The notes below the pieces were generated by a model. The model saw nothing but the letters and a program-made list of their open reading frames with translations, was not told the DNA's origin and did no database searches. A DNA stretch of 64,000 bases from assembly GCA_018897195.1 (NCBI GenBank), contig JAHILH010000005.1:745-64744 (forward strand), written 5' to 3'. The stretch comes from Patescibacteria group bacterium (GTDB lineage: Bacteria; Patescibacteriota; Patescibacteriia; Patescibacteriales; UBA12075). Shown here piece after piece: positions 1 through 64,000 of this stretch; the first letter of the stretch is position 1, and each line of letters opens with the position of its first letter. Both the position numbers and the translations under genes were made by a program.

Positions 1-109
1 TAAAGCCGATACAGACAATCCCGGATATAACAAGAATTGCTAGGGTAATCATCGCCCATTTCACAACCTGCTCCGGGAGCGACATAATTTTAGACGTAGC
101 CGTAGTCAT
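1..109 (-). CDS. partial CDS (start only, continues left of window); small membrane protein
   Basis: ATG at 109-107 is preceded by AGGAGG (reverse complement of 112-120). Translation MTTATSKIMSLPEQVVKWAMITLAILVISGIVCIGF contains a hydrophobic helix. Too short for the ORF track. Confidence 0.4.
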   Translation of the reverse strand, partial: MTTATSKIMSLPEQVVKWAMITLAILVISGIVCIGF

Positions 110-119
110 GTTCTCCTCC

Positions 120-1031
120 TTAACTTCGCAAAGCTTTTATAAGCACCTGAAACATCTCAGAAAAGAAATCGATGCTCAAGATTGTCATAAGCAAACTACC
201 TTTTTTTCTGCTCGCATTACTTGCCTCATCGCCAGCCTTAAACGTTTCTTCGGTAACACTCTCCTTGAATCTTTTTACGTTCTCCATAAGGTCTGTAAGA
301 CCATTTGCCACTTCATCATGAAATGAAACAACAAATGATAACGGACAAAGCACCAACAGAAAAACAATAAACGCCTTCCACCAGAACCAGGTTCGATTAG
401 TGCTCTCGAGCCACTTAGAAAAATACGAAGGGGTTGTTATTTTTTTCTTTTCCTTAGCAGCGTCTTTCGCAACAATATTTGATTCTGCCAAAAACATATT
501 CAACTCATCATCAGTTGCAAAACAATCAAAATCAAGATGGTTGTTCAGCTTTTCCACATAAACATTCCAGTCTTCAAGCCCCTTTATTTTCTTGGACTCA
601 CACCTCTTTGATGCCGCCAAGATTGCCTTCATATCGGCAACTTGTTCATCACTTAAGTTTTTGCCACGCATCAATTTTTCATTAACTGCCTGTTGAAGAT
701 TATCATCGTAAACAGCCCGAATTTCATCGCGGACATATCGAGTTGACGTGGCGAAGATTGGCTCCCCCGCGCCAAAATACAAACCGCCGATAAACAACAA
801 GACAGTTGACAAAGCGACTGCGTAAAAAATATTATTGTTATTGTCAACGATCTCGTTTACAGCAACAAAAAATACCATTCGAAACCGTACATTAATAGTT
901 GCTAAAAAAAGAATCGAGCCAATGATTGTAAGCGCAGACACCAAAACAAAAAAAGTATGGTCTGCTGCAAATGCAATCAATAGCAAGCCAATGACAAAAA
1001 ATATCCCGTAAGTCTTAATTCCGGTATTCAT
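120..1031 (-). CDS. multi-pass membrane protein, unknown function
   Basis: ORF track gives 120..1106. I prefer the ATG at 1031 (MNTGIKTYG..): AAGGAG lies about 7 nt upstream and the start overlaps the upstream stop (ATGA). Several hydrophobic helices. Confidence 0.6.
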   Translation of the reverse strand: MNTGIKTYGIFFVIGLLLIAFAADHTFFVLVSALTIIGSILFLATINVRFRMVFFVAVNEIVDNNNNIFYAVALSTVLLFIGGLYFGAGEPIFATSTRYVRDEIRAVYDDNLQQAVNEKLMRGKNLSDEQVADMKAILAASKRCESKKIKGLEDWNVYVEKLNNHLDFDCFATDDELNMFLAESNIVAKDAAKEKKKITTPSYFSKWLESTNRTWFWWKAFIVFLLVLCPLSFVVSFHDEVANGLTDLMENVKRFKESVTEETFKAGDEASNASRKKGSLLMTILSIDFFSEMFQVLIKALRS

Positions 1032-1594
1032 TTCGAATATCTCCTTTTTGATTCTGCCAAGCTCCGGAAATTTGCCAACAAGCCCAAGCTGGGTAGTGGC
1101 CCCCATTCTCTTTTTGGACCATCCAAATAAATCGGATAATCTGTCGTGGTTCCAATAAGCTGAACAACAATCTTTCTTCTTTCTTCCTTAAATCCGTCAG
1201 GATTCAAGGGAATGGACAAAAAACCATTAGCGTCGGTCTTATCGAAATACGTCCGCCCCTTTACGAGAATAGTATTCCATTCTCGCTTCATCTCTTCTGA
1301 AATTCTAACGTCCATGCTTCGCAGTGGTCCATTGTAAACGATTATCTGGACATCAAGATCATATAAACCATCTCGACCAACTAACCGCTCCTCAATTTCA
1401 AACTTTTCAGGCTTCTTCGGCTCTGTTGGCTTTACCGCCACAGGCGTTTCTTTATCACCAGAACCATCAATAGCATCAGAAGCTTCTTTCTTTTTTTTCC
1501 CTTTGCCCTTATAATGCGCATTAAAACATTTTGAGCAATAAGGCTTGCCTTCATAAGCTTCCTTATTACAACCATCCTGTTCGCATGTAGTCAT
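1028..1594 (-). CDS. zinc-ribbon protein with lysine-rich linker and beta-rich C-terminal domain, unknown function
   Basis: N-terminus has C..C..CSKC cysteine pairs (MTTCEQDGCNKEAYEGKPYCSKCF). Translationally coupled to the downstream membrane protein. Confidence 0.55.
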   Translation of the reverse strand: MTTCEQDGCNKEAYEGKPYCSKCFNAHYKGKGKKKKEASDAIDGSGDKETPVAVKPTEPKKPEKFEIEERLVGRDGLYDLDVQIIVYNGPLRSMDVRISEEMKREWNTILVKGRTYFDKTDANGFLSIPLNPDGFKEERRKIVVQLIGTTTDYPIYLDGPKREWGPLPSLGLLANFRSLAESKRRYSK

Positions 1595-1785
1595 ATCCGT
1601 TCTCCTCGGTTATTTTTAGTATAAAATTGTCAAAGAGCTCACCATTGAACTCCTTTTTTTTAAATTAAAAAATTCTAGTCCAACAGATAAATATAGCACA
1701 TTTTGGCAAAAAAGTCAACACTAAATCGCCTAAATCAATAAAATGGCTAATATTAAAATAGAGCTAGCTATAAACTCAATATTCC

Positions 1786-1814
1786 TTGACACAATCAAAA
1801 TAATATGTAATTAT
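1786..1814 (+). promoter_or_regulatory. candidate sigma70 promoter for the helicase gene
   Basis: TTGACA at 1786-1791 with an AT-rich -10-like region (TGtAATTAT) 16-18 nt downstream. This would leave a leader of about 165 nt. Confidence 0.35.
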
Positions 1815-1979
1815 AACACTCATAACTTATTAAAATATATTTTTAGTATTATTAATACTTGGACTCGATTTTATTAATCTTTATAGAACTCACATAAAGA
1901 GTTTTGGGGCGATTCACATCGCAAAACAGAGATTTGATAAAATTGGAGGCGATTGCTTTCCTTTGGAGTTTAATTTCTT

Positions 1980-3869
1980 GTGATACCAAAACAATTTATG
2001 ACAACATTTAAAGACCTGGGGCTTAATAAAGCCATCCAGCAAAGTCTTGACGACTTAGGATTTACAACTCCTTCGCCTATTCAAGCTGAATCTATCCCTT
2101 TTTTACTTAGCTCAACTGAGGACTTGATTGCCTTAGCGCAAACCGGAACCGGTAAGACGGCCGCTTTTAGTATTCCAATCATTCAACAACTTGAGAATAA
2201 TTCCAAGGACTTACAAGCCATCATCTTGTGTCCGACACGTGAATTGGCTTTACAAATCTCGAAAGACATCGTCGCTTTCACTAAGCATTCCAAAGAAGTA
2301 ACTTCATTGGCAGTTTATGGTGGCGAGAGCATTACTAACCAAATCAGCACCTTAAGACGGGGCGTGAATATTGTCGTGGGTACTCCCGGACGTGTGCACG
2401 ATTTGATTCGTCGCAAGGCTTTGAAATTACAAGATATTCGTTGGGTAGTTTTGGACGAAGCAGATGAGATGTTAGACATGGGCTTCAAGGATGACCTTGA
2501 TGCGGTCTTGGCGGAAACACCAGAAACAAAACAAACTCTATTATTCTCCGCAACAATGTCGAGCAGCGTGCGTAGTATTGCTAGCAAATACATGAGTAAG
2601 CCTCATGAGATTAGCATGGGTGAAAAAAATATCGGTGCTGATAACGTTACTCATGAATACTACATCGTGCAAGCGCGCGATCGCTATGAAGCTTTACGTC
2701 GTTTAGTTGATTCCCTACCGGATATTTATGGTATTCTTTTTTGTCGAACCAGACGTGAGACACAGGAAGTAGCGGACAAGTTGAAAGAAAATCATTACAA
2801 CGCTGAACCACTTCATGGTGAGATTACGCAAAATATGCGTACCCAGATCATGGACAGATTTAGAAATAGAAAAATTCAATTACTAGTAGCCACTGACGTG
2901 GCTGCGCGTGGCATTGACGTTAGTGATTTAACTCATGTTATCAACTACAACCTGCCTGATGCCAACGAGACATACGTTCACCGCAGTGGCCGAACTGGTC
3001 GTGCCCAAAAGAGTGGCACCTCAATCACAATTTTGCACCCAAAAGAAAGAAGTCGGATTATGGATATTCAAAGAAAAGTTGGTAAACCGTTTACGCAAAA
3101 ACAAGTGCCCCAAGGTGAAGATATTTGCAAGAGCCAATTATTAGGTTTTGTTGATAAAATCAAAGACGCGGATGTAAATAAAGAACAGATTGCACAATAC
3201 CTACCAGCGGTAAACGAAAAATTAGACGGACTAAGTCGTGAAGACTTGATTAATCATTTCATCTCATACGAATTAAGTCACTTTTTAAAAGACTACGAAG
3301 AGTCACGTGATTTGAATACTAACGCAACTAGCGGACCAGCCAAGGAAAGAATGGCCAGCGAAAACGTCGCTAGCTTCAAAATCAATTTGGGCAACCGTGA
3401 TGGTTTTGATATCAAAGGTTTGTTTGGCTTAATCAATAGCAAGCGCGAATTAAAAGGTTCTGAGATCGGCCGTGTCGATGTCCTACCTGGTCATTCCGTT
3501 TTTGGTATTGATAAAAAATTCCAAGATGCGGTCTTGCAAGCCTTGAACGGCTCAAGCTACCGTGGCAAAACTCTTGAAGTTACTCAAACAACTCAATCCA
3601 ACGAACCACGCCGAAAATCTTTTGGCGGTTCTAGAGGTAGCAGCTTTGGCGGATCACGTGGTGGTCGCAGTGAAGGCGGTCGTGGCGGCTTTAAGGGACG
3701 TAATGAAGGCAGAAGTGAAGGTGGAAGTGGTAGAAGTTTTGGCGGACGCAGTGAAGGTGGACGTGAAGGTGGCTACAAAAAACCCTTCGGTGGTGCTGCT
3801 AAAAAAGGAAAATCAGATGGTTCTGATGTTTTCAAATTTGGCTACACTAAGAAAACTAGAGTTAGTTAA
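1980..3869 (+). CDS. deaD: DEAD-box ATP-dependent RNA helicase (DeaD/CsdA-like) with RGG-rich C-terminal tail
   Basis: Q motif GFTTPSPIQ, AQTGTGKT, PTRELA, DEAD, SAT, HRSGRTGR. C-terminal GGSRG/GRSEGG repeats. Start is uncertain: GTG at 1980 or ATG at 1998. Confidence 0.9.
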   Translation: MIPKQFMTTFKDLGLNKAIQQSLDDLGFTTPSPIQAESIPFLLSSTEDLIALAQTGTGKTAAFSIPIIQQLENNSKDLQAIILCPTRELALQISKDIVAFTKHSKEVTSLAVYGGESITNQISTLRRGVNIVVGTPGRVHDLIRRKALKLQDIRWVVLDEADEMLDMGFKDDLDAVLAETPETKQTLLFSATMSSSVRSIASKYMSKPHEISMGEKNIGADNVTHEYYIVQARDRYEALRRLVDSLPDIYGILFCRTRRETQEVADKLKENHYNAEPLHGEITQNMRTQIMDRFRNRKIQLLVATDVAARGIDVSDLTHVINYNLPDANETYVHRSGRTGRAQKSGTSITILHPKERSRIMDIQRKVGKPFTQKQVPQGEDICKSQLLGFVDKIKDADVNKEQIAQYLPAVNEKLDGLSREDLINHFISYELSHFLKDYEESRDLNTNATSGPAKERMASENVASFKINLGNRDGFDIKGLFGLINSKRELKGSEIGRVDVLPGHSVFGIDKKFQDAVLQALNGSSYRGKTLEVTQTTQSNEPRRKSFGGSRGSSFGGSRGGRSEGGRGGFKGRNEGRSEGGSGRSFGGRSEGGREGGYKKPFGGAAKKGKSDGSDVFKFGYTKKTRVS

Positions 3870-3890
3870 ACAAAACAAATTTAGATATAA

Positions 3891-3922
3891 AAAAAGCTGT
3901 TCTCATTCGAGAACAGCTTTTT
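3891..3922. terminator. bidirectional intrinsic terminator
   Basis: AAAAAGCTGTTCTC / ATTC / GAGAACAGCTTTTT perfect hairpin between convergent genes. Confidence 0.8.
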
Positions 3923-3936
3923 GAATTTATAAAATC

Positions 3937-4158
3937 TTATTTTGCCTTTACGCCCAATTTAGTTAAGATAATAGACATCGGACAATAGCCAGTTAGGGCA
4001 AATAAAACCATCACCGAGCCGACAAAAACCGTTAAATAGAAAAAACTAGACGACACCTGAATTCCTAAAAAAACACTGATAGGCACCAACAAGCCAGCGA
4101 TTAAAAATAATAATCTCTCAAGATACCAATGATCTATTGGTTGTCTGTAAATAGCCAT
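3937..4158 (-). CDS. small two-helix membrane protein, DUF2892 (YgaP C-terminal)-like
   Basis: 73 aa with two hydrophobic helices and a GYCPMSIILTKLG motif typical of DUF2892. Confidence 0.55.
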   Translation of the reverse strand: MAIYRQPIDHWYLERLLFLIAGLLVPISVFLGIQVSSSFFYLTVFVGSVMVLFALTGYCPMSIILTKLGVKAK

Positions 4159-4338
4159 AATTTTATATAATAATTAATTATAAATACATTATACCGCAAG
4201 TAAAGAAAAAAAGCTATCCGAGATGGATAACTTTTTGATTATTTTTTTCATTAACTTGTCCGCATAGGCTGCTAATTTCTTTCAGGATGCCAAATATGCT
4301 ATAATGAACATAGATTCTAATAATTAAAATTTAAATTT

Positions 4339-4782
4339 ATGAAAAAAATTATTCAAGTATTATTGATAATTATTTTAGTTACTTTTTTAATTCTAACCGC
4401 TATCGCAATTTTTAACCCCCTTAATCTTCGCACCAAGTTTATTGGCAGCATTATCAATAGCTATTTGAGTAGTAATATTAAAAATTATTCACCAACTACC
4501 GATAGTCAAAATATTGCCACAAGCTCCACCTCCACCTCCACCTCCACCGAAAGCAGTATCACGGGAACAAGTGCGGATAAACATCCTCTTCTAAATGAGA
4601 ACCAAGAAAAAACCCTTGAGAGTTTTGGCGTTAATGTTTCGCAATTACCGACTAGCATAACAGCTGGCATGCAAACCTGTTTTATTGAAAAACTTGGAAC
4701 AACAAGAGCTTATGAAATAATGAAAGGTGACACACCTAGTGTCGTTGATTTTTTTAAGGCTAAGGATTGTATTGGAAAATAA
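4339..4782 (+). CDS. N-terminally anchored or secreted protein with Ser/Thr-rich linker
   Basis: Signal-anchor helix (IIQVLLIIILVTFLILTAIAIF) and an STSTSTST linker encoded by a hexamer repeat. Confidence 0.6.
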   Translation: MKKIIQVLLIIILVTFLILTAIAIFNPLNLRTKFIGSIINSYLSSNIKNYSPTTDSQNIATSSTSTSTSTESSITGTSADKHPLLNENQEKTLESFGVNVSQLPTSITAGMQTCFIEKLGTTRAYEIMKGDTPSVVDFFKAKDCIGK

Positions 4783-4838
4783 AATACATATTAATCATAA
4801 ATTATCTTGAATAAATACAGTATTTTTTCAAATAAAAA

Positions 4839-4866
4839 AGAGCCGTTCTTTAAAAAGAACGGCTCT
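4839..4866. terminator. bidirectional intrinsic terminator
   Basis: 12-bp stem AGAGCCGTTCTT/AAGAACGGCTCT with a 4-nt loop. Flanked by an A-run and a T-rich tract, between convergent genes. Confidence 0.75.
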
Positions 4867-4880
4867 GTGTTGTTTTAGTC

Positions 4881-5234
4881 TTACTTTTTCTCTGATTCCC
4901 AGTAGCCTTGATTCGGCCCGATGGTTGAGATAGATGATGCAACATTCGCACCTGGGTAAAGTTTTTTTATACACTTACCAACTCTCCTGGCAAGACGCTG
5001 TCTGACCATTTCATTTCTACCAGGCTTTTCAAGCAAGCCTACAATTTCAACGATAATCTCTTCTCCCAAGCCATAGGCCATAAGATCGGGAACAAACAAA
5101 CAGGTCATATCATTTTCATCCTTAAGACCAAGCTCTGAAATTGATACCACTGCCTTAACAATTGCCCTATGAAGACGATTCAATGCTTTTTCACTCTGAC
5201 TGGGCGGAAGACACCATACTCTTATTACCGGCAT
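4881..5234 (-). CDS. small cytoplasmic protein, possibly tautomerase-superfamily (DUF1904-like)
   Basis: 117 aa starting MPVIRV.. (Pro after the initiator Met, with a beta-alpha pattern like 4-OT/DUF1904). The family call is weak. Confidence 0.45.
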   Translation of the reverse strand: MPVIRVWCLPPSQSEKALNRLHRAIVKAVVSISELGLKDENDMTCLFVPDLMAYGLGEEIIVEIVGLLEKPGRNEMVRQRLARRVGKCIKKLYPGANVASSISTIGPNQGYWESEKK

Positions 5235-5359
5235 AAAAAACCTCCTTAAAATGAATTGTTAATCAAGCTGACATTTATAAATTATAATGAGCAATAAATT
5301 ATAATAACATTAAACATAAATAATGTCAACATACAACAAAGCCATGGATATATAAAAAA

Positions 5360-5382
5360 ATAACGCTATTAATTAGCGTTAT
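5360..5382. terminator. hairpin terminator downstream of tRNA-Gln
   Basis: ATAACGCTA / TTAAT / TAGCGTTAT flanked by A7 and T4. Confidence 0.6.
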
Positions 5383-5391
5383 TTTCTCGTG

Positions 5392-5462
5392 CTCGGGAAC
5401 AGGGATTCGAACCCCAATTAACTGGACCAGAACCAGTCGTCCTACCATTAGACGATTCCCGA
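5392..5462 (-). tRNA. tRNA-Gln (anticodon CUG)
   Basis: Manual cloverleaf: acceptor TCGGGAA/TTCCCGA, anticodon arm ACTGG-TTCTGGT-CCAGT, T loop TTCGAAT. CCA is not encoded. Confidence 0.85.
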
Positions 5463-5483
5463 ATGATACTTATATTTTCTATT

Positions 5484-5525
5484 CTCTCCCTCACCCCGAC
5501 CCTCTCCCGGCGGGGCGAGGGAGAA
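5484..5525 (+). repeat. GC-rich hairpin repeat, module A (REP-like)
   Basis: ctccctcaccccgaccctctcccggcggggcgagggag. Related copies at 8391, 37660 and 43023 (inverted). Lies just 3' of the dnaX stop. Confidence 0.8.
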
Positions 5526-5553
5526 TTAATTTCACTCGTTTGTTTTTAACAAA

Positions 5554-7218
5554 CTATCCAACTACTTTCCCACCAAATGTCTTCAACAGACTATCCAACA
5601 TATCGCCACCACCATTGCCACCTTCAACTTTCTCCACTGTCTCGGTGACTTGATTCTCGCGAATAATTTGCTCAGCTACTTCATCGGTCGGATCATTGTC
5701 AAAGCTAACCTCATGTGTTTCACTGATGTTTAGGGCTTCATTGACTATGGACTCGATTACTATCGTAGAACCAAAAATTTGTTTTAGGGCATCACTAACT
5801 ACTGCCTTCACCGCCGGTTCTTCAATACGATCACGGTGGAATTTGAACTTAAAAAATAATTTCAAAACTCCATTCTCAACAGCACCGGGAACACAAGCAC
5901 GTAAGACAAAACTCAAAGAGTGATTGTTTTTTTGCACCACCGCTAAAACATCATTCCATTTGGACATCATTTGTTGACTGCTAAAATTAACATTATCGCC
6001 CTGAGCATTAACCACTTGTACTGAATTTGGTTTCCGGGTTGGCTCTTGCCCCGTTTTTAAACCACTACCTGTGCCACTATTATCCGTAAAAACCGGGGCT
6101 GACATAGTTGGCGTTGAACATAATTCAATAATCGCCACCTCCACTGGTAATTGGATTATAAAACTTTCCTTAATTTCATTGCCAGCTTTAGTGAATTTTT
6201 CGATTGCGTTGATAACGCGACCAACCTCAATTTCCTTCAAAATTTTACTAATTTTCACTTCCACACCTTCGCCTAGCTCCAAACCAAATTTCTCAGACAA
6301 TTTCAAATTAATTTTACCCAACATTATCTTACGCAACAACTCAATCAAGTCTTTTAAAAATCTTTTTAAATCTACACCTTCGTCCATCACTTTATTCACC
6401 AAGGCAATCGCTGAGGCGGCATCTTTCTTGACCAATAGTTCAATCAAAGCAATCGCTTCGCCAATGTCACTACGAGGAATAACTAGGTTTGCGTCTTCTT
6501 GGGAAATACGACGCTTGCCATCTTTTATGTTTTCAGCAATAGCGATGATTTGTCCAAAAACACTTTCCGCATCACGCATATGTCCTTCTGACTGACGAGC
6601 AATATCTTCAAGAACCAAGTTATCGATTTCGATCTTTTCACTATTGGCAATATATTGCAATTTCTTTACCACATCAGTAATGTTAATGCGCTTAAAATCA
6701 AAACGCTGGCAACGAGAGATAATGGTCGCCGGAATCTTGTGCACTTCAGTTGTTGCTAAGATAAAGATAACATTCTTGGGTGGTTCTTCAATAACTTTCA
6801 AAAGGGCGTTAAAAGCCGAAATGGACAGCATGTGAACCTCGTCGATGATAAAGACTTTAAATTTTGCGCCCGAAGTAGAGATTTTTGAGACCGCGATGAT
6901 GTTCTCGCGAACATTGTCAACGCCAGTGTGACTCGCTGCATCAATCTCAATTACATCCACGCTCTTGCCAAGAGTAATTGCCTCACAGCTATCGCAGGTA
7001 TTACAAGGCTCACTTTCGCCCTCCTTGCGATTGACACAGTTAATTGCCTTAGCAAAGACACGCGCAATTGTAGTCTTACCAATACCGCGTGGACCACAAA
7101 AAAGATAAGCATGGGCAATCTTGTCCTGCTCAATTTCATATTTTAAAGTAGTTTTGATGTGATTTTGACCGACTAATTCATCAAAATTCTGCGGTCGGTA
7201 TTCTCTGTATATTGTCAT
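5554..7218 (-). CDS. dnaX: DNA polymerase III subunit gamma/tau
   Basis: GPRGIGKTT Walker A, Zn module CNTCDSCEAI, DEVHML, SRCQRF. Confidence 0.92.
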   Translation of the reverse strand: MTIYREYRPQNFDELVGQNHIKTTLKYEIEQDKIAHAYLFCGPRGIGKTTIARVFAKAINCVNRKEGESEPCNTCDSCEAITLGKSVDVIEIDAASHTGVDNVRENIIAVSKISTSGAKFKVFIIDEVHMLSISAFNALLKVIEEPPKNVIFILATTEVHKIPATIISRCQRFDFKRINITDVVKKLQYIANSEKIEIDNLVLEDIARQSEGHMRDAESVFGQIIAIAENIKDGKRRISQEDANLVIPRSDIGEAIALIELLVKKDAASAIALVNKVMDEGVDLKRFLKDLIELLRKIMLGKINLKLSEKFGLELGEGVEVKISKILKEIEVGRVINAIEKFTKAGNEIKESFIIQLPVEVAIIELCSTPTMSAPVFTDNSGTGSGLKTGQEPTRKPNSVQVVNAQGDNVNFSSQQMMSKWNDVLAVVQKNNHSLSFVLRACVPGAVENGVLKLFFKFKFHRDRIEEPAVKAVVSDALKQIFGSTIVIESIVNEALNISETHEVSFDNDPTDEVAEQIIRENQVTETVEKVEGGNGGGDMLDSLLKTFGGKVVG

Positions 7219-7230
7219 ATAATTTAATAA

Positions 7231-7403
7231 CCGTCATCCCCGCGAAGGCGGGGATCCAGGCGCCACAGATAGTGGATACATTATTATAGAGACTAATCTA
7301 AATATAAATATTGATAATAAATAATGCTTTGTAAATTTTAATCCTCCATATACCAAAAATAATCTATGAGGTACCTGGATCCCCGCCTTCGCGGGGATGA
7401 CGG
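7231..7403. mobile_element. MITE-like element: 30-bp perfect terminal inverted repeats around a 113-bp AT-rich core
   Basis: 7231-7260 (ccgtcatccccgcgaaggcggggatccagg) is the exact reverse complement of 7374-7403. Each arm also contains its own hairpin (ATCCCCGC gaag GCGGGGAT). Confidence 0.6.
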
Positions 7404-7484
7404 GTGAAAAAAAATTGCTACATATTTAAATTGCCTAATAATTCTAATAACACAATTTAAAAATGTAGCAATTTAATAAAGATT

Positions 7485-8141
7485 TTAATTTCGCACAATA
7501 TTATCAACGGCTGCCCATTTACTATCACCCGTCTTTGGCACCAAGACTACCACTTCATCGCCAACAGTACCACGGAAATATGTCACACTAGCAGTTAAAA
7601 CTTTCAATTTAAGACCATCGGCGTTCACAATAAATGAGCCACCGCCACCTTGCTCCAAAGTACCAACCACGCGCTTGCGATCAATCGGACCGATTTGTTT
7701 GTAAACAAAAGTTCCGGTTGGTGTAATAGTTAATTTCAGAATATCACCTTCAACTAATTTTGACTTAGACGCATAATTTGCGGGAATACTGTATTGCTTA
7801 CCGTCTGGGCCAATCATATTTTCACCATCAAAGACACCTTCAACAATTTTTCCTTCACCGTCATGTTCATCCTCGCCACCCTTATTAAAGCTGTCGTCAT
7901 GAATCTGGCTGATTGCAATTTTGTCCAAATCGCCAATACCAGCAACACCGGAAATCAAATTTATCAATCTCTCGTTATTCTCTCTAGCATTTTCCAATAA
8001 TTTTTTAATCAAAACAAATTTTGACTTACTCAAAACAACCACATCCTTATCACTTTTAACATCATCGGAGTTATCACCTTCTTCAAGCTCCAAGTCGTCA
8101 ACATTGAATTCATCATCCATGTTCATGTTTGTTTCTGCCAT
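7485..8141 (-). CDS. hypothetical protein with acidic N-terminus and beta-rich C-terminal domain; last gene of the envelope operon
   Basis: 218-aa ORF with no recognisable motif. Same strand and tight spacing with the upstream genes. Confidence 0.55.
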   Translation of the reverse strand: MAETNMNMDDEFNVDDLELEEGDNSDDVKSDKDVVVLSKSKFVLIKKLLENARENNERLINLISGVAGIGDLDKIAISQIHDDSFNKGGEDEHDGEGKIVEGVFDGENMIGPDGKQYSIPANYASKSKLVEGDILKLTITPTGTFVYKQIGPIDRKRVVGTLEQGGGGSFIVNADGLKLKVLTASVTYFRGTVGDEVVVLVPKTGDSKWAAVDNIVRN

Positions 8142-8390
8142 ATATTTGTGTTTTTGCCCAGCTAATTAAACCCTCCCTTTTTATTTAATAAAACTAGGTA
8201 AATTAACTAATTTTAGTTATTTTGTGGTCACCTGGAATTTAAATATTCCTGACCATACAAAAAACTTATAGTTTTTTTATATTTATTATCTAAGATAATT
8301 TATTTTATTATCTCTAATATATACCATTTATCCAGGTTTGGCAAGAGCAAATAGCAAGGGTTTTTATGTAGTAGTATTCTCATTTCGTTA

Positions 8391-8434
8391 GACTTCCCCT
8401 CACCCCAACCCTCTCCCGCCGGGGCGAGGGAGTC
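8391..8434 (+). repeat. GC-rich hairpin repeat, module A (REP-like)
   Basis: gacttcccctcaccccaaccctctcccgccggggcgagggagtc, immediately 3' of the ATPase gene stop at 8438. Confidence 0.8.
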
Positions 8435-8437
8435 TTA

Positions 8438-10945
8438 TTAAACACTGGTTCGACGACGAATTTCCGCCTCAATAATACTGCGATCTTGGCCAAATTTGAG
8501 ACGGCTCAAAGTCTTTATTTTTTGTGCCATTCCCTCTCGCTCAATACCAGCAATCGGCCAAGGGCAATGCATGGAAAAAGGACGACTGGCCGTATTATCA
8601 ATAAGAAGTTTTGTATAAACAGAATATTTTTCAACATTTAATAAATCATACTGACTAAAGACAGGACTAAATTCTTTTTCCAAAAATTCCGCATCTTCGG
8701 TGCCAATTCTAAAACTCACCATCGAACCGACGTTACCAAAAACGGCGTCCTTAATTGTCGTGTCACCCTTATTGACCATCTGTCCGATATATTGATGAGC
8801 GATGGTTAAATTCAAACTATATTTACGCGCCTCGGACAAAATAGAGCAAATTGAATCGGTGGTAAAATTTTGAAACTCGTCGATATATAAATAAAAATCC
8901 TTACGTTGTGCTTGCGGAATATCCGTACGCGACAAAGCATTCATTAAAATTTTACTAATTATGATCATGCCCAAAAGATAGGCATTCATCTCGCCAATGG
9001 CACCTTTGGACAAATCCACCAAAAGAATTTTTTGTTTATCCATAATATCGCGGAAATTGAACGAACTATTTTGTTGGCCGATAATCGGGCGCATCGTGTC
9101 ATTGGAAATAAACTGTGTCAACTTGGATGTAATATAGGGCACGACATTCGCCAGGGCCGCATCACCACCCGCCTTCTCGGCTTCTTGCTTCCAAAAATCA
9201 ACCACAGTTTGGTCCGCACAGCGCTCTAATTTCATTTTTCGAAAAGCTGGATTAGCCAACACTTTTGGCACTTCCATTAAAGTTGAACCGGATTCTGGAT
9301 CAGACATAATCAAGAGCAAGGCATTGCGCATATATTGTTCAAAGATTGGACCACCGGTCGCCTTTAAATCGTACAACTTATCAAAAATCTTAATCATCTC
9401 ATTAATTACAAAAGTTTTTTGCTCCGGATATTTCGGATCAAACTCAATCAAATTCAAAGCCATCGGCCGTTCAATGTCCGCCGGTCGGAATAAAATAACG
9501 TTTTCTGCTCTCTCGGGCGGAATGCGGGACAAGATATCGCTTACCAAGTCACCATGCGGATCCAAAACGCAAACGCCCTCACCATTAATAATATCTTGGA
9601 CAGCCATATTGGCAATGAATTGTGACTTACCACCACCAGACTTACCAACTACATACATATGACGACGACGATCGTCACGCTTGATGTGCACGTCTTTTTT
9701 AACACCACGATGCACATTATAACCAAGATAAACCCCTTCACTTGGCGTGTCTACCGGTGCCGGGGCATGACGAGCAGTTAACCATAAAATATTCGGCGTC
9801 TCGGTGTCTTTTAGGGGTAGATGAAAAAGACTAGCCATCTCTGTTGTATTTAACAAAAATGATTTACCTTCATTAAAACGACGATAGATAAAATCATGAA
9901 TAATGCGCTTCTTGTTGCCGGTATTAATACGGCTTGCAAAGCTGTTGCCATATTCATAAGAATTATATTGACTAAAAGCACTCGACAAATTTTCTAGATA
10001 GGTTTGCGCTCGTCCCTTATCCCGCGCTGCCACCACGATGCGTAAATTTACATCCATACCCGCACGTGCATTTTTTTCTTCAATACCTTTTAGAGCCTCT
10101 TGCTCCATTACAGTTAACATTTTTTGATTCTCGGACCTATTTGCCAAAGAAGGATCAGCCGAATGAAATACATCACCCAAAAAACCTAAAATTTTATGCA
10201 AGACCCCGGAGCTAAGTGCCTCTGATAAAGATTTTTTTTGATTAGCCTTACGAACCACCTCGCTCGCCTTGTAGTGCCAAGAATTTTTTGCACTACGAAT
10301 AGTATATTGGATCGCCAAACCCTCATCTTCATCCACCTTGGACATAACATTGATCAAAGAATTTGTTGAATCAGTATCTTGCTTTAAATAAGTACGCAAA
10401 GGTAAAACAAAATGTCTTGTTGTTTTTAAAGTGCCGGCCAAAATTTCAGACTTGTGATTAAAAATATTATAATCCTTCACCTCTTCCAATGACGCGTCCG
10501 GATAATGCGCATTGATTTGTTGTTCAATATAGCGCTCTGCTCCGCGTGGGGCCACGATATAGAAATGAATCTTTTTCTTATTCGCCACAATCTCAAAAGA
10601 ATAGCTATCATTACGACCATATAACCAAGCCTTAAAACCCCGCTCCGCCCGCAAGCCACCTATAGAAGAAAAGATTGTCTCACCTTTGGCAATTTCTTCG
10701 TGCAAGGATTGAACCCGATTTGTTTCATTGCCCTGGTTATTTCCTTGTTTGTCTTGAGGTAAACGGACTAAAAAAATAACGTAACGCTGAAAAGTCTTCT
10801 GCAAATATTTTTCCCGAATTATCAAGCGCGCAATATATAAAACCAAAAACAAAACAGCAAAAGCCGCCACATACCAAAACCAGCCACTCAAATCAATAAC
10901 ATAATCGTTGTTTATATTTTGTTGTAGTCCGTAATCCATAGACAA
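8438..10945 (-). CDS. membrane-anchored P-loop ATPase of the TraD/VirD4 (type IV coupling protein)-like family
   Basis: N-terminal TM helix, Walker A VVGKSGGGKS, Walker B YLYIDEFQNF, and AHQYIGQM near the C-terminus as in T4CPs. Confidence 0.75.
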   Translation of the reverse strand: MSMDYGLQQNINNDYVIDLSGWFWYVAAFAVLFLVLYIARLIIREKYLQKTFQRYVIFLVRLPQDKQGNNQGNETNRVQSLHEEIAKGETIFSSIGGLRAERGFKAWLYGRNDSYSFEIVANKKKIHFYIVAPRGAERYIEQQINAHYPDASLEEVKDYNIFNHKSEILAGTLKTTRHFVLPLRTYLKQDTDSTNSLINVMSKVDEDEGLAIQYTIRSAKNSWHYKASEVVRKANQKKSLSEALSSGVLHKILGFLGDVFHSADPSLANRSENQKMLTVMEQEALKGIEEKNARAGMDVNLRIVVAARDKGRAQTYLENLSSAFSQYNSYEYGNSFASRINTGNKKRIIHDFIYRRFNEGKSFLLNTTEMASLFHLPLKDTETPNILWLTARHAPAPVDTPSEGVYLGYNVHRGVKKDVHIKRDDRRRHMYVVGKSGGGKSQFIANMAVQDIINGEGVCVLDPHGDLVSDILSRIPPERAENVILFRPADIERPMALNLIEFDPKYPEQKTFVINEMIKIFDKLYDLKATGGPIFEQYMRNALLLIMSDPESGSTLMEVPKVLANPAFRKMKLERCADQTVVDFWKQEAEKAGGDAALANVVPYITSKLTQFISNDTMRPIIGQQNSSFNFRDIMDKQKILLVDLSKGAIGEMNAYLLGMIIISKILMNALSRTDIPQAQRKDFYLYIDEFQNFTTDSICSILSEARKYSLNLTIAHQYIGQMVNKGDTTIKDAVFGNVGSMVSFRIGTEDAEFLEKEFSPVFSQYDLLNVEKYSVYTKLLIDNTASRPFSMHCPWPIAGIEREGMAQKIKTLSRLKFGQDRSIIEAEIRRRTSV

Positions 10946-10975
10946 TATCTTTAAATTAATTAATCATTGATTGAA

Positions 10976-13039
10976 TTATTCCACAATCCCATCTCCACCT
11001 GCAATATCATCATCCTCTAATTTACTGGTCTCCGCTCTAGTCGTTTGTGATAATGACGACTTAGTCTCATTGTCATTAGCAGTAATTGTGGAACCAGTTA
11101 ACAAAATCATAATTCTATTTTTATCATCATCTGTCGGCTTAATGCTAATGCTAAATTCAGCATTAGACTCCATGGCTAAGGCTGGTAGACGACTTATGGT
11201 CCAAGTTACCTCTCTGGTTGTCTCATTGTAATCAAGCGAGCCAACGGAAAAATTAGCCTTATTAGCAAAAGTTACATAGTCTGGCAATTTTGTTGTCACC
11301 TTAACATCACCAAGCTCGTGTAAGCTATTGCTCAAATTCCAATACACTTTATAGCTTGTTACTTGTCCAGCCTTTGGCGGGTTTGGTCCGGATCCTACGG
11401 GTACATTGTCAGCACTAAAATAACGCACCTGCTCGTTTAATTTCAAGTTACTATTAATCTTGTTAATGATTACATTGCTCTTGTTTTCATTTTTCTTCGC
11501 ATCGGTGTTATTGCTTTGATCACCAACTGCGAACTGAGCATAACTAGTAATGGCGTAACTCTTGTCTGCGGTCATCTTCTCAACATTCAAATCCATCAAA
11601 TTAATCGAAAAGTCAATTGTTCCATCTTTGTCCGGTGCAATTGATGCTAATTCCGGAATTTCATTTTTAGTCCAAATAATCATATTGCCTTTTACTTTGC
11701 CCTTGGCTGCGTCGCCCAAAGTAGTCCAGTTCAAAAAATCACCATCCAACACTGCCATCAAAACCACATCCTTCATTTCCGCATCACCGCCATTCTTATA
11801 CACCAAGGAGTAATTCAAAGTATCGCCAAAATTAATACCTTGGTCGTCGCGCTTACCATTAATTATCATGGTTAAATTTAAGTCACTTTTAATCACTGAC
11901 AGTTTCAATTCTTTAGAGTAAAATTTTACATACTTAGAATCACCAACCAATTTCTCAAAATTCAAAACTATAACCTGCTCCTCGGTGCCTTTCTTGATAA
12001 ATTTAAATTTAATAGGGATTATTTTTTCATTGGCTGTCACCTCATCAACCTGCCAAACACCTGGTCTAATAACTGAATACTTTGCCAAATCATCACCAGC
12101 TGGTGCTGTCTTAGGTTTAACAATTTCCACATTCTCATTCACCTCCTGCGAAATGCGAAAATTATTAATGAAATTATTATCACGCGCACTGAAACGAATT
12201 GTTAAGTCATTTACCTCATCAACCAAGACATTACTAGAATAGTCCAAGTCAATATTCATCCCTATATCCTTGATTTGCGTCATCGCCGAAGTTTCTTTTT
12301 TAAATTCAGATGAAAAATTTTCCGGCATATAATCCATCTTGGCTGCCAAAATTCCTGATTTGCCCTCCTCGCCAATCATAATTCCCTTGATTTTAATTTT
12401 CCCGTTCACGCCAGCCTTAACATCGCCGATATCCCAGCGTGAATTATTCTCATTCGAAGGTGGAAAAGAATCAATAAAAATAAAATTATCAGGATAAGTG
12501 ACGCTCACGACTACATTTTTCAAATTAATTGTATTGCTAGGATTGCCATAATTAATTGTATAAAAAAACTCCTCCCCAACCGTTACTTCATTTTTGGTTT
12601 CAATAGTGAAATCAACCGCGGTTGCATTCAAACCTTGATTAACAATAAATTTGTTATAAGCATAATAGCCACCGCCACCAAAACCACCCACCAAAAAAAC
12701 AAACATAAAAAACCAAAAGAAAAAACCATGCTTCTTTAAAACTTTGAATTTTTTTACATCCACCATCTTGCCATCATCATCTTGATAGATTTCATTCAAG
12801 CTCTCCTCAATCTCCGCCTCATTCGCTTCATTCTCCGGACTAAAATACTCTTCACTTCCTTCTTCACTCTCCGCCTCTTCCTCAATAATGTCTGCGACCT
12901 CCTTAGTTTCTTCCGCCTTGGCATCGCCTGGCAGATTTACTTGCGTGAATTCATTCAAGCTTGATTCGCGAAGATTGATTACAACATCGTCATCATCAAT
13001 CACCTCATCTGCTTGTTTTTTGTTTGACTTGTTAAACAT
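10976..13039 (-). CDS. single-pass membrane protein with large extracytoplasmic region of DUF11/CARDB-like beta domains (adhesin-like)
   Basis: Acidic N-terminus and a TM helix (FFFWFFMFVFLVGGFGGGG). Three repeats of the pattern ...Y.I.Y.N.g...L.dV.v...lPd...F.... Confidence 0.6.
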   Translation of the reverse strand: MFNKSNKKQADEVIDDDDVVINLRESSLNEFTQVNLPGDAKAEETKEVADIIEEEAESEEGSEEYFSPENEANEAEIEESLNEIYQDDDGKMVDVKKFKVLKKHGFFFWFFMFVFLVGGFGGGGYYAYNKFIVNQGLNATAVDFTIETKNEVTVGEEFFYTINYGNPSNTINLKNVVVSVTYPDNFIFIDSFPPSNENNSRWDIGDVKAGVNGKIKIKGIMIGEEGKSGILAAKMDYMPENFSSEFKKETSAMTQIKDIGMNIDLDYSSNVLVDEVNDLTIRFSARDNNFINNFRISQEVNENVEIVKPKTAPAGDDLAKYSVIRPGVWQVDEVTANEKIIPIKFKFIKKGTEEQVIVLNFEKLVGDSKYVKFYSKELKLSVIKSDLNLTMIINGKRDDQGINFGDTLNYSLVYKNGGDAEMKDVVLMAVLDGDFLNWTTLGDAAKGKVKGNMIIWTKNEIPELASIAPDKDGTIDFSINLMDLNVEKMTADKSYAITSYAQFAVGDQSNNTDAKKNENKSNVIINKINSNLKLNEQVRYFSADNVPVGSGPNPPKAGQVTSYKVYWNLSNSLHELGDVKVTTKLPDYVTFANKANFSVGSLDYNETTREVTWTISRLPALAMESNAEFSISIKPTDDDKNRIMILLTGSTITANDNETKSSLSQTTRAETSKLEDDDIAGGDGIVE

Positions 13040-13153
13040 ATATTTAAATTAATTTTGAATTTCCAATTTTGAATTTTGAATGAATTTTGCTGGAAATTAT
13101 AAACTTCTATATTTAATAAAATTAAAAAAACCAAAAAAAACTGAAACTAAAAT

Positions 13154-15718
13154 TTACTTTCCAATACTCAGCAACACCATCCAGTTGCGATCAACATTCA
13201 ACTTATTCCTGTAATTAAAAGATTCATTATTCTGCCATGCGACTTGCATATTAGCTGGCAATGTCAAATTACTCACAAACTCACTACCCTGTGAACCAGG
13301 TTGTTTTTGCACCAACAATTTCAAAGGCACATAACTAGAGTCATCTTCACCATTAACAATTTTTTCCCAAAATGTTTTCGGCTTCACCGGTTCAGTTTTT
13401 TGAACCTTAAAAGGTAGTCGATATCTAATTGTAATTAAAACCTGTTCACCGGGATCAACCATAGACCAGTTCGCGAAAACCGTCTTGCCCAATTCTTTAT
13501 AAATCTTAGTATTACTAATGCCGTCCATGCCAAAGGTGCCTTCACCACGCATCACATCTTCATCTTTTTTCCAAGTCTCCATTGGCTTTTCAAAAAACTT
13601 TCCATCGGGCTGACTAAAACCACTTGCACTAATTAATTCACTACCTTCTGGCACATAGACACGCATCCAATTTACATTGCGCACTCCCACATGATCTTCG
13701 CCACGAATAGCCGTATGCCGTCTTTGAATTGTCAAAGTATTAATAATACTGCCGTCTGTTTGTACTTCCTTTAGGAGGGCGATGTTTTCTTTTATTTTCT
13801 TGTCGGTTTTAAAACCGGCAATATTGGTATTTGCCACCATTAGATAATCACCATCAATATTTTGAATCAGTCCCGCCCAATCGAAATCGCTTACTAACTT
13901 TTCCAAATCCTCATCAACAAAATATGTTAAAATTTGTTTTTCATTTAAGTTTTGATAGGCCGCATTCAGGATGCGCAAAAAATCCTCTCTATTTAATTCG
14001 TTGGATGCCTTCGTTATAATCAAGTTCATCATGTCGCCAATGATTTTCTTTGGCTCATGTTTTTGTGTCTCAACTTTTACCAAAGTTGAAGTCGCCGTCG
14101 TCGTCGCCATTTCCGGCTTTTGCTCAACTATGTCTTGTACTACGTCCCAAAAATTATCACTTGTAATCACAACACCATATTTCTCAGTCAAATCAAGTGG
14201 ACCGATTATTTTCAACAAGTCATCCATTACATTCGGTGTAATTGCAATCACACCATCAACAGTTGGGCCGTTACTCTTTTCATAAAACCACATCAACTTC
14301 TTCGCCGACATCGCCCAATCCGGCCACCAGTTCGCATCCCAAAAATGCCAAAGTGGATTGACCAATTGTAATGGCTCTGGCGCGGCTACGCGCTCGAGGT
14401 AGCCAGCCTCGGTATCATAACTACCACCTTTCGGCACTTCCAAATTAATCATTTCGCCATTATGGAAATCCGCCAAGGCATAAGAACCGATAAAACCGCC
14501 ACTACCCCGCATTTCCGTATTATTCTGAAAAACAATTAAATAACGTCGGTCTTGATCAAAGCCCAAAATCTTACGCGTGCCATCAATCAGCCTCATCGCC
14601 TCATTGAATAAATTGGAAATATCAACTGAGCTCTGCTGAAAGACGCTTACCTTGTCACGATATTCATCAGGTAAATTATTCAAGTTAATTTTTTTCAAAA
14701 TGTCTCCCAACTCCACAATCTCAGCATTAGAACTATTCAAATTTTCATAAACAACATTCAAAACATCTTTCATTTTTAAATTCTGAGACTCAAACAAATC
14801 CAAGGAACCACCGATACGATTGGCAATGCTTGCCGTTAATTCACCAGCACGCAAAAAAAGATCAGCTTGTGCGGCTAACTTAATATTCTTGTTCGGCACC
14901 ACTTTGGCCAAAGCACCAAAAACCAAGCTCACATTTTTGATTTCATTTTGAGCAGTTCTAAAATTATCCGCCGCCTTATTAAAATTTTTCGTCGCTTCGT
15001 CAAAATTTAAACTTGAAACATCGCCAGAGCTATTTTTCATATCATCAACTGCTGATGCTGATACACCCAATACCTCGCCTTTAAATTTCAAAAAGTCGCG
15101 ATAGTGTAAATATGCTTTCAAGGGCAAAATTAAAACCAACAACAAAATCGCGAAAGTTGCCACTTGTCTTACAAAAGAAAAACGCAGTGCCGGAATAACA
15201 TTCCTAATATCAAATTGAAAATGCTCTTTAGCCACCTCAACAGGCACCTCCTTGTGAAGCACTGGTCGCACTGTTTGCAAATATTGATCCTTGGCAATCC
15301 GCGCCTCTCGACGAATACGTGCCCACAGAGCAACATGGTCACGGCTTTTTTTATAAGCAAAAATAAAAGTTAAAAAGAAAAAACGAATACCAAATACAAA
15401 CAGCCAACCCGTGCCATAACTAATCTTGCAAAGAAGATTAAATAAAAAATAGAAAGACAATTTCTTGTATTTCTGATGAAAAAAGAAATAATAATAACTA
15501 GAAAAATTCGGCAAAATATTTTTGAAACCAGCCAAGAATTGCTTAAAACTAAATTTAGGCAAAAGCTTTTTGAGGCTAAATTTATTTTTCTCCTTCTCAA
15601 TCCGTTTCAAAACAATCTCTTCCTCACGCTTAAAATTCGCCGCCAAATCAACCATAAAACGAGAAGCCTTTCCTCCGCCCTGAATATTTAAAGTATGTTT
15701 TTTTTTCTCAAATGTCAT
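13154..15718 (-). CDS. DUF4012 domain-containing membrane protein
   Basis: N-terminal TM helices and the NNTEMRGSGGFIGSYA motif characteristic of DUF4012. Confidence 0.65.
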   Translation of the reverse strand: MTFEKKKHTLNIQGGGKASRFMVDLAANFKREEEIVLKRIEKEKNKFSLKKLLPKFSFKQFLAGFKNILPNFSSYYYFFFHQKYKKLSFYFLFNLLCKISYGTGWLFVFGIRFFFLTFIFAYKKSRDHVALWARIRREARIAKDQYLQTVRPVLHKEVPVEVAKEHFQFDIRNVIPALRFSFVRQVATFAILLLVLILPLKAYLHYRDFLKFKGEVLGVSASAVDDMKNSSGDVSSLNFDEATKNFNKAADNFRTAQNEIKNVSLVFGALAKVVPNKNIKLAAQADLFLRAGELTASIANRIGGSLDLFESQNLKMKDVLNVVYENLNSSNAEIVELGDILKKINLNNLPDEYRDKVSVFQQSSVDISNLFNEAMRLIDGTRKILGFDQDRRYLIVFQNNTEMRGSGGFIGSYALADFHNGEMINLEVPKGGSYDTEAGYLERVAAPEPLQLVNPLWHFWDANWWPDWAMSAKKLMWFYEKSNGPTVDGVIAITPNVMDDLLKIIGPLDLTEKYGVVITSDNFWDVVQDIVEQKPEMATTTATSTLVKVETQKHEPKKIIGDMMNLIITKASNELNREDFLRILNAAYQNLNEKQILTYFVDEDLEKLVSDFDWAGLIQNIDGDYLMVANTNIAGFKTDKKIKENIALLKEVQTDGSIINTLTIQRRHTAIRGEDHVGVRNVNWMRVYVPEGSELISASGFSQPDGKFFEKPMETWKKDEDVMRGEGTFGMDGISNTKIYKELGKTVFANWSMVDPGEQVLITIRYRLPFKVQKTEPVKPKTFWEKIVNGEDDSSYVPLKLLVQKQPGSQGSEFVSNLTLPANMQVAWQNNESFNYRNKLNVDRNWMVLLSIGK

Positions 15719-15730
15719 TTACGATTTAAA

Positions 15731-16243
15731 TTATAAATTTTTAAGCCTTACGATCTCATCAGCCTTAATCTTCGCCTCTTGTTCAATAAAAAACTTATTA
15801 ACACCTGGAATAATTAAAAGCCATTTTTTTAACAGTTCAATAATCTTCCCAACTTCTAACTTCGCCTTATCTAATATGTTATTTATTTCTTTAGCCGTCT
15901 CCTCACCCTTAATTTTGAACTCTTGTTGTTTGTCCGGTGGCATTTGTATATACATATCCCGCACATCCTGTGACATAATGTCCTCAATCTCCTTCTGTCT
16001 CTTGGTATTCTGACTAGCAAAACCGCCAATCGGCTGAATACCGCCGAGCTCTCCCTCGGTTTGAATCGCATTTATCACCTCGCTGGCGGCCTGTTCCATA
16101 TCCTGTCCACCCTCAAAAACTCTCTCCCTTTCAGGCAAGTTAACTCTTTCTAGATTATTTTCTACTTCTAAGCCCCCAACAATTGATTCTTTTCTCTCAA
16201 TGTTGGCAAAATTTTTATCATCGGTCATAAGCAAAATCGACAC
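15731..16243 (-). CDS. hypothetical protein; first gene of the envelope operon
   Basis: 170-aa ORF lying 12 nt upstream of the DUF4012 gene on the same strand. Confidence 0.55.
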   Translation of the reverse strand: MSILLMTDDKNFANIERKESIVGGLEVENNLERVNLPERERVFEGGQDMEQAASEVINAIQTEGELGGIQPIGGFASQNTKRQKEIEDIMSQDVRDMYIQMPPDKQQEFKIKGEETAKEINNILDKAKLEVGKIIELLKKWLLIIPGVNKFFIEQEAKIKADEIVRLKNL

Positions 16244-16410
16244 TTTTTATTTCGTCGAATAAAAGTTATTAACACTGATTATTATAACATATTTTTGGGT
16301 AAAATAAAAAGAGTGTCAGTCAATTCCACTATCACAAAAGTAATTTTAAATTCTTGCAAATTAACCACAATTAACTTAAAATTAAAATATAACAAATTAA
16401 TATTCATACT

Positions 16411-17220
16411 ATGCCCATCGAACAAGAGTTAACGAAAAAAATTGTTAACCGAGAATGTTATAATGCAACCAGGCATAAAGTCGGCGCAATTATGAGAACG
16501 GACCATAATTTAGACCGATTACCTTTATTAAAGGACGCGATAAATTCCCTACTTAGGCTACCAATTATCAGCCTAATTCATATTTTAATTTACACCGATG
16601 AGGACAAAGGACTTTTTCGAAATGAATTAATTAAAGAATTTGGTGCGGAAAGAAAAAGAGTAACATTCGATGAAGTCGGTGTTGGTTGTTTTTATACCGA
16701 CATCTTAAACGATGCAATCAACGAACAAACCAGACAAGGAATTGATTATTCTCTCGTCTTGTCACCCGAAGCTCATCTTTATATCACGAAAGAGAATGTC
16801 GAAAAACTGCTTAATGCCGCCAAGCAAGGATCCTATTTCACAACACTAGCACTAAACGAATACAAACACCTGATTGAAATGGGTTGTCCTGTTACCGCAC
16901 TTACTCTCTATAAAAATACAGCCGTTAATTTTACTAATGTTTGGAAGATTGGTGCTACGGTAAAAGGGACCGACATGGAAGAAAATAGCTACGGCATGAG
17001 CGAAATATATGTTGCTAAAAATCTTTTAAATAATTTTGGGAATGGCAGTATTGTCATTGTTGAACCGAGCGGTGGGCACCTAATTGAATCAGATGACGCC
17101 AAAAGCAAACAATGGCGAGAGCAAGTCATGGCGACCAAGGAGGAAAGGTTTAAAAAAATGTGTGCCTTATTGCAAATTGATATCAACGAATTGAAAATGA
17201 ATATTACATATCTCAAATAA
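16411..17220 (+). CDS. GT-A-fold-like (nucleotide-diphospho-sugar transferase-like) protein, divergent; AT-rich copy
   Basis: Alignable by eye with the 17768 ORF: LNDAINEQTRQGIDYSLVLSPEA versus LNDGLKIAEKHGAKYVLNWSPEM. The fold call is weak. Confidence 0.55.
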   Translation: MPIEQELTKKIVNRECYNATRHKVGAIMRTDHNLDRLPLLKDAINSLLRLPIISLIHILIYTDEDKGLFRNELIKEFGAERKRVTFDEVGVGCFYTDILNDAINEQTRQGIDYSLVLSPEAHLYITKENVEKLLNAAKQGSYFTTLALNEYKHLIEMGCPVTALTLYKNTAVNFTNVWKIGATVKGTDMEENSYGMSEIYVAKNLLNNFGNGSIVIVEPSGGHLIESDDAKSKQWREQVMATKEERFKKMCALLQIDINELKMNITYLK

Positions 17221-17261
17221 GTTTAAAATGGCTAATTTTAAATAAACTATGCCTCGTACTA

Positions 17262-17290
17262 TTGACAAATTTTCTTAAGTATGCTATAAA
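17262..17290 (+). promoter_or_regulatory. sigma70-type promoter
   Basis: TTGACA (17262-17267), a 17-nt spacer, then TATAAA (17285-17290). Confidence 0.6.
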
Positions 17291-17456
17291 TAAGGATTAG
17301 TTGATCTTTTACAATTTCATAAACCTTCACGGCCACTGATGTCGCCATGGAGCATTCGAATGATGCGTAAAGTCACAAATTCTAAAATTTAAACAATAAA
17401 TTGAAAACCGCGTTATCGCTGTTTTTTTGTTGCCAAAATCAAGAAAGGAGATAACC

Positions 17457-17726
17457 ATGAAACAGTATGTGACTCTCAATGTTCGCGGAAAACGTATATT
17501 AAATATACACGGAGACGTGAAATTGCGAGCGGTAGAAGATTTCTCCATGTTTTGTGGAGAAATCGCAACCATGACAAACGGCGAAAAAGAGGTAATCGGC
17601 ACTGGAGAGGGACATTCCGATTTTTCTGGCCTTGAAGTTGTACTTGAACCGAGTGGTGAGCACAAATTAATAAGCTGGCAAAATCTCAATGAGACACGGA
17701 TGGATATTTTTGGACAACCCAATTAG
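17457..17726 (+). CDS. hypothetical 89-aa protein
   Basis: AAGGAG lies 6 nt upstream of the ATG at 17457 (ORF track starts at 17427). Contains VVLEPSGEHKLIS, resembling VIVEPSGGHLIES in the 16411 protein. Confidence 0.5.
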   Translation: MKQYVTLNVRGKRILNIHGDVKLRAVEDFSMFCGEIATMTNGEKEVIGTGEGHSDFSGLEVVLEPSGEHKLISWQNLNETRMDIFGQPN

Positions 17727-17767
17727 CAGTAAACCACAACAACCAATTCAAAGAATGGAGAAGAGTA

Positions 17768-18634
17768 ATGAAAAATGCAAACGAAAGCGTAGCAGTAGTT
17801 GCACGATCATTTCAGAAAGGAAAAACCGCGGAAACGGTTGACATGGTTTCATTTCGGAAACATGTCGACGCCTTCAGGGGCGTTCTCAACTGTTCCAATG
17901 TCGATCGCCTGGTCGTAGTCACCTGCGGCGAAGGGAAATTTTCGGAAATCCCTGACGCCGACGGTCTCTACCCCACCGTCAAACACCTCACGGAAGCTTT
18001 TCCGGAGGAAGTCAAATCCGGTCGTCTGATCGTTCACGTTTGTATGAACTGGGGCAACAACCCCGGCAGCGGCGAAGCGCTCAATGACGGCCTCAAGATT
18101 GCTGAAAAGCACGGCGCGAAATATGTCCTGAATTGGTCCCCGGAGATGGAATGCAGCCAGGATCTGATCAGCGAAGCGATTGCCTATGCCGAAAAGAAAG
18201 GCCTGGTGGTCGTTGGTGGCCTGCGCCAGAACTGGTGGGAAAAACCGCAATGGAAAGTCCCGCAGAACACCCTCGCCCTGTGGCGCGTCGATGTCCTTTG
18301 CAGAATCGGTGGCTTTGCCCCAGAATGCAACGGCACCGGCGAAACGGTCGAAACTGCTGAGTTTGGCGCCGTTCCCTTGGCTGGCATGGAAGACTTCCAC
18401 GCCCTCCTGCGCATCGTACGCGACGAGCCCAATTTCAACTGGGGCATGATCAAGAAAGATCCGCCCCTCAGATGGGACACGAACTTCGAGCCTGGCTCGG
18501 AACGTGAGCAGAACCACCTGAAGAAGGTCGCCCGGCAGTATATCGTCATGAAGCGATACGCTGAAATGGTTTTTCCCAACATTGCCTTTGGCGATGTCAT
18601 GGATAAACTGTTTGCGAAGATGCATCTCGCGTAA
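17768..18634 (+). CDS. GT-A-fold-like protein, GC-rich copy (probable horizontal acquisition)
   Basis: 288-aa ORF with GGAGAAG upstream. G+C is 50-63% in hand-counted lines. Long shadow ORFs on the opposite strand are typical of GC-rich coding DNA. Confidence 0.7.
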   Translation: MKNANESVAVVARSFQKGKTAETVDMVSFRKHVDAFRGVLNCSNVDRLVVVTCGEGKFSEIPDADGLYPTVKHLTEAFPEEVKSGRLIVHVCMNWGNNPGSGEALNDGLKIAEKHGAKYVLNWSPEMECSQDLISEAIAYAEKKGLVVVGGLRQNWWEKPQWKVPQNTLALWRVDVLCRIGGFAPECNGTGETVETAEFGAVPLAGMEDFHALLRIVRDEPNFNWGMIKKDPPLRWDTNFEPGSEREQNHLKKVARQYIVMKRYAEMVFPNIAFGDVMDKLFAKMHLA

Positions 18635-18650
18635 CGAGCAACGAACACCT

Positions 18651-18700
18651 TAAGCCACACTCTATAGCAAAAACTATAAAGTGTGGCTTATTTTATTTTC
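18651..18700 (+). terminator. intrinsic terminator
   Basis: TAAGCCACACT...AGTGTGGCTTA extended hairpin followed by TTTTATTTT. Confidence 0.75.
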
Positions 18701-18757
18701 AATTATTATTAATTTATGTTATAATATAATCAAATAAGTTTTCCACAATTATAAAAA

Positions 18758-19729
18758 ATGTCCAACTATCAAAAGATCTCAAAAAATATACATGAAGTTA
18801 CCATTGATAACCCCAACACTGTTGGTGGTGAATTGACTTGGTTAAATATTACCGATCCAGGCAAAGCTGAGATTCAATTTTTACGCCAAAGTAAAAAACA
18901 CAACTTCTCACTCGCCCATCTTCAAGCTTCCTCCACTAAGGCAACGGCGCAAAGACCTTTGGTGGAAAAAGGTAGCGACTATCTCTTTCTCATTCTCCAT
19001 TTTCCCGTCATGCGCAATGGTTCGATTTTTTCAACTGAGATTGAATTTTTTATTGGCAAAGATTATGTTGTTACCCTTCATGAAAATATCAAAGTTCTAA
19101 ATGATTTTTTCAGCATTTGCAAAAAAGACGGCGAACGCTTACTGTCAACCAAGCACGAATCAACGGCTGTTTTGCTTTACGAAATATTAGAAAGATTAAT
19201 GGTTGATACTTATCAAGTCTTAGACAAGATGAATATCTCCATTAACAACGTTGAGAAATTAATCTTTGAACAAGAAACTAAAAAAGCCGTTTCTGATATT
19301 TTATTTTTACGACGAAATATTATTAGCACCCGTCGCATTATGCAAAGCCACAAGAATATTATCAAAAAATTAACCCAACCAGAAACTGACTTAGTTGAAG
19401 ACGCAGAGGTTCGTAAATATTATTTTACCTTATTAGAATTATCCAAAAGAATTTGGGAATCCCTAGAAAACCAGAAAGAAATGATTGAAGTCTTGAACAG
19501 TACTAATGAGTCGTTAATGAATTACAACATGAATGATATTATGAAAACACTGACAATAATCTCCGTAATTGTCTTTCCGCTCACCCTCTTTGCCGCTATA
19601 TTCAGCATGAAAGTTGAAAACGGCATGCCCTTTCTTACTACACCGTATGGTTTTTGGTTTATCATCGGCTTAATGGTTATTGGAGGCCTATCAATGCTTC
19701 TATTTTTCAAAAAGAAAAAGTGGTTATAA
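18758..19729 (+). CDS. corA: CorA-family divalent cation channel with non-canonical SMK in place of GMN
   Basis: C-terminal two-TM architecture ending FFKKKKWL. FPLTLFAAIFSMKVENGMPF aligns with the canonical PLTFIAGIYGMNFEYMPE. Confidence 0.75.
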   Translation: MSNYQKISKNIHEVTIDNPNTVGGELTWLNITDPGKAEIQFLRQSKKHNFSLAHLQASSTKATAQRPLVEKGSDYLFLILHFPVMRNGSIFSTEIEFFIGKDYVVTLHENIKVLNDFFSICKKDGERLLSTKHESTAVLLYEILERLMVDTYQVLDKMNISINNVEKLIFEQETKKAVSDILFLRRNIISTRRIMQSHKNIIKKLTQPETDLVEDAEVRKYYFTLLELSKRIWESLENQKEMIEVLNSTNESLMNYNMNDIMKTLTIISVIVFPLTLFAAIFSMKVENGMPFLTTPYGFWFIIGLMVIGGLSMLLFFKKKKWL

Positions 19730-19763
19730 GTTAACTACAAAGACAAAATAAAAGAACGTTCAA

Positions 19764-20690
19764 TTATTGAACGTTCTTTTTGATTATATTCCTAATGTCT
19801 TCGATTGTTTCTACGCGCACAAACTCTTCACGTATCTTTCTAGCGCCCGGCAGGCCCTGCACATACCAGCACAAATGTTTCCGCATTTCTAATATCCCAG
19901 TCTTTCCTCTCAACTTAAACGCCGATTCGGCATGTTGTAAAGCAACATCAAAAACACTTGCCGGCAATTCACCACTTTTAATTTCACTAAAAATCCACGG
20001 CTTCCCAAACGCTCCCTGAGCAATCCCCAATCCATCTGCGCCAGACTTTATTAATAAATCTTGCGCACTTTGTAAATCCTTCACACCACCATTAGCAATA
20101 ATAATTCCGCCAAAATGATTCCGCGCTTGTCTAATAATTTCCGCATCCACTTCACCCACATGCATCTGCTTCAAATCCCGCCCATGAATCATTACCGCTT
20201 TCACGTCCAAATCCTTAATATTATCCAAGAATTGTAAAGCGTCCACGTCGCCGGCTTTTTTTCGAATCTTCACAGACACCGGCACGGTCGCCGTCTTCAC
20301 CACCACTTCCACCACCTTGCGTGATTGCACCAAATCCTTCGCCAATTCCGCCCCCGCATTCTGTTTCGCCACCTTTGGCACAGGACAGCCAAAATTAATA
20401 TCAATTCCATCCGGTTTAATTTCTTTTTCAATTATCCGCACCGCCTTTTCAAAATTCCCCTCCTCACTCCCAAACAACTGCACCACATAAGGCCGCTCCG
20501 ATTCCTCAAACCGCAACATCTCCAAAGTTTTCTCCGGCGCAAAACTAAGCGCATTTACCGATGCCATCTCACTATACACCACATCCGCACCATAAGCCTT
20601 GCACATCTGTCGAAAAGCCGAATCAGACACGCCCGCAATAGGAGCGAGACAGTAAAAAGGTTTATTCAGTTTTTGCCAGAAATTATTCAT
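19764..20690 (-). CDS. dus: tRNA-dihydrouridine synthase
   Basis: LAPIAGVSD, DINFGCP and a TIM-barrel Dus motif pattern. Confidence 0.88.
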   Translation of the reverse strand: MNNFWQKLNKPFYCLAPIAGVSDSAFRQMCKAYGADVVYSEMASVNALSFAPEKTLEMLRFEESERPYVVQLFGSEEGNFEKAVRIIEKEIKPDGIDINFGCPVPKVAKQNAGAELAKDLVQSRKVVEVVVKTATVPVSVKIRKKAGDVDALQFLDNIKDLDVKAVMIHGRDLKQMHVGEVDAEIIRQARNHFGGIIIANGGVKDLQSAQDLLIKSGADGLGIAQGAFGKPWIFSEIKSGELPASVFDVALQHAESAFKLRGKTGILEMRKHLCWYVQGLPGARKIREEFVRVETIEDIRNIIKKNVQ

Positions 20691-20693
20691 AAA

Positions 20694-21014
20694 TTATTTT
20701 TTAACAGATACCAAAATCCCAAAATCTTTTTCTAATTCAATCTGGCCAAGCTCACTCACATCTTTTAAAATAATCAGCGCATAATTGTGCCCTGCTTTCA
20801 AGTCCACACTTTGCAACGCCACGCGCACTTTTCTTTTATTCCGATTTCGAATCACCGCCAATTTAGAAATTTTCTTACTAACAATAATAGCGACCTTGGT
20901 GTCGCCATCTGTATTGGGCAAGAATTTTAACAATAAAAAATTACTCTTCCGGCCGCGACCGCGGGCGAAGAGTTCATCAAAGTCTTTCTTTCTTGTTAGT
21001 GATTGATATTTCAT
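20694..21014 (-). CDS. rnpA: ribonuclease P protein component
   Basis: 106 aa and basic. LTRKKDFDELFARGRG...LLKF is the pattern typical of RnpA. Confidence 0.7.
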   Translation of the reverse strand: MKYQSLTRKKDFDELFARGRGRKSNFLLLKFLPNTDGDTKVAIIVSKKISKLAVIRNRNKRKVRVALQSVDLKAGHNYALIILKDVSELGQIELEKDFGILVSVKK

Positions 21015-21604
21015 TATTTTTTATAGTCTTTTAAATTATCCAATATTTCCGGAAAAGCAAAATCGCCCGTCCCTTCACAGAGATGATTGCCTTGTTGCAA
21101 TAAATCGTCCTCTGGACTATCTGTATTTTTAATGACAATTATATCCGCGTTAAATTTTTCTTGCATAACAACCGCGCTCTTCAAAGGAATCAAGGGATCA
21201 TTATCTGATTGATAAATGATAAACTTCACGGCACTTTGTTTTACTTTTTCATAATCAAGCAGTGTATTCGTAAAACTTTCCACCTCAGGAATACCCAGTG
21301 ACTCAGAAAAACCAGCAACTAAAATCGCCACGGCCGCTTTTTGTCCGACTGGCACTTGCTCCAAAAATTTTAAAATCGCAATCACGCCCAAACTATGGCC
21401 GATGAAATAAGTATTTTCATCGACGACACCAACTAATTTATTCAAATACGCAATCCATTCGTCTTTGACTGGATGAGCCGTATTCGGCATCGCCGGCACA
21501 AAAACCTCAAAGCCAAGCTTGCTTGCTTCTAGTTTTAACCAAGGAAACCAATTACTATTTGGATCAGCTTCCCAACCATGGATTATAAATAGTCTTTTTG
21601 ACAT
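21014..21604 (-). CDS. alpha/beta hydrolase (YdeN/RBBP9-like serine hydrolase)
   Basis: IIHGW near the N-terminus and a GHSLG nucleophile elbow. Confidence 0.7.
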   Translation of the reverse strand: MSKRLFIIHGWEADPNSNWFPWLKLEASKLGFEVFVPAMPNTAHPVKDEWIAYLNKLVGVVDENTYFIGHSLGVIAILKFLEQVPVGQKAAVAILVAGFSESLGIPEVESFTNTLLDYEKVKQSAVKFIIYQSDNDPLIPLKSAVVMQEKFNADIIVIKNTDSPEDDLLQQGNHLCEGTGDFAFPEILDNLKDYKK

Positions 21605-21617
21605 AAGTTAATAGAAC

Positions 21618-24491
21618 TTATTTACCGCAGCATTTTTTATATTTCTTCCCTGATCCACAAGGACATAAATCATTGCGACCAACTTTGTTACCATCTTCAT
21701 CTTTTACCTTTTCATGAATCAAGTCAACTGTTTCGCGATGACCGGCACTGTCATCTTTTTTATATTCTGCAAAACTAGCTGAGTTATCGCTCATAGTTTT
21801 CTCGGGAGCGCTGAATTGCTTCGCCTGTTCAAGCAAACTTGGCGCTTTAATTTCTTGCGCTTGACCGCCGTGCATCATGCCAATCTTATAAATACTATAC
21901 ACCACTTCCTTATCAATCAAATTATTAAGTTGGTTATAAAGACCGAAGGCTTCTTTTTTATATTCAATCAAAGGATCACGTTGACCGTAACCACGTAGGC
22001 CGATGCCTTGGCGCACGCTCGCCACTGCTTCCAAATGCTCAATCCACATCATGTCAATCGCGCGAATCAAGATTGATTTCTCGATATCACTCCAATCAAC
22101 GCCCAAATCTTTGAGTCTCATTTGCAATTCATCATAAACATTCTTGGCCATTCCGTATAAATGCTCAATAATCTCTGTACGCGCTTTCGCTCGGTCGAAC
22201 TTATGATCACCTTCCAAAAATTTCTTTTGTAAATCATCTTTTAATCGTTCTCCAATCGGAAAAATTGTGGTCATCGTCTGATAAATCTCGGCCACATTCC
22301 AATCCTTGATTTCATCAGCTGCCGCATGAAAAGCCACCACCTGCTCAATTTCATTCTCCACCATTGTTAAAATAATATCACTCAAAGTCTTCTTTTCGCC
22401 CTCAACTTCCGTAGAGGATTCACTTAATTTATTTATTTCGGACAAAGTCAAAATCTCCAAACGCTTACGATAAATCGCTTCTCGGTGTTTATTAATCACA
22501 TCATCATAATCCACTAAATGCTTACGAATATCAAAGTTATTGCCTTCGACTTTTTTCTGAGCTGATTCAATAGATCTAGAAATTAGCTTATTCTCAATCG
22601 GCATATCTTCCGGCAATTTTAAACTAGTCATAATCGACTTCATTCGATCACCACCAAATATACGCATCAAGTCATCATCCATCGACACAAAGAATTGTGA
22701 TGAACCAGGATCACCTTGACGACCGGCACGACCACGAAGTTGATTATCAATACGACGTGACTCATGACGCTCAGTACCAATCACGTGCAAACCACCCAAT
22801 TCTTTCACCTTGCGGCTACTTTCCTGCCACTCGGCATATTCAGGACTGTCCTTTTCTGGTGCCACACCGCCAAGCATAATATCAACACCACGACCAGCCA
22901 TATTAGTGGCAATCGTAATGGTACCCAGCTTACCGGCATCAGCAATAAAGCGCGCTTCCTTATCATGATTCTTGGCATTCAAAACTTGTGGCCGTAAGCC
23001 CTCGCGCTCCATAAAATTTGCCAAGAGCTCATTCTTTGCAATTGAAATCGTACCCACTAAAACCGGTTGCCCTTTTTTATGCAATTCCTTTACCGCTTGT
23101 GTCACCGCCGCAAACTTACCCATCTCCGTCTTGTAAATTAAATCATTTTGGTCAATTCTCACATTCGGCTTATTCGTTGGAATTGACACCACCTCCAAAT
23201 TATAGATCTTATGAAACTCTTCAGCTTCTGTCGCCGCCGTACCAGTCATACCGGCTAATTTTTCGTATAATCTAAAATAATTTTGAAAGGTCACTGTTGC
23301 CAAAGTTTGCGATTCACGTTGAATCTTCACACTCTCTTTAGCTTCAATCGCTTGGTGCAAGCCCTCACTATAACGACGGCCATGCATCAATCGGCCGGTG
23401 AATTCGTCAACAATAACAACCTCACCATCTTTAACGATATAATCACGTTCGTTCAGGAATAATGCATGTGCTTTCAAAGCTTGTTCAATATGATGCACTT
23501 CACGAATGCCACCAATGGTATAAATATTCTCCACGCCCAACCATTTTTCCATTTTAGTAATACCAGCCTCAGACAATGTCGCCGCTTTCATTTTTTCATC
23601 AACGTTATAGTCTTCATTTTCTATTAATTGTTTTACCAGTTCAGAAAATTTATAATATTTATCAGTTGACTCTTCTGCTGGTGCAGAAATAATCAAAGGA
23701 GTACGCGCCTCATCAATCAAAATAGAATCAATTTCATCGACAATGGTATAATAAAAACCACGTTGCACCATCTGGTCCAAGCTCGATACCATATTATCTT
23801 TCAAGTAATCAAATCCGAATTCATTATTTGTTCCATAGACCACATCGCAGCGATACGCGTCTTGACGTGGCACCCGCTTGAAGTGTTTTAACTTCTCTTC
23901 CGTCTCAGCCTCATTAATATATTCCGGGTCATACTTCAAGGCACTCTCATGAATGATCACACCCGTTGTCATGCCCAAGGCTTCATAAATACGCGCGGTC
24001 AAACCAGCACCAACTTTAGACAAATAATCATTCACGGTAATCAACTGCACACTCTGTCCAGTCAAGGCATTCAAATACAAAGGCAAAGTCGCTACCAAGG
24101 TTTTACCCTCACCAGTCTTCATCTCTGCGATCTGCCCACGGTGCAAAATAATACCACCAACCATCTGCACATCATAATGCCTCTGCCCCACTGTTCGTCG
24201 CGCTGCCTCACGCACAGCTGCAAACGCCTCCGGCAACAATGCATTTAGCTTTTCTTGTAATTCCAGCTTAGACTTTTCATCCTTATTCTTCTCACTGGCT
24301 GCCTGCAATTGATAATTAGTAATTGGTATAATACCTAGTTCCGCGCGTAATTTTGCGGTTATACCCTGAAGCTCTTCAACACTCATAGCCTCATATTTCG
24401 CCTCTAAAGCATTAATTTGATCAACAATCGGTTGCAAGCTCTTAATTATTTTTAAATTTGGGTCTCCAAAAATTTTCGTAATAATAGACAT
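21618..24491 (-). CDS. secA: preprotein translocase ATPase SecA
   Basis: MKTGEGKT Walker A, DEVDSILIDEARTPLIIS, and a C-terminal zinc motif CPCGSGKKYKKCCG. Confidence 0.95.
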   Translation of the reverse strand: MSIITKIFGDPNLKIIKSLQPIVDQINALEAKYEAMSVEELQGITAKLRAELGIIPITNYQLQAASEKNKDEKSKLELQEKLNALLPEAFAAVREAARRTVGQRHYDVQMVGGIILHRGQIAEMKTGEGKTLVATLPLYLNALTGQSVQLITVNDYLSKVGAGLTARIYEALGMTTGVIIHESALKYDPEYINEAETEEKLKHFKRVPRQDAYRCDVVYGTNNEFGFDYLKDNMVSSLDQMVQRGFYYTIVDEIDSILIDEARTPLIISAPAEESTDKYYKFSELVKQLIENEDYNVDEKMKAATLSEAGITKMEKWLGVENIYTIGGIREVHHIEQALKAHALFLNERDYIVKDGEVVIVDEFTGRLMHGRRYSEGLHQAIEAKESVKIQRESQTLATVTFQNYFRLYEKLAGMTGTAATEAEEFHKIYNLEVVSIPTNKPNVRIDQNDLIYKTEMGKFAAVTQAVKELHKKGQPVLVGTISIAKNELLANFMEREGLRPQVLNAKNHDKEARFIADAGKLGTITIATNMAGRGVDIMLGGVAPEKDSPEYAEWQESSRKVKELGGLHVIGTERHESRRIDNQLRGRAGRQGDPGSSQFFVSMDDDLMRIFGGDRMKSIMTSLKLPEDMPIENKLISRSIESAQKKVEGNNFDIRKHLVDYDDVINKHREAIYRKRLEILTLSEINKLSESSTEVEGEKKTLSDIILTMVENEIEQVVAFHAAADEIKDWNVAEIYQTMTTIFPIGERLKDDLQKKFLEGDHKFDRAKARTEIIEHLYGMAKNVYDELQMRLKDLGVDWSDIEKSILIRAIDMMWIEHLEAVASVRQGIGLRGYGQRDPLIEYKKEAFGLYNQLNNLIDKEVVYSIYKIGMMHGGQAQEIKAPSLLEQAKQFSAPEKTMSDNSASFAEYKKDDSAGHRETVDLIHEKVKDEDGNKVGRNDLCPCGSGKKYKKCCGK

Positions 24492-24612
24492 AAATGCTCA
24501 AAAAAAAGCCCATACAATCACAGGACAAGTTTATAATAAATTTATTATTGAATAATATGCTTATTATAATAGCATTAGCTAGAAAAATCAAGATTATGTG
24601 AACCCTTCTCTA

Positions 24613-24641
24613 TTGACACATCGTTTTTTATTATATATATT
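24613..24641 (+). promoter_or_regulatory. sigma70-type promoter
   Basis: TTGACA (24613-24618), a 17-nt spacer, then TATATT (24636-24641). Confidence 0.5.
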
Positions 24642-24780
24642 GATATATTATTATAAGAACAGTAATAACGAATCATTTTTTTATTCCTTCCCCAAGCTTG
24701 GTATAAAAACATTATTTAACCTAATATTAGGAGAAATACGTCAACCAGCCATTTTTTTTATTGCAAAAAAACTTCGAATT

Positions 24781-25932
24781 ATGCTAACTCAAGACCAACA
24801 AATTTTTGAGCAGATCAAAAAATCTCAAAACATATTGATCACTTTCAATAAAACTTGGAGTGGCGACGCTGTTGCCTCTGCTCTTGCCTTTGGTATGGTT
24901 TTGAAAAAAATGGAGAAAAAGTTCGACATCATTGCCGAAAAACTCGAAAGATCAAATACTTTCAAATTCCTGCCTAATTATAATGACATCAAAGAAAATA
25001 TCGAAAATCTACGCAAGTTCATTATCTCCCTTGATACCACTAATTCTCGAATTGAAAAAATTAAATACAAAAAAGAGGAACACTCTATCGAATTCATCGT
25101 CTATCCCAGTGATGGTTTTTTCTCGCACGAAAATATTACTTCCCGCTCTGGTGAATTCAAATATGATTTAATCATCACCCTTGATACTCCAGACCTAGAA
25201 TCGTTGGGCAGAATCTATGACAAGGATACAGAATTTTTTTACCAAACCCCTATCATCAACATTGACCATCATTCCAATAATGAGGGTTATGGTCAAATCA
25301 ATAAAACTGAACTATCAAATATCTCCACTTCAGAAATTGTTTTCAACATCATCAATGACACTTACAAAGATTTAATTGACGAAAACATTGCGACCTGCAT
25401 TTTAGCCGGTATTATTTCTAAGACCAATAATTTTAAGACTCAGAACATCACACCACAGGTTTTAACTATTGCCTCTCAGCTTATTACCCTTGGGGCTAGA
25501 CGCGAGCAAATCGTCAGCAAGCTCTATCGCTCTCGCTCATTAAATATTCTCAAACTTTGGGGCCGAGTTCTGGCTCGATTATCAAGCGCAAACGACAACA
25601 AGTTGGTCTGGTCAGTTTTAACCAAACAAGACTTAATTAAAACCAGTACTAACGAAGATGAAATTCCCGAAGTTATCAATGAACTAATCACCAATATCCC
25701 ACAAGCAATGATTATTGTTATTCTTTACGAATCAGAACAAAATGACCAAGTTGTTACTAAGGCCATTATTCATACTATGAAAAATATTAATAGCCTCGAC
25801 TTAGTTAAAAAATATAGCCCTATCGGCACCAAGAGCTTCTCCAGAATTACTCTTGCGAAAAACCCTAAAGAAGCGGAAACAGAGATAATTGAAACTATTA
25901 AAGAAAATCTAGGCAAGATAATACAACAATAA
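24781..25932 (+). CDS. DHH-family phosphoesterase (NrnA-like)
   Basis: NIDHHSNN DHH motif and a DHHA1-like C-terminus. I prefer the ATG at 24781 because the track start at 24598 overlaps the promoter. Confidence 0.75.
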   Translation: MLTQDQQIFEQIKKSQNILITFNKTWSGDAVASALAFGMVLKKMEKKFDIIAEKLERSNTFKFLPNYNDIKENIENLRKFIISLDTTNSRIEKIKYKKEEHSIEFIVYPSDGFFSHENITSRSGEFKYDLIITLDTPDLESLGRIYDKDTEFFYQTPIINIDHHSNNEGYGQINKTELSNISTSEIVFNIINDTYKDLIDENIATCILAGIISKTNNFKTQNITPQVLTIASQLITLGARREQIVSKLYRSRSLNILKLWGRVLARLSSANDNKLVWSVLTKQDLIKTSTNEDEIPEVINELITNIPQAMIIVILYESEQNDQVVTKAIIHTMKNINSLDLVKKYSPIGTKSFSRITLAKNPKEAETEIIETIKENLGKIIQQ

Positions 25933-26016
25933 ATGTTGTCTTGAAATAAATACTTTTCAATGATATTATAATTAAAGAATGACTAAAAATTAGTCTTTTT
26001 TAATTTTACACAAAAT

Positions 26017-26090
26017 GCTCGCATAGCTCAGTTGGTTAGAGCACGGCTCTTATAAAGCCGGGGTCGACGGTTCAAGTCCATCTGCGAGCA
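26017..26090 (+). tRNA. tRNA-Ile (anticodon UAU)
   Basis: Acceptor GCTCGCA/TGCGAGC, D arm TAGCTCAGTTGGTTAGAGC, anticodon arm CGGCT-CTTATAA-AGCCG, T loop TTCAAGT. One C-A mismatch in the T stem. Confidence 0.8.
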
Positions 26091-26093
26091 CAT

Positions 26094-26124
26094 AAAAAAC
26101 AAAGTTCAGACTTTGTTTTTTTTT
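26094..26124 (+). terminator. intrinsic terminator after tRNA-Ile
   Basis: AAAAAACAAAGT / TCAG / ACTTTGTTTTTT. Confidence 0.7.
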
Positions 26125-26140
26125 ATTATCAATTTTTTCA

Positions 26141-26172
26141 AAAAAAACAGCGCATGGTTTTTCCCATGCGCT
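26141..26172 (-). terminator. intrinsic terminator for the ClpP-fold gene
   Basis: AGCGCATGG/CCATGCGCT hairpin followed by a T-run on the minus strand. Confidence 0.7.
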
Positions 26173-26195
26173 TTAAAACGACTAAAAAGACACTC

Positions 26196-26761
26196 TTAAT
26201 TGCCAAGTTCATCTTCTGACACAATTCGATGAGCCAGGCCATAATGAACCGCTTCACGAGCTGACAAGGTTGCCTCCGCCCGCATCAGACTTAAAAATGT
26301 TGACCGGGATATACCTGATTGTTCCGAAATGAATGCCAGCATCCAATTCTGAGCATTACGCATTCTAATGCGTTCCTCCTCAAGCCACTCGCGACGCAAA
26401 GACCTTAAACGCTCATTCTCCCAATCAATAGCTGCGTCTAAATCACAAATAGTTATTTCATGACCGTCATTGCTAATGGCTCTTACCTCATGAAAGAAAA
26501 AAACGCCATCAGGAAGAACTAAACGCTTTTTTCCCAACAAAAAAAGAATCACCGCCGCCGATCGAACATCACGACAAACTGAGGTAAAGCTGTGTTGCAA
26601 AAGAAATGGAGCCAAGGTTGAGAAAAATTCAAAACTTCCGCCAGGCGAATCAATCCATACCATTTGCCCCCCCCCCCTCTCTTCTTTTGCAACATTTTCA
26701 ATAGGCATTGAACCGAATCCAGGGAAACTTCACTTGAAAAACCAATGTTTTGACCATGCAT
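26196..26761 (-). pseudogene. ClpP-fold serine peptidase-like gene split by a frameshift in a G11 tract (pseudogene, phase-variable gene or homopolymer error)
   Basis: AAGGAGG precedes the ATG at 26761, which opens the ORF 26549..26761. The continuation in the 26196..26708 frame has IDSPGGS, RSAAV and FFHEV, matching ClpP-like motifs. The frames switch inside the C11 run at 26667-26677. Confidence 0.65.
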
Positions 26762-26936
26762 GACATCCTCCTTTTTCTAATGAATCTTACGGGAATTCCC
26801 TCAGTCTTATATTTTATGATAAATACGAATATTAAAGAACTAAAAAATAACATTATAATATTTGTCATATTATGTCAATTATTTTCTAACAACCGACATT
26901 CTTTCAATTTCCAAAAATCTTTGCTAAAATAATAAC

Positions 26937-27827
26937 ATGAAAACTCAACAAAAAATCTTCAAAATTTTATTAGTCACCGCTCTTATTCTCGCACCACTTG
27001 TAAAAGTTTCCGCCAAGGAGGCACGCATTTTTTTATCATCTGGGTATGGAGTTTATCCGGCTGGCAAGGATATAATCACCCGCTTAATTATCAACAGCGG
27101 CGGCAATGCTGGCATCAACGCTGCTGAAGGGATAATCAAATTTGATCCGAAATTTTTAAAAATTAAAAGCATCAATAAAAAACCATCAATTTTTACTCTT
27201 TGGCCTACAGAGCCAAAATTTTCTAACGCCAGTGGCACAATTGAATTTGGTGGCGGCTCCCCGACTAAATACAAAGACACAGCTGGCCAAATTTTTACTA
27301 TCACCTTTACACCTTTAAAATCCGGAAAGACTGATTTGACAATCGCCACCACTACTGCCAAAATTTTAACCGCCGATGGAATTGCTGACAACATTTTAAA
27401 AGAAAAATTTCAAAGTTTTATAACCTTTGGCAATTCCAGTGCCTTGAAATCTGCTGCATCTTTGACAAAAAAAATGTCTGGCAAAATCCTCTTACAAGTG
27501 GAAAAAAACGGTGAGGCTTGGTATGTCTACCCTACCGACAACCGTCGCTACTTCCTCGGACGTCCCGAAGATGCTTTCAATCTCATGCGCAAACTTGGCC
27601 TTGGCGTCAATCACGCCTACATAAAAAACTACAAAACCTTTCCCGCAAAAGTTCTGGGTAAAATTCTCATTGATGTCGAGGATGATGGCCGAGCTTATTA
27701 CATCTACCCAGTAGACAAAAAAGCCTACTACCTTGGTCGTCCCAAGGATGCCTTTCGCATTATGCGCGAAAAAGGCTTAGGTATTAAAAACTCAGAATTA
27801 GACAAAATTGACGATTGGGCAATATAA
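26937..27827 (+). CDS. secreted cohesin-domain-like protein with two C-terminal 45-aa repeats
   Basis: Signal peptide and a cohesin-like pattern (AAEGIIKFDPKFLKIKSI...GTIEFGGG). Duplicated motif GEAWYVYPTDNRRYFLGRPEDAFNLMRKLGLGV / GRAYYIYPVDKKAYYLGRPKDAFRIMREKGLGI. Confidence 0.65.
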   Translation: MKTQQKIFKILLVTALILAPLVKVSAKEARIFLSSGYGVYPAGKDIITRLIINSGGNAGINAAEGIIKFDPKFLKIKSINKKPSIFTLWPTEPKFSNASGTIEFGGGSPTKYKDTAGQIFTITFTPLKSGKTDLTIATTTAKILTADGIADNILKEKFQSFITFGNSSALKSAASLTKKMSGKILLQVEKNGEAWYVYPTDNRRYFLGRPEDAFNLMRKLGLGVNHAYIKNYKTFPAKVLGKILIDVEDDGRAYYIYPVDKKAYYLGRPKDAFRIMREKGLGIKNSELDKIDDWAI

Positions 27828-27881
27828 ATTCAACTATGAATTATCCAGTCCGAGGCGGGTCTGCCTTGAGCGAAAAATAAA

Positions 27882-27909
27882 AAAGCTATTCGTTACAGCG
27901 AATAGCTTT
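27882..27909. terminator. bidirectional intrinsic terminator
   Basis: AAAGCTATTCG / TTACAG / CGAATAGCTTT between convergent genes. Confidence 0.7.
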
Positions 27910-27927
27910 GTTTGTTTTTAAAAGAAA

Positions 27928-28350
27928 TTAATTTGTTATCTCGACATAATCCAACTCTTTCTCCTTTTTATACAGAAGATAAAGCGTACCAAGACAAAAC
28001 GCCAAAAAATCCATGTTGCGCTCAATGTCCTTAATCCTGGTCGTCAGAAAAGTTCGATCAGAACGAATCAAATAACAATGCCGAACATGTTCCCACTTGT
28101 AAGATTGACAACTAGCAAACGCTTTTTCCAACCAACCCTCATCATTGAAATCAATAAAGGGATACAAGGCAAGAACTGCGTCCTTGGGATTAATCTTTTT
28201 ACAATAAGACATTATTGTCGTTACATGTGGCTGCAAAACATCAGCCAAACAAGGACCATTTTTATTTTTTTCAGCTTCCTCATTAACCTTCTTTTTGGCC
28301 TGAAGAATTACGGCATGGCACTCATCTACGAGTCTTAGCATATCGTCCAT
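27928..28350 (-). CDS. hypothetical protein
   Basis: 140-aa ORF with GGGGAG upstream. No recognisable motif. Confidence 0.5.
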   Translation of the reverse strand: MDDMLRLVDECHAVILQAKKKVNEEAEKNKNGPCLADVLQPHVTTIMSYCKKINPKDAVLALYPFIDFNDEGWLEKAFASCQSYKWEHVRHCYLIRSDRTFLTTRIKDIERNMDFLAFCLGTLYLLYKKEKELDYVEITN

Positions 28351-28545
28351 TAGAAATCTCCCCTTTTATAATGAACATTCAGAAAATAACCACAGACGTC
28401 GTCCATGATCACCATTTTTCCAAAGAACAAAAAAACACAATAAAATCAAATTAAGATCTTATTGCATCTAAAATAGATATTACACAATTTTCACAAAAAG
28501 TCAATATTAGCAATTTCCCTCAGTTAATATTGGCAAAAAATATGT

Positions 28546-28622
28546 TGGTGGACGCGGGGGGGCTCGAACCTCCGACCTCTACAATGTCAATGTAGCACTC
28601 TAACCAACTGAGCTACGCGTCC
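28546..28622 (-). tRNA. tRNA-Val (anticodon GAC), CCA encoded
   Basis: GGACGCG acceptor, TAGCTCAGTTGGTTAGAG D arm, anticodon arm CTACA-TTGACAT-TGTAG, GGTTCGAGCCC T arm, ACCA end. Confidence 0.9.
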
Positions 28623-28757
28623 TTATTATATTATAACCTTAAACCACCGCCCTCATCGCCCAAGGCAGGTCATCCTCGTGCTGACAAGCAACAAAGCTAG
28701 TCGTCCGTTTAATTAATTTAACATATTTATTAAAAAAGTAAACACCAAGTCCAGTGC

Positions 28758-28786
28758 TTGATTTATATCTTAAATACTATTATAAT
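28758..28786 (+). promoter_or_regulatory. sigma70-type promoter of hsp20
   Basis: TTGATT (28758-28763), a 17-nt spacer, then TATAAT (28781-28786). Confidence 0.6.
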
Positions 28787-28823
28787 ATTAATAACTTTAT
28801 AAACTATTAACCTAGTAAAAAAT

Positions 28824-29267
28824 ATGAAAAATTTTTTAAAGAAATTCTCAAATAGAAATAATGCACTAGAAGAAATTTACGAAGATGACGATATCGAAAT
28901 GGAGAGTGAAAATGACAATTGGCTCAATGACGCCGAAGAAGGACAACTATCTATTGATGTTTATCAAACTCCAAAAGAAATTATTATCAAATCAACCATC
29001 GCCGGTGTTAAACCAGCTGATATCGATATTGCAATCAATAATGACATGTTAACCATTCGAGGCAAGCGAGAAATGGGCAACGAAGTCAAAGATGGCGATT
29101 ACCTATTCCGTGAATGTTATTGGGGTGCTTTTTCCCGTTCAATTATTTTGCCAGTGGAGATTCAAGCTGAGAAAATCGACGCATCATTGGAAAACGGCGT
29201 TCTAACCGTTGTCCTGCCAAAAGCAAAACCCGCTAAAGAAATTTCAATCAGAGTTAAAGGAAACTAA
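28824..29267 (+). CDS. Hsp20/alpha-crystallin small heat-shock protein
   Basis: LSIDVYQTPKEIIIKSTIAGVKPADIDI...FSRSIILP...ASLENGVLTVVLPK. Confidence 0.88.
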   Translation: MKNFLKKFSNRNNALEEIYEDDDIEMESENDNWLNDAEEGQLSIDVYQTPKEIIIKSTIAGVKPADIDIAINNDMLTIRGKREMGNEVKDGDYLFRECYWGAFSRSIILPVEIQAEKIDASLENGVLTVVLPKAKPAKEISIRVKGN

Positions 29268-29271
29268 TAAT

Positions 29272-29490
29272 ATGGAAGAAAAAATTACAATTGATCGTTT
29301 TGAAGACGACAAGGCTGTACTCAAAACCAGCGATAACAAAACCATAATTTGGCCAACCAAAAAATTACCCGAGAATATCAAAGAGGGCGATGTTTTGTTA
29401 TTTACCATTCAAACTGAAAACGAAAAAACCATCAGAAATAAAGAATTGGCCAAAACTATTTTAAATGAAATTTTAAATCCTACAGAATAA
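29272..29490 (+). CDS. DUF3006-like small protein
   Basis: ITIDRFEDDKAVLK...LPENIKEGDVL pattern. Start moved to the ATG at 29272, after the hsp20 stop. Confidence 0.5.
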   Translation: MEEKITIDRFEDDKAVLKTSDNKTIIWPTKKLPENIKEGDVLLFTIQTENEKTIRNKELAKTILNEILNPTE

Positions 29491-29499
29491 AACGAAATT

Positions 29500-31431
29500 T
29501 TGAAATATTTATTCAAAATTCAATCCGCCGCGGCGGACAAAATTCGCAACATGTTCCTATTTCACGAAAAATATAAACACCACTATAAATGGCTGAGCGT
29601 TCTCTCTGTCATTTTTTTTACAATCATTGTGGCTGTTTTAACAACCTATTCTGTTTTTGAAAAAAAATATCAAAACCGAATTTATCCCGGTGTTTTTTTG
29701 GGCACCACTAATCTTAGCGGCTTATCAAAAAATGATGCTGCGGCTTTAATTAATCAAAAAATTGATCAGATAAATCAAGATGGTATTGTTTTCTATTACC
29801 GTACCGACAACGCCCCGCTTTATCCCCTCATCTCCTCAATAGAGGGCGATTTAGCTTATCAAATTATTTATTTTGACACGGAAAAGACTGTTAACTCGGC
29901 AATTAACTATGGCCGTAACGGGAAATTTTATAACAATCTCTTAGAAAAAATTACCGCCCTGAGTTATAAATACCAAATTGCCATGGACTACACTATTTAT
30001 GAGCAAGAAGTTGAAAAATTCCTAAATGACAATTTCAAAAGATTCGAAACACCGGCTAAGAACGCTGAGCTTATTTATAAATTAAACAAAAATGATAAAA
30101 CCGTTACTTTCGATATCAAGGATGAGACTTATGGGCAAATTATCAACATTGCCCAAGCTAAAACCACTCTACGCGATAGACTAAACACTCTCAACCAAGA
30201 ACCAATTGAGCTTAGTGCTGAAATTAACTACCCGCAAATAAACAAAACTGATGTCCTAAACATTGAGACGATGGCGCAAAAATTTTACAGCAAAGTGCCT
30301 ATTACTTTAAAATACAATATCAAAAAATGGACATTGGACGCAGACGATGTTTTAGCCTGGCTGCAACTAAAACTTGACCAAGAAGCAAAAGAAAAAAAAG
30401 TCTTCATAGGCCTAAACTCCGACAAAATTAAAGATTATCTCAAAACAACCATCGCTTCAAAAATAGACAAAGAAGCAATTGATCCCAAATTCAATATCGA
30501 AAATGGCAAAGTATCTGAATTTCAAACCGGACAAGAAGGTATCGCTCTTGATATTGAGGCAACAGCCAAAAAGATTGAATTCTTTTTAAACAGCGACGAA
30601 GAAAACAAAGAGCTTGAAGTTATCACTGAAATAAAAAAATCCCTATCAGCTGTCGAAATTGAAAATCTTGGCATCAAGGAATTACTCGGCACTGGTCATT
30701 CAAAATTTACCGGTTCACCCAAAAATAGAATTCACAACATCAAGACTGGGGCCAATGCTGTCAACGGCACCATTATCAAACCAGACGAAGAATTCTCCCT
30801 CATTGCCACACTTGGTAAGATAGACAAAGACTCTGGCTATTTACCAGAGTTGGTTATCAAAGACAACAAAACCGTTCCAGAATATGGCGGCGGTCTTTGC
30901 CAAGTCGGCACCACAATCTTTCGAGGCACCGTTGATACTGGGCTACCGGTCACTGCACGCCGTAATCACTCCTATCGTGTCTCCTATTACGAACCAGCCG
31001 GCACTGATGCAACAATCTATGACCCTTGGCCAGATTACCGATTTCAAAACGACACCAATAATCACATCTTAATTTTATCAAGAATGGAAGGCTATGATTT
31101 ATATTTTGATTTCTGGGGCACAAAAGATGGTCGTATCGCTACTTCCACCTACCCCACAATCTACAACATCGTCAAACCGGCACCAACTAAAATAATCGAA
31201 ACGGCCGACCTTGGGCCCGGAGAGAAAAAGTGCACAGAACACGCCCACAATGGCGCTGACGCCTATTTCGACTATAAAGTCACCTATCCCCTCCTAGGCA
31301 CTTCTACTGAGCCAGTGGTCAAGAACACGCGTTTCCGCTCACACTACGTTCCATGGCAGGAAGTTTGCTTAGTTGGCATTGATACCAACAAAAACAAGGC
31401 CACTTCAACTGAAACGACTATAAAAAAATAA
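29500..31431 (+). CDS. VanW-family protein, membrane anchored
   Basis: N-terminal TM helix and the VanW core YGGGLCQVGTTIFRG. The start codon is uncertain (TTG at 29500 or a downstream ATG). Confidence 0.8.
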   Translation: MKYLFKIQSAAADKIRNMFLFHEKYKHHYKWLSVLSVIFFTIIVAVLTTYSVFEKKYQNRIYPGVFLGTTNLSGLSKNDAAALINQKIDQINQDGIVFYYRTDNAPLYPLISSIEGDLAYQIIYFDTEKTVNSAINYGRNGKFYNNLLEKITALSYKYQIAMDYTIYEQEVEKFLNDNFKRFETPAKNAELIYKLNKNDKTVTFDIKDETYGQIINIAQAKTTLRDRLNTLNQEPIELSAEINYPQINKTDVLNIETMAQKFYSKVPITLKYNIKKWTLDADDVLAWLQLKLDQEAKEKKVFIGLNSDKIKDYLKTTIASKIDKEAIDPKFNIENGKVSEFQTGQEGIALDIEATAKKIEFFLNSDEENKELEVITEIKKSLSAVEIENLGIKELLGTGHSKFTGSPKNRIHNIKTGANAVNGTIIKPDEEFSLIATLGKIDKDSGYLPELVIKDNKTVPEYGGGLCQVGTTIFRGTVDTGLPVTARRNHSYRVSYYEPAGTDATIYDPWPDYRFQNDTNNHILILSRMEGYDLYFDFWGTKDGRIATSTYPTIYNIVKPAPTKIIETADLGPGEKKCTEHAHNGADAYFDYKVTYPLLGTSTEPVVKNTRFRSHYVPWQEVCLVGIDTNKNKATSTETTIKK

Positions 31432-31446
31432 AATTTAGCAAAATAA

Positions 31447-31477
31447 AAAACCCAATCACTCTCACTGATTGGGTTTT
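31447..31477. terminator. bidirectional intrinsic terminator
   Basis: AAAACCCAATCA / 7-nt loop / TGATTGGGTTTT. Confidence 0.75.
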
Positions 31478-31488
31478 GCTTTTTTGAA

Positions 31489-31677
31489 TCATGACTGATT
31501 CCTCACGCACTTAATATTCAACGAAACAGTAACTCGTTTTCCATCCGCGGTTTTATGCCTGATATTAATCGCATCGATACTAAATTTATTTTCTTTTTCA
31601 AAGTGTTTAAGAAGCTCAAGAATGTCGCGTTCAAGCTTTCTTGTTTGCTCTCGATGCTCTTCGGAATTTATAGTCAT
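31489..31677 (-). CDS. hypothetical 62-aa protein downstream of the structured RNA
   Basis: GGAGGTG lies 6 nt upstream of the ATG at 31677 (MTINSEEHREQTRKLERD...). The ORF track starts at 31692. Confidence 0.5.
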   Translation of the reverse strand: MTINSEEHREQTRKLERDILELLKHFEKENKFSIDAINIRHKTADGKRVTVSLNIKCVRNQS

Positions 31678-31715
31678 TGCCGACACCTCCAATTTATTAG
31701 TATTAATTCTTAGTT

Positions 31716-31895
31716 AAAAAAAAGACCAACTTAAGTGGGCAGGCAAGAAATTTCTGCTAGGTATTCCCGAGCCAATTGCAGTAAATAATTTTTATCTTAC
31801 TTACTTCAATTGGCCCATAAAACCCTAACATTAAATCCCCATGCTTGTCGTGCCTAACCCACTCAAAATGGCCTTCCATCCTTTTTTTGATTAAT
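31716..31895 (-). ncRNA. candidate rod-like structured RNA (sRNA or terminator-containing leader), unassigned family
   Basis: Long interrupted hairpin with about nine G-U pairs that form only on the minus strand. A promoter lies upstream and a U8 run follows directly after the 3' arm. Confidence 0.5.
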
Positions 31896-31900
31896 AAAGT

Positions 31901-31929
31901 AATATATCACACCCAGAGAAAAATGTCAA
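31901..31929 (-). promoter_or_regulatory. sigma70-type promoter with extended -10
   Basis: On the minus strand: TTGACA (31929-31924), a 17-nt spacer ending in TGa, then TATATT (31906-31901). Confidence 0.6.
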
Positions 31930-31979
31930 TAGCTATCCCACAAAACTGAGTCTTAATTGCTAATATTAAATAAAAAAAT

Positions 31980-32036
31980 ACGACCAGAAAAGGTCGTTTT
32001 TAGCAAATAAAAAAAAGAAATTATTGCTAATTTCTT
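31980..32036 (-). terminator. two tandem intrinsic terminators after the 32050 gene
   Basis: AAGAAATTA/TAATTTCTT (32015-32036) and ACGACC/GGTCGT (31980-31997). Each is followed by a T-run on the minus strand. Confidence 0.65.
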
Positions 32037-32049
32037 TTTTTATTTAAAA

Positions 32050-32538
32050 TTACAATTTTAACAAGCGCGCCAATCCCTCAGACAAGGGCAAATCAGTTCT
32101 TTCTAAATCCTCGTGCAAATATCTTAACAAATATTCGCGTATTGCAATTGGGTCCATTCCGTCTAATTGTACAGAAATTCGATGTTTTATGCCACTTTTG
32201 AACTCAAAATACAGATTTCGCACTTCCTGCTTCGGCTTATAGAGAACTGAAAAATTCTTTAATTCATCATAGTCATAGAATTTTCGCCCCACGATCACGC
32301 CTTCATCGGTCAAAGTTATATTTATCATCATCGGCTCCTGACCATGATTTAAGACATATAGCAAGACTGCAATAATGACAATTACGGCAAAAAGAAAGTC
32401 GTGAGTTAAAAAAGAAAAAACCAGAAAACCTAAAGCCACCAAACCGGCAATGATATACCAATTTTGAGATCGTTCATAGGCAATATATTCAGGCACATGC
32501 CAAGAAATCACCTCCTCTTTTTTTTCATTATTTTCCAT
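32050..32538 (-). CDS. two-TM membrane protein with C-terminal PH-like domain, unknown function
   Basis: 162 aa with two adjacent hydrophobic helices after WHVPEYIAYERSQNWY. Confidence 0.65.
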   Translation of the reverse strand: MENNEKKEEVISWHVPEYIAYERSQNWYIIAGLVALGFLVFSFLTHDFLFAVIVIIAVLLYVLNHGQEPMMINITLTDEGVIVGRKFYDYDELKNFSVLYKPKQEVRNLYFEFKSGIKHRISVQLDGMDPIAIREYLLRYLHEDLERTDLPLSEGLARLLKL

Positions 32539-32695
32539 TTTTTTAAATATTTTTAAATATTTGACTTTTTTCTGAATATTTTATATATTTATTATAGCAA
32601 TATTTATATATCTCGTAAATAGGTGTATAAATAGAAGCAGTCTAGATATGCAATAATCTATATATCTAGTTATTTTTTTTATTGCAAAGTTTTTT

Positions 32696-32785
32696 GGAGA
32701 GATGGCTGAGTGGCTTAAAGCAACGGATTGCTAATCCGTCGTACGGGTTTATCCCGTACCGAGGGTTCAAATCCCTCTTTCTCCG
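32696..32785 (+). tRNA. tRNA-Ser (anticodon GCU)
   Basis: Acceptor GGAGAGA/TTTCTCC, anticodon arm ACGGA-TTGCTAA-TCCGT, long variable arm, T loop TTCAAAT. Confidence 0.88.
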
Positions 32786-32815
32786 CAGAAAAAAATAAAA
32801 ATCAAAATTAATTTC

Positions 32816-32902
32816 GGAGGGGTGCTAGAGCGGTTTAATAGGACAGTCTTGAAAACTGTTGAACCTTCACGGGTTCCGAGAGTTCGAATCTCTCCTCCTC
32901 CG
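32816..32902 (+). tRNA. tRNA-Ser (anticodon UGA)
   Basis: Acceptor GGAGGGG/CTCCTCC, anticodon arm ACAGT-CTTGAAA-ACTGT, long variable arm, T loop TTCGAAT. Confidence 0.88.
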
Positions 32903-32951
32903 CACTTGTAAAAAACTCCGCTACGTTGCGGATTTTTTTACAAAACGAATA

Positions 32952-33023
32952 GCTTTCGTAGTTCAGTGGATAGAACATGGGATTGCGGTTCCCAGGACTT
33001 AGGTTCGATTCCTAACGAAAGCA
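32952..33023 (+). tRNA. tRNA-Arg (anticodon GCG)
   Basis: Acceptor GCTTTCG/CGAAAGC, D arm GTTCAGTGGATAGAAC, anticodon arm TGGGA-TTGCGGT-TCCCA, T arm TTAGG-TTCGATT-CCTAA. Confidence 0.8.
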
Positions 33024-33024
33024 C

Positions 33025-33087
33025 AAAGCACAAAATGCAAAGAGTGAGTCGCTGCTGCGATTCGCTTCTTGCATTTTGTGCTTTTTT
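33025..33087. terminator. long bidirectional terminator hairpin
   Basis: 16-bp stem AAAGCACAAAATGCAA / TTGCATTTTGTGCTTT plus a T-run. Its 3' arm abuts the stop of the convergent HD gene. Confidence 0.7.
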
Positions 33088-33643
33088 ATTTCAACAACAA
33101 CATCATCGCCTCATATTTCGGTTTAATAATTTCCTTACTCTTATCAAAATGCAACTGCTGCCATTTGTTTTCCAATTTAGTTCGCACCGACTCCTTCGCC
33201 TCAGATTGAGTTAAATTTTCGTAAACAAAAGCGGCCTTAAAGATGCCGGCTAGATTTTCAAAACTACTCAAGACATCCGCTTCCGCTATTATCTTTTCCT
33301 CGACACTATCGCAAGTATTATGTTGAGAGCCACGATGATTTAGAATACACTTTTTTATCAATGCTATCTTTTCAGCGGGATATCCTAGCTCGGTTAATTT
33401 TTCTTCAGCAACCTTCGCTCCGGTAATATGGTGGTCATCTCGTCCATAGATAATAGACCCGATATCATGCAACCAAGCAGCAATCAAAATCACCTCCTTA
33501 TCCCCGCCAAGTTCATCAGCCAATCTGCCGGCATACTGAACAACGGGCACAAAGTGGTGCGGGAACGGTTCGTAGCCATATTTACTACTCGGCTTCAAAC
33601 ATTCAGCCTCAACAAAATTTTTAATTTCTGTAATTATATTCAT
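33086..33643 (-). CDS. HD-domain metal-dependent phosphohydrolase
   Basis: AAWLHDIGS HD motif; 185 aa. Confidence 0.75.
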   Translation of the reverse strand: MNIITEIKNFVEAECLKPSSKYGYEPFPHHFVPVVQYAGRLADELGGDKEVILIAAWLHDIGSIIYGRDDHHITGAKVAEEKLTELGYPAEKIALIKKCILNHRGSQHNTCDSVEEKIIAEADVLSSFENLAGIFKAAFVYENLTQSEAKESVRTKLENKWQQLHFDKSKEIIKPKYEAMMLLLK

Positions 33644-33651
33644 AAATAAAT

Positions 33652-34857
33652 TTATAAGTATTTCCGCCCCCTCAATTCATCCGGCAAATACTCTTGCTTC
33701 TCACTATAATTATGATCTGGCGAATATTTATAATCTTTACCATAACCTAGCTCCTGCATTAATTTTGTCGGGGCATTGCGGATGTGCATCGGCACGGGCA
33801 AGGCGCCGTGATTACGAACATCGTCGGCAGCTTTTTTGTAGCCGGTGTAGAGACTATTTGACTTAGCACATTTAGACATATAAACAACCGCTTGGGCGAG
33901 AACGACATTGCACTCAGGCATTCCCATGAAGTGACAAGCGTTGTAAGTGGCAACGGCTTGCTCTAGAGCTCGTGAATTAGCTAATCCGATATCTTCTGAT
34001 GCGAAGCGAACAAGGCGTCGTGCGAGATAGAGCGGCTCTTCACCAGCTTCTAACATTCTTGCCAACCAATAGAGCGCCGCGTTCTCATCGGAACCGCGCA
34101 TAGACTTATGGAGAGCGGAAATAATATTGTAATGTTCTTCCCCGTTCTTATCATACAACAAGTGGGTTTTCTGAAACGCTTGTTTAATCGTTACTAAGCT
34201 AATTTTCTCACTAATCGAACTAGCAAACTCCAAAATATTTAAAGCCGTACGCGCATCACCATTACTCATCTGCGCCAAAGCCTCACGCGCTTCCGGCTCA
34301 ATCTCAATCTTCAATTCACCCAAACCATTTTCCTTGTCACCTATCGCCTTATCAATTATTTTCAAAATCTCATCCTTGTGCAAAGTCTCCAAAACAAAAA
34401 CCCGACAACGGCTCAATAGCGCGTTTCGGATTTCAAAACTAGGATTTTCAGTTGTTGCACCAATCAAAATAATCAAACCATTTTCAATATGTGGCAACAG
34501 TGCATCTTGTTGCGACTTATTCCAACGATGAATCTCGTCCACAAACAGAATTGTCTTTTTTCCCTCAATCTCATTCGACTTCGCCTCCCGCACCACCTCA
34601 CGCAACTCCTTCATACCGCTCGTGACAGCGCTCAAACGTAAAAACTCGGAGTTGGTCTGCTTAGCTACAATAAAAGCCAAGGTGGTCTTCCCAGTCCCAG
34701 GTGGTCCCCAAAAGACAAGAGACGGCAACTTATCCGCCATAATCGCCTGTCGCAAGATGGTCCCTTCACCAATTACCTTAGCTTGGCCAAAAAAATTGTC
34801 CAAAGTTAGTGGTCGCATTCGATCAGCCAGGGGTTTTTTGTTTAATTTATCAGTCAT
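33652..34857 (-). CDS. rarA: replication-associated recombination protein A (AAA ATPase)
   Basis: GPPGTGKTT, LFVDEIHRWNK, and an MgsA C-terminal pattern (HYNIISALHKSMRGSD). Confidence 0.9.
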   Translation of the reverse strand: MTDKLNKKPLADRMRPLTLDNFFGQAKVIGEGTILRQAIMADKLPSLVFWGPPGTGKTTLAFIVAKQTNSEFLRLSAVTSGMKELREVVREAKSNEIEGKKTILFVDEIHRWNKSQQDALLPHIENGLIILIGATTENPSFEIRNALLSRCRVFVLETLHKDEILKIIDKAIGDKENGLGELKIEIEPEAREALAQMSNGDARTALNILEFASSISEKISLVTIKQAFQKTHLLYDKNGEEHYNIISALHKSMRGSDENAALYWLARMLEAGEEPLYLARRLVRFASEDIGLANSRALEQAVATYNACHFMGMPECNVVLAQAVVYMSKCAKSNSLYTGYKKAADDVRNHGALPVPMHIRNAPTKLMQELGYGKDYKYSPDHNYSEKQEYLPDELRGRKYL

Positions 34858-35012
34858 ATAGCTATAATATACGCTCTATGTTTGAAAAATGCAATATACA
34901 CAACTTGGCTAATATTAAAAATATTATTAATAATTTCAAAAATTGACAAAATCAAAAATTATGCTAATCTATATAAAATATCAACCCATAAAATTACACC
35001 AGGAGGAGCACC

Positions 35013-35303
35013 ATGGATATCGATCTTTTAAAAAAACTCATTGCAATTATCAAAGACGGAAACTTTCTCAGGGCAGACAATATCACAGTTGTTAATTGTC
35101 TAAAATTACGTTCGCTGTGCCACGTTCTAGCCTCCGAAATGCAAATTGATATCCATATGGAAAAAAGTATTGGTGCAATTGACTATTACAAAATATGTGA
35201 TAATAAAATTGTTACAGAACATAAAGATAATTTAAAAGAGGCGAAAAAAACTGTGAATGACCTCATGACTGTTGCAAGAATGTATATCAAGGAACTCTCA
35301 TAA
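35013..35303 (+). CDS. hypothetical 96-aa protein
   Basis: AGGAGGAG lies 5 nt upstream of the ATG. It has its own terminator. No recognisable motif. Confidence 0.5.
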   Translation: MDIDLLKKLIAIIKDGNFLRADNITVVNCLKLRSLCHVLASEMQIDIHMEKSIGAIDYYKICDNKIVTEHKDNLKEAKKTVNDLMTVARMYIKELS

Positions 35304-35324
35304 CAATATCCCAATCATTACGAT

Positions 35325-35359
35325 ACCGTTGCACGTCACACTGCAACGGTCTTTTTTTT
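35325..35359 (+). terminator. intrinsic terminator
   Basis: ACCGTTGCA / 8-nt loop / TGCAACGGT followed by CTTTTTTTT. Confidence 0.8.
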
Positions 35360-35399
35360 AAAATCTCGCTTTTTTATTTCAATATGTTAAAATATAAGC

Positions 35400-37553
35400 A
35401 TGCTTACTCTTGATACCAAAATTGAAAACCTTAGCAAGGTTGGCGCAACTACCGCCAAAAGACTTAAAAATATTGGCCTGGAAACAATCCAAGATCTTTT
35501 GTTTTACTTCCCATTTCGTTATGACGATTTTAGTGAGGTCGTTACTATTAAAGATTTGCAACCGAATACGGTCGTTAATATCGTTGGTGAAATTGATTTG
35601 ATTCAAAATAAAAAAAGTCTACGCACCAAGATGAATATTACTGAAGCCTTGGTTAATGACGGGACAGATACGATTAAGGTAATTTGGTTCAATCAACCTT
35701 TTATTGCCAAGACTTTGCATAATGGCGACCGCGTGTCATTGTCTGGCAAAGTAGACGGTGACTTAAATAATCTCACACTCAAATCCCCGAGCTATGAGAA
35801 AATAAATACTCAGCAAACTACGAACACCCAAGGCCTAGTGCCTAACTACCACCTCACCGCCAATATTACCCAGAAACAAATACGCTATTTAATCAAACAA
35901 GCCTTGCCGGCGGTTTATCTTGTTCCCGAGTGGATTCCAATTAATATTATCAAGCGAAACAATTTTATCAGCATTGATGATGCCTTAAAAAATTTACATT
36001 TCCCTAAAACTGAAAAAATGTTAGCAGACGCAAAACGTCGTTTGAGTTTTGATGAATTATTTTTAACCCAATTACAATCACAACTTCTTAAAAAAGAAAT
36101 TACTTTTAATAATGCGCCAGTCATTGAATTTAAAGAGGGGGAAACTAAGGAATTTGTAAAATCACTACCCTTTGAACTAACTGATGCGCAGAAAAAATCC
36201 GCTTGGCAGATCCTTATGGATATGCAAAAAGATAAACCAATGTCACGCTTGCTTGAAGGTGATGTTGGTAGCGGCAAGACAATCACCGCTGTCGTGGCAA
36301 TGTTCAATGTCGCTTTGAATAAATACCAGTCGCTCATTATGGTGCCGACTGAAATTTTGGCTGGACAACATTATAATTCTATTTGCAAAACTTTGAGTAA
36401 TTCCAAGCTGCGCATTGCTCTGTTTACGCGCACCGAGAAGAAAATTAATACAGTCCTGGGTAAGTTGTCTAAGAATAAATTATTGGAAATAATCAAAAAC
36501 GGCGAAGCAGATATTATCATCGGTACCCACGCCTTGATTCAAGAAGATTTCAAGTGTCACAACTTAGGTCTAGCGATTATCGACGAACAACATCGTTTCG
36601 GCGTTGAACAACGCAAAAAATTACTCGCCAAAGCAAACAATAATGCTCCCTCTCCTGGCCAGGAGAGCACCTGTGCTGTGCCTGGCATAAAGGTCGGGGT
36701 GAGGTTGTCACCACAAGCACAATCGCTGTCTCCACATCTACTCTCAATGACAGCAACCCCAATTCCCCGCTCGCTAGCATTGGTTCTATACGGTGAACTC
36801 GATATTTCCATTATCAATGAACTACCAAAAAACCGTAAAAAAATTATCACAAGTCTCGTCTCAGAACAAAATCGCACTGATGCTTATAAATTTATTTACA
36901 AACAAGTCAACGACGGTCGCCAGGTTTTTGTCGTCTGCCCCCTCATTGATCCATCGGATAAAATGGGTGTTAAATCAGTGACCGAAGAATTTAAAAAATT
37001 AAACGAAGTGATATTTCCCGACCTCGAAATCGCGCTCTTGCATGGCAAACTAAAATCTGAAGAAAAAGAGCAAATCATGCAAGATTTTGTCGCCAACAAA
37101 ACCAAAATTCTCGTCTCCACCTCCGTCATTGAAGTCGGTGTCGACGTGCCCAATGCCACCATTATGATGATTGAGGGCGCCGACCGCTTCGGCCTTGCCC
37201 AACTACACCAATTCCGCGGCCGTGTCGGTCGAGGTGCGCACCAATCATATTGCTTCCTATTCAGCGACAGCGACTCGCCAAAGACCAAAGAAAGATTACA
37301 AGCTATGGAGAAGCACCATGACGGTTTTACACTCGCCAAAATCGATCTCAAACAACGCGGTCCTGGTGAAGTATACGGCACTAATCAAAAAGGTTTTCCA
37401 GAATTTAAGATTGCCAATTTATTTGATCACGAATTAATAGAGATTGCCCAGAATGAGGCAGCTAAACTTATAGATGAAAATCCAGAATTAAAAGATTTGC
37501 CAGACTTAAAGGAAAAAATTGAGGACTGGAAAAATAAAATTCATTTGGAATAA
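35400..37553 (+). CDS. recG: ATP-dependent DNA helicase RecG, carrying an in-frame repeat-derived insertion
   Basis: Wedge/OB N-terminus, GDVGSGKT, IIDEQHRFGV, MTATPIPRSL, QLHQFRGRVGRG. About 29 extra residues lie between motif II and TATPIPR. Confidence 0.92.
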   Translation: MLTLDTKIENLSKVGATTAKRLKNIGLETIQDLLFYFPFRYDDFSEVVTIKDLQPNTVVNIVGEIDLIQNKKSLRTKMNITEALVNDGTDTIKVIWFNQPFIAKTLHNGDRVSLSGKVDGDLNNLTLKSPSYEKINTQQTTNTQGLVPNYHLTANITQKQIRYLIKQALPAVYLVPEWIPINIIKRNNFISIDDALKNLHFPKTEKMLADAKRRLSFDELFLTQLQSQLLKKEITFNNAPVIEFKEGETKEFVKSLPFELTDAQKKSAWQILMDMQKDKPMSRLLEGDVGSGKTITAVVAMFNVALNKYQSLIMVPTEILAGQHYNSICKTLSNSKLRIALFTRTEKKINTVLGKLSKNKLLEIIKNGEADIIIGTHALIQEDFKCHNLGLAIIDEQHRFGVEQRKKLLAKANNNAPSPGQESTCAVPGIKVGVRLSPQAQSLSPHLLSMTATPIPRSLALVLYGELDISIINELPKNRKKIITSLVSEQNRTDAYKFIYKQVNDGRQVFVVCPLIDPSDKMGVKSVTEEFKKLNEVIFPDLEIALLHGKLKSEEKEQIMQDFVANKTKILVSTSVIEVGVDVPNATIMMIEGADRFGLAQLHQFRGRVGRGAHQSYCFLFSDSDSPKTKERLQAMEKHHDGFTLAKIDLKQRGPGEVYGTNQKGFPEFKIANLFDHELIEIAQNEAAKLIDENPELKDLPDLKEKIEDWKNKIHLE
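36645..36707 (+). repeat. GC-rich hairpin repeat, module B-like, inside the recG coding sequence
   Basis: gctccctctcctggccaggagag...ggtcggggtgaggttg. Compare the intergenic copy gttccctctccttgccaggagagggtcagggtgaggtag at 37574. Confidence 0.7.
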
Positions 37554-37573
37554 ATAACAAAGAGACCATAACA

Positions 37574-37612
37574 GTTCCCTCTCCTTGCCAGGAGAGGGTC
37601 AGGGTGAGGTAG
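37574..37612 (+). repeat. GC-rich hairpin repeat, module B
   Basis: CCCTCTCC ttgcca GGAGAGGG hairpin plus TCAGGGTGAGGT. An inverted copy is at 43078-43116. Confidence 0.8.
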
Positions 37613-37659
37613 TTTTCTGTGTATAAAACAAAATTATTACATCATACCATCTTCCAACA

Positions 37660-37697
37660 CCCCCTCACCCCGACCCTCTCCCGCTGGGGCGATGGAG
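37660..37697 (+). repeat. GC-rich hairpin repeat, module A (degenerate copy)
   Basis: ccccctcaccccgaccctctcccgctggggcgatggag. Confidence 0.7.
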
Positions 37698-37772
37698 ACA
37701 TAGCACAAACTTCTTGGAATAATAAAAAGAGCAGAATTAAATCTGCTCTTTTTTAAAATCTCAGTTATTATT

Positions 37773-38915
37773 CTATTCTTTCCCCAACTTCTCCTGCAAC
37801 AACTGATACGCTTTTCGCGCTACATCACGATATTGAAAATTATCCATCGTGAATTGACGAGCATTGCGGCCCATTTCTTCGCGCAATTTATCGTCAGTCA
37901 ATAACATTAAAGTATATTTTGCCAACTCATCGATATTAGCACGATAAGCGAAGACTTTTGGCTCATCAAACTTAATCTTGTGATCAACATCAAAACCCAT
38001 GTGTTCCCAGGCCCATTCTTCGGTCAATGTGACTGTCTCGCCGACCTCAGCCAAGAAACCGGTTTTGCCATGAACAACTGTGTCCACTGGTCCACCAACA
38101 TTGATGGAAATAACTGGCTTACCACATGCTTCCGCTTCCATCTGAATCATACCGAAACCTTCCAATCTGGACGGTGCTGCGTAGATATCGCAGGCGGACA
38201 ATAAATATGGAATGAAATCGTGAGAGAAGGCACCGGAAAGATAAACAATTTTATCTCGATCTAGGCCTAATTCCTCGATTAAGGCTTCTTCTTCTTGGCA
38301 ATGCACCTCAGAAGATTCACTCTCCCAGTGTTTAAGCACATATTTCCAGTCCTTAAATTCTTTATCAATTTTAACTAAAGCTCTGAACATTTCTTGTGCG
38401 CCTTTACTTGTTACATCGCCACCGATTGTCAAAATCATCTTCTCGTGTGGTTGTACGCCCAACATCTCACGGATCTTGGCCACTTTTGGATCACCGGCAA
38501 AAGGCTTCACTTCTTCTGGATCAAAACCAATTGGCAAAGTGACAAAATTCTTTGTATCCACGCCGTCACGTTTATAAGTATCAGTCACCCAATTACTAGT
38601 CGTAAAAACCAAAGGCAAATCACTGATAGCCTTGTGATAATTTGCCACCCAGCCATTCGCCACTAACCACGGCACAGGAATTGATCCGTTATTTTGTGGT
38701 GAAAAAATAATATCCTTGGCATAAGTCCAACAACCAATACCGATAGAAACATCAGGTTGATAAGCGTTGAACATCCATTGCTTTTGGAAGCTTGGTGAAT
38801 AATGAGAAGGCATTACATCAACACCATTCTCTTTCATTCCTCTGTATAATAAATTACCCTGGATGCTAAGTCCATCCGGTTCTGGCGGATAAGCATGTAA
38901 AACTGCAACTTTCAT
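37773..38915 (-). CDS. GT-B glycosyltransferase (family 1/4-like)
   Basis: C-terminal EGFGMIQMEAEACGKPVI motif; 380 aa. Confidence 0.8.
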   Translation of the reverse strand: MKVAVLHAYPPEPDGLSIQGNLLYRGMKENGVDVMPSHYSPSFQKQWMFNAYQPDVSIGIGCWTYAKDIIFSPQNNGSIPVPWLVANGWVANYHKAISDLPLVFTTSNWVTDTYKRDGVDTKNFVTLPIGFDPEEVKPFAGDPKVAKIREMLGVQPHEKMILTIGGDVTSKGAQEMFRALVKIDKEFKDWKYVLKHWESESSEVHCQEEEALIEELGLDRDKIVYLSGAFSHDFIPYLLSACDIYAAPSRLEGFGMIQMEAEACGKPVISINVGGPVDTVVHGKTGFLAEVGETVTLTEEWAWEHMGFDVDHKIKFDEPKVFAYRANIDELAKYTLMLLTDDKLREEMGRNARQFTMDNFQYRDVARKAYQLLQEKLGKE

Positions 38916-38991
38916 AGAATTTTTTTTGCTGATAGTTTGTCTTCCCTCCTGTGAATTTACAAATCTATTACAAATTTACGAATAAATATAT

Positions 38992-39603
38992 TTAATTTTT
39001 AACAATAAAGCCTTCTGGATTGGTGCAATAATTAATATCTGGGCCATCCGGCGCAAATCCGTAAATCATGGATACAATATCACGTTTCGCCTGATATTCT
39101 TCATCGGACAATTCAACCACCTTGCCACCTTCCTTGTCTAAAATAATTTCTGAGTAATCTAGCGTCTTGTCCTTCTTTTGATAATTAAAATAAAAAATCT
39201 TTTCTGGCTGTAAAAATCCTTCCTCTAGCAACTTATTTACTGCCCGATGAACTGCAATGTGTCGGCTATGGCCATACTCACCGTTTTCATTATGAGTAAA
39301 GACATATTGAAATTTTTTATTTTTTAATTTCTTGCGCAGTAACTTCTCTGCTTCTTCCGTCGCTTCATCAAGAGTCAACTCGTCAACGTCGTCCAGATCT
39401 GTCATGATACTCTTGGCACCGAGATACTCACACACACGCGCAAACTTTGGTGCGCGGTCCGCATCACTCGCACGACAGAGTGCAAATATGGTCCATCGCA
39501 AAGTCTTGTATCTCGCTATCGTGCCCCCCATCCAAATCGTCTCGTCGTCGGGATGCGCTACAATTACAAGCGCCTTTTTATTTTTTTTCAACAAGTCATT
39601 CAT
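38992..39603 (-). CDS. PIG-L/LmbE-family deacetylase
   Basis: VVAHPDDE motif near the N-terminus, then HRAV. Confidence 0.8.
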   Translation of the reverse strand: MNDLLKKNKKALVIVAHPDDETIWMGGTIARYKTLRWTIFALCRASDADRAPKFARVCEYLGAKSIMTDLDDVDELTLDEATEEAEKLLRKKLKNKKFQYVFTHNENGEYGHSRHIAVHRAVNKLLEEGFLQPEKIFYFNYQKKDKTLDYSEIILDKEGGKVVELSDEEYQAKRDIVSMIYGFAPDGPDINYCTNPEGFIVKN

Positions 39604-39693
39604 ACTCTATATATTCTACCAAAAAACAAATAATAATTCAAATCATCTGTCCACACACAATGCGACACGCGCGCAAAGTCGTAAAGAAATCGT

Positions 39694-42228
39694 CTACCGT
39701 TTCTTGATAATTATTTTTGTCAGAAAAATTGCCAACAAGTACCCGACTAGCACGCCACCCAAAAGTATTATCCATTCATAGATCCCAAGACTGGTAACGT
39801 GAAAAAATGAATTTAGCGGTGTATATAAAATCATCAATTGCAGTAATACAGAAAAAGTTAAAGCGCTCAACAGCCACGGATTAGACATCCAACTTAAACC
39901 CTCAAAGCGCCTAATACTTGCGATTCTCACGAATTCATGCAGAATAAAGCCAGTAAACAAGGCAGCCCTGGCCACATTTTCGCCATGTGGCAAAATTAAC
40001 ACAAAGGTCGCCAACAAAATAATTGTTTTCATTATCCCAATTGAAACAATCATCAAACTCAATTGTTTATTTATAATTGGTTCGCCATTTTTACGAGGCT
40101 TCTTACGCATCACCGCCGGTCCGGCCGGATCAACGCCAAGCGCCAGAGCCGGCAAGCCATCAGTAAGAAGATTGATCCACAAAATCTGCACTGGAAACAA
40201 AATCGGCTCCTCTAAGGTAAACAAAAGTGTCGATAAAAAAATCACCGAGATTTCAGCAAAGTTGGAAACTAATAAATAATTTATAAACTTTCGAATGTTG
40301 TCAAAAATTCTTCTACCCTCACGCACCGCCACAACAATTGTTGAAAAATTATCATCTAACAAGATGATGTCACTCGACTCTTTGGCTACTGCCGAACCTT
40401 TAACACCCATAGCAATACCAACGTCAGCTTTTTTTAAAGCCAAGGAGTCGTTCACGCCGTCACCAGTCATGGCAACACGATATTTTTTTTGCAAAATATC
40501 TAATATTTTTAGCTTATGAAAAGGAGTTGTGCGTGCAAAAACATTAACACCATCGCTAAGTTTTTTTTCCAATGCCCCTGTAGTCATTTTTTCGATCTCC
40601 CAACCTTCGACAACACCCGCACTGTCCAATCCAATCAAATCCGCTACAGCTTTAGCTGTTGTTGCATTATCGCCAGTAATCATAATCACGCGAATGCCCG
40701 CCGTCTTGCAATCACTGATAACTTGCGCTGTCTCCGGGTGAGGCGGATCAGCCATGGCCTGCAAGCCTATCCAAATCAAATCATTTTCATCACTGGTTAT
40801 ATTCTCCAAGTCTTTATAAGCGAACCCCAAGACACGCAAGGCACTCGTTGAAAAAACTTTATTTTGTGCCAAGATATTCTCATGATCTTGTTCATTAATT
40901 TTTTCAACCTTACCGTTAAGCATAATGCGATTGCATTTTGCTAACAGTATTTCTGGCGCCCCCTTGGAGTACATCTTTAAACCATCCGCAACATCCTGAA
41001 CAATCACGCTCATCATTTTTCGCTCAGAACTAAAAGACGCTTCATCAAGTCTTTTGTATTTTTTTTCAATCTCATCTTTTAAAAAACCAAAGCGTTCACC
41101 AATCTTCATTAAGCCAATCTCTGTCTGTTCACCAAGATATTTTTTCTTCCCCTCAGGATGGCCTTCCACTTTTACATTATTACAAATAACACCGCACTCC
41201 AACAAAGGGGCTGTTTCTATTTTTTCATTCTCATCCAACTCCACCGCATCAACGCCAAAAACTTTATTGTTTAAATACAAAAAACTGACCGACATTTCAT
41301 TCTTGGTTATTGTGCCAGTTTTATCTGAACAGATAATATCAATCGCTCCAATTGACTCAACCACACTCAACTTTCTAATGAGGGCATTATTTTTATACAT
41401 TGAATTGGCGCCCACGGCCAAAGCGAGCACGACGACTGCTGGCAATCCCTCTGGAATCGCGGCGACTGCCAAAGAGATTGCCGTTAGCAAAGAAGTATAT
41501 AAATCATATTTTAAATAGGTAAAAATAAAAACAATAACAGTAATTGCCCCAGATGCCCAAAATATTTTTTTACTAAAATTCTCAATCTCTTCTTCAAATA
41601 AACTTTTACGCTCCTCAATTGATTGCAAGGCGTTCGCAATCTGACCGATTTTTGTTTGCATGCCTATTTTCAAAATCTCAATTTTGGCATTTCCCACATG
41701 AATCGAGGTGTCCATGAATATTTCCTCATTATTTTTTCTCTCTACTACTTCAGATTCACCCGTCAGTATCGATTCATCAATCTTTAAATTGTACGACTCC
41801 AAGATAAGCGCGTCGGCTGGCACAATATCACCCGCCTCTAACAAAACAATGTCACCAACCACCAAGTTGATAACTGATACTTCCGCAACATGTCCGTCAC
41901 GAACAACCTGAACATTTGGAATAGAGTAATACTGCAAAGCCTCAATTGACCTTTCAGCCTTATATTCCTGAAAAAAACCGGATAGACCGGTTATTAAAAC
42001 TATTATTAAAATTAAGACCGTATCAAAGAGATTGGAAGTTTGTCCAGGTAGATAACCAATAAAAAAAGAAATGGAGGCCGCCAAGACAAGAAGAATGATT
42101 AATGGCGATGTAAATTGTGATAAAAAAATTTTCCACGTGTTTGCCTTCTTTGTCCGCTTAATTTCATTTTTACCAAATTGTTTTTGCTTTTCCAAAACCG
42201 CCTCAGTGCTTAATCCTTGTGTAATCAT
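39694..42228 (-). CDS. P-type cation-transporting ATPase (type II, Ca2+-ATPase-like)
   Basis: TGES, IPEGLP, CSDKTGTIT, MITGDN, GDGVNDSLALKKADVG. Confidence 0.9.
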   Translation of the reverse strand: MITQGLSTEAVLEKQKQFGKNEIKRTKKANTWKIFLSQFTSPLIILLVLAASISFFIGYLPGQTSNLFDTVLILIIVLITGLSGFFQEYKAERSIEALQYYSIPNVQVVRDGHVAEVSVINLVVGDIVLLEAGDIVPADALILESYNLKIDESILTGESEVVERKNNEEIFMDTSIHVGNAKIEILKIGMQTKIGQIANALQSIEERKSLFEEEIENFSKKIFWASGAITVIVFIFTYLKYDLYTSLLTAISLAVAAIPEGLPAVVVLALAVGANSMYKNNALIRKLSVVESIGAIDIICSDKTGTITKNEMSVSFLYLNNKVFGVDAVELDENEKIETAPLLECGVICNNVKVEGHPEGKKKYLGEQTEIGLMKIGERFGFLKDEIEKKYKRLDEASFSSERKMMSVIVQDVADGLKMYSKGAPEILLAKCNRIMLNGKVEKINEQDHENILAQNKVFSTSALRVLGFAYKDLENITSDENDLIWIGLQAMADPPHPETAQVISDCKTAGIRVIMITGDNATTAKAVADLIGLDSAGVVEGWEIEKMTTGALEKKLSDGVNVFARTTPFHKLKILDILQKKYRVAMTGDGVNDSLALKKADVGIAMGVKGSAVAKESSDIILLDDNFSTIVVAVREGRRIFDNIRKFINYLLVSNFAEISVIFLSTLLFTLEEPILFPVQILWINLLTDGLPALALGVDPAGPAVMRKKPRKNGEPIINKQLSLMIVSIGIMKTIILLATFVLILPHGENVARAALFTGFILHEFVRIASIRRFEGLSWMSNPWLLSALTFSVLLQLMILYTPLNSFFHVTSLGIYEWIILLGGVLVGYLLAIFLTKIIIKKR

Positions 42229-42255
42229 GTAAAATTATCAATTAATAATAAATAT

Positions 42256-43011
42256 TTATGCTAAAGAAAAAAATAAAATACCGCTAGCCACGGCAACGTT
42301 CAACGATTCCATATCTGGAGAAATATTTATTTTAACAAACTCATCAGTCAACACCTGGATAGACGAACTAACTCCATGAGCTTCACTGCCAAGCACTAAA
42401 CAATACTTATTGTAGGCCTTAAAATCGCGTACATCCCGAGCGTCTTCCATTCTAGTTGAGATTATCGGCATCCTCGGTTTTATTTTTTTCAAAATTTCTA
42501 AGTCTTTATCAATATCAATATTCAATTTAAAAATCGCATCCTTGGATGCTTGGATAGTTTTAGGATTATAAAGATCAACGCAATGCTCATCTAAGACAAC
42601 ATTTTTAAAACCAAAGGCTAAGGCTGAACGCAAGATTGTGCCTAAATTACCCGGGTCGCTGATATTATTCAAATAGACAATTTTATCACTAAAATCGAGG
42701 TCGCGCTTTTTTATTTTATACACTGCACAAATACCAGACGGCGTCTCTAGACTAGAAAAAGCTTTATTTATTTGCTCATTGATCACAAAATAATCACCTG
42801 CTCGTTTTAAAATGTCAGGTAATCTTTCCGACTCGCTTTTCAAAAAAGTTTCAGTCACAAATAAAGACTCGAAAACAATCCCCGACTTCAAAGCATCGCT
42901 AATAATTTTCAAATTCTCCACTACAAACTCCCCCGCTTCTTCGCGATGTTTTTTTTGATTAAGTTTTTTCAAGTGCTTAATTTTTTCGTTGTCTTTGCTT
43001 ATAATTTTCAT
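42256..43011 (-). CDS. SpoU/TrmH-family RNA 2'-O-methyltransferase
   Basis: DPGNLGTILRSA, LVLGSEAHGVS, NVAVASGILFF. Confidence 0.8.
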   Translation of the reverse strand: MKIISKDNEKIKHLKKLNQKKHREEAGEFVVENLKIISDALKSGIVFESLFVTETFLKSESERLPDILKRAGDYFVINEQINKAFSSLETPSGICAVYKIKKRDLDFSDKIVYLNNISDPGNLGTILRSALAFGFKNVVLDEHCVDLYNPKTIQASKDAIFKLNIDIDKDLEILKKIKPRMPIISTRMEDARDVRDFKAYNKYCLVLGSEAHGVSSSIQVLTDEFVKINISPDMESLNVAVASGILFFSLA

Positions 43012-43022
43012 ACAATTTTATT

Positions 43023-43062
43023 GACTCCCTCGCCCCGCCGGGAGAGGGTTGGGGTGAGGGAG
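43023..43062 (-). repeat. GC-rich hairpin repeat, module A (inverted orientation)
   Basis: gactccctcgccccgccgggagagggttggggtgagggag is the reverse complement of the 8391 copy, apart from one or two bases. Confidence 0.8.
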
Positions 43063-43077
43063 CCGTCACCGAAAATC

Positions 43078-43116
43078 TACCTCACCCTGCCCCTCTCCTA
43101 TCCAGGAGAGGGAACT
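43078..43116 (-). repeat. GC-rich hairpin repeat, module B (inverted orientation)
   Basis: ctacctcaccctgcccctctcctatccaggagagggaac, the reverse complement of the 37574 copy with a few changes. Confidence 0.8.
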
Positions 43117-43137
43117 ATATTGCTAATTTTTAATTAT

Positions 43138-43692
43138 CTAAAATAAAATTTTCTTAAGCTCTCCTCGTCTCTCATTATAGTCCGGCAAAATACTACCAAC
43201 TAAATCCCAAAATTTTTTCGAATGGTTCATCTCGCGCAAATGGCAAAGCTCGTGCACCACAACGTAATCCGCTAAATCCTTTTCTAAAAAAAGTAATTTA
43301 TAATTAAAATTCAAATTCCGCTTCGAGCTACAACTCCCCCACACCTTTTTTTGATTCTTGATAAAAACTTTTTCATAGGGCAATTTCAATAAACCATTGT
43401 AGTGGGTCAATCTCTCAGTAATAAACCCTCGCGCCTGCTCTTTGTAATCCTGATACTTCTTGTCCTTAAAAAGATTGGCAAACGGATTATTCTTCGCCTT
43501 CTCAATAACCCCCACCACCCACTCGGAATTCTTTAAAAGAAATCCCTCAGCCAGCCAGCGATTGGCAAACCAGGGCACCGTCACGGTCAAACCCGAAGAC
43601 TGACAATAGGAAATCCTCATCCGCCTTGAGCGCTTATTTTTTTTATACAGATAATCAACCAACTGGCCGTTTATTTTAAGTTGTTTTTTCAT
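43138..43692 (-). CDS. YgjP-like (DUF45/M48-related) metallohydrolase
   Basis: HELCHLREMNHSKKFW HExxH motif. Confidence 0.8.
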   Translation of the reverse strand: MKKQLKINGQLVDYLYKKNKRSRRMRISYCQSSGLTVTVPWFANRWLAEGFLLKNSEWVVGVIEKAKNNPFANLFKDKKYQDYKEQARGFITERLTHYNGLLKLPYEKVFIKNQKKVWGSCSSKRNLNFNYKLLFLEKDLADYVVVHELCHLREMNHSKKFWDLVGSILPDYNERRGELKKILF

Positions 43693-44801
43693 CTCAATTT
43701 AAATATAGGAATTTCTGAGTCAGCACTTGTGCGCATTGGTGCGCCCCAAGTACCAGCACCACTTGAAGTGTAAACCTGTAAATCACCAAAAGTATTTAAA
43801 CCATGATCAAAACCTTTAAAAATAAAATCCGTAATCAAGCCAAAGGGAAACAATTGACCACGATGCGTATGTCCTGCCAAGAGCAAGTCGATGCCAGCAT
43901 CAGCAAATTCATTAATCTTATCTGGAACATGGTGCAAGAGAATAGTCGGCTTAGCGCTCGAATAGTTTTGCCAAGTATGAATCTGATCTTGGTAGCTCAT
44001 GCCACCCAACTGAAAAGCATAATTAATCCCTGCTAACTGCACACCATTCAAATCCACAAACCCATTGGACAAAAGATTGATGCCCACTTTTTTCAAGTCT
44101 GTATCAAGTTTTTCTTCGCCGGCATAAAAATCATGATTACCAGTAGTAAAATAAACTCCCATGGGCGCCTTAAGTCGTCCGATATGGCTAATCAATTGGT
44201 CCATGTTGCCGTCCGTACCATCAAATAAATCACCGGTAATCACAATCAGGTCTGGCTTTTCCTGATTAACTAAATCCAATAATCGTTGCACCGACTTCAC
44301 ACCATAGACTTGTCCAAAATGCGTGTCAGAAACCTGCATCACCCGCTTGCCCTGCCACGTCGCTGGCAAGTCCTTGAGGATAACATCAAAATTTTTCACC
44401 TTTACATCCGAGGCATGATATACTCCCCAGGAAGAAAACAAGAAAAAGAAGGCAAAAATAACAATACTAATTATTCTAAAATCAGCCCGACATTTTATCA
44501 AGCGATGCGGCCCTCTCAATACCCACAAAACAACCGAAGCCAAGAGAAAATTGACCAAATAGCCTAACCATAGAGAAGAAGCAATATAAAATAAACGAAT
44601 CAACCAACTACTATCTACCCGCGCTAAAAAAGACGCCAAAATAAAACTAAAAGAAACGGCGATACCTACATAAAAAAGAATCTTAATGCCCCGTCGCTTT
44701 TCAATCGCAAAAAATCTAATTACGGAAAAATAAACAAACCAGTGCGTTCCTAGGATCACGGTCAAAACTACTGTTAGAAATAAAAAATAAGCTAGAAACA
44801 T
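43689..44801 (-). CDS. membrane-anchored calcineurin-like metallophosphoesterase
   Basis: N-terminal TM helices, then SDTHFG, TGDLFDG, GNHD, GHTHRGQ. Confidence 0.8.
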   Translation of the reverse strand: MFLAYFLFLTVVLTVILGTHWFVYFSVIRFFAIEKRRGIKILFYVGIAVSFSFILASFLARVDSSWLIRLFYIASSLWLGYLVNFLLASVVLWVLRGPHRLIKCRADFRIISIVIFAFFFLFSSWGVYHASDVKVKNFDVILKDLPATWQGKRVMQVSDTHFGQVYGVKSVQRLLDLVNQEKPDLIVITGDLFDGTDGNMDQLISHIGRLKAPMGVYFTTGNHDFYAGEEKLDTDLKKVGINLLSNGFVDLNGVQLAGINYAFQLGGMSYQDQIHTWQNYSSAKPTILLHHVPDKINEFADAGIDLLLAGHTHRGQLFPFGLITDFIFKGFDHGLNTFGDLQVYTSSGAGTWGAPMRTSADSEIPIFKLR

Positions 44802-44859
44802 TTACTATAATAAAGATTAATAATACTTATTATACCAAATATCGAGAAAAATATCCAAT

Positions 44860-46200
44860 TTAATCAATCTTTTCATTTTTATGCAACATTCCCAATGCAA
44901 ACCAGAACAAAATGACTCCCATATGCAAACTCCACCACCAATGATCAAACATCATCATGAAAATCAGGGGCAAAAAGATGCCAATTTGATAAAGATCAAC
45001 TTGATTCCTTTTTGCTCGTTCAAAAAGTTCACCAAAGATAAATTGTAATAAAGAGATAAACAAAATAAAACCAAACAAACCAACTTCCGCCCAAACTAAC
45101 AAGAAAGAATTATGCACTGGTTGGTAAAACCAGTTCACCTGATCTGGTATTTTGGCTTTTTCCGCCAAAGTATAATTACCTAGGCCAACGCCGAAAAACC
45201 ATTTTTCTTTAATAATACCAATCGAGTCGCTAATCAAACCACTACGTTCACTTGAAGAAATATTTTCTAACCGCGTATTACCGAACAAGCGATCGTCAAC
45301 CAAGAGACCGAACTGCGAATAGAAAACCGCAAATAAAATTCCAGAAAATAATATAATTTTTAAAACTTGCAAGTAAACTAGTAAATTCTTCTTAACCACG
45401 GCTACAGCCAACATCGTAGCGACACCAAGCGCTAGACCGAGCCAGGCTGTACGCGAAAAAGTAAAAAACAGGGCTAATAGAGACGTAAAATACAAAAAAG
45501 AAAACAACAAAAAGATTTTATTAGCAATATTTTCTTCCTTATTCAAAGTTTTGATATACGCAAAAAGTAAAAATAAAATTCCTACCACCAACAATCCGCC
45601 CAAAATATTCGGATGGTCCTGTCCACCATAAGCTCGTAGCCATCTTTGCCAAATACCATCACCGCCCAAAACCTCCACCACTGAAACGCCCGCATCAGAA
45701 GGATTATGTGAAGCTAAGCCCAGCCACTTATACGCAAAACTCGACTGACTTAAGAATTGCCAAATCGCTAAAGCGGCTTGCGCAAAGATGCCCATAGCCA
45801 ACCAAAAAATTACCCTAACTTTTTCAATTGGAAATTTCACCAACACAAAAAACAAACCAATCGCCAGCAAAAAACGTCCATACAAGAATAAGGCGATATG
45901 GCTATCAAAACCCGCAAAGATAGACATAAAAACAATAAACTCCAGGCCACCCACCAATGACAAAAGTGCATTTTTCATAAAAGGAACTTTCACCGTCTTT
46001 TCTTTCTTAAAACTATAAAACACAAACACCGCCAATAAGACCAAGATTAAAATATCAATGCCATACAAGCTCATCGTTTTATACTCCGAATAACCACCGT
46101 TAATCTCCCCTGCCTTAATAATCCAACGCGTTTGCAAGGGCAAGAAAAAAGCGACCGCGTAAATTAGTTTTTCAATAATTTTATTCATAATTTTTTCCAT
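44860..46200 (-). CDS. O-antigen ligase (Wzy_C)-like polytopic membrane protein
   Basis: More than 10 hydrophobic helices with the central FSRTAWLGLALG motif. Confidence 0.6.
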   Translation of the reverse strand: MEKIMNKIIEKLIYAVAFFLPLQTRWIIKAGEINGGYSEYKTMSLYGIDILILVLLAVFVFYSFKKEKTVKVPFMKNALLSLVGGLEFIVFMSIFAGFDSHIALFLYGRFLLAIGLFFVLVKFPIEKVRVIFWLAMGIFAQAALAIWQFLSQSSFAYKWLGLASHNPSDAGVSVVEVLGGDGIWQRWLRAYGGQDHPNILGGLLVVGILFLLFAYIKTLNKEENIANKIFLLFSFLYFTSLLALFFTFSRTAWLGLALGVATMLAVAVVKKNLLVYLQVLKIILFSGILFAVFYSQFGLLVDDRLFGNTRLENISSSERSGLISDSIGIIKEKWFFGVGLGNYTLAEKAKIPDQVNWFYQPVHNSFLLVWAEVGLFGFILFISLLQFIFGELFERAKRNQVDLYQIGIFLPLIFMMMFDHWWWSLHMGVILFWFALGMLHKNEKID

Positions 46201-47144
46201 TATTTTAGTTGTCCAGCTATCTCGCTGTCTAGTTGTCTAAGTTTTATCAAATATAAATTTTTGTAATATTCTCGTCTATCATTCGAAATCAATTTTAACA
46301 CGCCGTCATTAATCACTACGCGTGTATCTTTATTCATTAACTCCTTCAAAACAGGCGACATTACTTTTAATTGATAATTCTTCAAATTAATATCCAAGCC
46401 ACCAATAAAAAGATCTATCACGTCGCGATAAAAAACAGAACTCTCTCGTCTAATCATTAAATCATTTTCAGTAACCGCCTCCGACCAATTCGGCATCTTA
46501 TCTAAAAACCAGTTATTGGCTTGAATTAATTTATAATAATAGTTGTCACGACAATAAATCGGTAACAAATTCGCCAACCAAAAATAAAAATAAACATCAT
46601 CCGCCATCATCAATTTTTGCAAATTTAAATTTTCCGTGGTCACAAAAAAACTCAAACAAATTTTATCCCTCACATTGTTTAGGGTTGGTCGCAAACCTAA
46701 TAACTTCACCAAAACAACGGCAAAAAAGCGCGTAATCCAAATCCTCTTATGTTCAGTGACTATAAAAAGATCAATATCACTCTCCTCTTTCATATTATCA
46801 GACCCAATCACATTGCTAATCGCAATCATTTTAATCCACGGAATAAAACTAAAAATGCGCGCTATCTTCAAGGCCTTTTTCTGTTTCTTCTTCGCGATAA
46901 TGCCTCGCTCCCTGCGTTGCTCATACAAGCTTTCGCGCCCTGGTAAAAAATAAAATCCGTCTTTCTCTTCTAAAAAATCACCCTCATCATTCAAAAAAGT
47001 CAAAATCTCGTCCAGACCACATTGATAATCACAAAACTTCCAAATTTCCATCACAGTTGGGGGAAATTCAAAGACATCAAAAAAGGCAACCACGCGCGTG
47101 ATAGCCTCCTTTATTTTATTGTTTTTTTCTACTTGATTATCCAT
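46200..47144 (-). CDS. hypothetical protein with Pol-beta-type nucleotidyltransferase motif
   Basis: SNVIGSDNMKEESDIDLFIVT resembles GS..(n)..DxD nucleotidyltransferase motifs. Confidence 0.45.
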   Translation of the reverse strand: MDNQVEKNNKIKEAITRVVAFFDVFEFPPTVMEIWKFCDYQCGLDEILTFLNDEGDFLEEKDGFYFLPGRESLYEQRRERGIIAKKKQKKALKIARIFSFIPWIKMIAISNVIGSDNMKEESDIDLFIVTEHKRIWITRFFAVVLVKLLGLRPTLNNVRDKICLSFFVTTENLNLQKLMMADDVYFYFWLANLLPIYCRDNYYYKLIQANNWFLDKMPNWSEAVTENDLMIRRESSVFYRDVIDLFIGGLDINLKNYQLKVMSPVLKELMNKDTRVVINDGVLKLISNDRREYYKNLYLIKLRQLDSEIAGQLK

Positions 47145-47151
47145 ATTTTAA

Positions 47152-48264
47152 CTAATCACCACTCTTTGGTCCGTCTAATAGCATTGCCTCAATCTCCGAC
47201 TCGCCGCCGACAATCTTAATTACATCTTTATCAATCTTCTTAAATTCTTTATAGGCATTATTATAATGATTCACCGTCGTATTCATACTCGCACCTAATT
47301 TCTTTAAAAAATCATCATAACTATTAATATGCTTGCCCAATTTTTCCACGTTCACCTTAATACTCTTGGCACTCTCTTCAATTTGTAAGGCCCGTAAGCC
47401 CTGTAGGACAGTCTGCAAATAAGCCAAGAAAGATGTTGGCGACACGATAATGACATGCTTATCCTTGAAAGCATAGTCAATCAGGTCGCGTGTATTAATC
47501 TGCACCGTGCCAACTTTATTTACTAGTAAATCATAATAAATCGCCTCTGATGGAATAAACATAAACGCAAAATCCATCGTATTCTCCGCCTGCTTCACGT
47601 ATTTACTCGTTTCATCGATGCGCATCTTCAAATCTTGTTTAAACAACTTCTCAAACTTCTCCCGCGTCTCCTGATCGGTCGCCGTCAAGATTCTTTCGTA
47701 ATTTTCCAAACTGAATTTCGAATCGACGGGAATGATTTTGTCCTTCACAAACACCACAGCATCAACAATCGTGCCGTCCTTGAAAGGATATTGCATTTGG
47801 TAGGAATTTGGTGGTAAAACATTTTTTAAAGTTTCTTCTAAAAAATATTCACCGAGTACGCCACGTTGTTTCGGATTTTTCAAAATGTCTTGCAAGTTTT
47901 TTAATTGCTCAGAAAAATTCACGACTTGTTTATTCGTCTCATCCAACTTGGTTAATTTCTCAGTCACCTCAGAAATAAGTTTAGCCGACTGTCCACTAAT
48001 CCCATGCACTGTCTTCATCGTCTGTCCTAATTGCTCCTGTGTATTGCGATATTGTTCTTGTGTCGTCCGATGTGTTTCTGCCAACTTCCGATCCAAAGTT
48101 TCTCGCAACTCTTTATTCTGATTTCCTAGCCCGGTTAAACGCTCTAACATGGTCGTTATTTTATCATCACTTCCATTACTACTATTTTTTAATAACAAAA
48201 AAATTACTACTCCGATTCCAGCAATTAAAATTATTAACAAAACTGTGATAATGGCTAAATTCAT
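47152..48264 (-). CDS. rmuC: DNA recombination protein RmuC
   Basis: N-terminal TM helix, coiled coil, and an RmuC-like C-terminus (FMFIPSEAIY..., VIIVSPTSFLAYL). Confidence 0.8.
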   Translation of the reverse strand: MNLAIITVLLIILIAGIGVVIFLLLKNSSNGSDDKITTMLERLTGLGNQNKELRETLDRKLAETHRTTQEQYRNTQEQLGQTMKTVHGISGQSAKLISEVTEKLTKLDETNKQVVNFSEQLKNLQDILKNPKQRGVLGEYFLEETLKNVLPPNSYQMQYPFKDGTIVDAVVFVKDKIIPVDSKFSLENYERILTATDQETREKFEKLFKQDLKMRIDETSKYVKQAENTMDFAFMFIPSEAIYYDLLVNKVGTVQINTRDLIDYAFKDKHVIIVSPTSFLAYLQTVLQGLRALQIEESAKSIKVNVEKLGKHINSYDDFLKKLGASMNTTVNHYNNAYKEFKKIDKDVIKIVGGESEIEAMLLDGPKSGD

Positions 48265-48369
48265 ATATTCGTAATTTTTAATTCATAATTCATAATTGAT
48301 TACATTTTACCAATAAAAAAACCTAAGCACAAGACCTAGATTTTATCTATAAAATATCTAATATTAGGA

Positions 48370-49287
48370 TTAAACTGCAATTTCTTTTTTCGATTTCCAA
48401 AAGAAAAAAGCAACTACGCCAATAGTAATCGTTGGCGATATCCAACCAGGCACGTGAATCCCAAAACTATCTACCAACATTATCGTTCCCAAAAACAAAA
48501 CTGAATACATCGCGCCATTTTTCAGATAAACATACTTCTTAATCCTATCAATATTGCCAATCGTTAGTTGTCGCACTACGAAGGCGCCGATACCATTTCC
48601 AAAAAGAATCAAGGGCACCGCCAATGTGAAGGCGAACGCGCCCAAAACTCCATCAATCGAAAAAGTGGTATCAATCACCTCTAAATATAAAATCTTGCTC
48701 CAATCCGACATATTGCCCGCACCACTCAATAATTTCTGCTCACCAGCTTCAGCATTTTGCTTAAAACCATGAGTAATAAAAAAAGCAGTTGAACCAACAA
48801 CGGCACCAAAGGCCATCATAGTGTTCGTTTTAAGCCCATACCACACAATAACGGTTAAAATTATAGACACTACAGCATAAAACCACACTCCTTGTTCATA
48901 AAAAAATTTCTCCCCGCGTAAGCCAAAACTCTTAGTCTCCAAAAACAGCCAATGAAAAAATAAAAACACTAAAAAGATTCCGCCGCCAGCCAAAAGAATC
49001 GGCGCCGAGGCCTCAATTGCCCCCATCACCTTCGGATCACTAGAAAAAGTCGCCGTCAAAGAACCAATCATGCCCAGCTCAGGCATTACCGCCCAGACAA
49101 TCAGCCATGGCAAAAGTCCGCGCACCAAAAAAACCGCAAACAACAGTCCCCAAAAAAGAAACCATTTTCGCGCCTTGGCTGACATCGTCGACAAAACCTC
49201 CGCATTGATAATCGCATTATCAATACTAGAAATAATCTCAAAAAGAGACAAACCAACAACTGTAAAAATCATTGAAAAAATAGGCAT
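48370..49287 (-). CDS. TerC/DUF475-family integral membrane protein
   Basis: SSIDNAIINAEVL motif and multiple TM helices. Confidence 0.6.
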   Translation of the reverse strand: MPIFSMIFTVVGLSLFEIISSIDNAIINAEVLSTMSAKARKWFLFWGLLFAVFLVRGLLPWLIVWAVMPELGMIGSLTATFSSDPKVMGAIEASAPILLAGGGIFLVFLFFHWLFLETKSFGLRGEKFFYEQGVWFYAVVSIILTVIVWYGLKTNTMMAFGAVVGSTAFFITHGFKQNAEAGEQKLLSGAGNMSDWSKILYLEVIDTTFSIDGVLGAFAFTLAVPLILFGNGIGAFVVRQLTIGNIDRIKKYVYLKNGAMYSVLFLGTIMLVDSFGIHVPGWISPTITIGVVAFFFWKSKKEIAV

Positions 49288-49409
49288 ATGCTTTATTATA
49301 TCTCATATATAATATTTTATCAATCTAAGTCAAATTGACTTTAATCTTTAATTGCGCTTTAATAAACAAATAAAAATAAACAGAAAAATAAAAGCCTAAG
49401 GAGGCAATC

Positions 49410-50201
49410 ATGGAAACTTTCTTTTCAGCCAGCGGCCACTTTTTGTTTTTTAATAACTTTTTTCCAACAACCGTCCGTTGCGGCATTGCTACGAATTTTT
49501 TTGGTGACTGTAATTATTATTACGAAGGCAGAACCGAAGACTGCATCAAAAATTTGGGTAAAGTTTTTCACGCTTCCGACATTTTTATTCCATTCCCTAA
49601 AAACGAGACAACGATTATCAAGGCGCAAAAAAATGTAGAGACTGGAATAAGAAACATAAGAAGCCTGCTCAAAAAAAGAAAAGAAACACCCGTAATCCAC
49701 AGGGCTGATGGTGACGGCATTATCTTGCGACACAAAAAATTCCACAAATGTCGTCCGCTACTAATCTTTCCTACCGGTGATTGCCCCATTGTTCTTTTGC
49801 ACAATAAAAAAGTGAGCGCCCTGCTCCATTGCGGTTGGCGCGGTCTGCAAGGAAACATTTTATCACTGGCGGTAGAATCCCTGCTGTCACAAAAATTAAT
49901 TGAGCCGGCAAAAACTAAAGCCATCATCTGGCCGGGCATTTGCCAAATGCATTACCCTGTCAGTGAAAATGTCGCCCAATATTTTCCCGACACCGTCAAT
50001 GATGGTTGTCTGGATTTGGCAGGCACGGCACACAAAGAATTATTGTCCTTGAAATTTTCCCGTAAAAACATTACCATCCCAGATTACTGCTCCTTTCATT
50101 CCCAAGAAAATGAAGAAAATATTTTCTCTTCCCATCGCCGTGGCGACACAACTCGCAACGCCGTCTTTATACTCCCCGACCTCCATAACCTCTCTGAATA
50201 A
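49410..50201 (+). CDS. YfiH/PgeF (DUF152, laccase-domain) family protein
   Basis: LLHCGWRGL, IWPGIC and FSSHRRGD motifs, with AAGGAGG upstream. Confidence 0.7.
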   Translation: METFFSASGHFLFFNNFFPTTVRCGIATNFFGDCNYYYEGRTEDCIKNLGKVFHASDIFIPFPKNETTIIKAQKNVETGIRNIRSLLKKRKETPVIHRADGDGIILRHKKFHKCRPLLIFPTGDCPIVLLHNKKVSALLHCGWRGLQGNILSLAVESLLSQKLIEPAKTKAIIWPGICQMHYPVSENVAQYFPDTVNDGCLDLAGTAHKELLSLKFSRKNITIPDYCSFHSQENEENIFSSHRRGDTTRNAVFILPDLHNLSE

Positions 50202-50214
50202 GAGAGGTTTTTTC
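50187..50214 (+). terminator. intrinsic terminator overlapping the stop codon
   Basis: AACCTCTCT / GAATA / AGAGAGGTT followed by TTTTT. Confidence 0.75.
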
Positions 50215-50344
50215 TTTTAGAAACAATGGCTTGCCAAAAAAGTATTTTTCTGCTATATTAAATACAGGTAAGTGAAAGAAAACATCGGTTAAACAAATTA
50301 ACCGCAAATTTTAGCCAAAAAAAGTTCCAAACGCAAGGAGAAAG

Positions 50345-51025
50345 ATGATGAAAAGATGGATACTTATTTCGAGTCTAGTTTTATGTTCACTGCTTCTTTT
50401 TATGGCCCATAATAGAGAAAAACAGGCGCAAACAGCACCTGCTATCAATGAGCCACCGAAAGAAACAAAATTAAGCCCAAACAACTCAAGCTTAGAACCT
50501 GATTCCGATAAAAACAAATTCCTCAGTCGGGAATATTATCGAATCGACCAATCAAGTGTCTGTGAGGATGAAAACACCCACGACACAGCAGAGCCACTCA
50601 ACTTCGATTTTGATCTCAAAAAGTTCGCCAAAAAAATGCGGGAACATGACAAAATCATCGGACCTGCCTCGCAAAAACACCAAATGCCCAAAAAACTGAT
50701 TGCAGCCGTTATTCGCGTTGAATCAAATTGGGACACTCTCGCCGTATCAAAAAACGGCGCCAAGGGGTTAATGCAATTAAATCCGATAACTCAAGAAGAG
50801 ACCGAAGTCAAAAACCCTTTCAACGCAAAAGAAAACGTTGATGGCGGCACAGAATACCTCGGAAAGATGTGCAAAGAGTTTGGAAGCATTGAGCTTGGTC
50901 TAATTGCCAACAATATTGGACCAACACGGTTAAGAAAAATATTAGCCGGCAAAGAACGCGGTAAAATACCCCCAAGCGCAAAAAAATACGCGCAGAAGGT
51001 TCTGTATTTATACCAAAACGTTTAA
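50345..51025 (+). CDS. secreted lytic transglycosylase (SLT domain)
   Basis: Signal peptide and the motif VESNWDTLAVSKNGAKGLMQL, with AAGGAG upstream. Confidence 0.8.
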   Translation: MMKRWILISSLVLCSLLLFMAHNREKQAQTAPAINEPPKETKLSPNNSSLEPDSDKNKFLSREYYRIDQSSVCEDENTHDTAEPLNFDFDLKKFAKKMREHDKIIGPASQKHQMPKKLIAAVIRVESNWDTLAVSKNGAKGLMQLNPITQEETEVKNPFNAKENVDGGTEYLGKMCKEFGSIELGLIANNIGPTRLRKILAGKERGKIPPSAKKYAQKVLYLYQNV

Positions 51026-51047
51026 ATTCACTTACCTGAAAAAAACC

Positions 51048-51080
51048 AAGGCATAACCCTGAGAAGTTATGCCTTTTTTA
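51048..51080. terminator. bidirectional terminator, copy 1 of an identical 31-nt sequence
   Basis: AAGGCATAAC / CCTGAGAA / GTTATGCCTT followed by TTT. The same string recurs at 52254. Confidence 0.75.
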
Positions 51081-51098
51081 TTTTGCCAAAAAAATAAT

Positions 51099-51416
51099 TT
51101 ATTTCTTCGAATACGGCAAGCTCGCTGCTGTAATCGAAATCAATTCCCGCAACCACCCGCGCTCTTCAATCCGATCACCATCAATCACCATCGAAGGCTT
51201 CGCTCCTTCCCAAGCACAACCCTCTTGATAATAATCGCCAACAAACTTCTTCCCCGCCTCGGTGATTTTCAAAAACAAAGTATCATCGCAAACAAAACCA
51301 ACCACCTTTCCGTCGCAATACAAAGCATACTCACCAAACATTTTTCGCGTTCTGATGTCATCCGCTGGATCTAATTGATCCAGAATAAAATCCATGGTTG
51401 ATTGGCTTGTTGCCAT
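51099..51416 (-). CDS. TfoX N-terminal domain protein
   Basis: RKMFGEYALYCDGKVVGFVCDDTLFLK pattern typical of TfoX_N; 105 aa. Confidence 0.6.
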   Translation of the reverse strand: MATSQSTMDFILDQLDPADDIRTRKMFGEYALYCDGKVVGFVCDDTLFLKITEAGKKFVGDYYQEGCAWEGAKPSMVIDGDRIEERGWLRELISITAASLPYSKK

Positions 51417-51591
51417 ATATTTATTCTTAAATTAAAACTATATACATCATAAAAATATCATAAAATATATAAATAGTCACGACAAATCATTCTTGACATA
51501 TCTTGCGAATTGTGCTAACATTGTATATTCTACAAAAAGTAGACAGCACATTCAACAATCAATACAACTAAACAATATAAGAAGGAAAGAA

Positions 51592-52230
51592 ATGCTTAAA
51601 AAAATCCTAATGATTATAAACGGTGCAAGAAGCAGAGAATCTTTTTTTCTAATCATCGCCTCATTTTTTCCAACGACTGATTGGAGATATAAGCTTATTG
51701 AAAAAGCTTACAATGATGCAAAAGACGCTTTTCGCGGCAGATTTCGGGACAGTGGCGACGAAAGATATTTTGAACACATCCGAGCAGTTACTCTTATCCT
51801 CATTCTTTATCTGAGGGTTACAAATTACAAACTGATTGTCGCTGCCCTTCTGCATGATATCGTCGAAGATATTCCATCTTGGACAATAGCACGCGTAACA
51901 AAAGAATACGGCGAAGAAATTGCAGCATACGTCGACTCACTGACAAAGCCAAGTCATCTCTTTAAAGACAAAGAGAAATGCAACGAAGTTTACCATCGAC
52001 GATTCGAGAATGCCAGACGAGCATTTTTCCTAATCAAGCTCGCTGATCGACTTCATAATTTGCTAACCCTCTGGGCCTGCTCAAAAGAAAAAAGATTACG
52101 AAAGGTAATTGAAACAGAAATTCACTACCTTCCTTATGCCGAAAAGCATTTCATTCTTTATCATGAAATACTAGCGGCTATTGAATCGTTGAAACAAGAA
52201 AAAAAGTCCACCAAAAAGAAAACTGTGTAA
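51592..52230 (+). CDS. HD-domain (p)ppGpp-hydrolase-like (SpoT/Mesh1-type) protein
   Basis: YFEHIRAV..., AALLHDIVEDI, KLADRLHNL. Start moved to the ATG at 51592 (AAGGAA upstream) because the track start at 51493 coincides with a TTGACA box. Confidence 0.7.
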   Translation: MLKKILMIINGARSRESFFLIIASFFPTTDWRYKLIEKAYNDAKDAFRGRFRDSGDERYFEHIRAVTLILILYLRVTNYKLIVAALLHDIVEDIPSWTIARVTKEYGEEIAAYVDSLTKPSHLFKDKEKCNEVYHRRFENARRAFFLIKLADRLHNLLTLWACSKEKRLRKVIETEIHYLPYAEKHFILYHEILAAIESLKQEKKSTKKKTV

Positions 52231-52253
52231 ACAGTAAAGGAGTAAAAATACAA

Positions 52254-52285
52254 AAGGCATAACCCTGAGAAGTTATGCCTTTTTA
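52254..52285. terminator. bidirectional terminator, copy 2 of the identical 31-nt sequence
   Basis: aaggcataaccctgagaagttatgccttttt, identical to 51048-51078. Confidence 0.75.
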
Positions 52286-52299
52286 ATTTACACTAATTA

Positions 52300-52767
52300 T
52301 TAATGATTACTTTTTAATTCTAACAAGCGCTGATACTGCCACTCTCGCTCCTTTATAACCCTTGCCAGAACATCGCCTTTTTTAACATTATCTCTAATCG
52401 CTGTCGCTGCATAAATCGCCGCCACAATTGCATGACCAGGCGCATGCACCGTCGCCACCGCCTGTCCAGCCGCCCGCGCCGCGGAACGTGCCGCACTATA
52501 TTCCTCAGCATCGCGCGCCGCTGCATGTGACGCCAGAGACGCCCCACGAATAACAGCCATCTTAAATACACCCGTCTTCACCCACAAACGCCCCACCGCA
52601 ATCGCCAATCGCGGACGTTTGTCGCCTGTATATTTTTTCTCAAAATAAGGCAACGCCCGCTTCGCGCAATCACACGCCCAAATCACCAAGGTTTTCTTAT
52701 CCGTTTTCCAGGCCAATGCAGCGATTTGTTCATCTAATTCAGTTTTGACCATTATTGGTTTTTTCAT
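52300..52767 (-). CDS. Imm5-like putative immunity protein (Ala-rich helical repeats)
   Basis: LVIWACDCAKRALPYFE...PRLAIAVGRLW...AARDAEEYSAARSAARAAGQAVATVHAPGHA. This matches the family as I remember it, with no search run. The gene is locally GC-rich. Confidence 0.45.
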   Translation of the reverse strand: MKKPIMVKTELDEQIAALAWKTDKKTLVIWACDCAKRALPYFEKKYTGDKRPRLAIAVGRLWVKTGVFKMAVIRGASLASHAAARDAEEYSAARSAARAAGQAVATVHAPGHAIVAAIYAATAIRDNVKKGDVLARVIKEREWQYQRLLELKSNH

Positions 52768-52788
52768 TTTTTTAAATTAATGATTGTG

Positions 52789-53391
52789 CTACAAAAAAGA
52801 AAAAACATGACTATCGTCCGGATGAGAATCTTTTGACAATAACAATACTTCGGAATTGCCAAAATGAAATTGTGTTAAGACATTTTTCCAATCTAGCTTA
52901 TAGTAGGCAGTATAAATCATTTTACCAATATCTCCATGACAAACCAACAATACGCTTTTGCCATGACCATGATTTGAAACTTTTTCAATTATAATCTTTC
53001 CTCGTTCAACAAGATCAGGAAATGTCTCAGCACCTTCCGGATTTAAAAAATAAGTAATTGTGTCGGTCTTAATAATATCGGGAGTACACAATGATTCAAT
53101 ATCTTTGGCCGGCAAACCAGTTAGAACACCAAAATTTCGCTCAATTAATTCCAGCAAAACTTCAGGTTCTTTAACACCAATTGTCGAGGCAATAATTTCT
53201 GCCGTCTTTTTTGCTCTTTGCAATGGCGAACAATATATCGCCTCGAAATTCAAACCAGCCTCCTTAATTTCTTTCGCAAGCGCATTCGCCTGCTCAATTC
53301 CAAGGTCGGTTAATGGCATATCACGATGACCATTTAAAATACCTTTGATATTGTCTTGGTCTTGACCATGTCTGGCTAAATATATTTTCAT
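52789..53391 (-). CDS. histidine phosphatase (phosphoglycerate mutase) family protein
   Basis: IYLARHGQ RHG motif, and VCHGD later in the protein. Confidence 0.8.
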   Translation of the reverse strand: MKIYLARHGQDQDNIKGILNGHRDMPLTDLGIEQANALAKEIKEAGLNFEAIYCSPLQRAKKTAEIIASTIGVKEPEVLLELIERNFGVLTGLPAKDIESLCTPDIIKTDTITYFLNPEGAETFPDLVERGKIIIEKVSNHGHGKSVLLVCHGDIGKMIYTAYYKLDWKNVLTQFHFGNSEVLLLSKDSHPDDSHVFSFL

Positions 53392-53400
53392 AAGTTTTCT

Positions 53401-53423
53401 TGCGGAGAAGGAGGGATTCGAAA
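53401..53423 (-). other. orphan tRNA 3'-end fragment (T loop plus acceptor 3' strand); candidate att remnant
   Basis: The reverse complement reads TTCGAATCCCTCCTTCTCCGCA (T loop, T stem 3' strand, acceptor 3' strand, discriminator). No matching 5' half lies upstream. Confidence 0.5.
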
Positions 53424-53685
53424 ACTACTTTCGTGTTTTCATCAACGTCTTATAAACATTGACTTTGTTTGATATCATTGAGAAGTTAGCGACAAAACAG
53501 CTTTCTCAACTGTTCTCAAATACATTAAAATTCTCTAACCATCCTTACTGCTTTGACACAAAGTTTGCCACAATCTGTGATGAACGCAACATTGGAAGTA
53601 GTAAGGCGGGGGGGGTTAAAATTCGGAATCAAATATAAAAGGCGGGGGTATTTTATAGTGTATATACACGGCTTAGAAATAAGGA

Positions 53686-54570
53686 TTACAAAGTCTCTTC
53701 GTACGACTGCTTGATTATTTCAAAAACGTCATCAACCTCTTTTAATGTTTTTATTTTAATTCTACCCTTATAGCCCCACATGTGGGTGCTTATATCATTT
53801 ACTATTTTTTTTGGATCGTTATATTTAGGACTTCTAACTAAAACATCTAAAACGGTTTTCCCAAATTCAAATCGGATAAAACTTTTGGTTGTTCGATATG
53901 TAATACCAGTTTTCTGATTTGCCACCTCTTCAACCTCTGGCAATGCCTGAATTTTTTCTTGTAATTTATAAAAAATATCTTTTATCTCGTCTGTTGATTT
54001 ATGTCGGTTGAGATGAAAATTAATATCATAAGCTTCTTCTCCTTCAACTTCTATTTGCACAATATCTTCTTTTAATTTTTTAGACTTATTAGGCATGTAA
54101 ACATTTTCCAAGTATAAAATGTCCTGATTATACGGCACATATTTAATCAATTCCACACTATCCACTTGCTGAACTGCAATTATAGTCCGCTTGTCGAAGC
54201 CTTGAGCTACTAAAATTACACGTGGACTTGTCCAGTTAACCTTTATTTCCCTGCCAAGCTTATCGGCAACCAATAGATCAAAATGTCTTTTATTATTTTT
54301 AAGCCAATCAAAATAAAAAAGCCCCTGAACAAAGATGGCATTATCTTGACCCCATTTGTATTCAATAATTACTGGAGAATTAGTTTCATCAAGTGCTAAA
54401 GTATCAATTCGCCCATCGGTTGTTGGGTATTCAATCGACAAAAATCTCATACCCAATAACTGCTCAAGATTATCAGCAAAAAAATCCCTTAATTCGGCCT
54501 CGTTTTTAAAATGGTTGATATTAGAGTAAACTTGATTGGCTTTTTTGTTTTTGATTTGAAAAATTGGCAT
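53686..54570 (-). CDS. PD-(D/E)xK nuclease-like protein (NucS/DUF91-like N-terminus, DUF5655-like C-terminus)
   Basis: GRIDTLALDETNSPVIIEYK gives a D...ExK arrangement; 294 aa. Confidence 0.55.
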   Translation of the reverse strand: MPIFQIKNKKANQVYSNINHFKNEAELRDFFADNLEQLLGMRFLSIEYPTTDGRIDTLALDETNSPVIIEYKWGQDNAIFVQGLFYFDWLKNNKRHFDLLVADKLGREIKVNWTSPRVILVAQGFDKRTIIAVQQVDSVELIKYVPYNQDILYLENVYMPNKSKKLKEDIVQIEVEGEEAYDINFHLNRHKSTDEIKDIFYKLQEKIQALPEVEEVANQKTGITYRTTKSFIRFEFGKTVLDVLVRSPKYNDPKKIVNDISTHMWGYKGRIKIKTLKEVDDVFEIIKQSYEETL

Positions 54571-54772
54571 AATGTTTTGTTATTATTTCATTATATAAAT
54601 GACTATTATTTTATACTTAAATTTACAGCAACTTTTGTTGCAATATTTATAATATTTTTAGCAATCACAAATAGGAGAATTTCTTATCACTCAGTAAAAT
54701 CGCTTAGATTAATAATTAATGGCATAAATGTTTTTATACGTTTATCACTTATTATATTGAATGCCTCCCCCT

Positions 54773-57571
54773 CTACCACTCAAACATGTCAACAATATTC
54801 TCAATCGCGCCCTTGATGCGATCCACAATCCCCTGTCGCTCTAAAATCCTTGGTGCCTTGGGCAGTAAATCAACAATCTCTTGTCCTTGTGGTAATCGTT
54901 GCGTGTATAGATATTCACCAATCAGTTGCTCAATCTTTTCAACGGGAATATTTTCCGCTTGGGCGATATTCTTCAATGAGTTCGAGCGCTCACTAGCCCA
55001 GAAATCACTAAAGGCTTTTTCAACATTGTCAGACTTGTCGATCTTGGGCAGATTTTCTTCGATAAACTTTCTAATTAAATCTTTCTTCATACGCAGTTTA
55101 ACATCGCGGTCGAAGATACGCAAAATCTCTTCGGTCTTTTTCTCGCGCACCGCCTTGGAGCTGATATTTTTTAAGCCCGCAATCAGTTGAATAATGTAAT
55201 CAAAATTAATCACATCGCGCATGGTCAGTTCTAATTCAAAATCAATCTGATCCAAAATCGATTCCACGCTACTGTCGTGGTTTTTTCGTTCCTCGTGAAT
55301 ATCTAAATACTTGCTTTGGTAATCGTAAAATTCCTGCTCGGAGATGCCTAGGTCGGTAAACGAAAACTCAGCGAAGGTTTCGAGTGACGACTTAATGCGC
55401 AATAAGTCGCGGAATGATTTTACAAATTCAGCTTTTTCCTCTTCACTCTTTAGAGTGTCGATCGAATCTAGCGTTGGCACTTTCTCTCGCAACTCTACTA
55501 GTTTATTTTCAAACTCATTTTTTTGTTCTTCGTATGGCTTTTTAAATACTACTTCTTTCGCATTTTCATCACCAAAAAGTGCCAAGGCTTTGTCGGTGGC
55601 TACTTTTAAATTTCTGAATGACACGATATTACCATGTGGCTTATCGGAGTCCAACAATCTGTTCGTTCTGGAATACGCCTGAATCAAGCCATGGTAACGC
55701 AAATTTTTATCGACATACAAAGTGTTAAGCCTTGGACTGTCAAAGCCAGTCAAAAACATATTGACCACCAGAATTAAATCAACCTCCTTGTTCTTGATTC
55801 GCTTTTGTAAATCGCGGTAATAGTCATAAAATCTATCAGTAGTAAAATTGGTTGAAAATGTCTTGTTATAATCTTTGATACAATCTTCCAAGAAATCGCG
55901 TGAGTGTTTATTACCCGCTGTGCCCTCACCTGCGAATACATCCACATCCAGCATGTCAGAGCTGTCATCCTCATTGGCTTGATAGGTAAATATTGTCGCG
56001 ATTTTAAAATCGTCTGCCTTCTTCTTTTTAAATAATGAATAATATCTTTTCAAAACTTCAATATTAGTTACCGCAAATAGTGCATTAAACTTTCCATTCT
56101 TTGTTTTTCGTTTCCAATCCGCCAAGACATAGTCAGCGATCTTATTCAATCGATCATCACTCTCCAAGATTTCTTTTGTATCAATCCCCTCCACCAAGGT
56201 CTCGGCAAAAATATCCGCATCCAAAGTGTCAGGATCTTTTTGTGTGTATTTGCCAACATACTCGACAGCGAAGCCAAGCACATTGTCATCAGAGATGGCA
56301 TGCGTAATAATATAACGATGTAAACACTCGCCAAAAACATCAGCCGTGGTCACTCCACCAACATTATTATCGGCGAATATCGGTGTGCCTGTAAAACCAA
56401 AGAGCTGTGCCTTTTTGAAGAATTTTTTAATTCGTCCGTGCGTCTGTCCGAATTGACTACGATGGCATTCATCGAAGATGATTACCACTTTTTCATCGAC
56501 CAAATAGTCGAATTGCTTTAGATACGCCTCTCGCCCAATGGCAATGTCTAACTTCTGTATAGTAGTCACAATCAATTTTCGATTCTTATCCTTGAGTTGT
56601 TTCACCAAGCTCATCGTGTTATCGGTGCCGTCCACTGAGCCATCAGAAAAAGAATTAAATTCTTTCGTCGTTTGAATGTCTAAATCCTTGCGATCCACCA
56701 CAAATAAAACTTTCTTCACCTCTGGCATCTGTGCCAAAATCTGACTCGCCTTAAACGAGGTCAATGTCTTACCTGATCCAGTCGTATGCCAAATATAGCC
56801 ATTCTTATCTGACTCACGCACGCGTTCCTCAATCTCTTTAACAGCATAATATTGATAAGGTCGCAGTGTCATGGGAATTTGCAACGATTCAGCTAGCACA
56901 ATATACTCCGCAATCATTTCCGACACGGTGCATTTTTCCAAGAACGCATCAGCAAACTCATCCAGCTTGGTAATTTTACAGTTATCCGCATCAGTCCAAT
57001 AAAAAGTCTGCTCGAATGACTGTTTCGGATTGTTAGAAAAATATTTAGTATTTACACCATTAGAAATCACAAAGATCTGCACATACTCAAAAAGCGTTCC
57101 CGTAAACGAGTGCTTATGATACCGCTGAATCTGATTAAAAGCCTCCTTCATCTCCACCCCTCGGCGCTTGAGCTCAATATGCACCAATGGCAAGCCATTA
57201 ACGAGCAAAGTCACATCGTAGCGATTTTCATATCGTCCAACTTGAGTGATTTGATTGGTTACTTGGTATTCATTCTTACACCATTGATCCATATTAAAAA
57301 ACCGCACATAAAAAGTGCTCTCATCGTCACGAGCTAACGCAAATCGGTCTCGCAATATTTTCGCTTTTTGAAAACGATCGCCTTTGTTTAGGTGATTCAA
57401 TATGCGAGTGAACTCGGCATCGGAAAATACTGCTTGATTAAACAACTCTAACTGAGCGCGAAGATTTAGCATCAACGCGTCGTTGTCTTCAATGACAACG
57501 CCAGCAAAGCCTAGACGGTTTAGTTGCTCAATTAATGTTTTTTCTAGTTGTTGTTCGGATTGGTGGGTCAT
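54773..57571 (-). CDS. hsdR: type I restriction enzyme R subunit
   Basis: N-terminal nuclease motif (RYDVTLLVNGLPLVHIELKR), then HTTGSGKTLTS, FDECHRSQ, FTGTP, QAYSRTNR. Confidence 0.93.
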   Translation of the reverse strand: MTHQSEQQLEKTLIEQLNRLGFAGVVIEDNDALMLNLRAQLELFNQAVFSDAEFTRILNHLNKGDRFQKAKILRDRFALARDDESTFYVRFFNMDQWCKNEYQVTNQITQVGRYENRYDVTLLVNGLPLVHIELKRRGVEMKEAFNQIQRYHKHSFTGTLFEYVQIFVISNGVNTKYFSNNPKQSFEQTFYWTDADNCKITKLDEFADAFLEKCTVSEMIAEYIVLAESLQIPMTLRPYQYYAVKEIEERVRESDKNGYIWHTTGSGKTLTSFKASQILAQMPEVKKVLFVVDRKDLDIQTTKEFNSFSDGSVDGTDNTMSLVKQLKDKNRKLIVTTIQKLDIAIGREAYLKQFDYLVDEKVVIIFDECHRSQFGQTHGRIKKFFKKAQLFGFTGTPIFADNNVGGVTTADVFGECLHRYIITHAISDDNVLGFAVEYVGKYTQKDPDTLDADIFAETLVEGIDTKEILESDDRLNKIADYVLADWKRKTKNGKFNALFAVTNIEVLKRYYSLFKKKKADDFKIATIFTYQANEDDSSDMLDVDVFAGEGTAGNKHSRDFLEDCIKDYNKTFSTNFTTDRFYDYYRDLQKRIKNKEVDLILVVNMFLTGFDSPRLNTLYVDKNLRYHGLIQAYSRTNRLLDSDKPHGNIVSFRNLKVATDKALALFGDENAKEVVFKKPYEEQKNEFENKLVELREKVPTLDSIDTLKSEEEKAEFVKSFRDLLRIKSSLETFAEFSFTDLGISEQEFYDYQSKYLDIHEERKNHDSSVESILDQIDFELELTMRDVINFDYIIQLIAGLKNISSKAVREKKTEEILRIFDRDVKLRMKKDLIRKFIEENLPKIDKSDNVEKAFSDFWASERSNSLKNIAQAENIPVEKIEQLIGEYLYTQRLPQGQEIVDLLPKAPRILERQGIVDRIKGAIENIVDMFEW

Positions 57572-58425
57572 AAATTATTGTTAACATATCTCAGTAGCAA
57601 TCCCGTTTGGTATATTAAAAATTCATTTTCAGAATCATTAATTTCACCATCGTTGTGCTTACTATTTTCATTAAAATATGTATCAAGATAATTAAAAATT
57701 GATCCAATTATATTTCGCACTTGTGCATCGCGTCCATCTGTTTTTAATTTTTTTTGTAATTCCAGAATATTGGCATTTAACCCTCTTGTATTTTTCATTA
57801 CATATTTCAAAAACTCTTCCAAAGTCCTACGAAGACTATCTGCTGATTTTATATAATTTTTTGCTTGATAAAATTTTAATGCCTGGACAAAATGATCAGC
57901 GCTATTACTCTTTAAAAATGACAGAGGATGATCAACTAATTTGTCGTCAAGAACTTCTTCACCTTTTGGATATAAAATAACATCATCACCTGCGACCGTA
58001 ATTGATAAATTTATGTCTGAATAATTAACTGCATCTAAAACTTTATCGTAAAGTATACTTCTGCTATATATATCACGACGATCATATCCAGTTCGTGATG
58101 ATATTTCTAATGAAAAGATCAACTCAATTAGACGATAAAATTCTTTTTCACTATTTTCCTGATATAGCCGATTTTCTATGTTTTTACTCCACACACGATC
58201 CCCAAAGGTTTCGCTTTTCCACACTTCTTCAATTCCGTAATACTGGCAAAACAAAGAAACACTTTCTTTGCTCACATAACTATCAATATTCTTAAAAATA
58301 TTTAAAATTCTTGTCTTGAATTTTTTAAATGCCTCCTCGTAAGATTCTGAGGATTCGACACTCCACCTTTTATTAAATTTCTCCATTCGTTCTCTTAGAT
58401 TCATATTATTTATTTCAACAACCAT
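57568..58425 (-). CDS. hypothetical all-alpha protein embedded in the type I R-M operon
   Basis: 285-aa ORF whose stop overlaps the hsdR start (ATGA). GGTGAGGTGG lies upstream. No motif recognised. Confidence 0.6.
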   Translation of the reverse strand: MVVEINNMNLRERMEKFNKRWSVESSESYEEAFKKFKTRILNIFKNIDSYVSKESVSLFCQYYGIEEVWKSETFGDRVWSKNIENRLYQENSEKEFYRLIELIFSLEISSRTGYDRRDIYSRSILYDKVLDAVNYSDINLSITVAGDDVILYPKGEEVLDDKLVDHPLSFLKSNSADHFVQALKFYQAKNYIKSADSLRRTLEEFLKYVMKNTRGLNANILELQKKLKTDGRDAQVRNIIGSIFNYLDTYFNENSKHNDGEINDSENEFLIYQTGLLLRYVNNNL

Positions 58426-58524
58426 CTGACCACCTCACCCACACTCTCTAGATTGAGCGATGCGTTGTTTGTTTTAATTATTATTCCAACCAAATTAAAT
58501 GCAAAATATCGTGAATCTTATATA

Positions 58525-59541
58525 TTAAAATAGTGCCTGTTGGTTATCACAAGCCGTTTCTTGTTTTTTTGCTGGCTTTATTTTATGCACAATTTGATCT
58601 TTGTTATAACTTTTTACCTCTTTTATATAAATACCTCTGTTCTGAAATACATTTCCCTTTAACTCTCCAGAAATATCGAAAACTATCCGCATATTATCCT
58701 TCACGGCAAATGCTCGCTCTTTGTTAGAAATTTGATCTTTAAAATCAGAATCTTGCATATAAAATTCAATATCATCACCATCTCTTAAAACAGATATTTC
58801 ATTATAAAAAATATTATCACCATAGTATGTGCCTCTCCATGGTATCCCCTTACCCTCTTTCTTCTGCCGAACTACTGGCGAAATTAACTCAACAACCCCC
58901 TCTATATTTTCTCTAAAATACTTAGCATCTAGAATTGGTTCAATATATTTAACAAAATCATTTCGCTCAATCATTTTAGAAAAAACTTGCTCACTTTGGG
59001 CATTCTTTAGAATGGTTTCGTTATTTTTTATCATACCATCCCTGTTAAGCGTATTATAAAAATTGTTTTTTCTTTTTTTTAAAATTATGTTTCCACAAAC
59101 CTCTAGAATCTTTTCTTGAGGAATGTTTTCTACTTCATAATTATTGTTTAAATCCTCTAATTGTTTCTGTAATTCTAAACATTTAACAGTATCATCGATA
59201 ACCCACAAGCGACTGTCGTGTATGTGCGTCTCATGCACATCTCTATAATTAAGGTAACCAAGAACCAAACCACCGATAGTCATAACTGTTCCGACGGACA
59301 CTCCTATTTTATTTTTTTTTACAAATTTTACAATGTCCTTATATGACCCTGGCTCAGGAGGTAACAGATAAATATTAAAAACATCGTCTGGAAATAAAAT
59401 TTCTGACATCTCGCGAATCATCACGACAAGATCTTCGGAGCATTTATTTCTAGTATCCGCCTTAATAAAATGCTCAGAAACTCCGAAATGCGTTTCGATT
59501 ATAATAAAATCTTCAATTTTAATCTCATCCAAATTCTTCAT
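58525..59541 (-). CDS. hypothetical protein with one predicted TM helix, embedded in the type I R-M operon
   Basis: 338-aa ORF starting 9 nt after the hsdS stop. Hydrophobic segment IGVSVGTVMTIGGLVLGYL. No motif recognised. Confidence 0.6.
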   Translation of the reverse strand: MKNLDEIKIEDFIIIETHFGVSEHFIKADTRNKCSEDLVVMIREMSEILFPDDVFNIYLLPPEPGSYKDIVKFVKKNKIGVSVGTVMTIGGLVLGYLNYRDVHETHIHDSRLWVIDDTVKCLELQKQLEDLNNNYEVENIPQEKILEVCGNIILKKRKNNFYNTLNRDGMIKNNETILKNAQSEQVFSKMIERNDFVKYIEPILDAKYFRENIEGVVELISPVVRQKKEGKGIPWRGTYYGDNIFYNEISVLRDGDDIEFYMQDSDFKDQISNKERAFAVKDNMRIVFDISGELKGNVFQNRGIYIKEVKSYNKDQIVHKIKPAKKQETACDNQQALF

Positions 59542-59550
59542 ACGCCACTA

Positions 59551-60831
59551 TTACACAAACAATCCCTGCATCAACCCCTTCTTCCACCCCTCAGCCTTTG
59601 CGATCTGTTGTTGCTTAGATTCTATTAAGTTATCGATTGATGTTAAAAAATCAGCTATTTTTTGTTGTTCAAGAATAGATGGAAATGAAAATTTAATTTT
59701 AATCATTTGTGACACCTTAACACTTGGCTGAACACCACCCATTTCAATTCTTTTAAACTGATGATTATTTCTCTTTTCCGTGAGCAAATAAAACATGAAG
59801 TTAGGATTCTCATTTTTAAAACGAAGCCCTACGATATTTTGAGCGACAACAGATTGTTTATCTCCTCTATAACAAGAACATAACGCAGTCGCGCCAACAG
59901 TCGAAAACAAAATATCATTCGGTTGTAAATATTTTCTAAACCAACTACTGAATGTTTTTTCGCTTACATATTTACTAACCCTAGAATAGTCCACAAACTT
60001 TCCCCCTAAAGAATTTACCTCCAATAGGGGTATTCCAGATGATTCAATTGGTGGCGTCTTTCCGCGATTATCAATAACAATATTTAAAACATCGCCAAAT
60101 CTTTTCCTGCTCCACTCACCAAATATCAATCCGTCTTCGCCTATAAACCGAACCTCTTGCGAAAATATCTTCTTAATAATTCCTTTCCTATAACCAGCCA
60201 AAGCCTCTTTTTGCGCACGCAAATTTTCAATCCATCCATCTACTACCAAAAAATAGTTGGCAATTTTTTGTTGCTCTGACAAGGACGGAAATAAAACCCT
60301 CACAGAACCAAGATCATCTTGACCAATAGTTGTCATCGTTGCCGTCTTACCACGCGAAACTAATTGACGACGAATATTATTAATTTTCAGAAGTCTATCT
60401 AAAAACTTTGGAAATATCACACTACTATCAGGTCTCATTCTAATGATGTGTCCGTCAAATGTTATATCATTTTCATCACTGTTTAAAATGTTAGAATAAG
60501 CTATACCCTCCTTAACCAAAGATGACCGAGTAAAGAAAATATCCCCAGCAACAGCCTTGTTTCTATTAAATTCTTCACTACTCAACTCGACTCTTGTTAA
60601 ATTTTTGACATTAATCTCCGTCCCAGAATACATATCTTTAACATTAATAAGTCTATAACCCGATCCAACTTTGCCAGGATCATTAAATACACCATTACTA
60701 AAACCACCCAGTTTGAGATCTTTCAATCTCCTCTCATCCCATGCACCAAAAAAACCCGAAAATCTCAACTTCGGAATTCTTTGCGCTTCTGATTGTTTAG
60801 TTTTTATTGGCATATTATTTTTAGTTACCAA
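59551..60831 (-). CDS. hsdS: type I restriction-modification specificity subunit
   Basis: Two target-recognition halves, each followed by a conserved helix (FPSLSEQQKIANYF and FPSILEQQKIADFL). Confidence 0.88.
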   Translation of the reverse strand: MVTKNNMPIKTKQSEAQRIPKLRFSGFFGAWDERRLKDLKLGGFSNGVFNDPGKVGSGYRLINVKDMYSGTEINVKNLTRVELSSEEFNRNKAVAGDIFFTRSSLVKEGIAYSNILNSDENDITFDGHIIRMRPDSSVIFPKFLDRLLKINNIRRQLVSRGKTATMTTIGQDDLGSVRVLFPSLSEQQKIANYFLVVDGWIENLRAQKEALAGYRKGIIKKIFSQEVRFIGEDGLIFGEWSRKRFGDVLNIVIDNRGKTPPIESSGIPLLEVNSLGGKFVDYSRVSKYVSEKTFSSWFRKYLQPNDILFSTVGATALCSCYRGDKQSVVAQNIVGLRFKNENPNFMFYLLTEKRNNHQFKRIEMGGVQPSVKVSQMIKIKFSFPSILEQQKIADFLTSIDNLIESKQQQIAKAEGWKKGLMQGLFV

Positions 60832-61451
60832 AGCTTGTTCTTCTCGTCTTTCAACGATCTCAATCGCTCTACGAGCTTATACACCAATGTTGACGGATCT
60901 CTTTTTATATAAGAAGAGACTCCTTGATCATTAAAATCTTTTTCCAGTCTTTTCGCATTTTTAATAGCCACCTGCTCCTTGTCTTTTACAAGTTCATAAA
61001 CATCGAAACTACTTTTCTTGTTATATTTTTTACCGAGTAGCTCTGACAACTTTTTCTCATACTGTCTTCGACCAATGGCAGTGTTTAAAAATTCAAAGTG
61101 AAGAATAAACCACAGCTCAAAACATTCATTGGAATAAGCCACATTTATACCATTATCTATAGCTAATTTTATAGATTTATCAAAATGCTCATGATCGTCC
61201 CTGTCAAAAACAACCCACCACTCAGTTGCAACATCTTCATCACTACCTTCCTCCTGTTTCATTTTAAGCACCGACTCTACCAATGGCAAAGTATGATCAC
61301 CAAGACCCCAAACAACTATATCAATCTCGCTCATTCGCAATTCATCCCTGATTGAATTAAAATATTTCGGCTCCGTGTTTATGCCCTCAGTAAAAATCTT
61401 AATAACTGTATGCGGTTTGCGAATATTTATTTTTCTTGGAAATTTAGACAT
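60825..61451 (-). CDS. RloB-like protein
   Basis: N-terminal IKIFTEGINTEPKYF resembles the RloB signature (..CEGe.TEp.YF). Its stop overlaps the hsdS start. Confidence 0.6.
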   Translation of the reverse strand: MSKFPRKINIRKPHTVIKIFTEGINTEPKYFNSIRDELRMSEIDIVVWGLGDHTLPLVESVLKMKQEEGSDEDVATEWWVVFDRDDHEHFDKSIKLAIDNGINVAYSNECFELWFILHFEFLNTAIGRRQYEKKLSELLGKKYNKKSSFDVYELVKDKEQVAIKNAKRLEKDFNDQGVSSYIKRDPSTLVYKLVERLRSLKDEKNKLW

Positions 61452-61454
61452 AAT

Positions 61455-62705
61455 CTATTTCTTAGTGCTATGAATAAAAGGCAATGCGCCAAATCGCCCT
61501 TCGAGATATTTCTTTGAAAATTCCGTATCATTTCTAATATCAAACTCAGCCAAAGAAAATAATTTAGCGGAACCGAATTCATCTTTCTCGGTAAACCAAA
61601 ACTGATCCTTAATAAACTCCCCTTTGTTTGCGAGCAGGCTGGTGTCATGTGTTGTAACGATAAGTTGGGCGTTGTTCTTGTTTATATCTTTTGACTCAAA
61701 GAGATTAACAATAAACTTGGTAAGTATCGGATGAAGACTATTGTCAAACTCATCAATAAACAAAACCTTGCCACCATCAAGCGTATCAATTATCGGACCA
61801 AGCGCGGAAAGAAACTTCTTTGTGCCTTCTGACTCTGCATCAATTAAAATCTCGAACGATCCTGATCTATTATTTTTGGCGTCATAAACTGGATGCTCAA
61901 AAAATAAAGCATTGCCCTTTTCTACTCGCTTCGTTGCAGAAAACCCCTCTTGACCATCTTTGATGTCAACAGCGCTAACATCAACCTCCTCCACTCTCCC
62001 ATTGGAAATGCAAAAATCAGCAGTCCTTAAATATTCAAGAATCTTTTCTTTGTAAACCGCATCCTCTTTAAACTTTTTCACGGTAAAGTTTTGATAATTT
62101 CCAGGTATAATTCCAGAGATAATATTTATACTCTTTAGAGCCTCTAAAAAATTTAAAGCGAGCGTGCTATTAAACTGAGCCGCCATTGATAAGAACAAAG
62201 TGTCCTTACGAGTTCTGTCGCGAATCATTTCAACATCTTTAAATTCTTTTCCAATTTTTATTTCTTGTTCGTTTCGCGAAATATACATTTTTACCGACCC
62301 AGACGACGATATCTTAACTAAATCCTCTGAGACAACACGATCATGCATGATTGAGAAATTATATCGATACGCCCCTTCATTAATTCCATCAATAGAAAAA
62401 ACTAACTCAAAAAAAATCGGACTTTCTCTGTTTTCCTTATTTCCCATAAAAGGAGAATAAGGAAGCATGGAATTCTCTTGTATATTTGCAGAAAATGATA
62501 CAATACTCTTAAAAAAAATAAGCGCCTCTAACAGTGTGCTTTTACCAGAAGCGTTTGGTCCATAAATAAACGATGTTTTAAGAAGATTCTCACCGTTATC
62601 TTTAAAGGTGTGCTTATCATTTTTCTGCGCAACTGTAGAAAAAGTAACCTTATTTTTAAAGGTTTTAAAATTTTGCACCGAAAACTCAATAATTGAAATT
62701 TGCAT
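61455..62705 (-). CDS. AAA/ABC-type ATPase (AAA_15/AAA_21, RloA-like)
   Basis: IYGPNASGKSTLLEAL Walker A, VLFIDEFDNSLHP Walker B, VTTHDT. Confidence 0.8.
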   Translation of the reverse strand: MQISIIEFSVQNFKTFKNKVTFSTVAQKNDKHTFKDNGENLLKTSFIYGPNASGKSTLLEALIFFKSIVSFSANIQENSMLPYSPFMGNKENRESPIFFELVFSIDGINEGAYRYNFSIMHDRVVSEDLVKISSSGSVKMYISRNEQEIKIGKEFKDVEMIRDRTRKDTLFLSMAAQFNSTLALNFLEALKSINIISGIIPGNYQNFTVKKFKEDAVYKEKILEYLRTADFCISNGRVEEVDVSAVDIKDGQEGFSATKRVEKGNALFFEHPVYDAKNNRSGSFEILIDAESEGTKKFLSALGPIIDTLDGGKVLFIDEFDNSLHPILTKFIVNLFESKDINKNNAQLIVTTHDTSLLANKGEFIKDQFWFTEKDEFGSAKLFSLAEFDIRNDTEFSKKYLEGRFGALPFIHSTKK

Positions 62706-62739
62706 ATATTTTACATAATATTAATAATTACATATAAAC

Positions 62740-62767
62740 ATTATACATAAATTAATAAAAATTGCAA
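62740..62767 (-). promoter_or_regulatory. candidate internal sigma70 promoter for the ATPase-RloB-hsdS genes
   Basis: On the minus strand: TTGCAA (62767-62762), a 16-nt spacer, then TATAAT (62745-62740). Confidence 0.45.
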
Positions 62768-62895
62768 GTTTTTTACATTTTCTGTTATTTTAATCCATTT
62801 CTTTACCCTTGACTGATTATCTGAATAATATATAATATAAATATCAATACCTGTCACGCCTCTTAACAATGCGAAACCGACAGGTTTTTTTGCGT

Positions 62896-64000
62896 TTAGA
62901 ACGGCTTGCCAATTCCCAGCTCATCGCAAAACTCCGCAATCTTATTTTGCAAACCAATCTCATTAGCATTCAATTTCCTCAGGCTCTCTGCCACCGCTTC
63001 AATATCAATTACCTCCTCCTCTTCAAAAGTATCCACATAGCGTGGAATATTCAAATTGTATTCATTCTCACGAATCTCCTCCATTGTTGCCCGATGGGAG
63101 TATTTCTCGATCTCTTTGCGCTCTTTGTAGGTCACAAAAATCTTCGCAATGTTATCATCAGTCAATTTGTTTTGATTCTTTTCTTTTACAAAATCTTTAG
63201 ACGCATCAATAAACAGAATACCCTCGTCATCACGACGGCATTTCTTAAACACCAACACAGTAGCAGGGATTGAAGTGCCATAAAAAAGATTAGCGGGCAA
63301 ACCAATTACGGCATCGAGGTAGTTTTGTTTTTCAATGATATGCTTGCGAATATGCCCCTCAGCTCCAGAGCGAAACAAGGCGCCATGTGGTAACACAACA
63401 GCCATAGTGCCATTATCCGCCAAGTGGTAAAGCATGTGCGTCACAAAAGCGTAATCAGCCGCACTTTTTGGCGCTAGTCGTCCGTATTGTGAGAATCTGT
63501 CGTCATGAGCTAGTTGCGGATCAGTGTCGCCCTTCCATTGAGCCGAGAACGGTGGATTGGCTACTATTGCCTCAGCTTTAAGATCGGCGTGCATATCCTC
63601 TTTGAGCGTATCACCGTGGCGAATATCGAAATGGTCGAAGTGAACGCCATGCAAGATCATGTTCATGCGAGCCAAATTGTAAGTCGTTGGGTTTTGTTCT
63701 TGACCGAAATAACTAACCACATCAGTGTAGTCACCGATACGAAGCAAGAGTGAGCCAGAGCCACAAGTCGGATCATAGACAGACTTAATTCGTTTCTTGT
63801 CTTGAGACACAATCTGAGCCAACAGCCGAGAGATTTGGGCAGGGGTATAAAACTCACCGCCTTTCTTGCCAGCACCAGCAGCGAATTCGCCGATCAGGTA
63901 TTCATAGGCATCACCAAGTAAGTCACTCTTAGTGTCTTCCAGCTTGAAATCTATACCACTGAGCAAAGACAACACCTCAACTACCACTTCATTCTTTTGA
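62896..64000 (-). CDS. hsdM: type I restriction-modification methyltransferase subunit (partial; N-terminus beyond window)
   Basis: DPTCGSGSLL AdoMet motif and the catalytic motif IVANPPFS. The reading frame stays open to position 64000. Confidence 0.92.
   Translation of the reverse strand, partial: QKNEVVVEVLSLLSGIDFKLEDTKSDLLGDAYEYLIGEFAAGAGKKGGEFYTPAQISRLLAQIVSQDKKRIKSVYDPTCGSGSLLLRIGDYTDVVSYFGQEQNPTTYNLARMNMILHGVHFDHFDIRHGDTLKEDMHADLKAEAIVANPPFSAQWKGDTDPQLAHDDRFSQYGRLAPKSAADYAFVTHMLYHLADNGTMAVVLPHGALFRSGAEGHIRKHIIEKQNYLDAVIGLPANLFYGTSIPATVLVFKKCRRDDEGILFIDASKDFVKEKNQNKLTDDNIAKIFVTYKERKEIEKYSHRATMEEIRENEYNLNIPRYVDTFEEEEVIDIEAVAESLRKLNANEIGLQNKIAEFCDELGIGKPF

Follow-up and report, generated by a model that had tools for sequence, protein, structure and literature searches.

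A type I restriction–modification operon of a Patescibacteria group bacterium carries two additional genes between hsdM and hsdS. This raises the questions of which system the two genes encode, how they are expressed within the operon and whether they are functionally tied to the restriction enzyme that surrounds them. The host is an uncultured, tiny bacterium of the "candidate phyla radiation", represented by a MAG. The window, that is, the whole stretch of DNA analysed, comprises 64,000 nucleotides; the source contig, which extends beyond its end, is called L081 below.

Identity of the gene pair

The pair and its immediate neighbours are arranged as follows:

62896–64000, minus strand: 3′ two-thirds of hsdM (Pfam N6_Mtase 2e-112; TIGR00497 hsdM 4e-111)
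61455–62705, minus strand: abiLi, rloA-like gene of an ABC ATPase, 416 aa (Pfam, PADLOC)
60825–61451, minus strand: abiLii (rloB), gene of a Toprim-like putative nuclease, 208 aa (Pfam, PADLOC, NCBI name)
59551–60813, minus strand: hsdS with two target-recognition domains (Methylase_S in two stretches; PADLOC Specificity_I 6.6e-73)

The TAG stop codon of abiLi is followed after 3 nt by rloB, and a gap of 190 nt separates the pair from hsdM. Coordinates, sizes, strand and spacing of both reading frames are exactly as given in a preliminary description made from the sequence alone. The motifs quoted there (GPNASGKS, the Walker B stretch LFIDEFDNSLHP, TTHDT and the RloB N-terminus IFTEGINTEPKYF) are all found in the translations, and the domain matches of the two neighbours bear out the claimed position between hsdM and hsdS. 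The overlap of the RloB stop with the hsdS start, also claimed, exists only with the mechanical start TTG 60831, which is unlikely; it disappears with the ATG 60813 of the public gene call, 11 nt past the stop, which is probably the start of hsdS (420 aa). The AbiL name, an abiF RNA in the hsdM gap and two further genes between hsdS and hsdR had all been missed.

AbiLi matches Pfam AAA_21 (1.3e-27; 98.1 bits, cut-off 27) and AAA_15 (6e-11) as well as the PADLOC AbiLi model PDLC02335 (1.2e-86). Walker A (GPNASGKS, residues 49–56), the signature (291–295), Walker B with the D-loop (315–321, within LFIDEFDNSLHP at 315–326) and the H-loop (351–354, within TTHDT at 351–355) are invariant in an alignment of 32 AbiLi homologues. 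To judge from these motifs the protein has the complete set for ATP binding and ATP hydrolysis. The family is large, with more than 6398 homologues, and the PDB sequence search returned only PtuA and the retron Ec83 ATPase as weak matches. PrrC or RloC models are absent among the 25 of 67 PADLOC matches listed, and the 416 residues leave no extra C-terminal domain corresponding to the fused anticodon-nuclease domain of PrrC and RloC.

The 208-aa protein covers 193 of the 195 positions of the Pfam profile RloB (1.6e-41; 143.1 bits, cut-off 31.5), a family named after the Campylobacter RloB. It also matches the PADLOC model AbiLii (2.5e-27) and bears the NCBI name "RloB family protein"; its N-terminal motif IFTEGINTEPKYF spans residues 19–31. 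The proposed assignment to AAA_21/AAA_15 and RloB, for which the preliminary description had named HMM searches as the decisive check, holds with scores well above the curated cut-offs, and PADLOC, which it had suggested running, calls the pair AbiLi/AbiLii. Because Pfam and PADLOC assign both proteins, we firmly identify the pair, by its sequence, as AbiL (= RloAB), a catalogued two-gene abortive-infection system. The two genes lie side by side in the same orientation and are kept together elsewhere: RloB is encoded directly downstream of AbiLi in ∼70 of 80 related genome loci from many phyla, and the pairing is obligate across genomes.

This much is already known, as standard defence-finder tools and the NCBI annotation recognise the pair and both the OLD/PARIS kinship and the nesting in type I systems have been published. 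A published tree of AAA15/21 defence ATPases contains both AbiL and PARIS, and the same work links AbiL to OLD (PMC11464382). A review of 2026 groups it with the same systems and regards its mechanism as open (PMC13064643), in agreement with the preliminary description.

Toprim-like features of RloB and relation to other ATPase systems

In the alignment of RloB homologues the residues E22, G23, T26 and E27 as well as D83 and D85 are invariant. The AF2 model (pLDDT 88.6) places E22 after strand 1 and the DxD motif at the end of strand 3. We therefore regard RloB as a putative nuclease, the acidic residues of which (E22, E27, D83xD85) are probably arranged as in Toprim domains. A Foldseek search of the model against the PDB gave no hit at E <= 1e-3 and neither OLD nor Toprim structures, just generic Rossmann-like folds with a TM of ∼0.3, and against BFVD another RloB protein and nothing else. 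Each of the Pfam Toprim models matches just one of 42 RloB homologues (E ∼0.1), and the PDB sequence search revealed no solved RloB relative. Since Foldseek yielded no significant nuclease match, the proposed Toprim fold rests on the motifs, the topology and a profile alignment.

This alignment relates both proteins to OLD. With hhalign, AbiLi aligns to the ATPase part of OLD (Prob 96.9, E 1.6e-10). RloB aligns to its Toprim part with a P of 9e-4 and with E22 and D83xD85 in register, compared with 0.24–0.45 for reversed and unrelated control profiles. The OLD profile was an 11-sequence alignment built for this analysis; the RloB profile gave nothing against the single P2 Old sequence, and the comparison is informative only with the alignment. 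The parallel to split OLD systems drawn earlier is in line with these results: AbiLi and RloB appear to represent the ATPase-then-Toprim layout of OLD, in the same order, as two polypeptides.

The class 1 OLD protein, P2 Old, shares this domain order. In contrast to OLD class 1/2, which is one polypeptide, AbiL consists of two open reading frames with a stop codon between them, and the similarity of RloB to the nuclease part is very remote and was not recovered by Foldseek. [quoted passage not shown] However, the PARIS effector is AriB, a DUF4435 Toprim protein, and that of AbiL is RloB; neither RloB nor any of its 42 homologues shows similarity to DUF4435/AriB, even at E <= 10. PARIS has as its own features the Ocr trigger, a hexameric assembly and tRNA-Lys cleavage.

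AbiL of the Lactococcus lactis plasmid pND861 also consists of an AAA_21/AAA_15 ABC ATPase followed by a RloB-family protein. Its proteins were reportedly described as larger by Deng et al. in 1999. The lactococcal system is plasmid-borne, whereas the Patescibacteria copy is part of a tRNA-Ser island and lies inside a type I operon. The R-linked ORFs RloA/RloB of Campylobacter jejuni belong to the same protein families and are found inside type I loci, too (PMC2928727). They stem from another phylum, and the type I system described here has an HsdR with an EcoR124-type C-terminus and the pair at hsdM|hsdS. A second-line ABC-ATPase defence nested in a methylation-based system is also seen in HEC-01 and other ABC ATPase plus TOPRIM pairs ("guilt-by-embedding", Payne et al. 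2024, preprint) and in PrrC of the EcoprrI locus. AbiLi matches the PADLOC HEC-01A models at ∼1e-14; HEC-01, however, is embedded in Hma systems, and PrrC, encoded in the hsdS|hsdR slot, is one fused protein of ATPase and anticodon nuclease. According to one proposal, embedded ABC ATPase systems sense anti-restriction proteins (bioRxiv 10.1101/2024.01.29.577857).

A predicted, conserved promoter in front of abiLi

Two elements are predicted in the gap between hsdM and abiLi:

62740–62778, minus strand: predicted promoter of the AbiL cassette, with upstream box ATGTAAAAAAC (62778–62768), −35 box TTGCAA (62767–62762) and −10 box TATAAT (62745–62740)
62706–62716, minus strand: second box ATGTAAAATAT, a conserved GTAAA/TTTAC box directly before the AbiLi start codon

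The promoter TTGCAA-N16-TATAAT at 62767–62740 had been described before and is recovered by a promoter scan with 10 of 12 matches. Taken alone the scan is weak, with 44 sites compared to 33.9 expected in this AT-rich region. The block TGTAAAAAACTTGCA together with the −10 box is conserved in the related loci L004, L006 and L015, and the remainder of the gap is not. Of 26 relatives, 22 have TTGCA at −64 to −55 relative to the start codon (background 0.8% per 10-nt window). The GTAAA/TTTAC box is found at −22 to −1 in 18 and at −82 to −63 in 21 of these 26 (background 4.9% per 20-nt window). A new observation, along with the profile comparison with OLD above and the junction and island described below, is that the predicted AbiL promoter is conserved across relatives, with GTAAA boxes repeated on its flanks. 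This conservation supports the earlier suggestion that the pair can be expressed independently of hsdM. The second box ATGTAAAATAT might serve as an operator or in the initiation of translation.

An orphan abiF-type RNA beside the pair

The same gap contains a further gene on the opposite strand:

62809–62892, plus strand: small RNA gene of the abiF motif, with promoter-like TTGACT-16-TATAAT (62809–62836), hairpin (62850–62885) and T7 run (62886–62892)

Positions 1–37 of the Rfam model RF03085 are matched with 45.3 bits (E 4e-6), and the RNA folds like the family consensus. The hairpin lies 11–46 nt past the hsdM stop codon, has an A-run and a T-run on its sides, and hairpins also follow hsdM in L006 and L015. 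It could on these grounds be a mere bidirectional terminator of hsdM, with an incidental abiF match and with AbiL read through from hsdM. We consider this unlikely, as the Rfam match exceeds the gathering score of 37 by 8 bits and includes the conserved loop nucleotides GCCUCUnAACnAUGC. Furthermore, it is the plus strand that bears the T7 run as well as the best-matching promoter-like site in the region (11 of 12 matches in the scan), and the distances are those usually seen in genuine abiF RNA genes: in many metagenomic abiF motifs, too, a −10 box is followed after ∼13 nt by the hairpin and then by a T-run. L004, L006 and L015, moreover, have no abiF match even at E <= 10.

Downstream of the abiF RNA the plus strand is antisense to hsdM and does not encode Abi_2/AbiF; in a metagenome sample 35 of 57 motif-adjacent downstream ORFs are of the Abi_2 type and start ∼20 nt past the motif. 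A cryptic AbiF partner was not detected in the locus: no neighbouring ORF matches Abi_2 at E <= 10, and a profile HMM derived from 21 metagenomic AbiF ORFs had no match in either the window or L081, its best E being 9.9. Nor is the RNA a conserved partner of AbiL, the motif being absent from 80 AbiL loci by regex search and from 11 close loci by Rfam at the gathering score, as well as from the three type I-embedded loci just named. An association with the 278-aa protein encoded further downstream in the operon (see below) found no support: six loci with homologues of this protein lack the abiF RNA, and homologues of the window proteins are absent from all 120 loci with an abiF motif. The abiF RNA is a self-contained orphan gene and the most unusual item of the locus.

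Phage pseudo-ToxI, which neutralises ToxIN, offers a model for what such an RNA might do. By this analogy the abiF RNA might be functional as a trans-acting decoy antitoxin against HEPN toxins of the AbiF family that are encoded by the host or by rival elements, an idea to which we give little credence. If it were true, the locus would join defence (type I restriction–modification, AbiL and two candidate genes) with RNA-based counter-defence. A still bolder variant would have the RNA regulate AbiL via the shared divergent promoter region.

The type I operon and its cargo slots

The operon continues beyond hsdS and is bordered by a repeat:

58525–59541, minus strand: embedded gene, 338 aa (PADLOC candidate PDC-S42, 2.7e-27)
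57568–58404, minus strand: embedded gene, 278 aa (PADLOC candidate PDC-S32, 2e-18); stop overlaps the hsdR start
54773–57571, minus strand: hsdR with EcoR124-type C-terminus (Pfam HSDR_N, SWI2_SNF2, T1R_D3-like, EcoR124_C; TIGR00348 3.7e-148)
53399–53422, minus strand: attR, 24-nt copy (23/24) of the tRNA-Ser(CGA) 3′ end, direct repeat

The type I system is complete and apparently intact, with HsdM of 525 aa, HsdS of 420 aa and HsdR of 932 aa in the source contig. The full hsdM, with an HsdM_N domain, is at L081 8233–9810 and starts ∼473 nt beyond the window end. The 338-aa protein has no Pfam, PHROG or NCBIfam match; a hydrophobic stretch at ∼79–97 suggests a membrane helix. A copy of its gene with 56% identity occupies the same hsdS|hsdR slot in L214. 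The 278-aa protein belongs to a family with 54–71% identity among the best 120 of 334 matches listed and has no Pfam domain. Its AF2 model (pLDDT 86.7) has 2q00_A as its best Foldseek match (prob 1.00, TMt 0.62, E 0.05) and 4nqf, a "HEPN domain protein", as the next, and on this basis we predict a HEPN-like, helical C-terminal domain. Homologues of this gene lie between hsdS and hsdR in L205, L206, L212 and L214.

The operon and AbiL ride on a 16.7-kb island integrated at tRNA-Ser. The direct repeat is present at L081 2582–2605 and 19284–19307, the tRNA gene at L081 2514–2604, beyond the window end, and a tyrosine integrase (L081 2621–3763) adjoins it. The 24-nt repeat occurs once in the window, with zero occurrences expected by chance. 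The GC content is lower from the hsdM gap to the 278-aa gene (0.31–0.39 over 57500–62999); that of hsdR (0.38–0.42) is not distinct from the flanks.

AbiLi and AbiLii are 51–65% identical to their copies in L004, L006 and L015, whereas the surrounding HsdM proteins share just 33% and the HsdR proteins 26–29%. Conversely, the same type I system is found in L214 (HsdM 80%, HsdR 77%), where an unrelated gene of 321 aa occupies hsdM|hsdS. The AbiL cassette thus appears, from these sequence comparisons, as cargo that can be exchanged between hsdM and hsdS in type I families unrelated to each other. Flanking repeats which would mark it as a transposable unit were not found beyond chance.

Since just 3 of 80 related AbiL loci are in type I operons, a functional tie between AbiL and the restriction enzyme is not required. 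AbiL could still be a dedicated guard of the type I enzyme comparable to PrrC/EcoprrI, coupled to HsdM/HsdS physically or in function, held latent by them and firing only once an anti-restriction protein of a phage has disabled the restriction complex. The cassette does recur at hsdM|hsdS in type I systems of different families, and rloAB is also part of the Campylobacter type I loci mentioned above. Furthermore, hsdS follows within 11 nt, probably on a shared transcript, and anti-restriction proteins trigger both PARIS and PrrC (PMC11464382; bioRxiv 10.1101/2024.01.29.577857). On the contrary, ∼95% of the sampled related loci are without adjoining type I genes, homologues are found on 4.8-kb plasmids, the type I system most closely related to this one, that of L214, works with a different gene in the slot, and AbiL as first described in lactococci is active on a plasmid (PMC13064643). 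A role as dedicated guard is, in our opinion, rather improbable. Even less probable is an addiction (toxin–antitoxin) module of nuclease toxin and ATPase antitoxin which mainly stabilises the island or the hsd operon instead of stopping phages: the island bears an integrase, plasmids, among them very small ones, often carry homologues, the boxes around the promoter resemble the autoregulatory operators of such operons and PARIS behaves as a type II pair in E. coli, but AbiL was discovered by its anti-phage phenotype (PMC13064643), and defence and addiction are not mutually exclusive.

Proposed mode of action and implications

The reading which we consider likely is an AbiL defence cassette with its own promoter, carried as exchangeable hsdM|hsdS cargo on a tRNA-Ser island and working by an ATPase sensor and a nuclease effector. 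By analogy to PARIS, OLD and the Hma-embedded ATPase plus TOPRIM pairs, the ATPase would probably oligomerise, keep the nuclease inactive and sense infection. On a phage cue, perhaps an anti-restriction protein directed against the type I enzyme next to it, the nuclease would be released or activated, and its cleavage of tRNA or DNA, of either the host or the phage, would abort the infection. The cassette promoter would also drive hsdS, so that the cassette could be inserted without silencing the restriction enzyme; in general, a cargo with its own promoter in an hsdM|X|hsdS arrangement would keep hsdS expressed.

As a call, one more AbiL copy is ordinary and carries little weight. To our knowledge AbiL is one of the few classical Abi systems still lacking a mechanism, and compact, well-defined homologues are therefore useful for biochemistry. 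The value of the locus lies in its cargo slots, its promoter boxes and its compact island. The operon shows neatly how one type I system in nature offers two cargo slots, hsdM|hsdS and hsdS|hsdR, and the sister genome has the same backbone with different cargo. The predicted two-box promoter, strongly conserved before AbiL genes of different phyla, gives a concrete handle on the regulation of an uncharacterised system. Finally, the island is a compact multi-layer defence: within some 17 kb of a Patescibacteria genome estimated at ∼1 Mb it combines type I restriction–modification, AbiL, the orphan abiF RNA and two genes, the product of one being HEPN-like and that of the other probably having a membrane helix.

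Gene organization and family assignment

All genes of the region lie on the minus strand, and hsdM, the first in gene order, is separated from the ATPase ORF by an AT-rich gap of 190 nt.

Genes of the AbiL region of the window, in gene order
62896 to beyond 64000, minus strand: hsdM
61455-62705, minus strand: AbiLi, ABC ATPase of 416 aa
60825-61451, minus strand: RloB (AbiLii), 208 aa, after the TAG and 3 nt
59551-60813/60831, minus strand: hsdS
58525-59541, minus strand: 338-aa ORF
57568-58404/58425, minus strand: 278/285-aa ORF
54773-57571, minus strand: hsdR

The preliminary description had read the two genes between hsdM and hsdS as an AAA ATPase and an RloB-like protein, and the motifs which it quoted are all found in the two proteins. 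The database searches agree with this reading. For the 416-aa protein Pfam gives AAA_21 (1.3e-27) and AAA_15 (6e-11), and for the 208-aa protein RloB along the full sequence (1.6e-41); PADLOC calls the pair AbiLi (1.2e-86) and AbiLii (2.5e-27). The NCBI entry identical to the 208-aa protein is named "RloB family protein [Candidatus Parcubacteria bacterium]". At E <= 1e-10 over 6398 homologues of the ATPase were found, and the nearest of those bearing a source name are from Patescibacteria (57-68% identical). Among 32 AbiLi homologues the Walker A residues G49, N51, A52, G54, and K55, the signature residues E291, S292, G294, and T295, the Walker B/D-loop residues D318, E319, and D321, and the H-loop residues T351, H353, and D354 are invariant. 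In RloB the residues E22 (>90%), G23, T26, E27, W79, V81, D83, D85, N108, E112, W114, and H118 are conserved (42 homologues). The ATPase profile was used to collect 80 genome loci, and in about 70 of them the gene directly 3′ of the ATPase codes for an RloB homologue; these loci stem from Patescibacteria, Bacteroidota, Bacillota, Pseudomonadota, Spirochaetota, and one archaeon. Given the family matches, the conserved motifs, and the pairing in most of these loci, the pair of the window is, judged from sequence, a bona fide AbiL/RloAB module.

The overlap between the RloB stop and the hsdS start that had been described holds only with a TTG start. In the public gene call HsdS begins at an ATG 11 nt 3′ of the RloB stop and there is no overlap. 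With such a short distance hsdS is most likely co-transcribed with the AbiL pair.

Relation of RloB to Toprim nucleases

In the confident AlphaFold model of RloB (pLDDT 88.6, pTM 0.84) four parallel strands alternate with helices; E22 immediately follows strand 1 and D83xD85 is placed where strand 3 ends, as in the Toprim arrangement. Foldseek returned no PDB match for the model at E <= 1e-3, the best being generic three-layer alpha/beta folds with a TM of ~0.3, and from the viral library only another RloB-like protein (TM 0.79). The Pfam Toprim models each touch one of the 42 RloB homologues at E ~0.1, and a search of PDB sequences with the RloB profile gave no match. As none of these searches brought confirmation, we built an alignment of P2 Old and ten plasmid homologues and compared it by hhalign. 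The AbiLi profile aligns to the ATPase part of OLD (probability 96.9, E 1.6e-10) and the RloB profile to its C-terminal Toprim part (P 9e-4), with "TEGxxTE" of RloB opposite "VEGxTE" of OLD and "WVVFDRD" opposite the DxD strand. When RloB is compared with OLD at full length, it again aligns best locally on the Toprim part (P 0.0036). Controls with OLD profiles in reverse and with an unrelated profile gave P values of 0.24-0.45. Thus, the parallel to Toprim and OLD nucleases is supported by the topology of the model and by the profile alignment but not by Foldseek, which found no significant PDB match.

A promoter carried by the cassette

It had been proposed that a promoter behind hsdM allows expression of the pair and hsdS independently of hsdM. 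The promoter-like sequence TTGCAA-16-TATAAT (62767-62740, minus strand) was found by a scan with 10 of 12 matches; this by itself proves nothing, as there are 44 such sites in the 10 kb scanned with 33.9 expected. In the hsdM-AbiL gap of three other hsdM|AbiL|hsdS loci only TGTAAAAAACTTGCA and the -10 region are conserved. In addition, 26 closely related AbiLi genes were lined up by their start codons and the DNA before them was compared. TTGCA is located between -64 and -55 in 22 of these 26 (background 0.8% per 10-nt window), and a GTAAA/TTTAC box is found right before the -35 element in 21 and immediately ahead of the ATG in 18 (background in both cases 4.9% per 20-nt window).

Predicted promoter elements upstream of AbiLi
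62778-62768, minus strand: upstream box ATGTAAAAAAC
62767-62762, minus strand: -35 element TTGCAA
62745-62740, minus strand: -10 element TATAAT
62716-62706, minus strand: second box ATGTAAAATAT, before the AbiLi start

As most of the AbiLi relatives share the -35 element and the boxes, the proposed promoter is real as far as evolutionary conservation goes. The cassette thus brings its own predicted promoter, probably with a pair of boxes resembling an operator. The two ATGTAAAA-type boxes flank it at fixed distances to the start codon and are kept in most close AbiLi loci (L001-L027) across differing genomic contexts. Paired in this way, they may form an autoregulatory operator.

Exchangeable cargo of type I operons

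When the window is compared with the three other loci with AbiL at the hsdM|hsdS junction (L004, L006, L015), AbiLi is 51-60% and AbiLii 54-65% identical, whereas HsdM is only 33% and HsdR 26-29% identical. Therefore the same cassette is found at the same junction of unrelated type I families. The metagenomic contig L214 shares its type I system with the window (HsdM 80%, HsdR 77% identical), and its hsdM|hsdS slot is occupied, without a gap, not by AbiL but by an unrelated 321-aa protein (5774-6739) with a hydrophobic N-terminus that resembles a membrane helix. The hsdS|hsdR slot of this contig holds three genes. In two further type I operons of Patescibacteria (L206 2537-4099 and L212 5881-6797) the hsdM|hsdS cargo differs, being in one case a single 520-aa AAA_15/AAA_21 ATPase and in the other a ThsB-type TIR protein with a small ORF.

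AbiL lies inside a type I operon in only three of the 80 loci, and its homologues are common on plasmids, including plasmids of 4.8 kb; AbiL does not need the restriction enzyme. It is an attractive idea that AbiL guards the neighbouring type I enzyme by sensing anti-restriction proteins, but such a role is not demanded by this distribution.

Two more genes are embedded between hsdS and hsdR. The 278-aa protein (PADLOC PDC-S32) is a member of a family that is highly conserved and has no Pfam domain. Its model has a C-terminal helical bundle, and its top structural match is 2q00_A (prob 1.00, TMt 0.62, E only 0.05); 4nqf, annotated as "HEPN domain protein", is also among the best matches, and the C-terminal domain, with invariant R192, R193, E196, E197, N245..K249, and H250, is predicted to be HEPN-like. 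In four further loci this protein occupies the hsdS|hsdR slot with overlapping stops and starts, and it is also present outside type I systems. The 338-aa protein (PADLOC PDC-S42) has no known domain and no other database match, probably carries, as read from its sequence, a membrane helix around residues 79-97, and has a 56%-identical copy in the same slot of L214.

An island at tRNA-Ser

The public contig JAHIQA010000007.1 (GCA_018902835.1, L081) carries the locus and the DNA past the window end, where four small ORFs, a tyrosine integrase, and tRNA-Ser(CGA) follow (integrase and adjoining tRNA at L081 2514-3763). A 24-nt repeat of the tRNA 3′ end (23/24 identical) lies at 53399-53422 of the window on the minus strand. 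The repeat together with the integrase and tRNA-Ser thus delimits an integrated island of ~16.7 kb, which comprises the type I system in full, AbiL, both embedded genes, and a DUF5655/NucS-like gene. The GC content is below that of the flanks from the hsdM gap to the gene of the 278-aa protein; hsdR itself is not distinct. The last island gene (53686-54570, minus strand) codes for a 294-aa protein whose N-terminus weakly resembles a NucS_C-like nuclease (1e-4) and whose C-terminus matches DUF5655 (7e-9); it may likewise serve in defence or DNA processing. Elsewhere in the window a tRNA-Ile with the anticodon UAU is encoded (26017-26091, plus strand). This tRNA is unusual for bacteria, most of which decode AUA by a lysidine-modified CAU tRNA.

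An orphan abiF RNA

The gap behind hsdM also contains a small RNA gene, which is directed away from AbiLi and towards hsdM.

abiF RNA features of the window
62809-62892, plus strand: self-contained abiF-motif small RNA gene with promoter-like site, hairpin, and T-run
62850-62885, plus strand: abiF RNA hairpin, Rfam RF03085 (45.3 bits, gathering score 37)

Of the promoter-like sites in the region the best one, TTGACT-16-TATAAT, precedes it and ends 13 nt short of the hairpin; the RNA folds as the family consensus and is followed by a T7 run. When metagenomes were scanned for the core of the motif, 84 well-formed hairpins were obtained, many of which share the layout of -10 box, ~13 nt, hairpin, and T-run. 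Of these, 57 are followed by an ORF, which in 35 cases is an Abi_2 (AbiF) gene beginning ~20 nt downstream; this agrees with the published arrangement of the AbiF RNA-antitoxin system (PMC12373285). Other motifs have no AbiF gene. No AbiF/Abi_2-like ORF was found in the 64-kb window or 8 kb beyond, and none of the other AbiL loci examined has the RNA, nor do the loci of the 278-aa protein. The RNA gene of the window is an orphan and may act as a decoy antitoxin, as the displaced antitoxin of a distant AbiF, or as a mere terminator. The abiF hairpin nearest to it in similarity, on the metagenome contig L165 (~9161-9195, minus strand), is also an orphan and is followed by an ArdC-like anti-restriction/zincin gene (8074-9033, minus strand) and not by AbiF. 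This position before an ArdC-like gene is a hint that mobile elements may carry orphan abiF RNAs along with anti-defence genes.

Proposed mechanism

The window holds an intact ABC ATPase with a Toprim-like partner, obligately paired, with its own predicted promoter and placed inside a complete type I operon. The mechanism of AbiL had been described as not established, and the literature says likewise (PMC13064643). Reasoning from PARIS, OLD, and embedded ATPase+TOPRIM systems (PMC11464382; bioRxiv 10.1101/2024.01.29.577857), we suggest that an AbiLi oligomer would keep the nuclease inactive and sense infection. Binding or hydrolysis of ATP, or binding of a trigger, would release the nuclease, and the freed nuclease would cut tRNA or DNA, by which the infection is aborted.

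The promoter boxes, the exchange of genes in the slots, the island borders, and the orphan abiF RNA are worth recording and do not affect the verdict on the pair itself: the initial observation is confirmed, its interpretation is supported, and the pair belongs to a catalogued kind.
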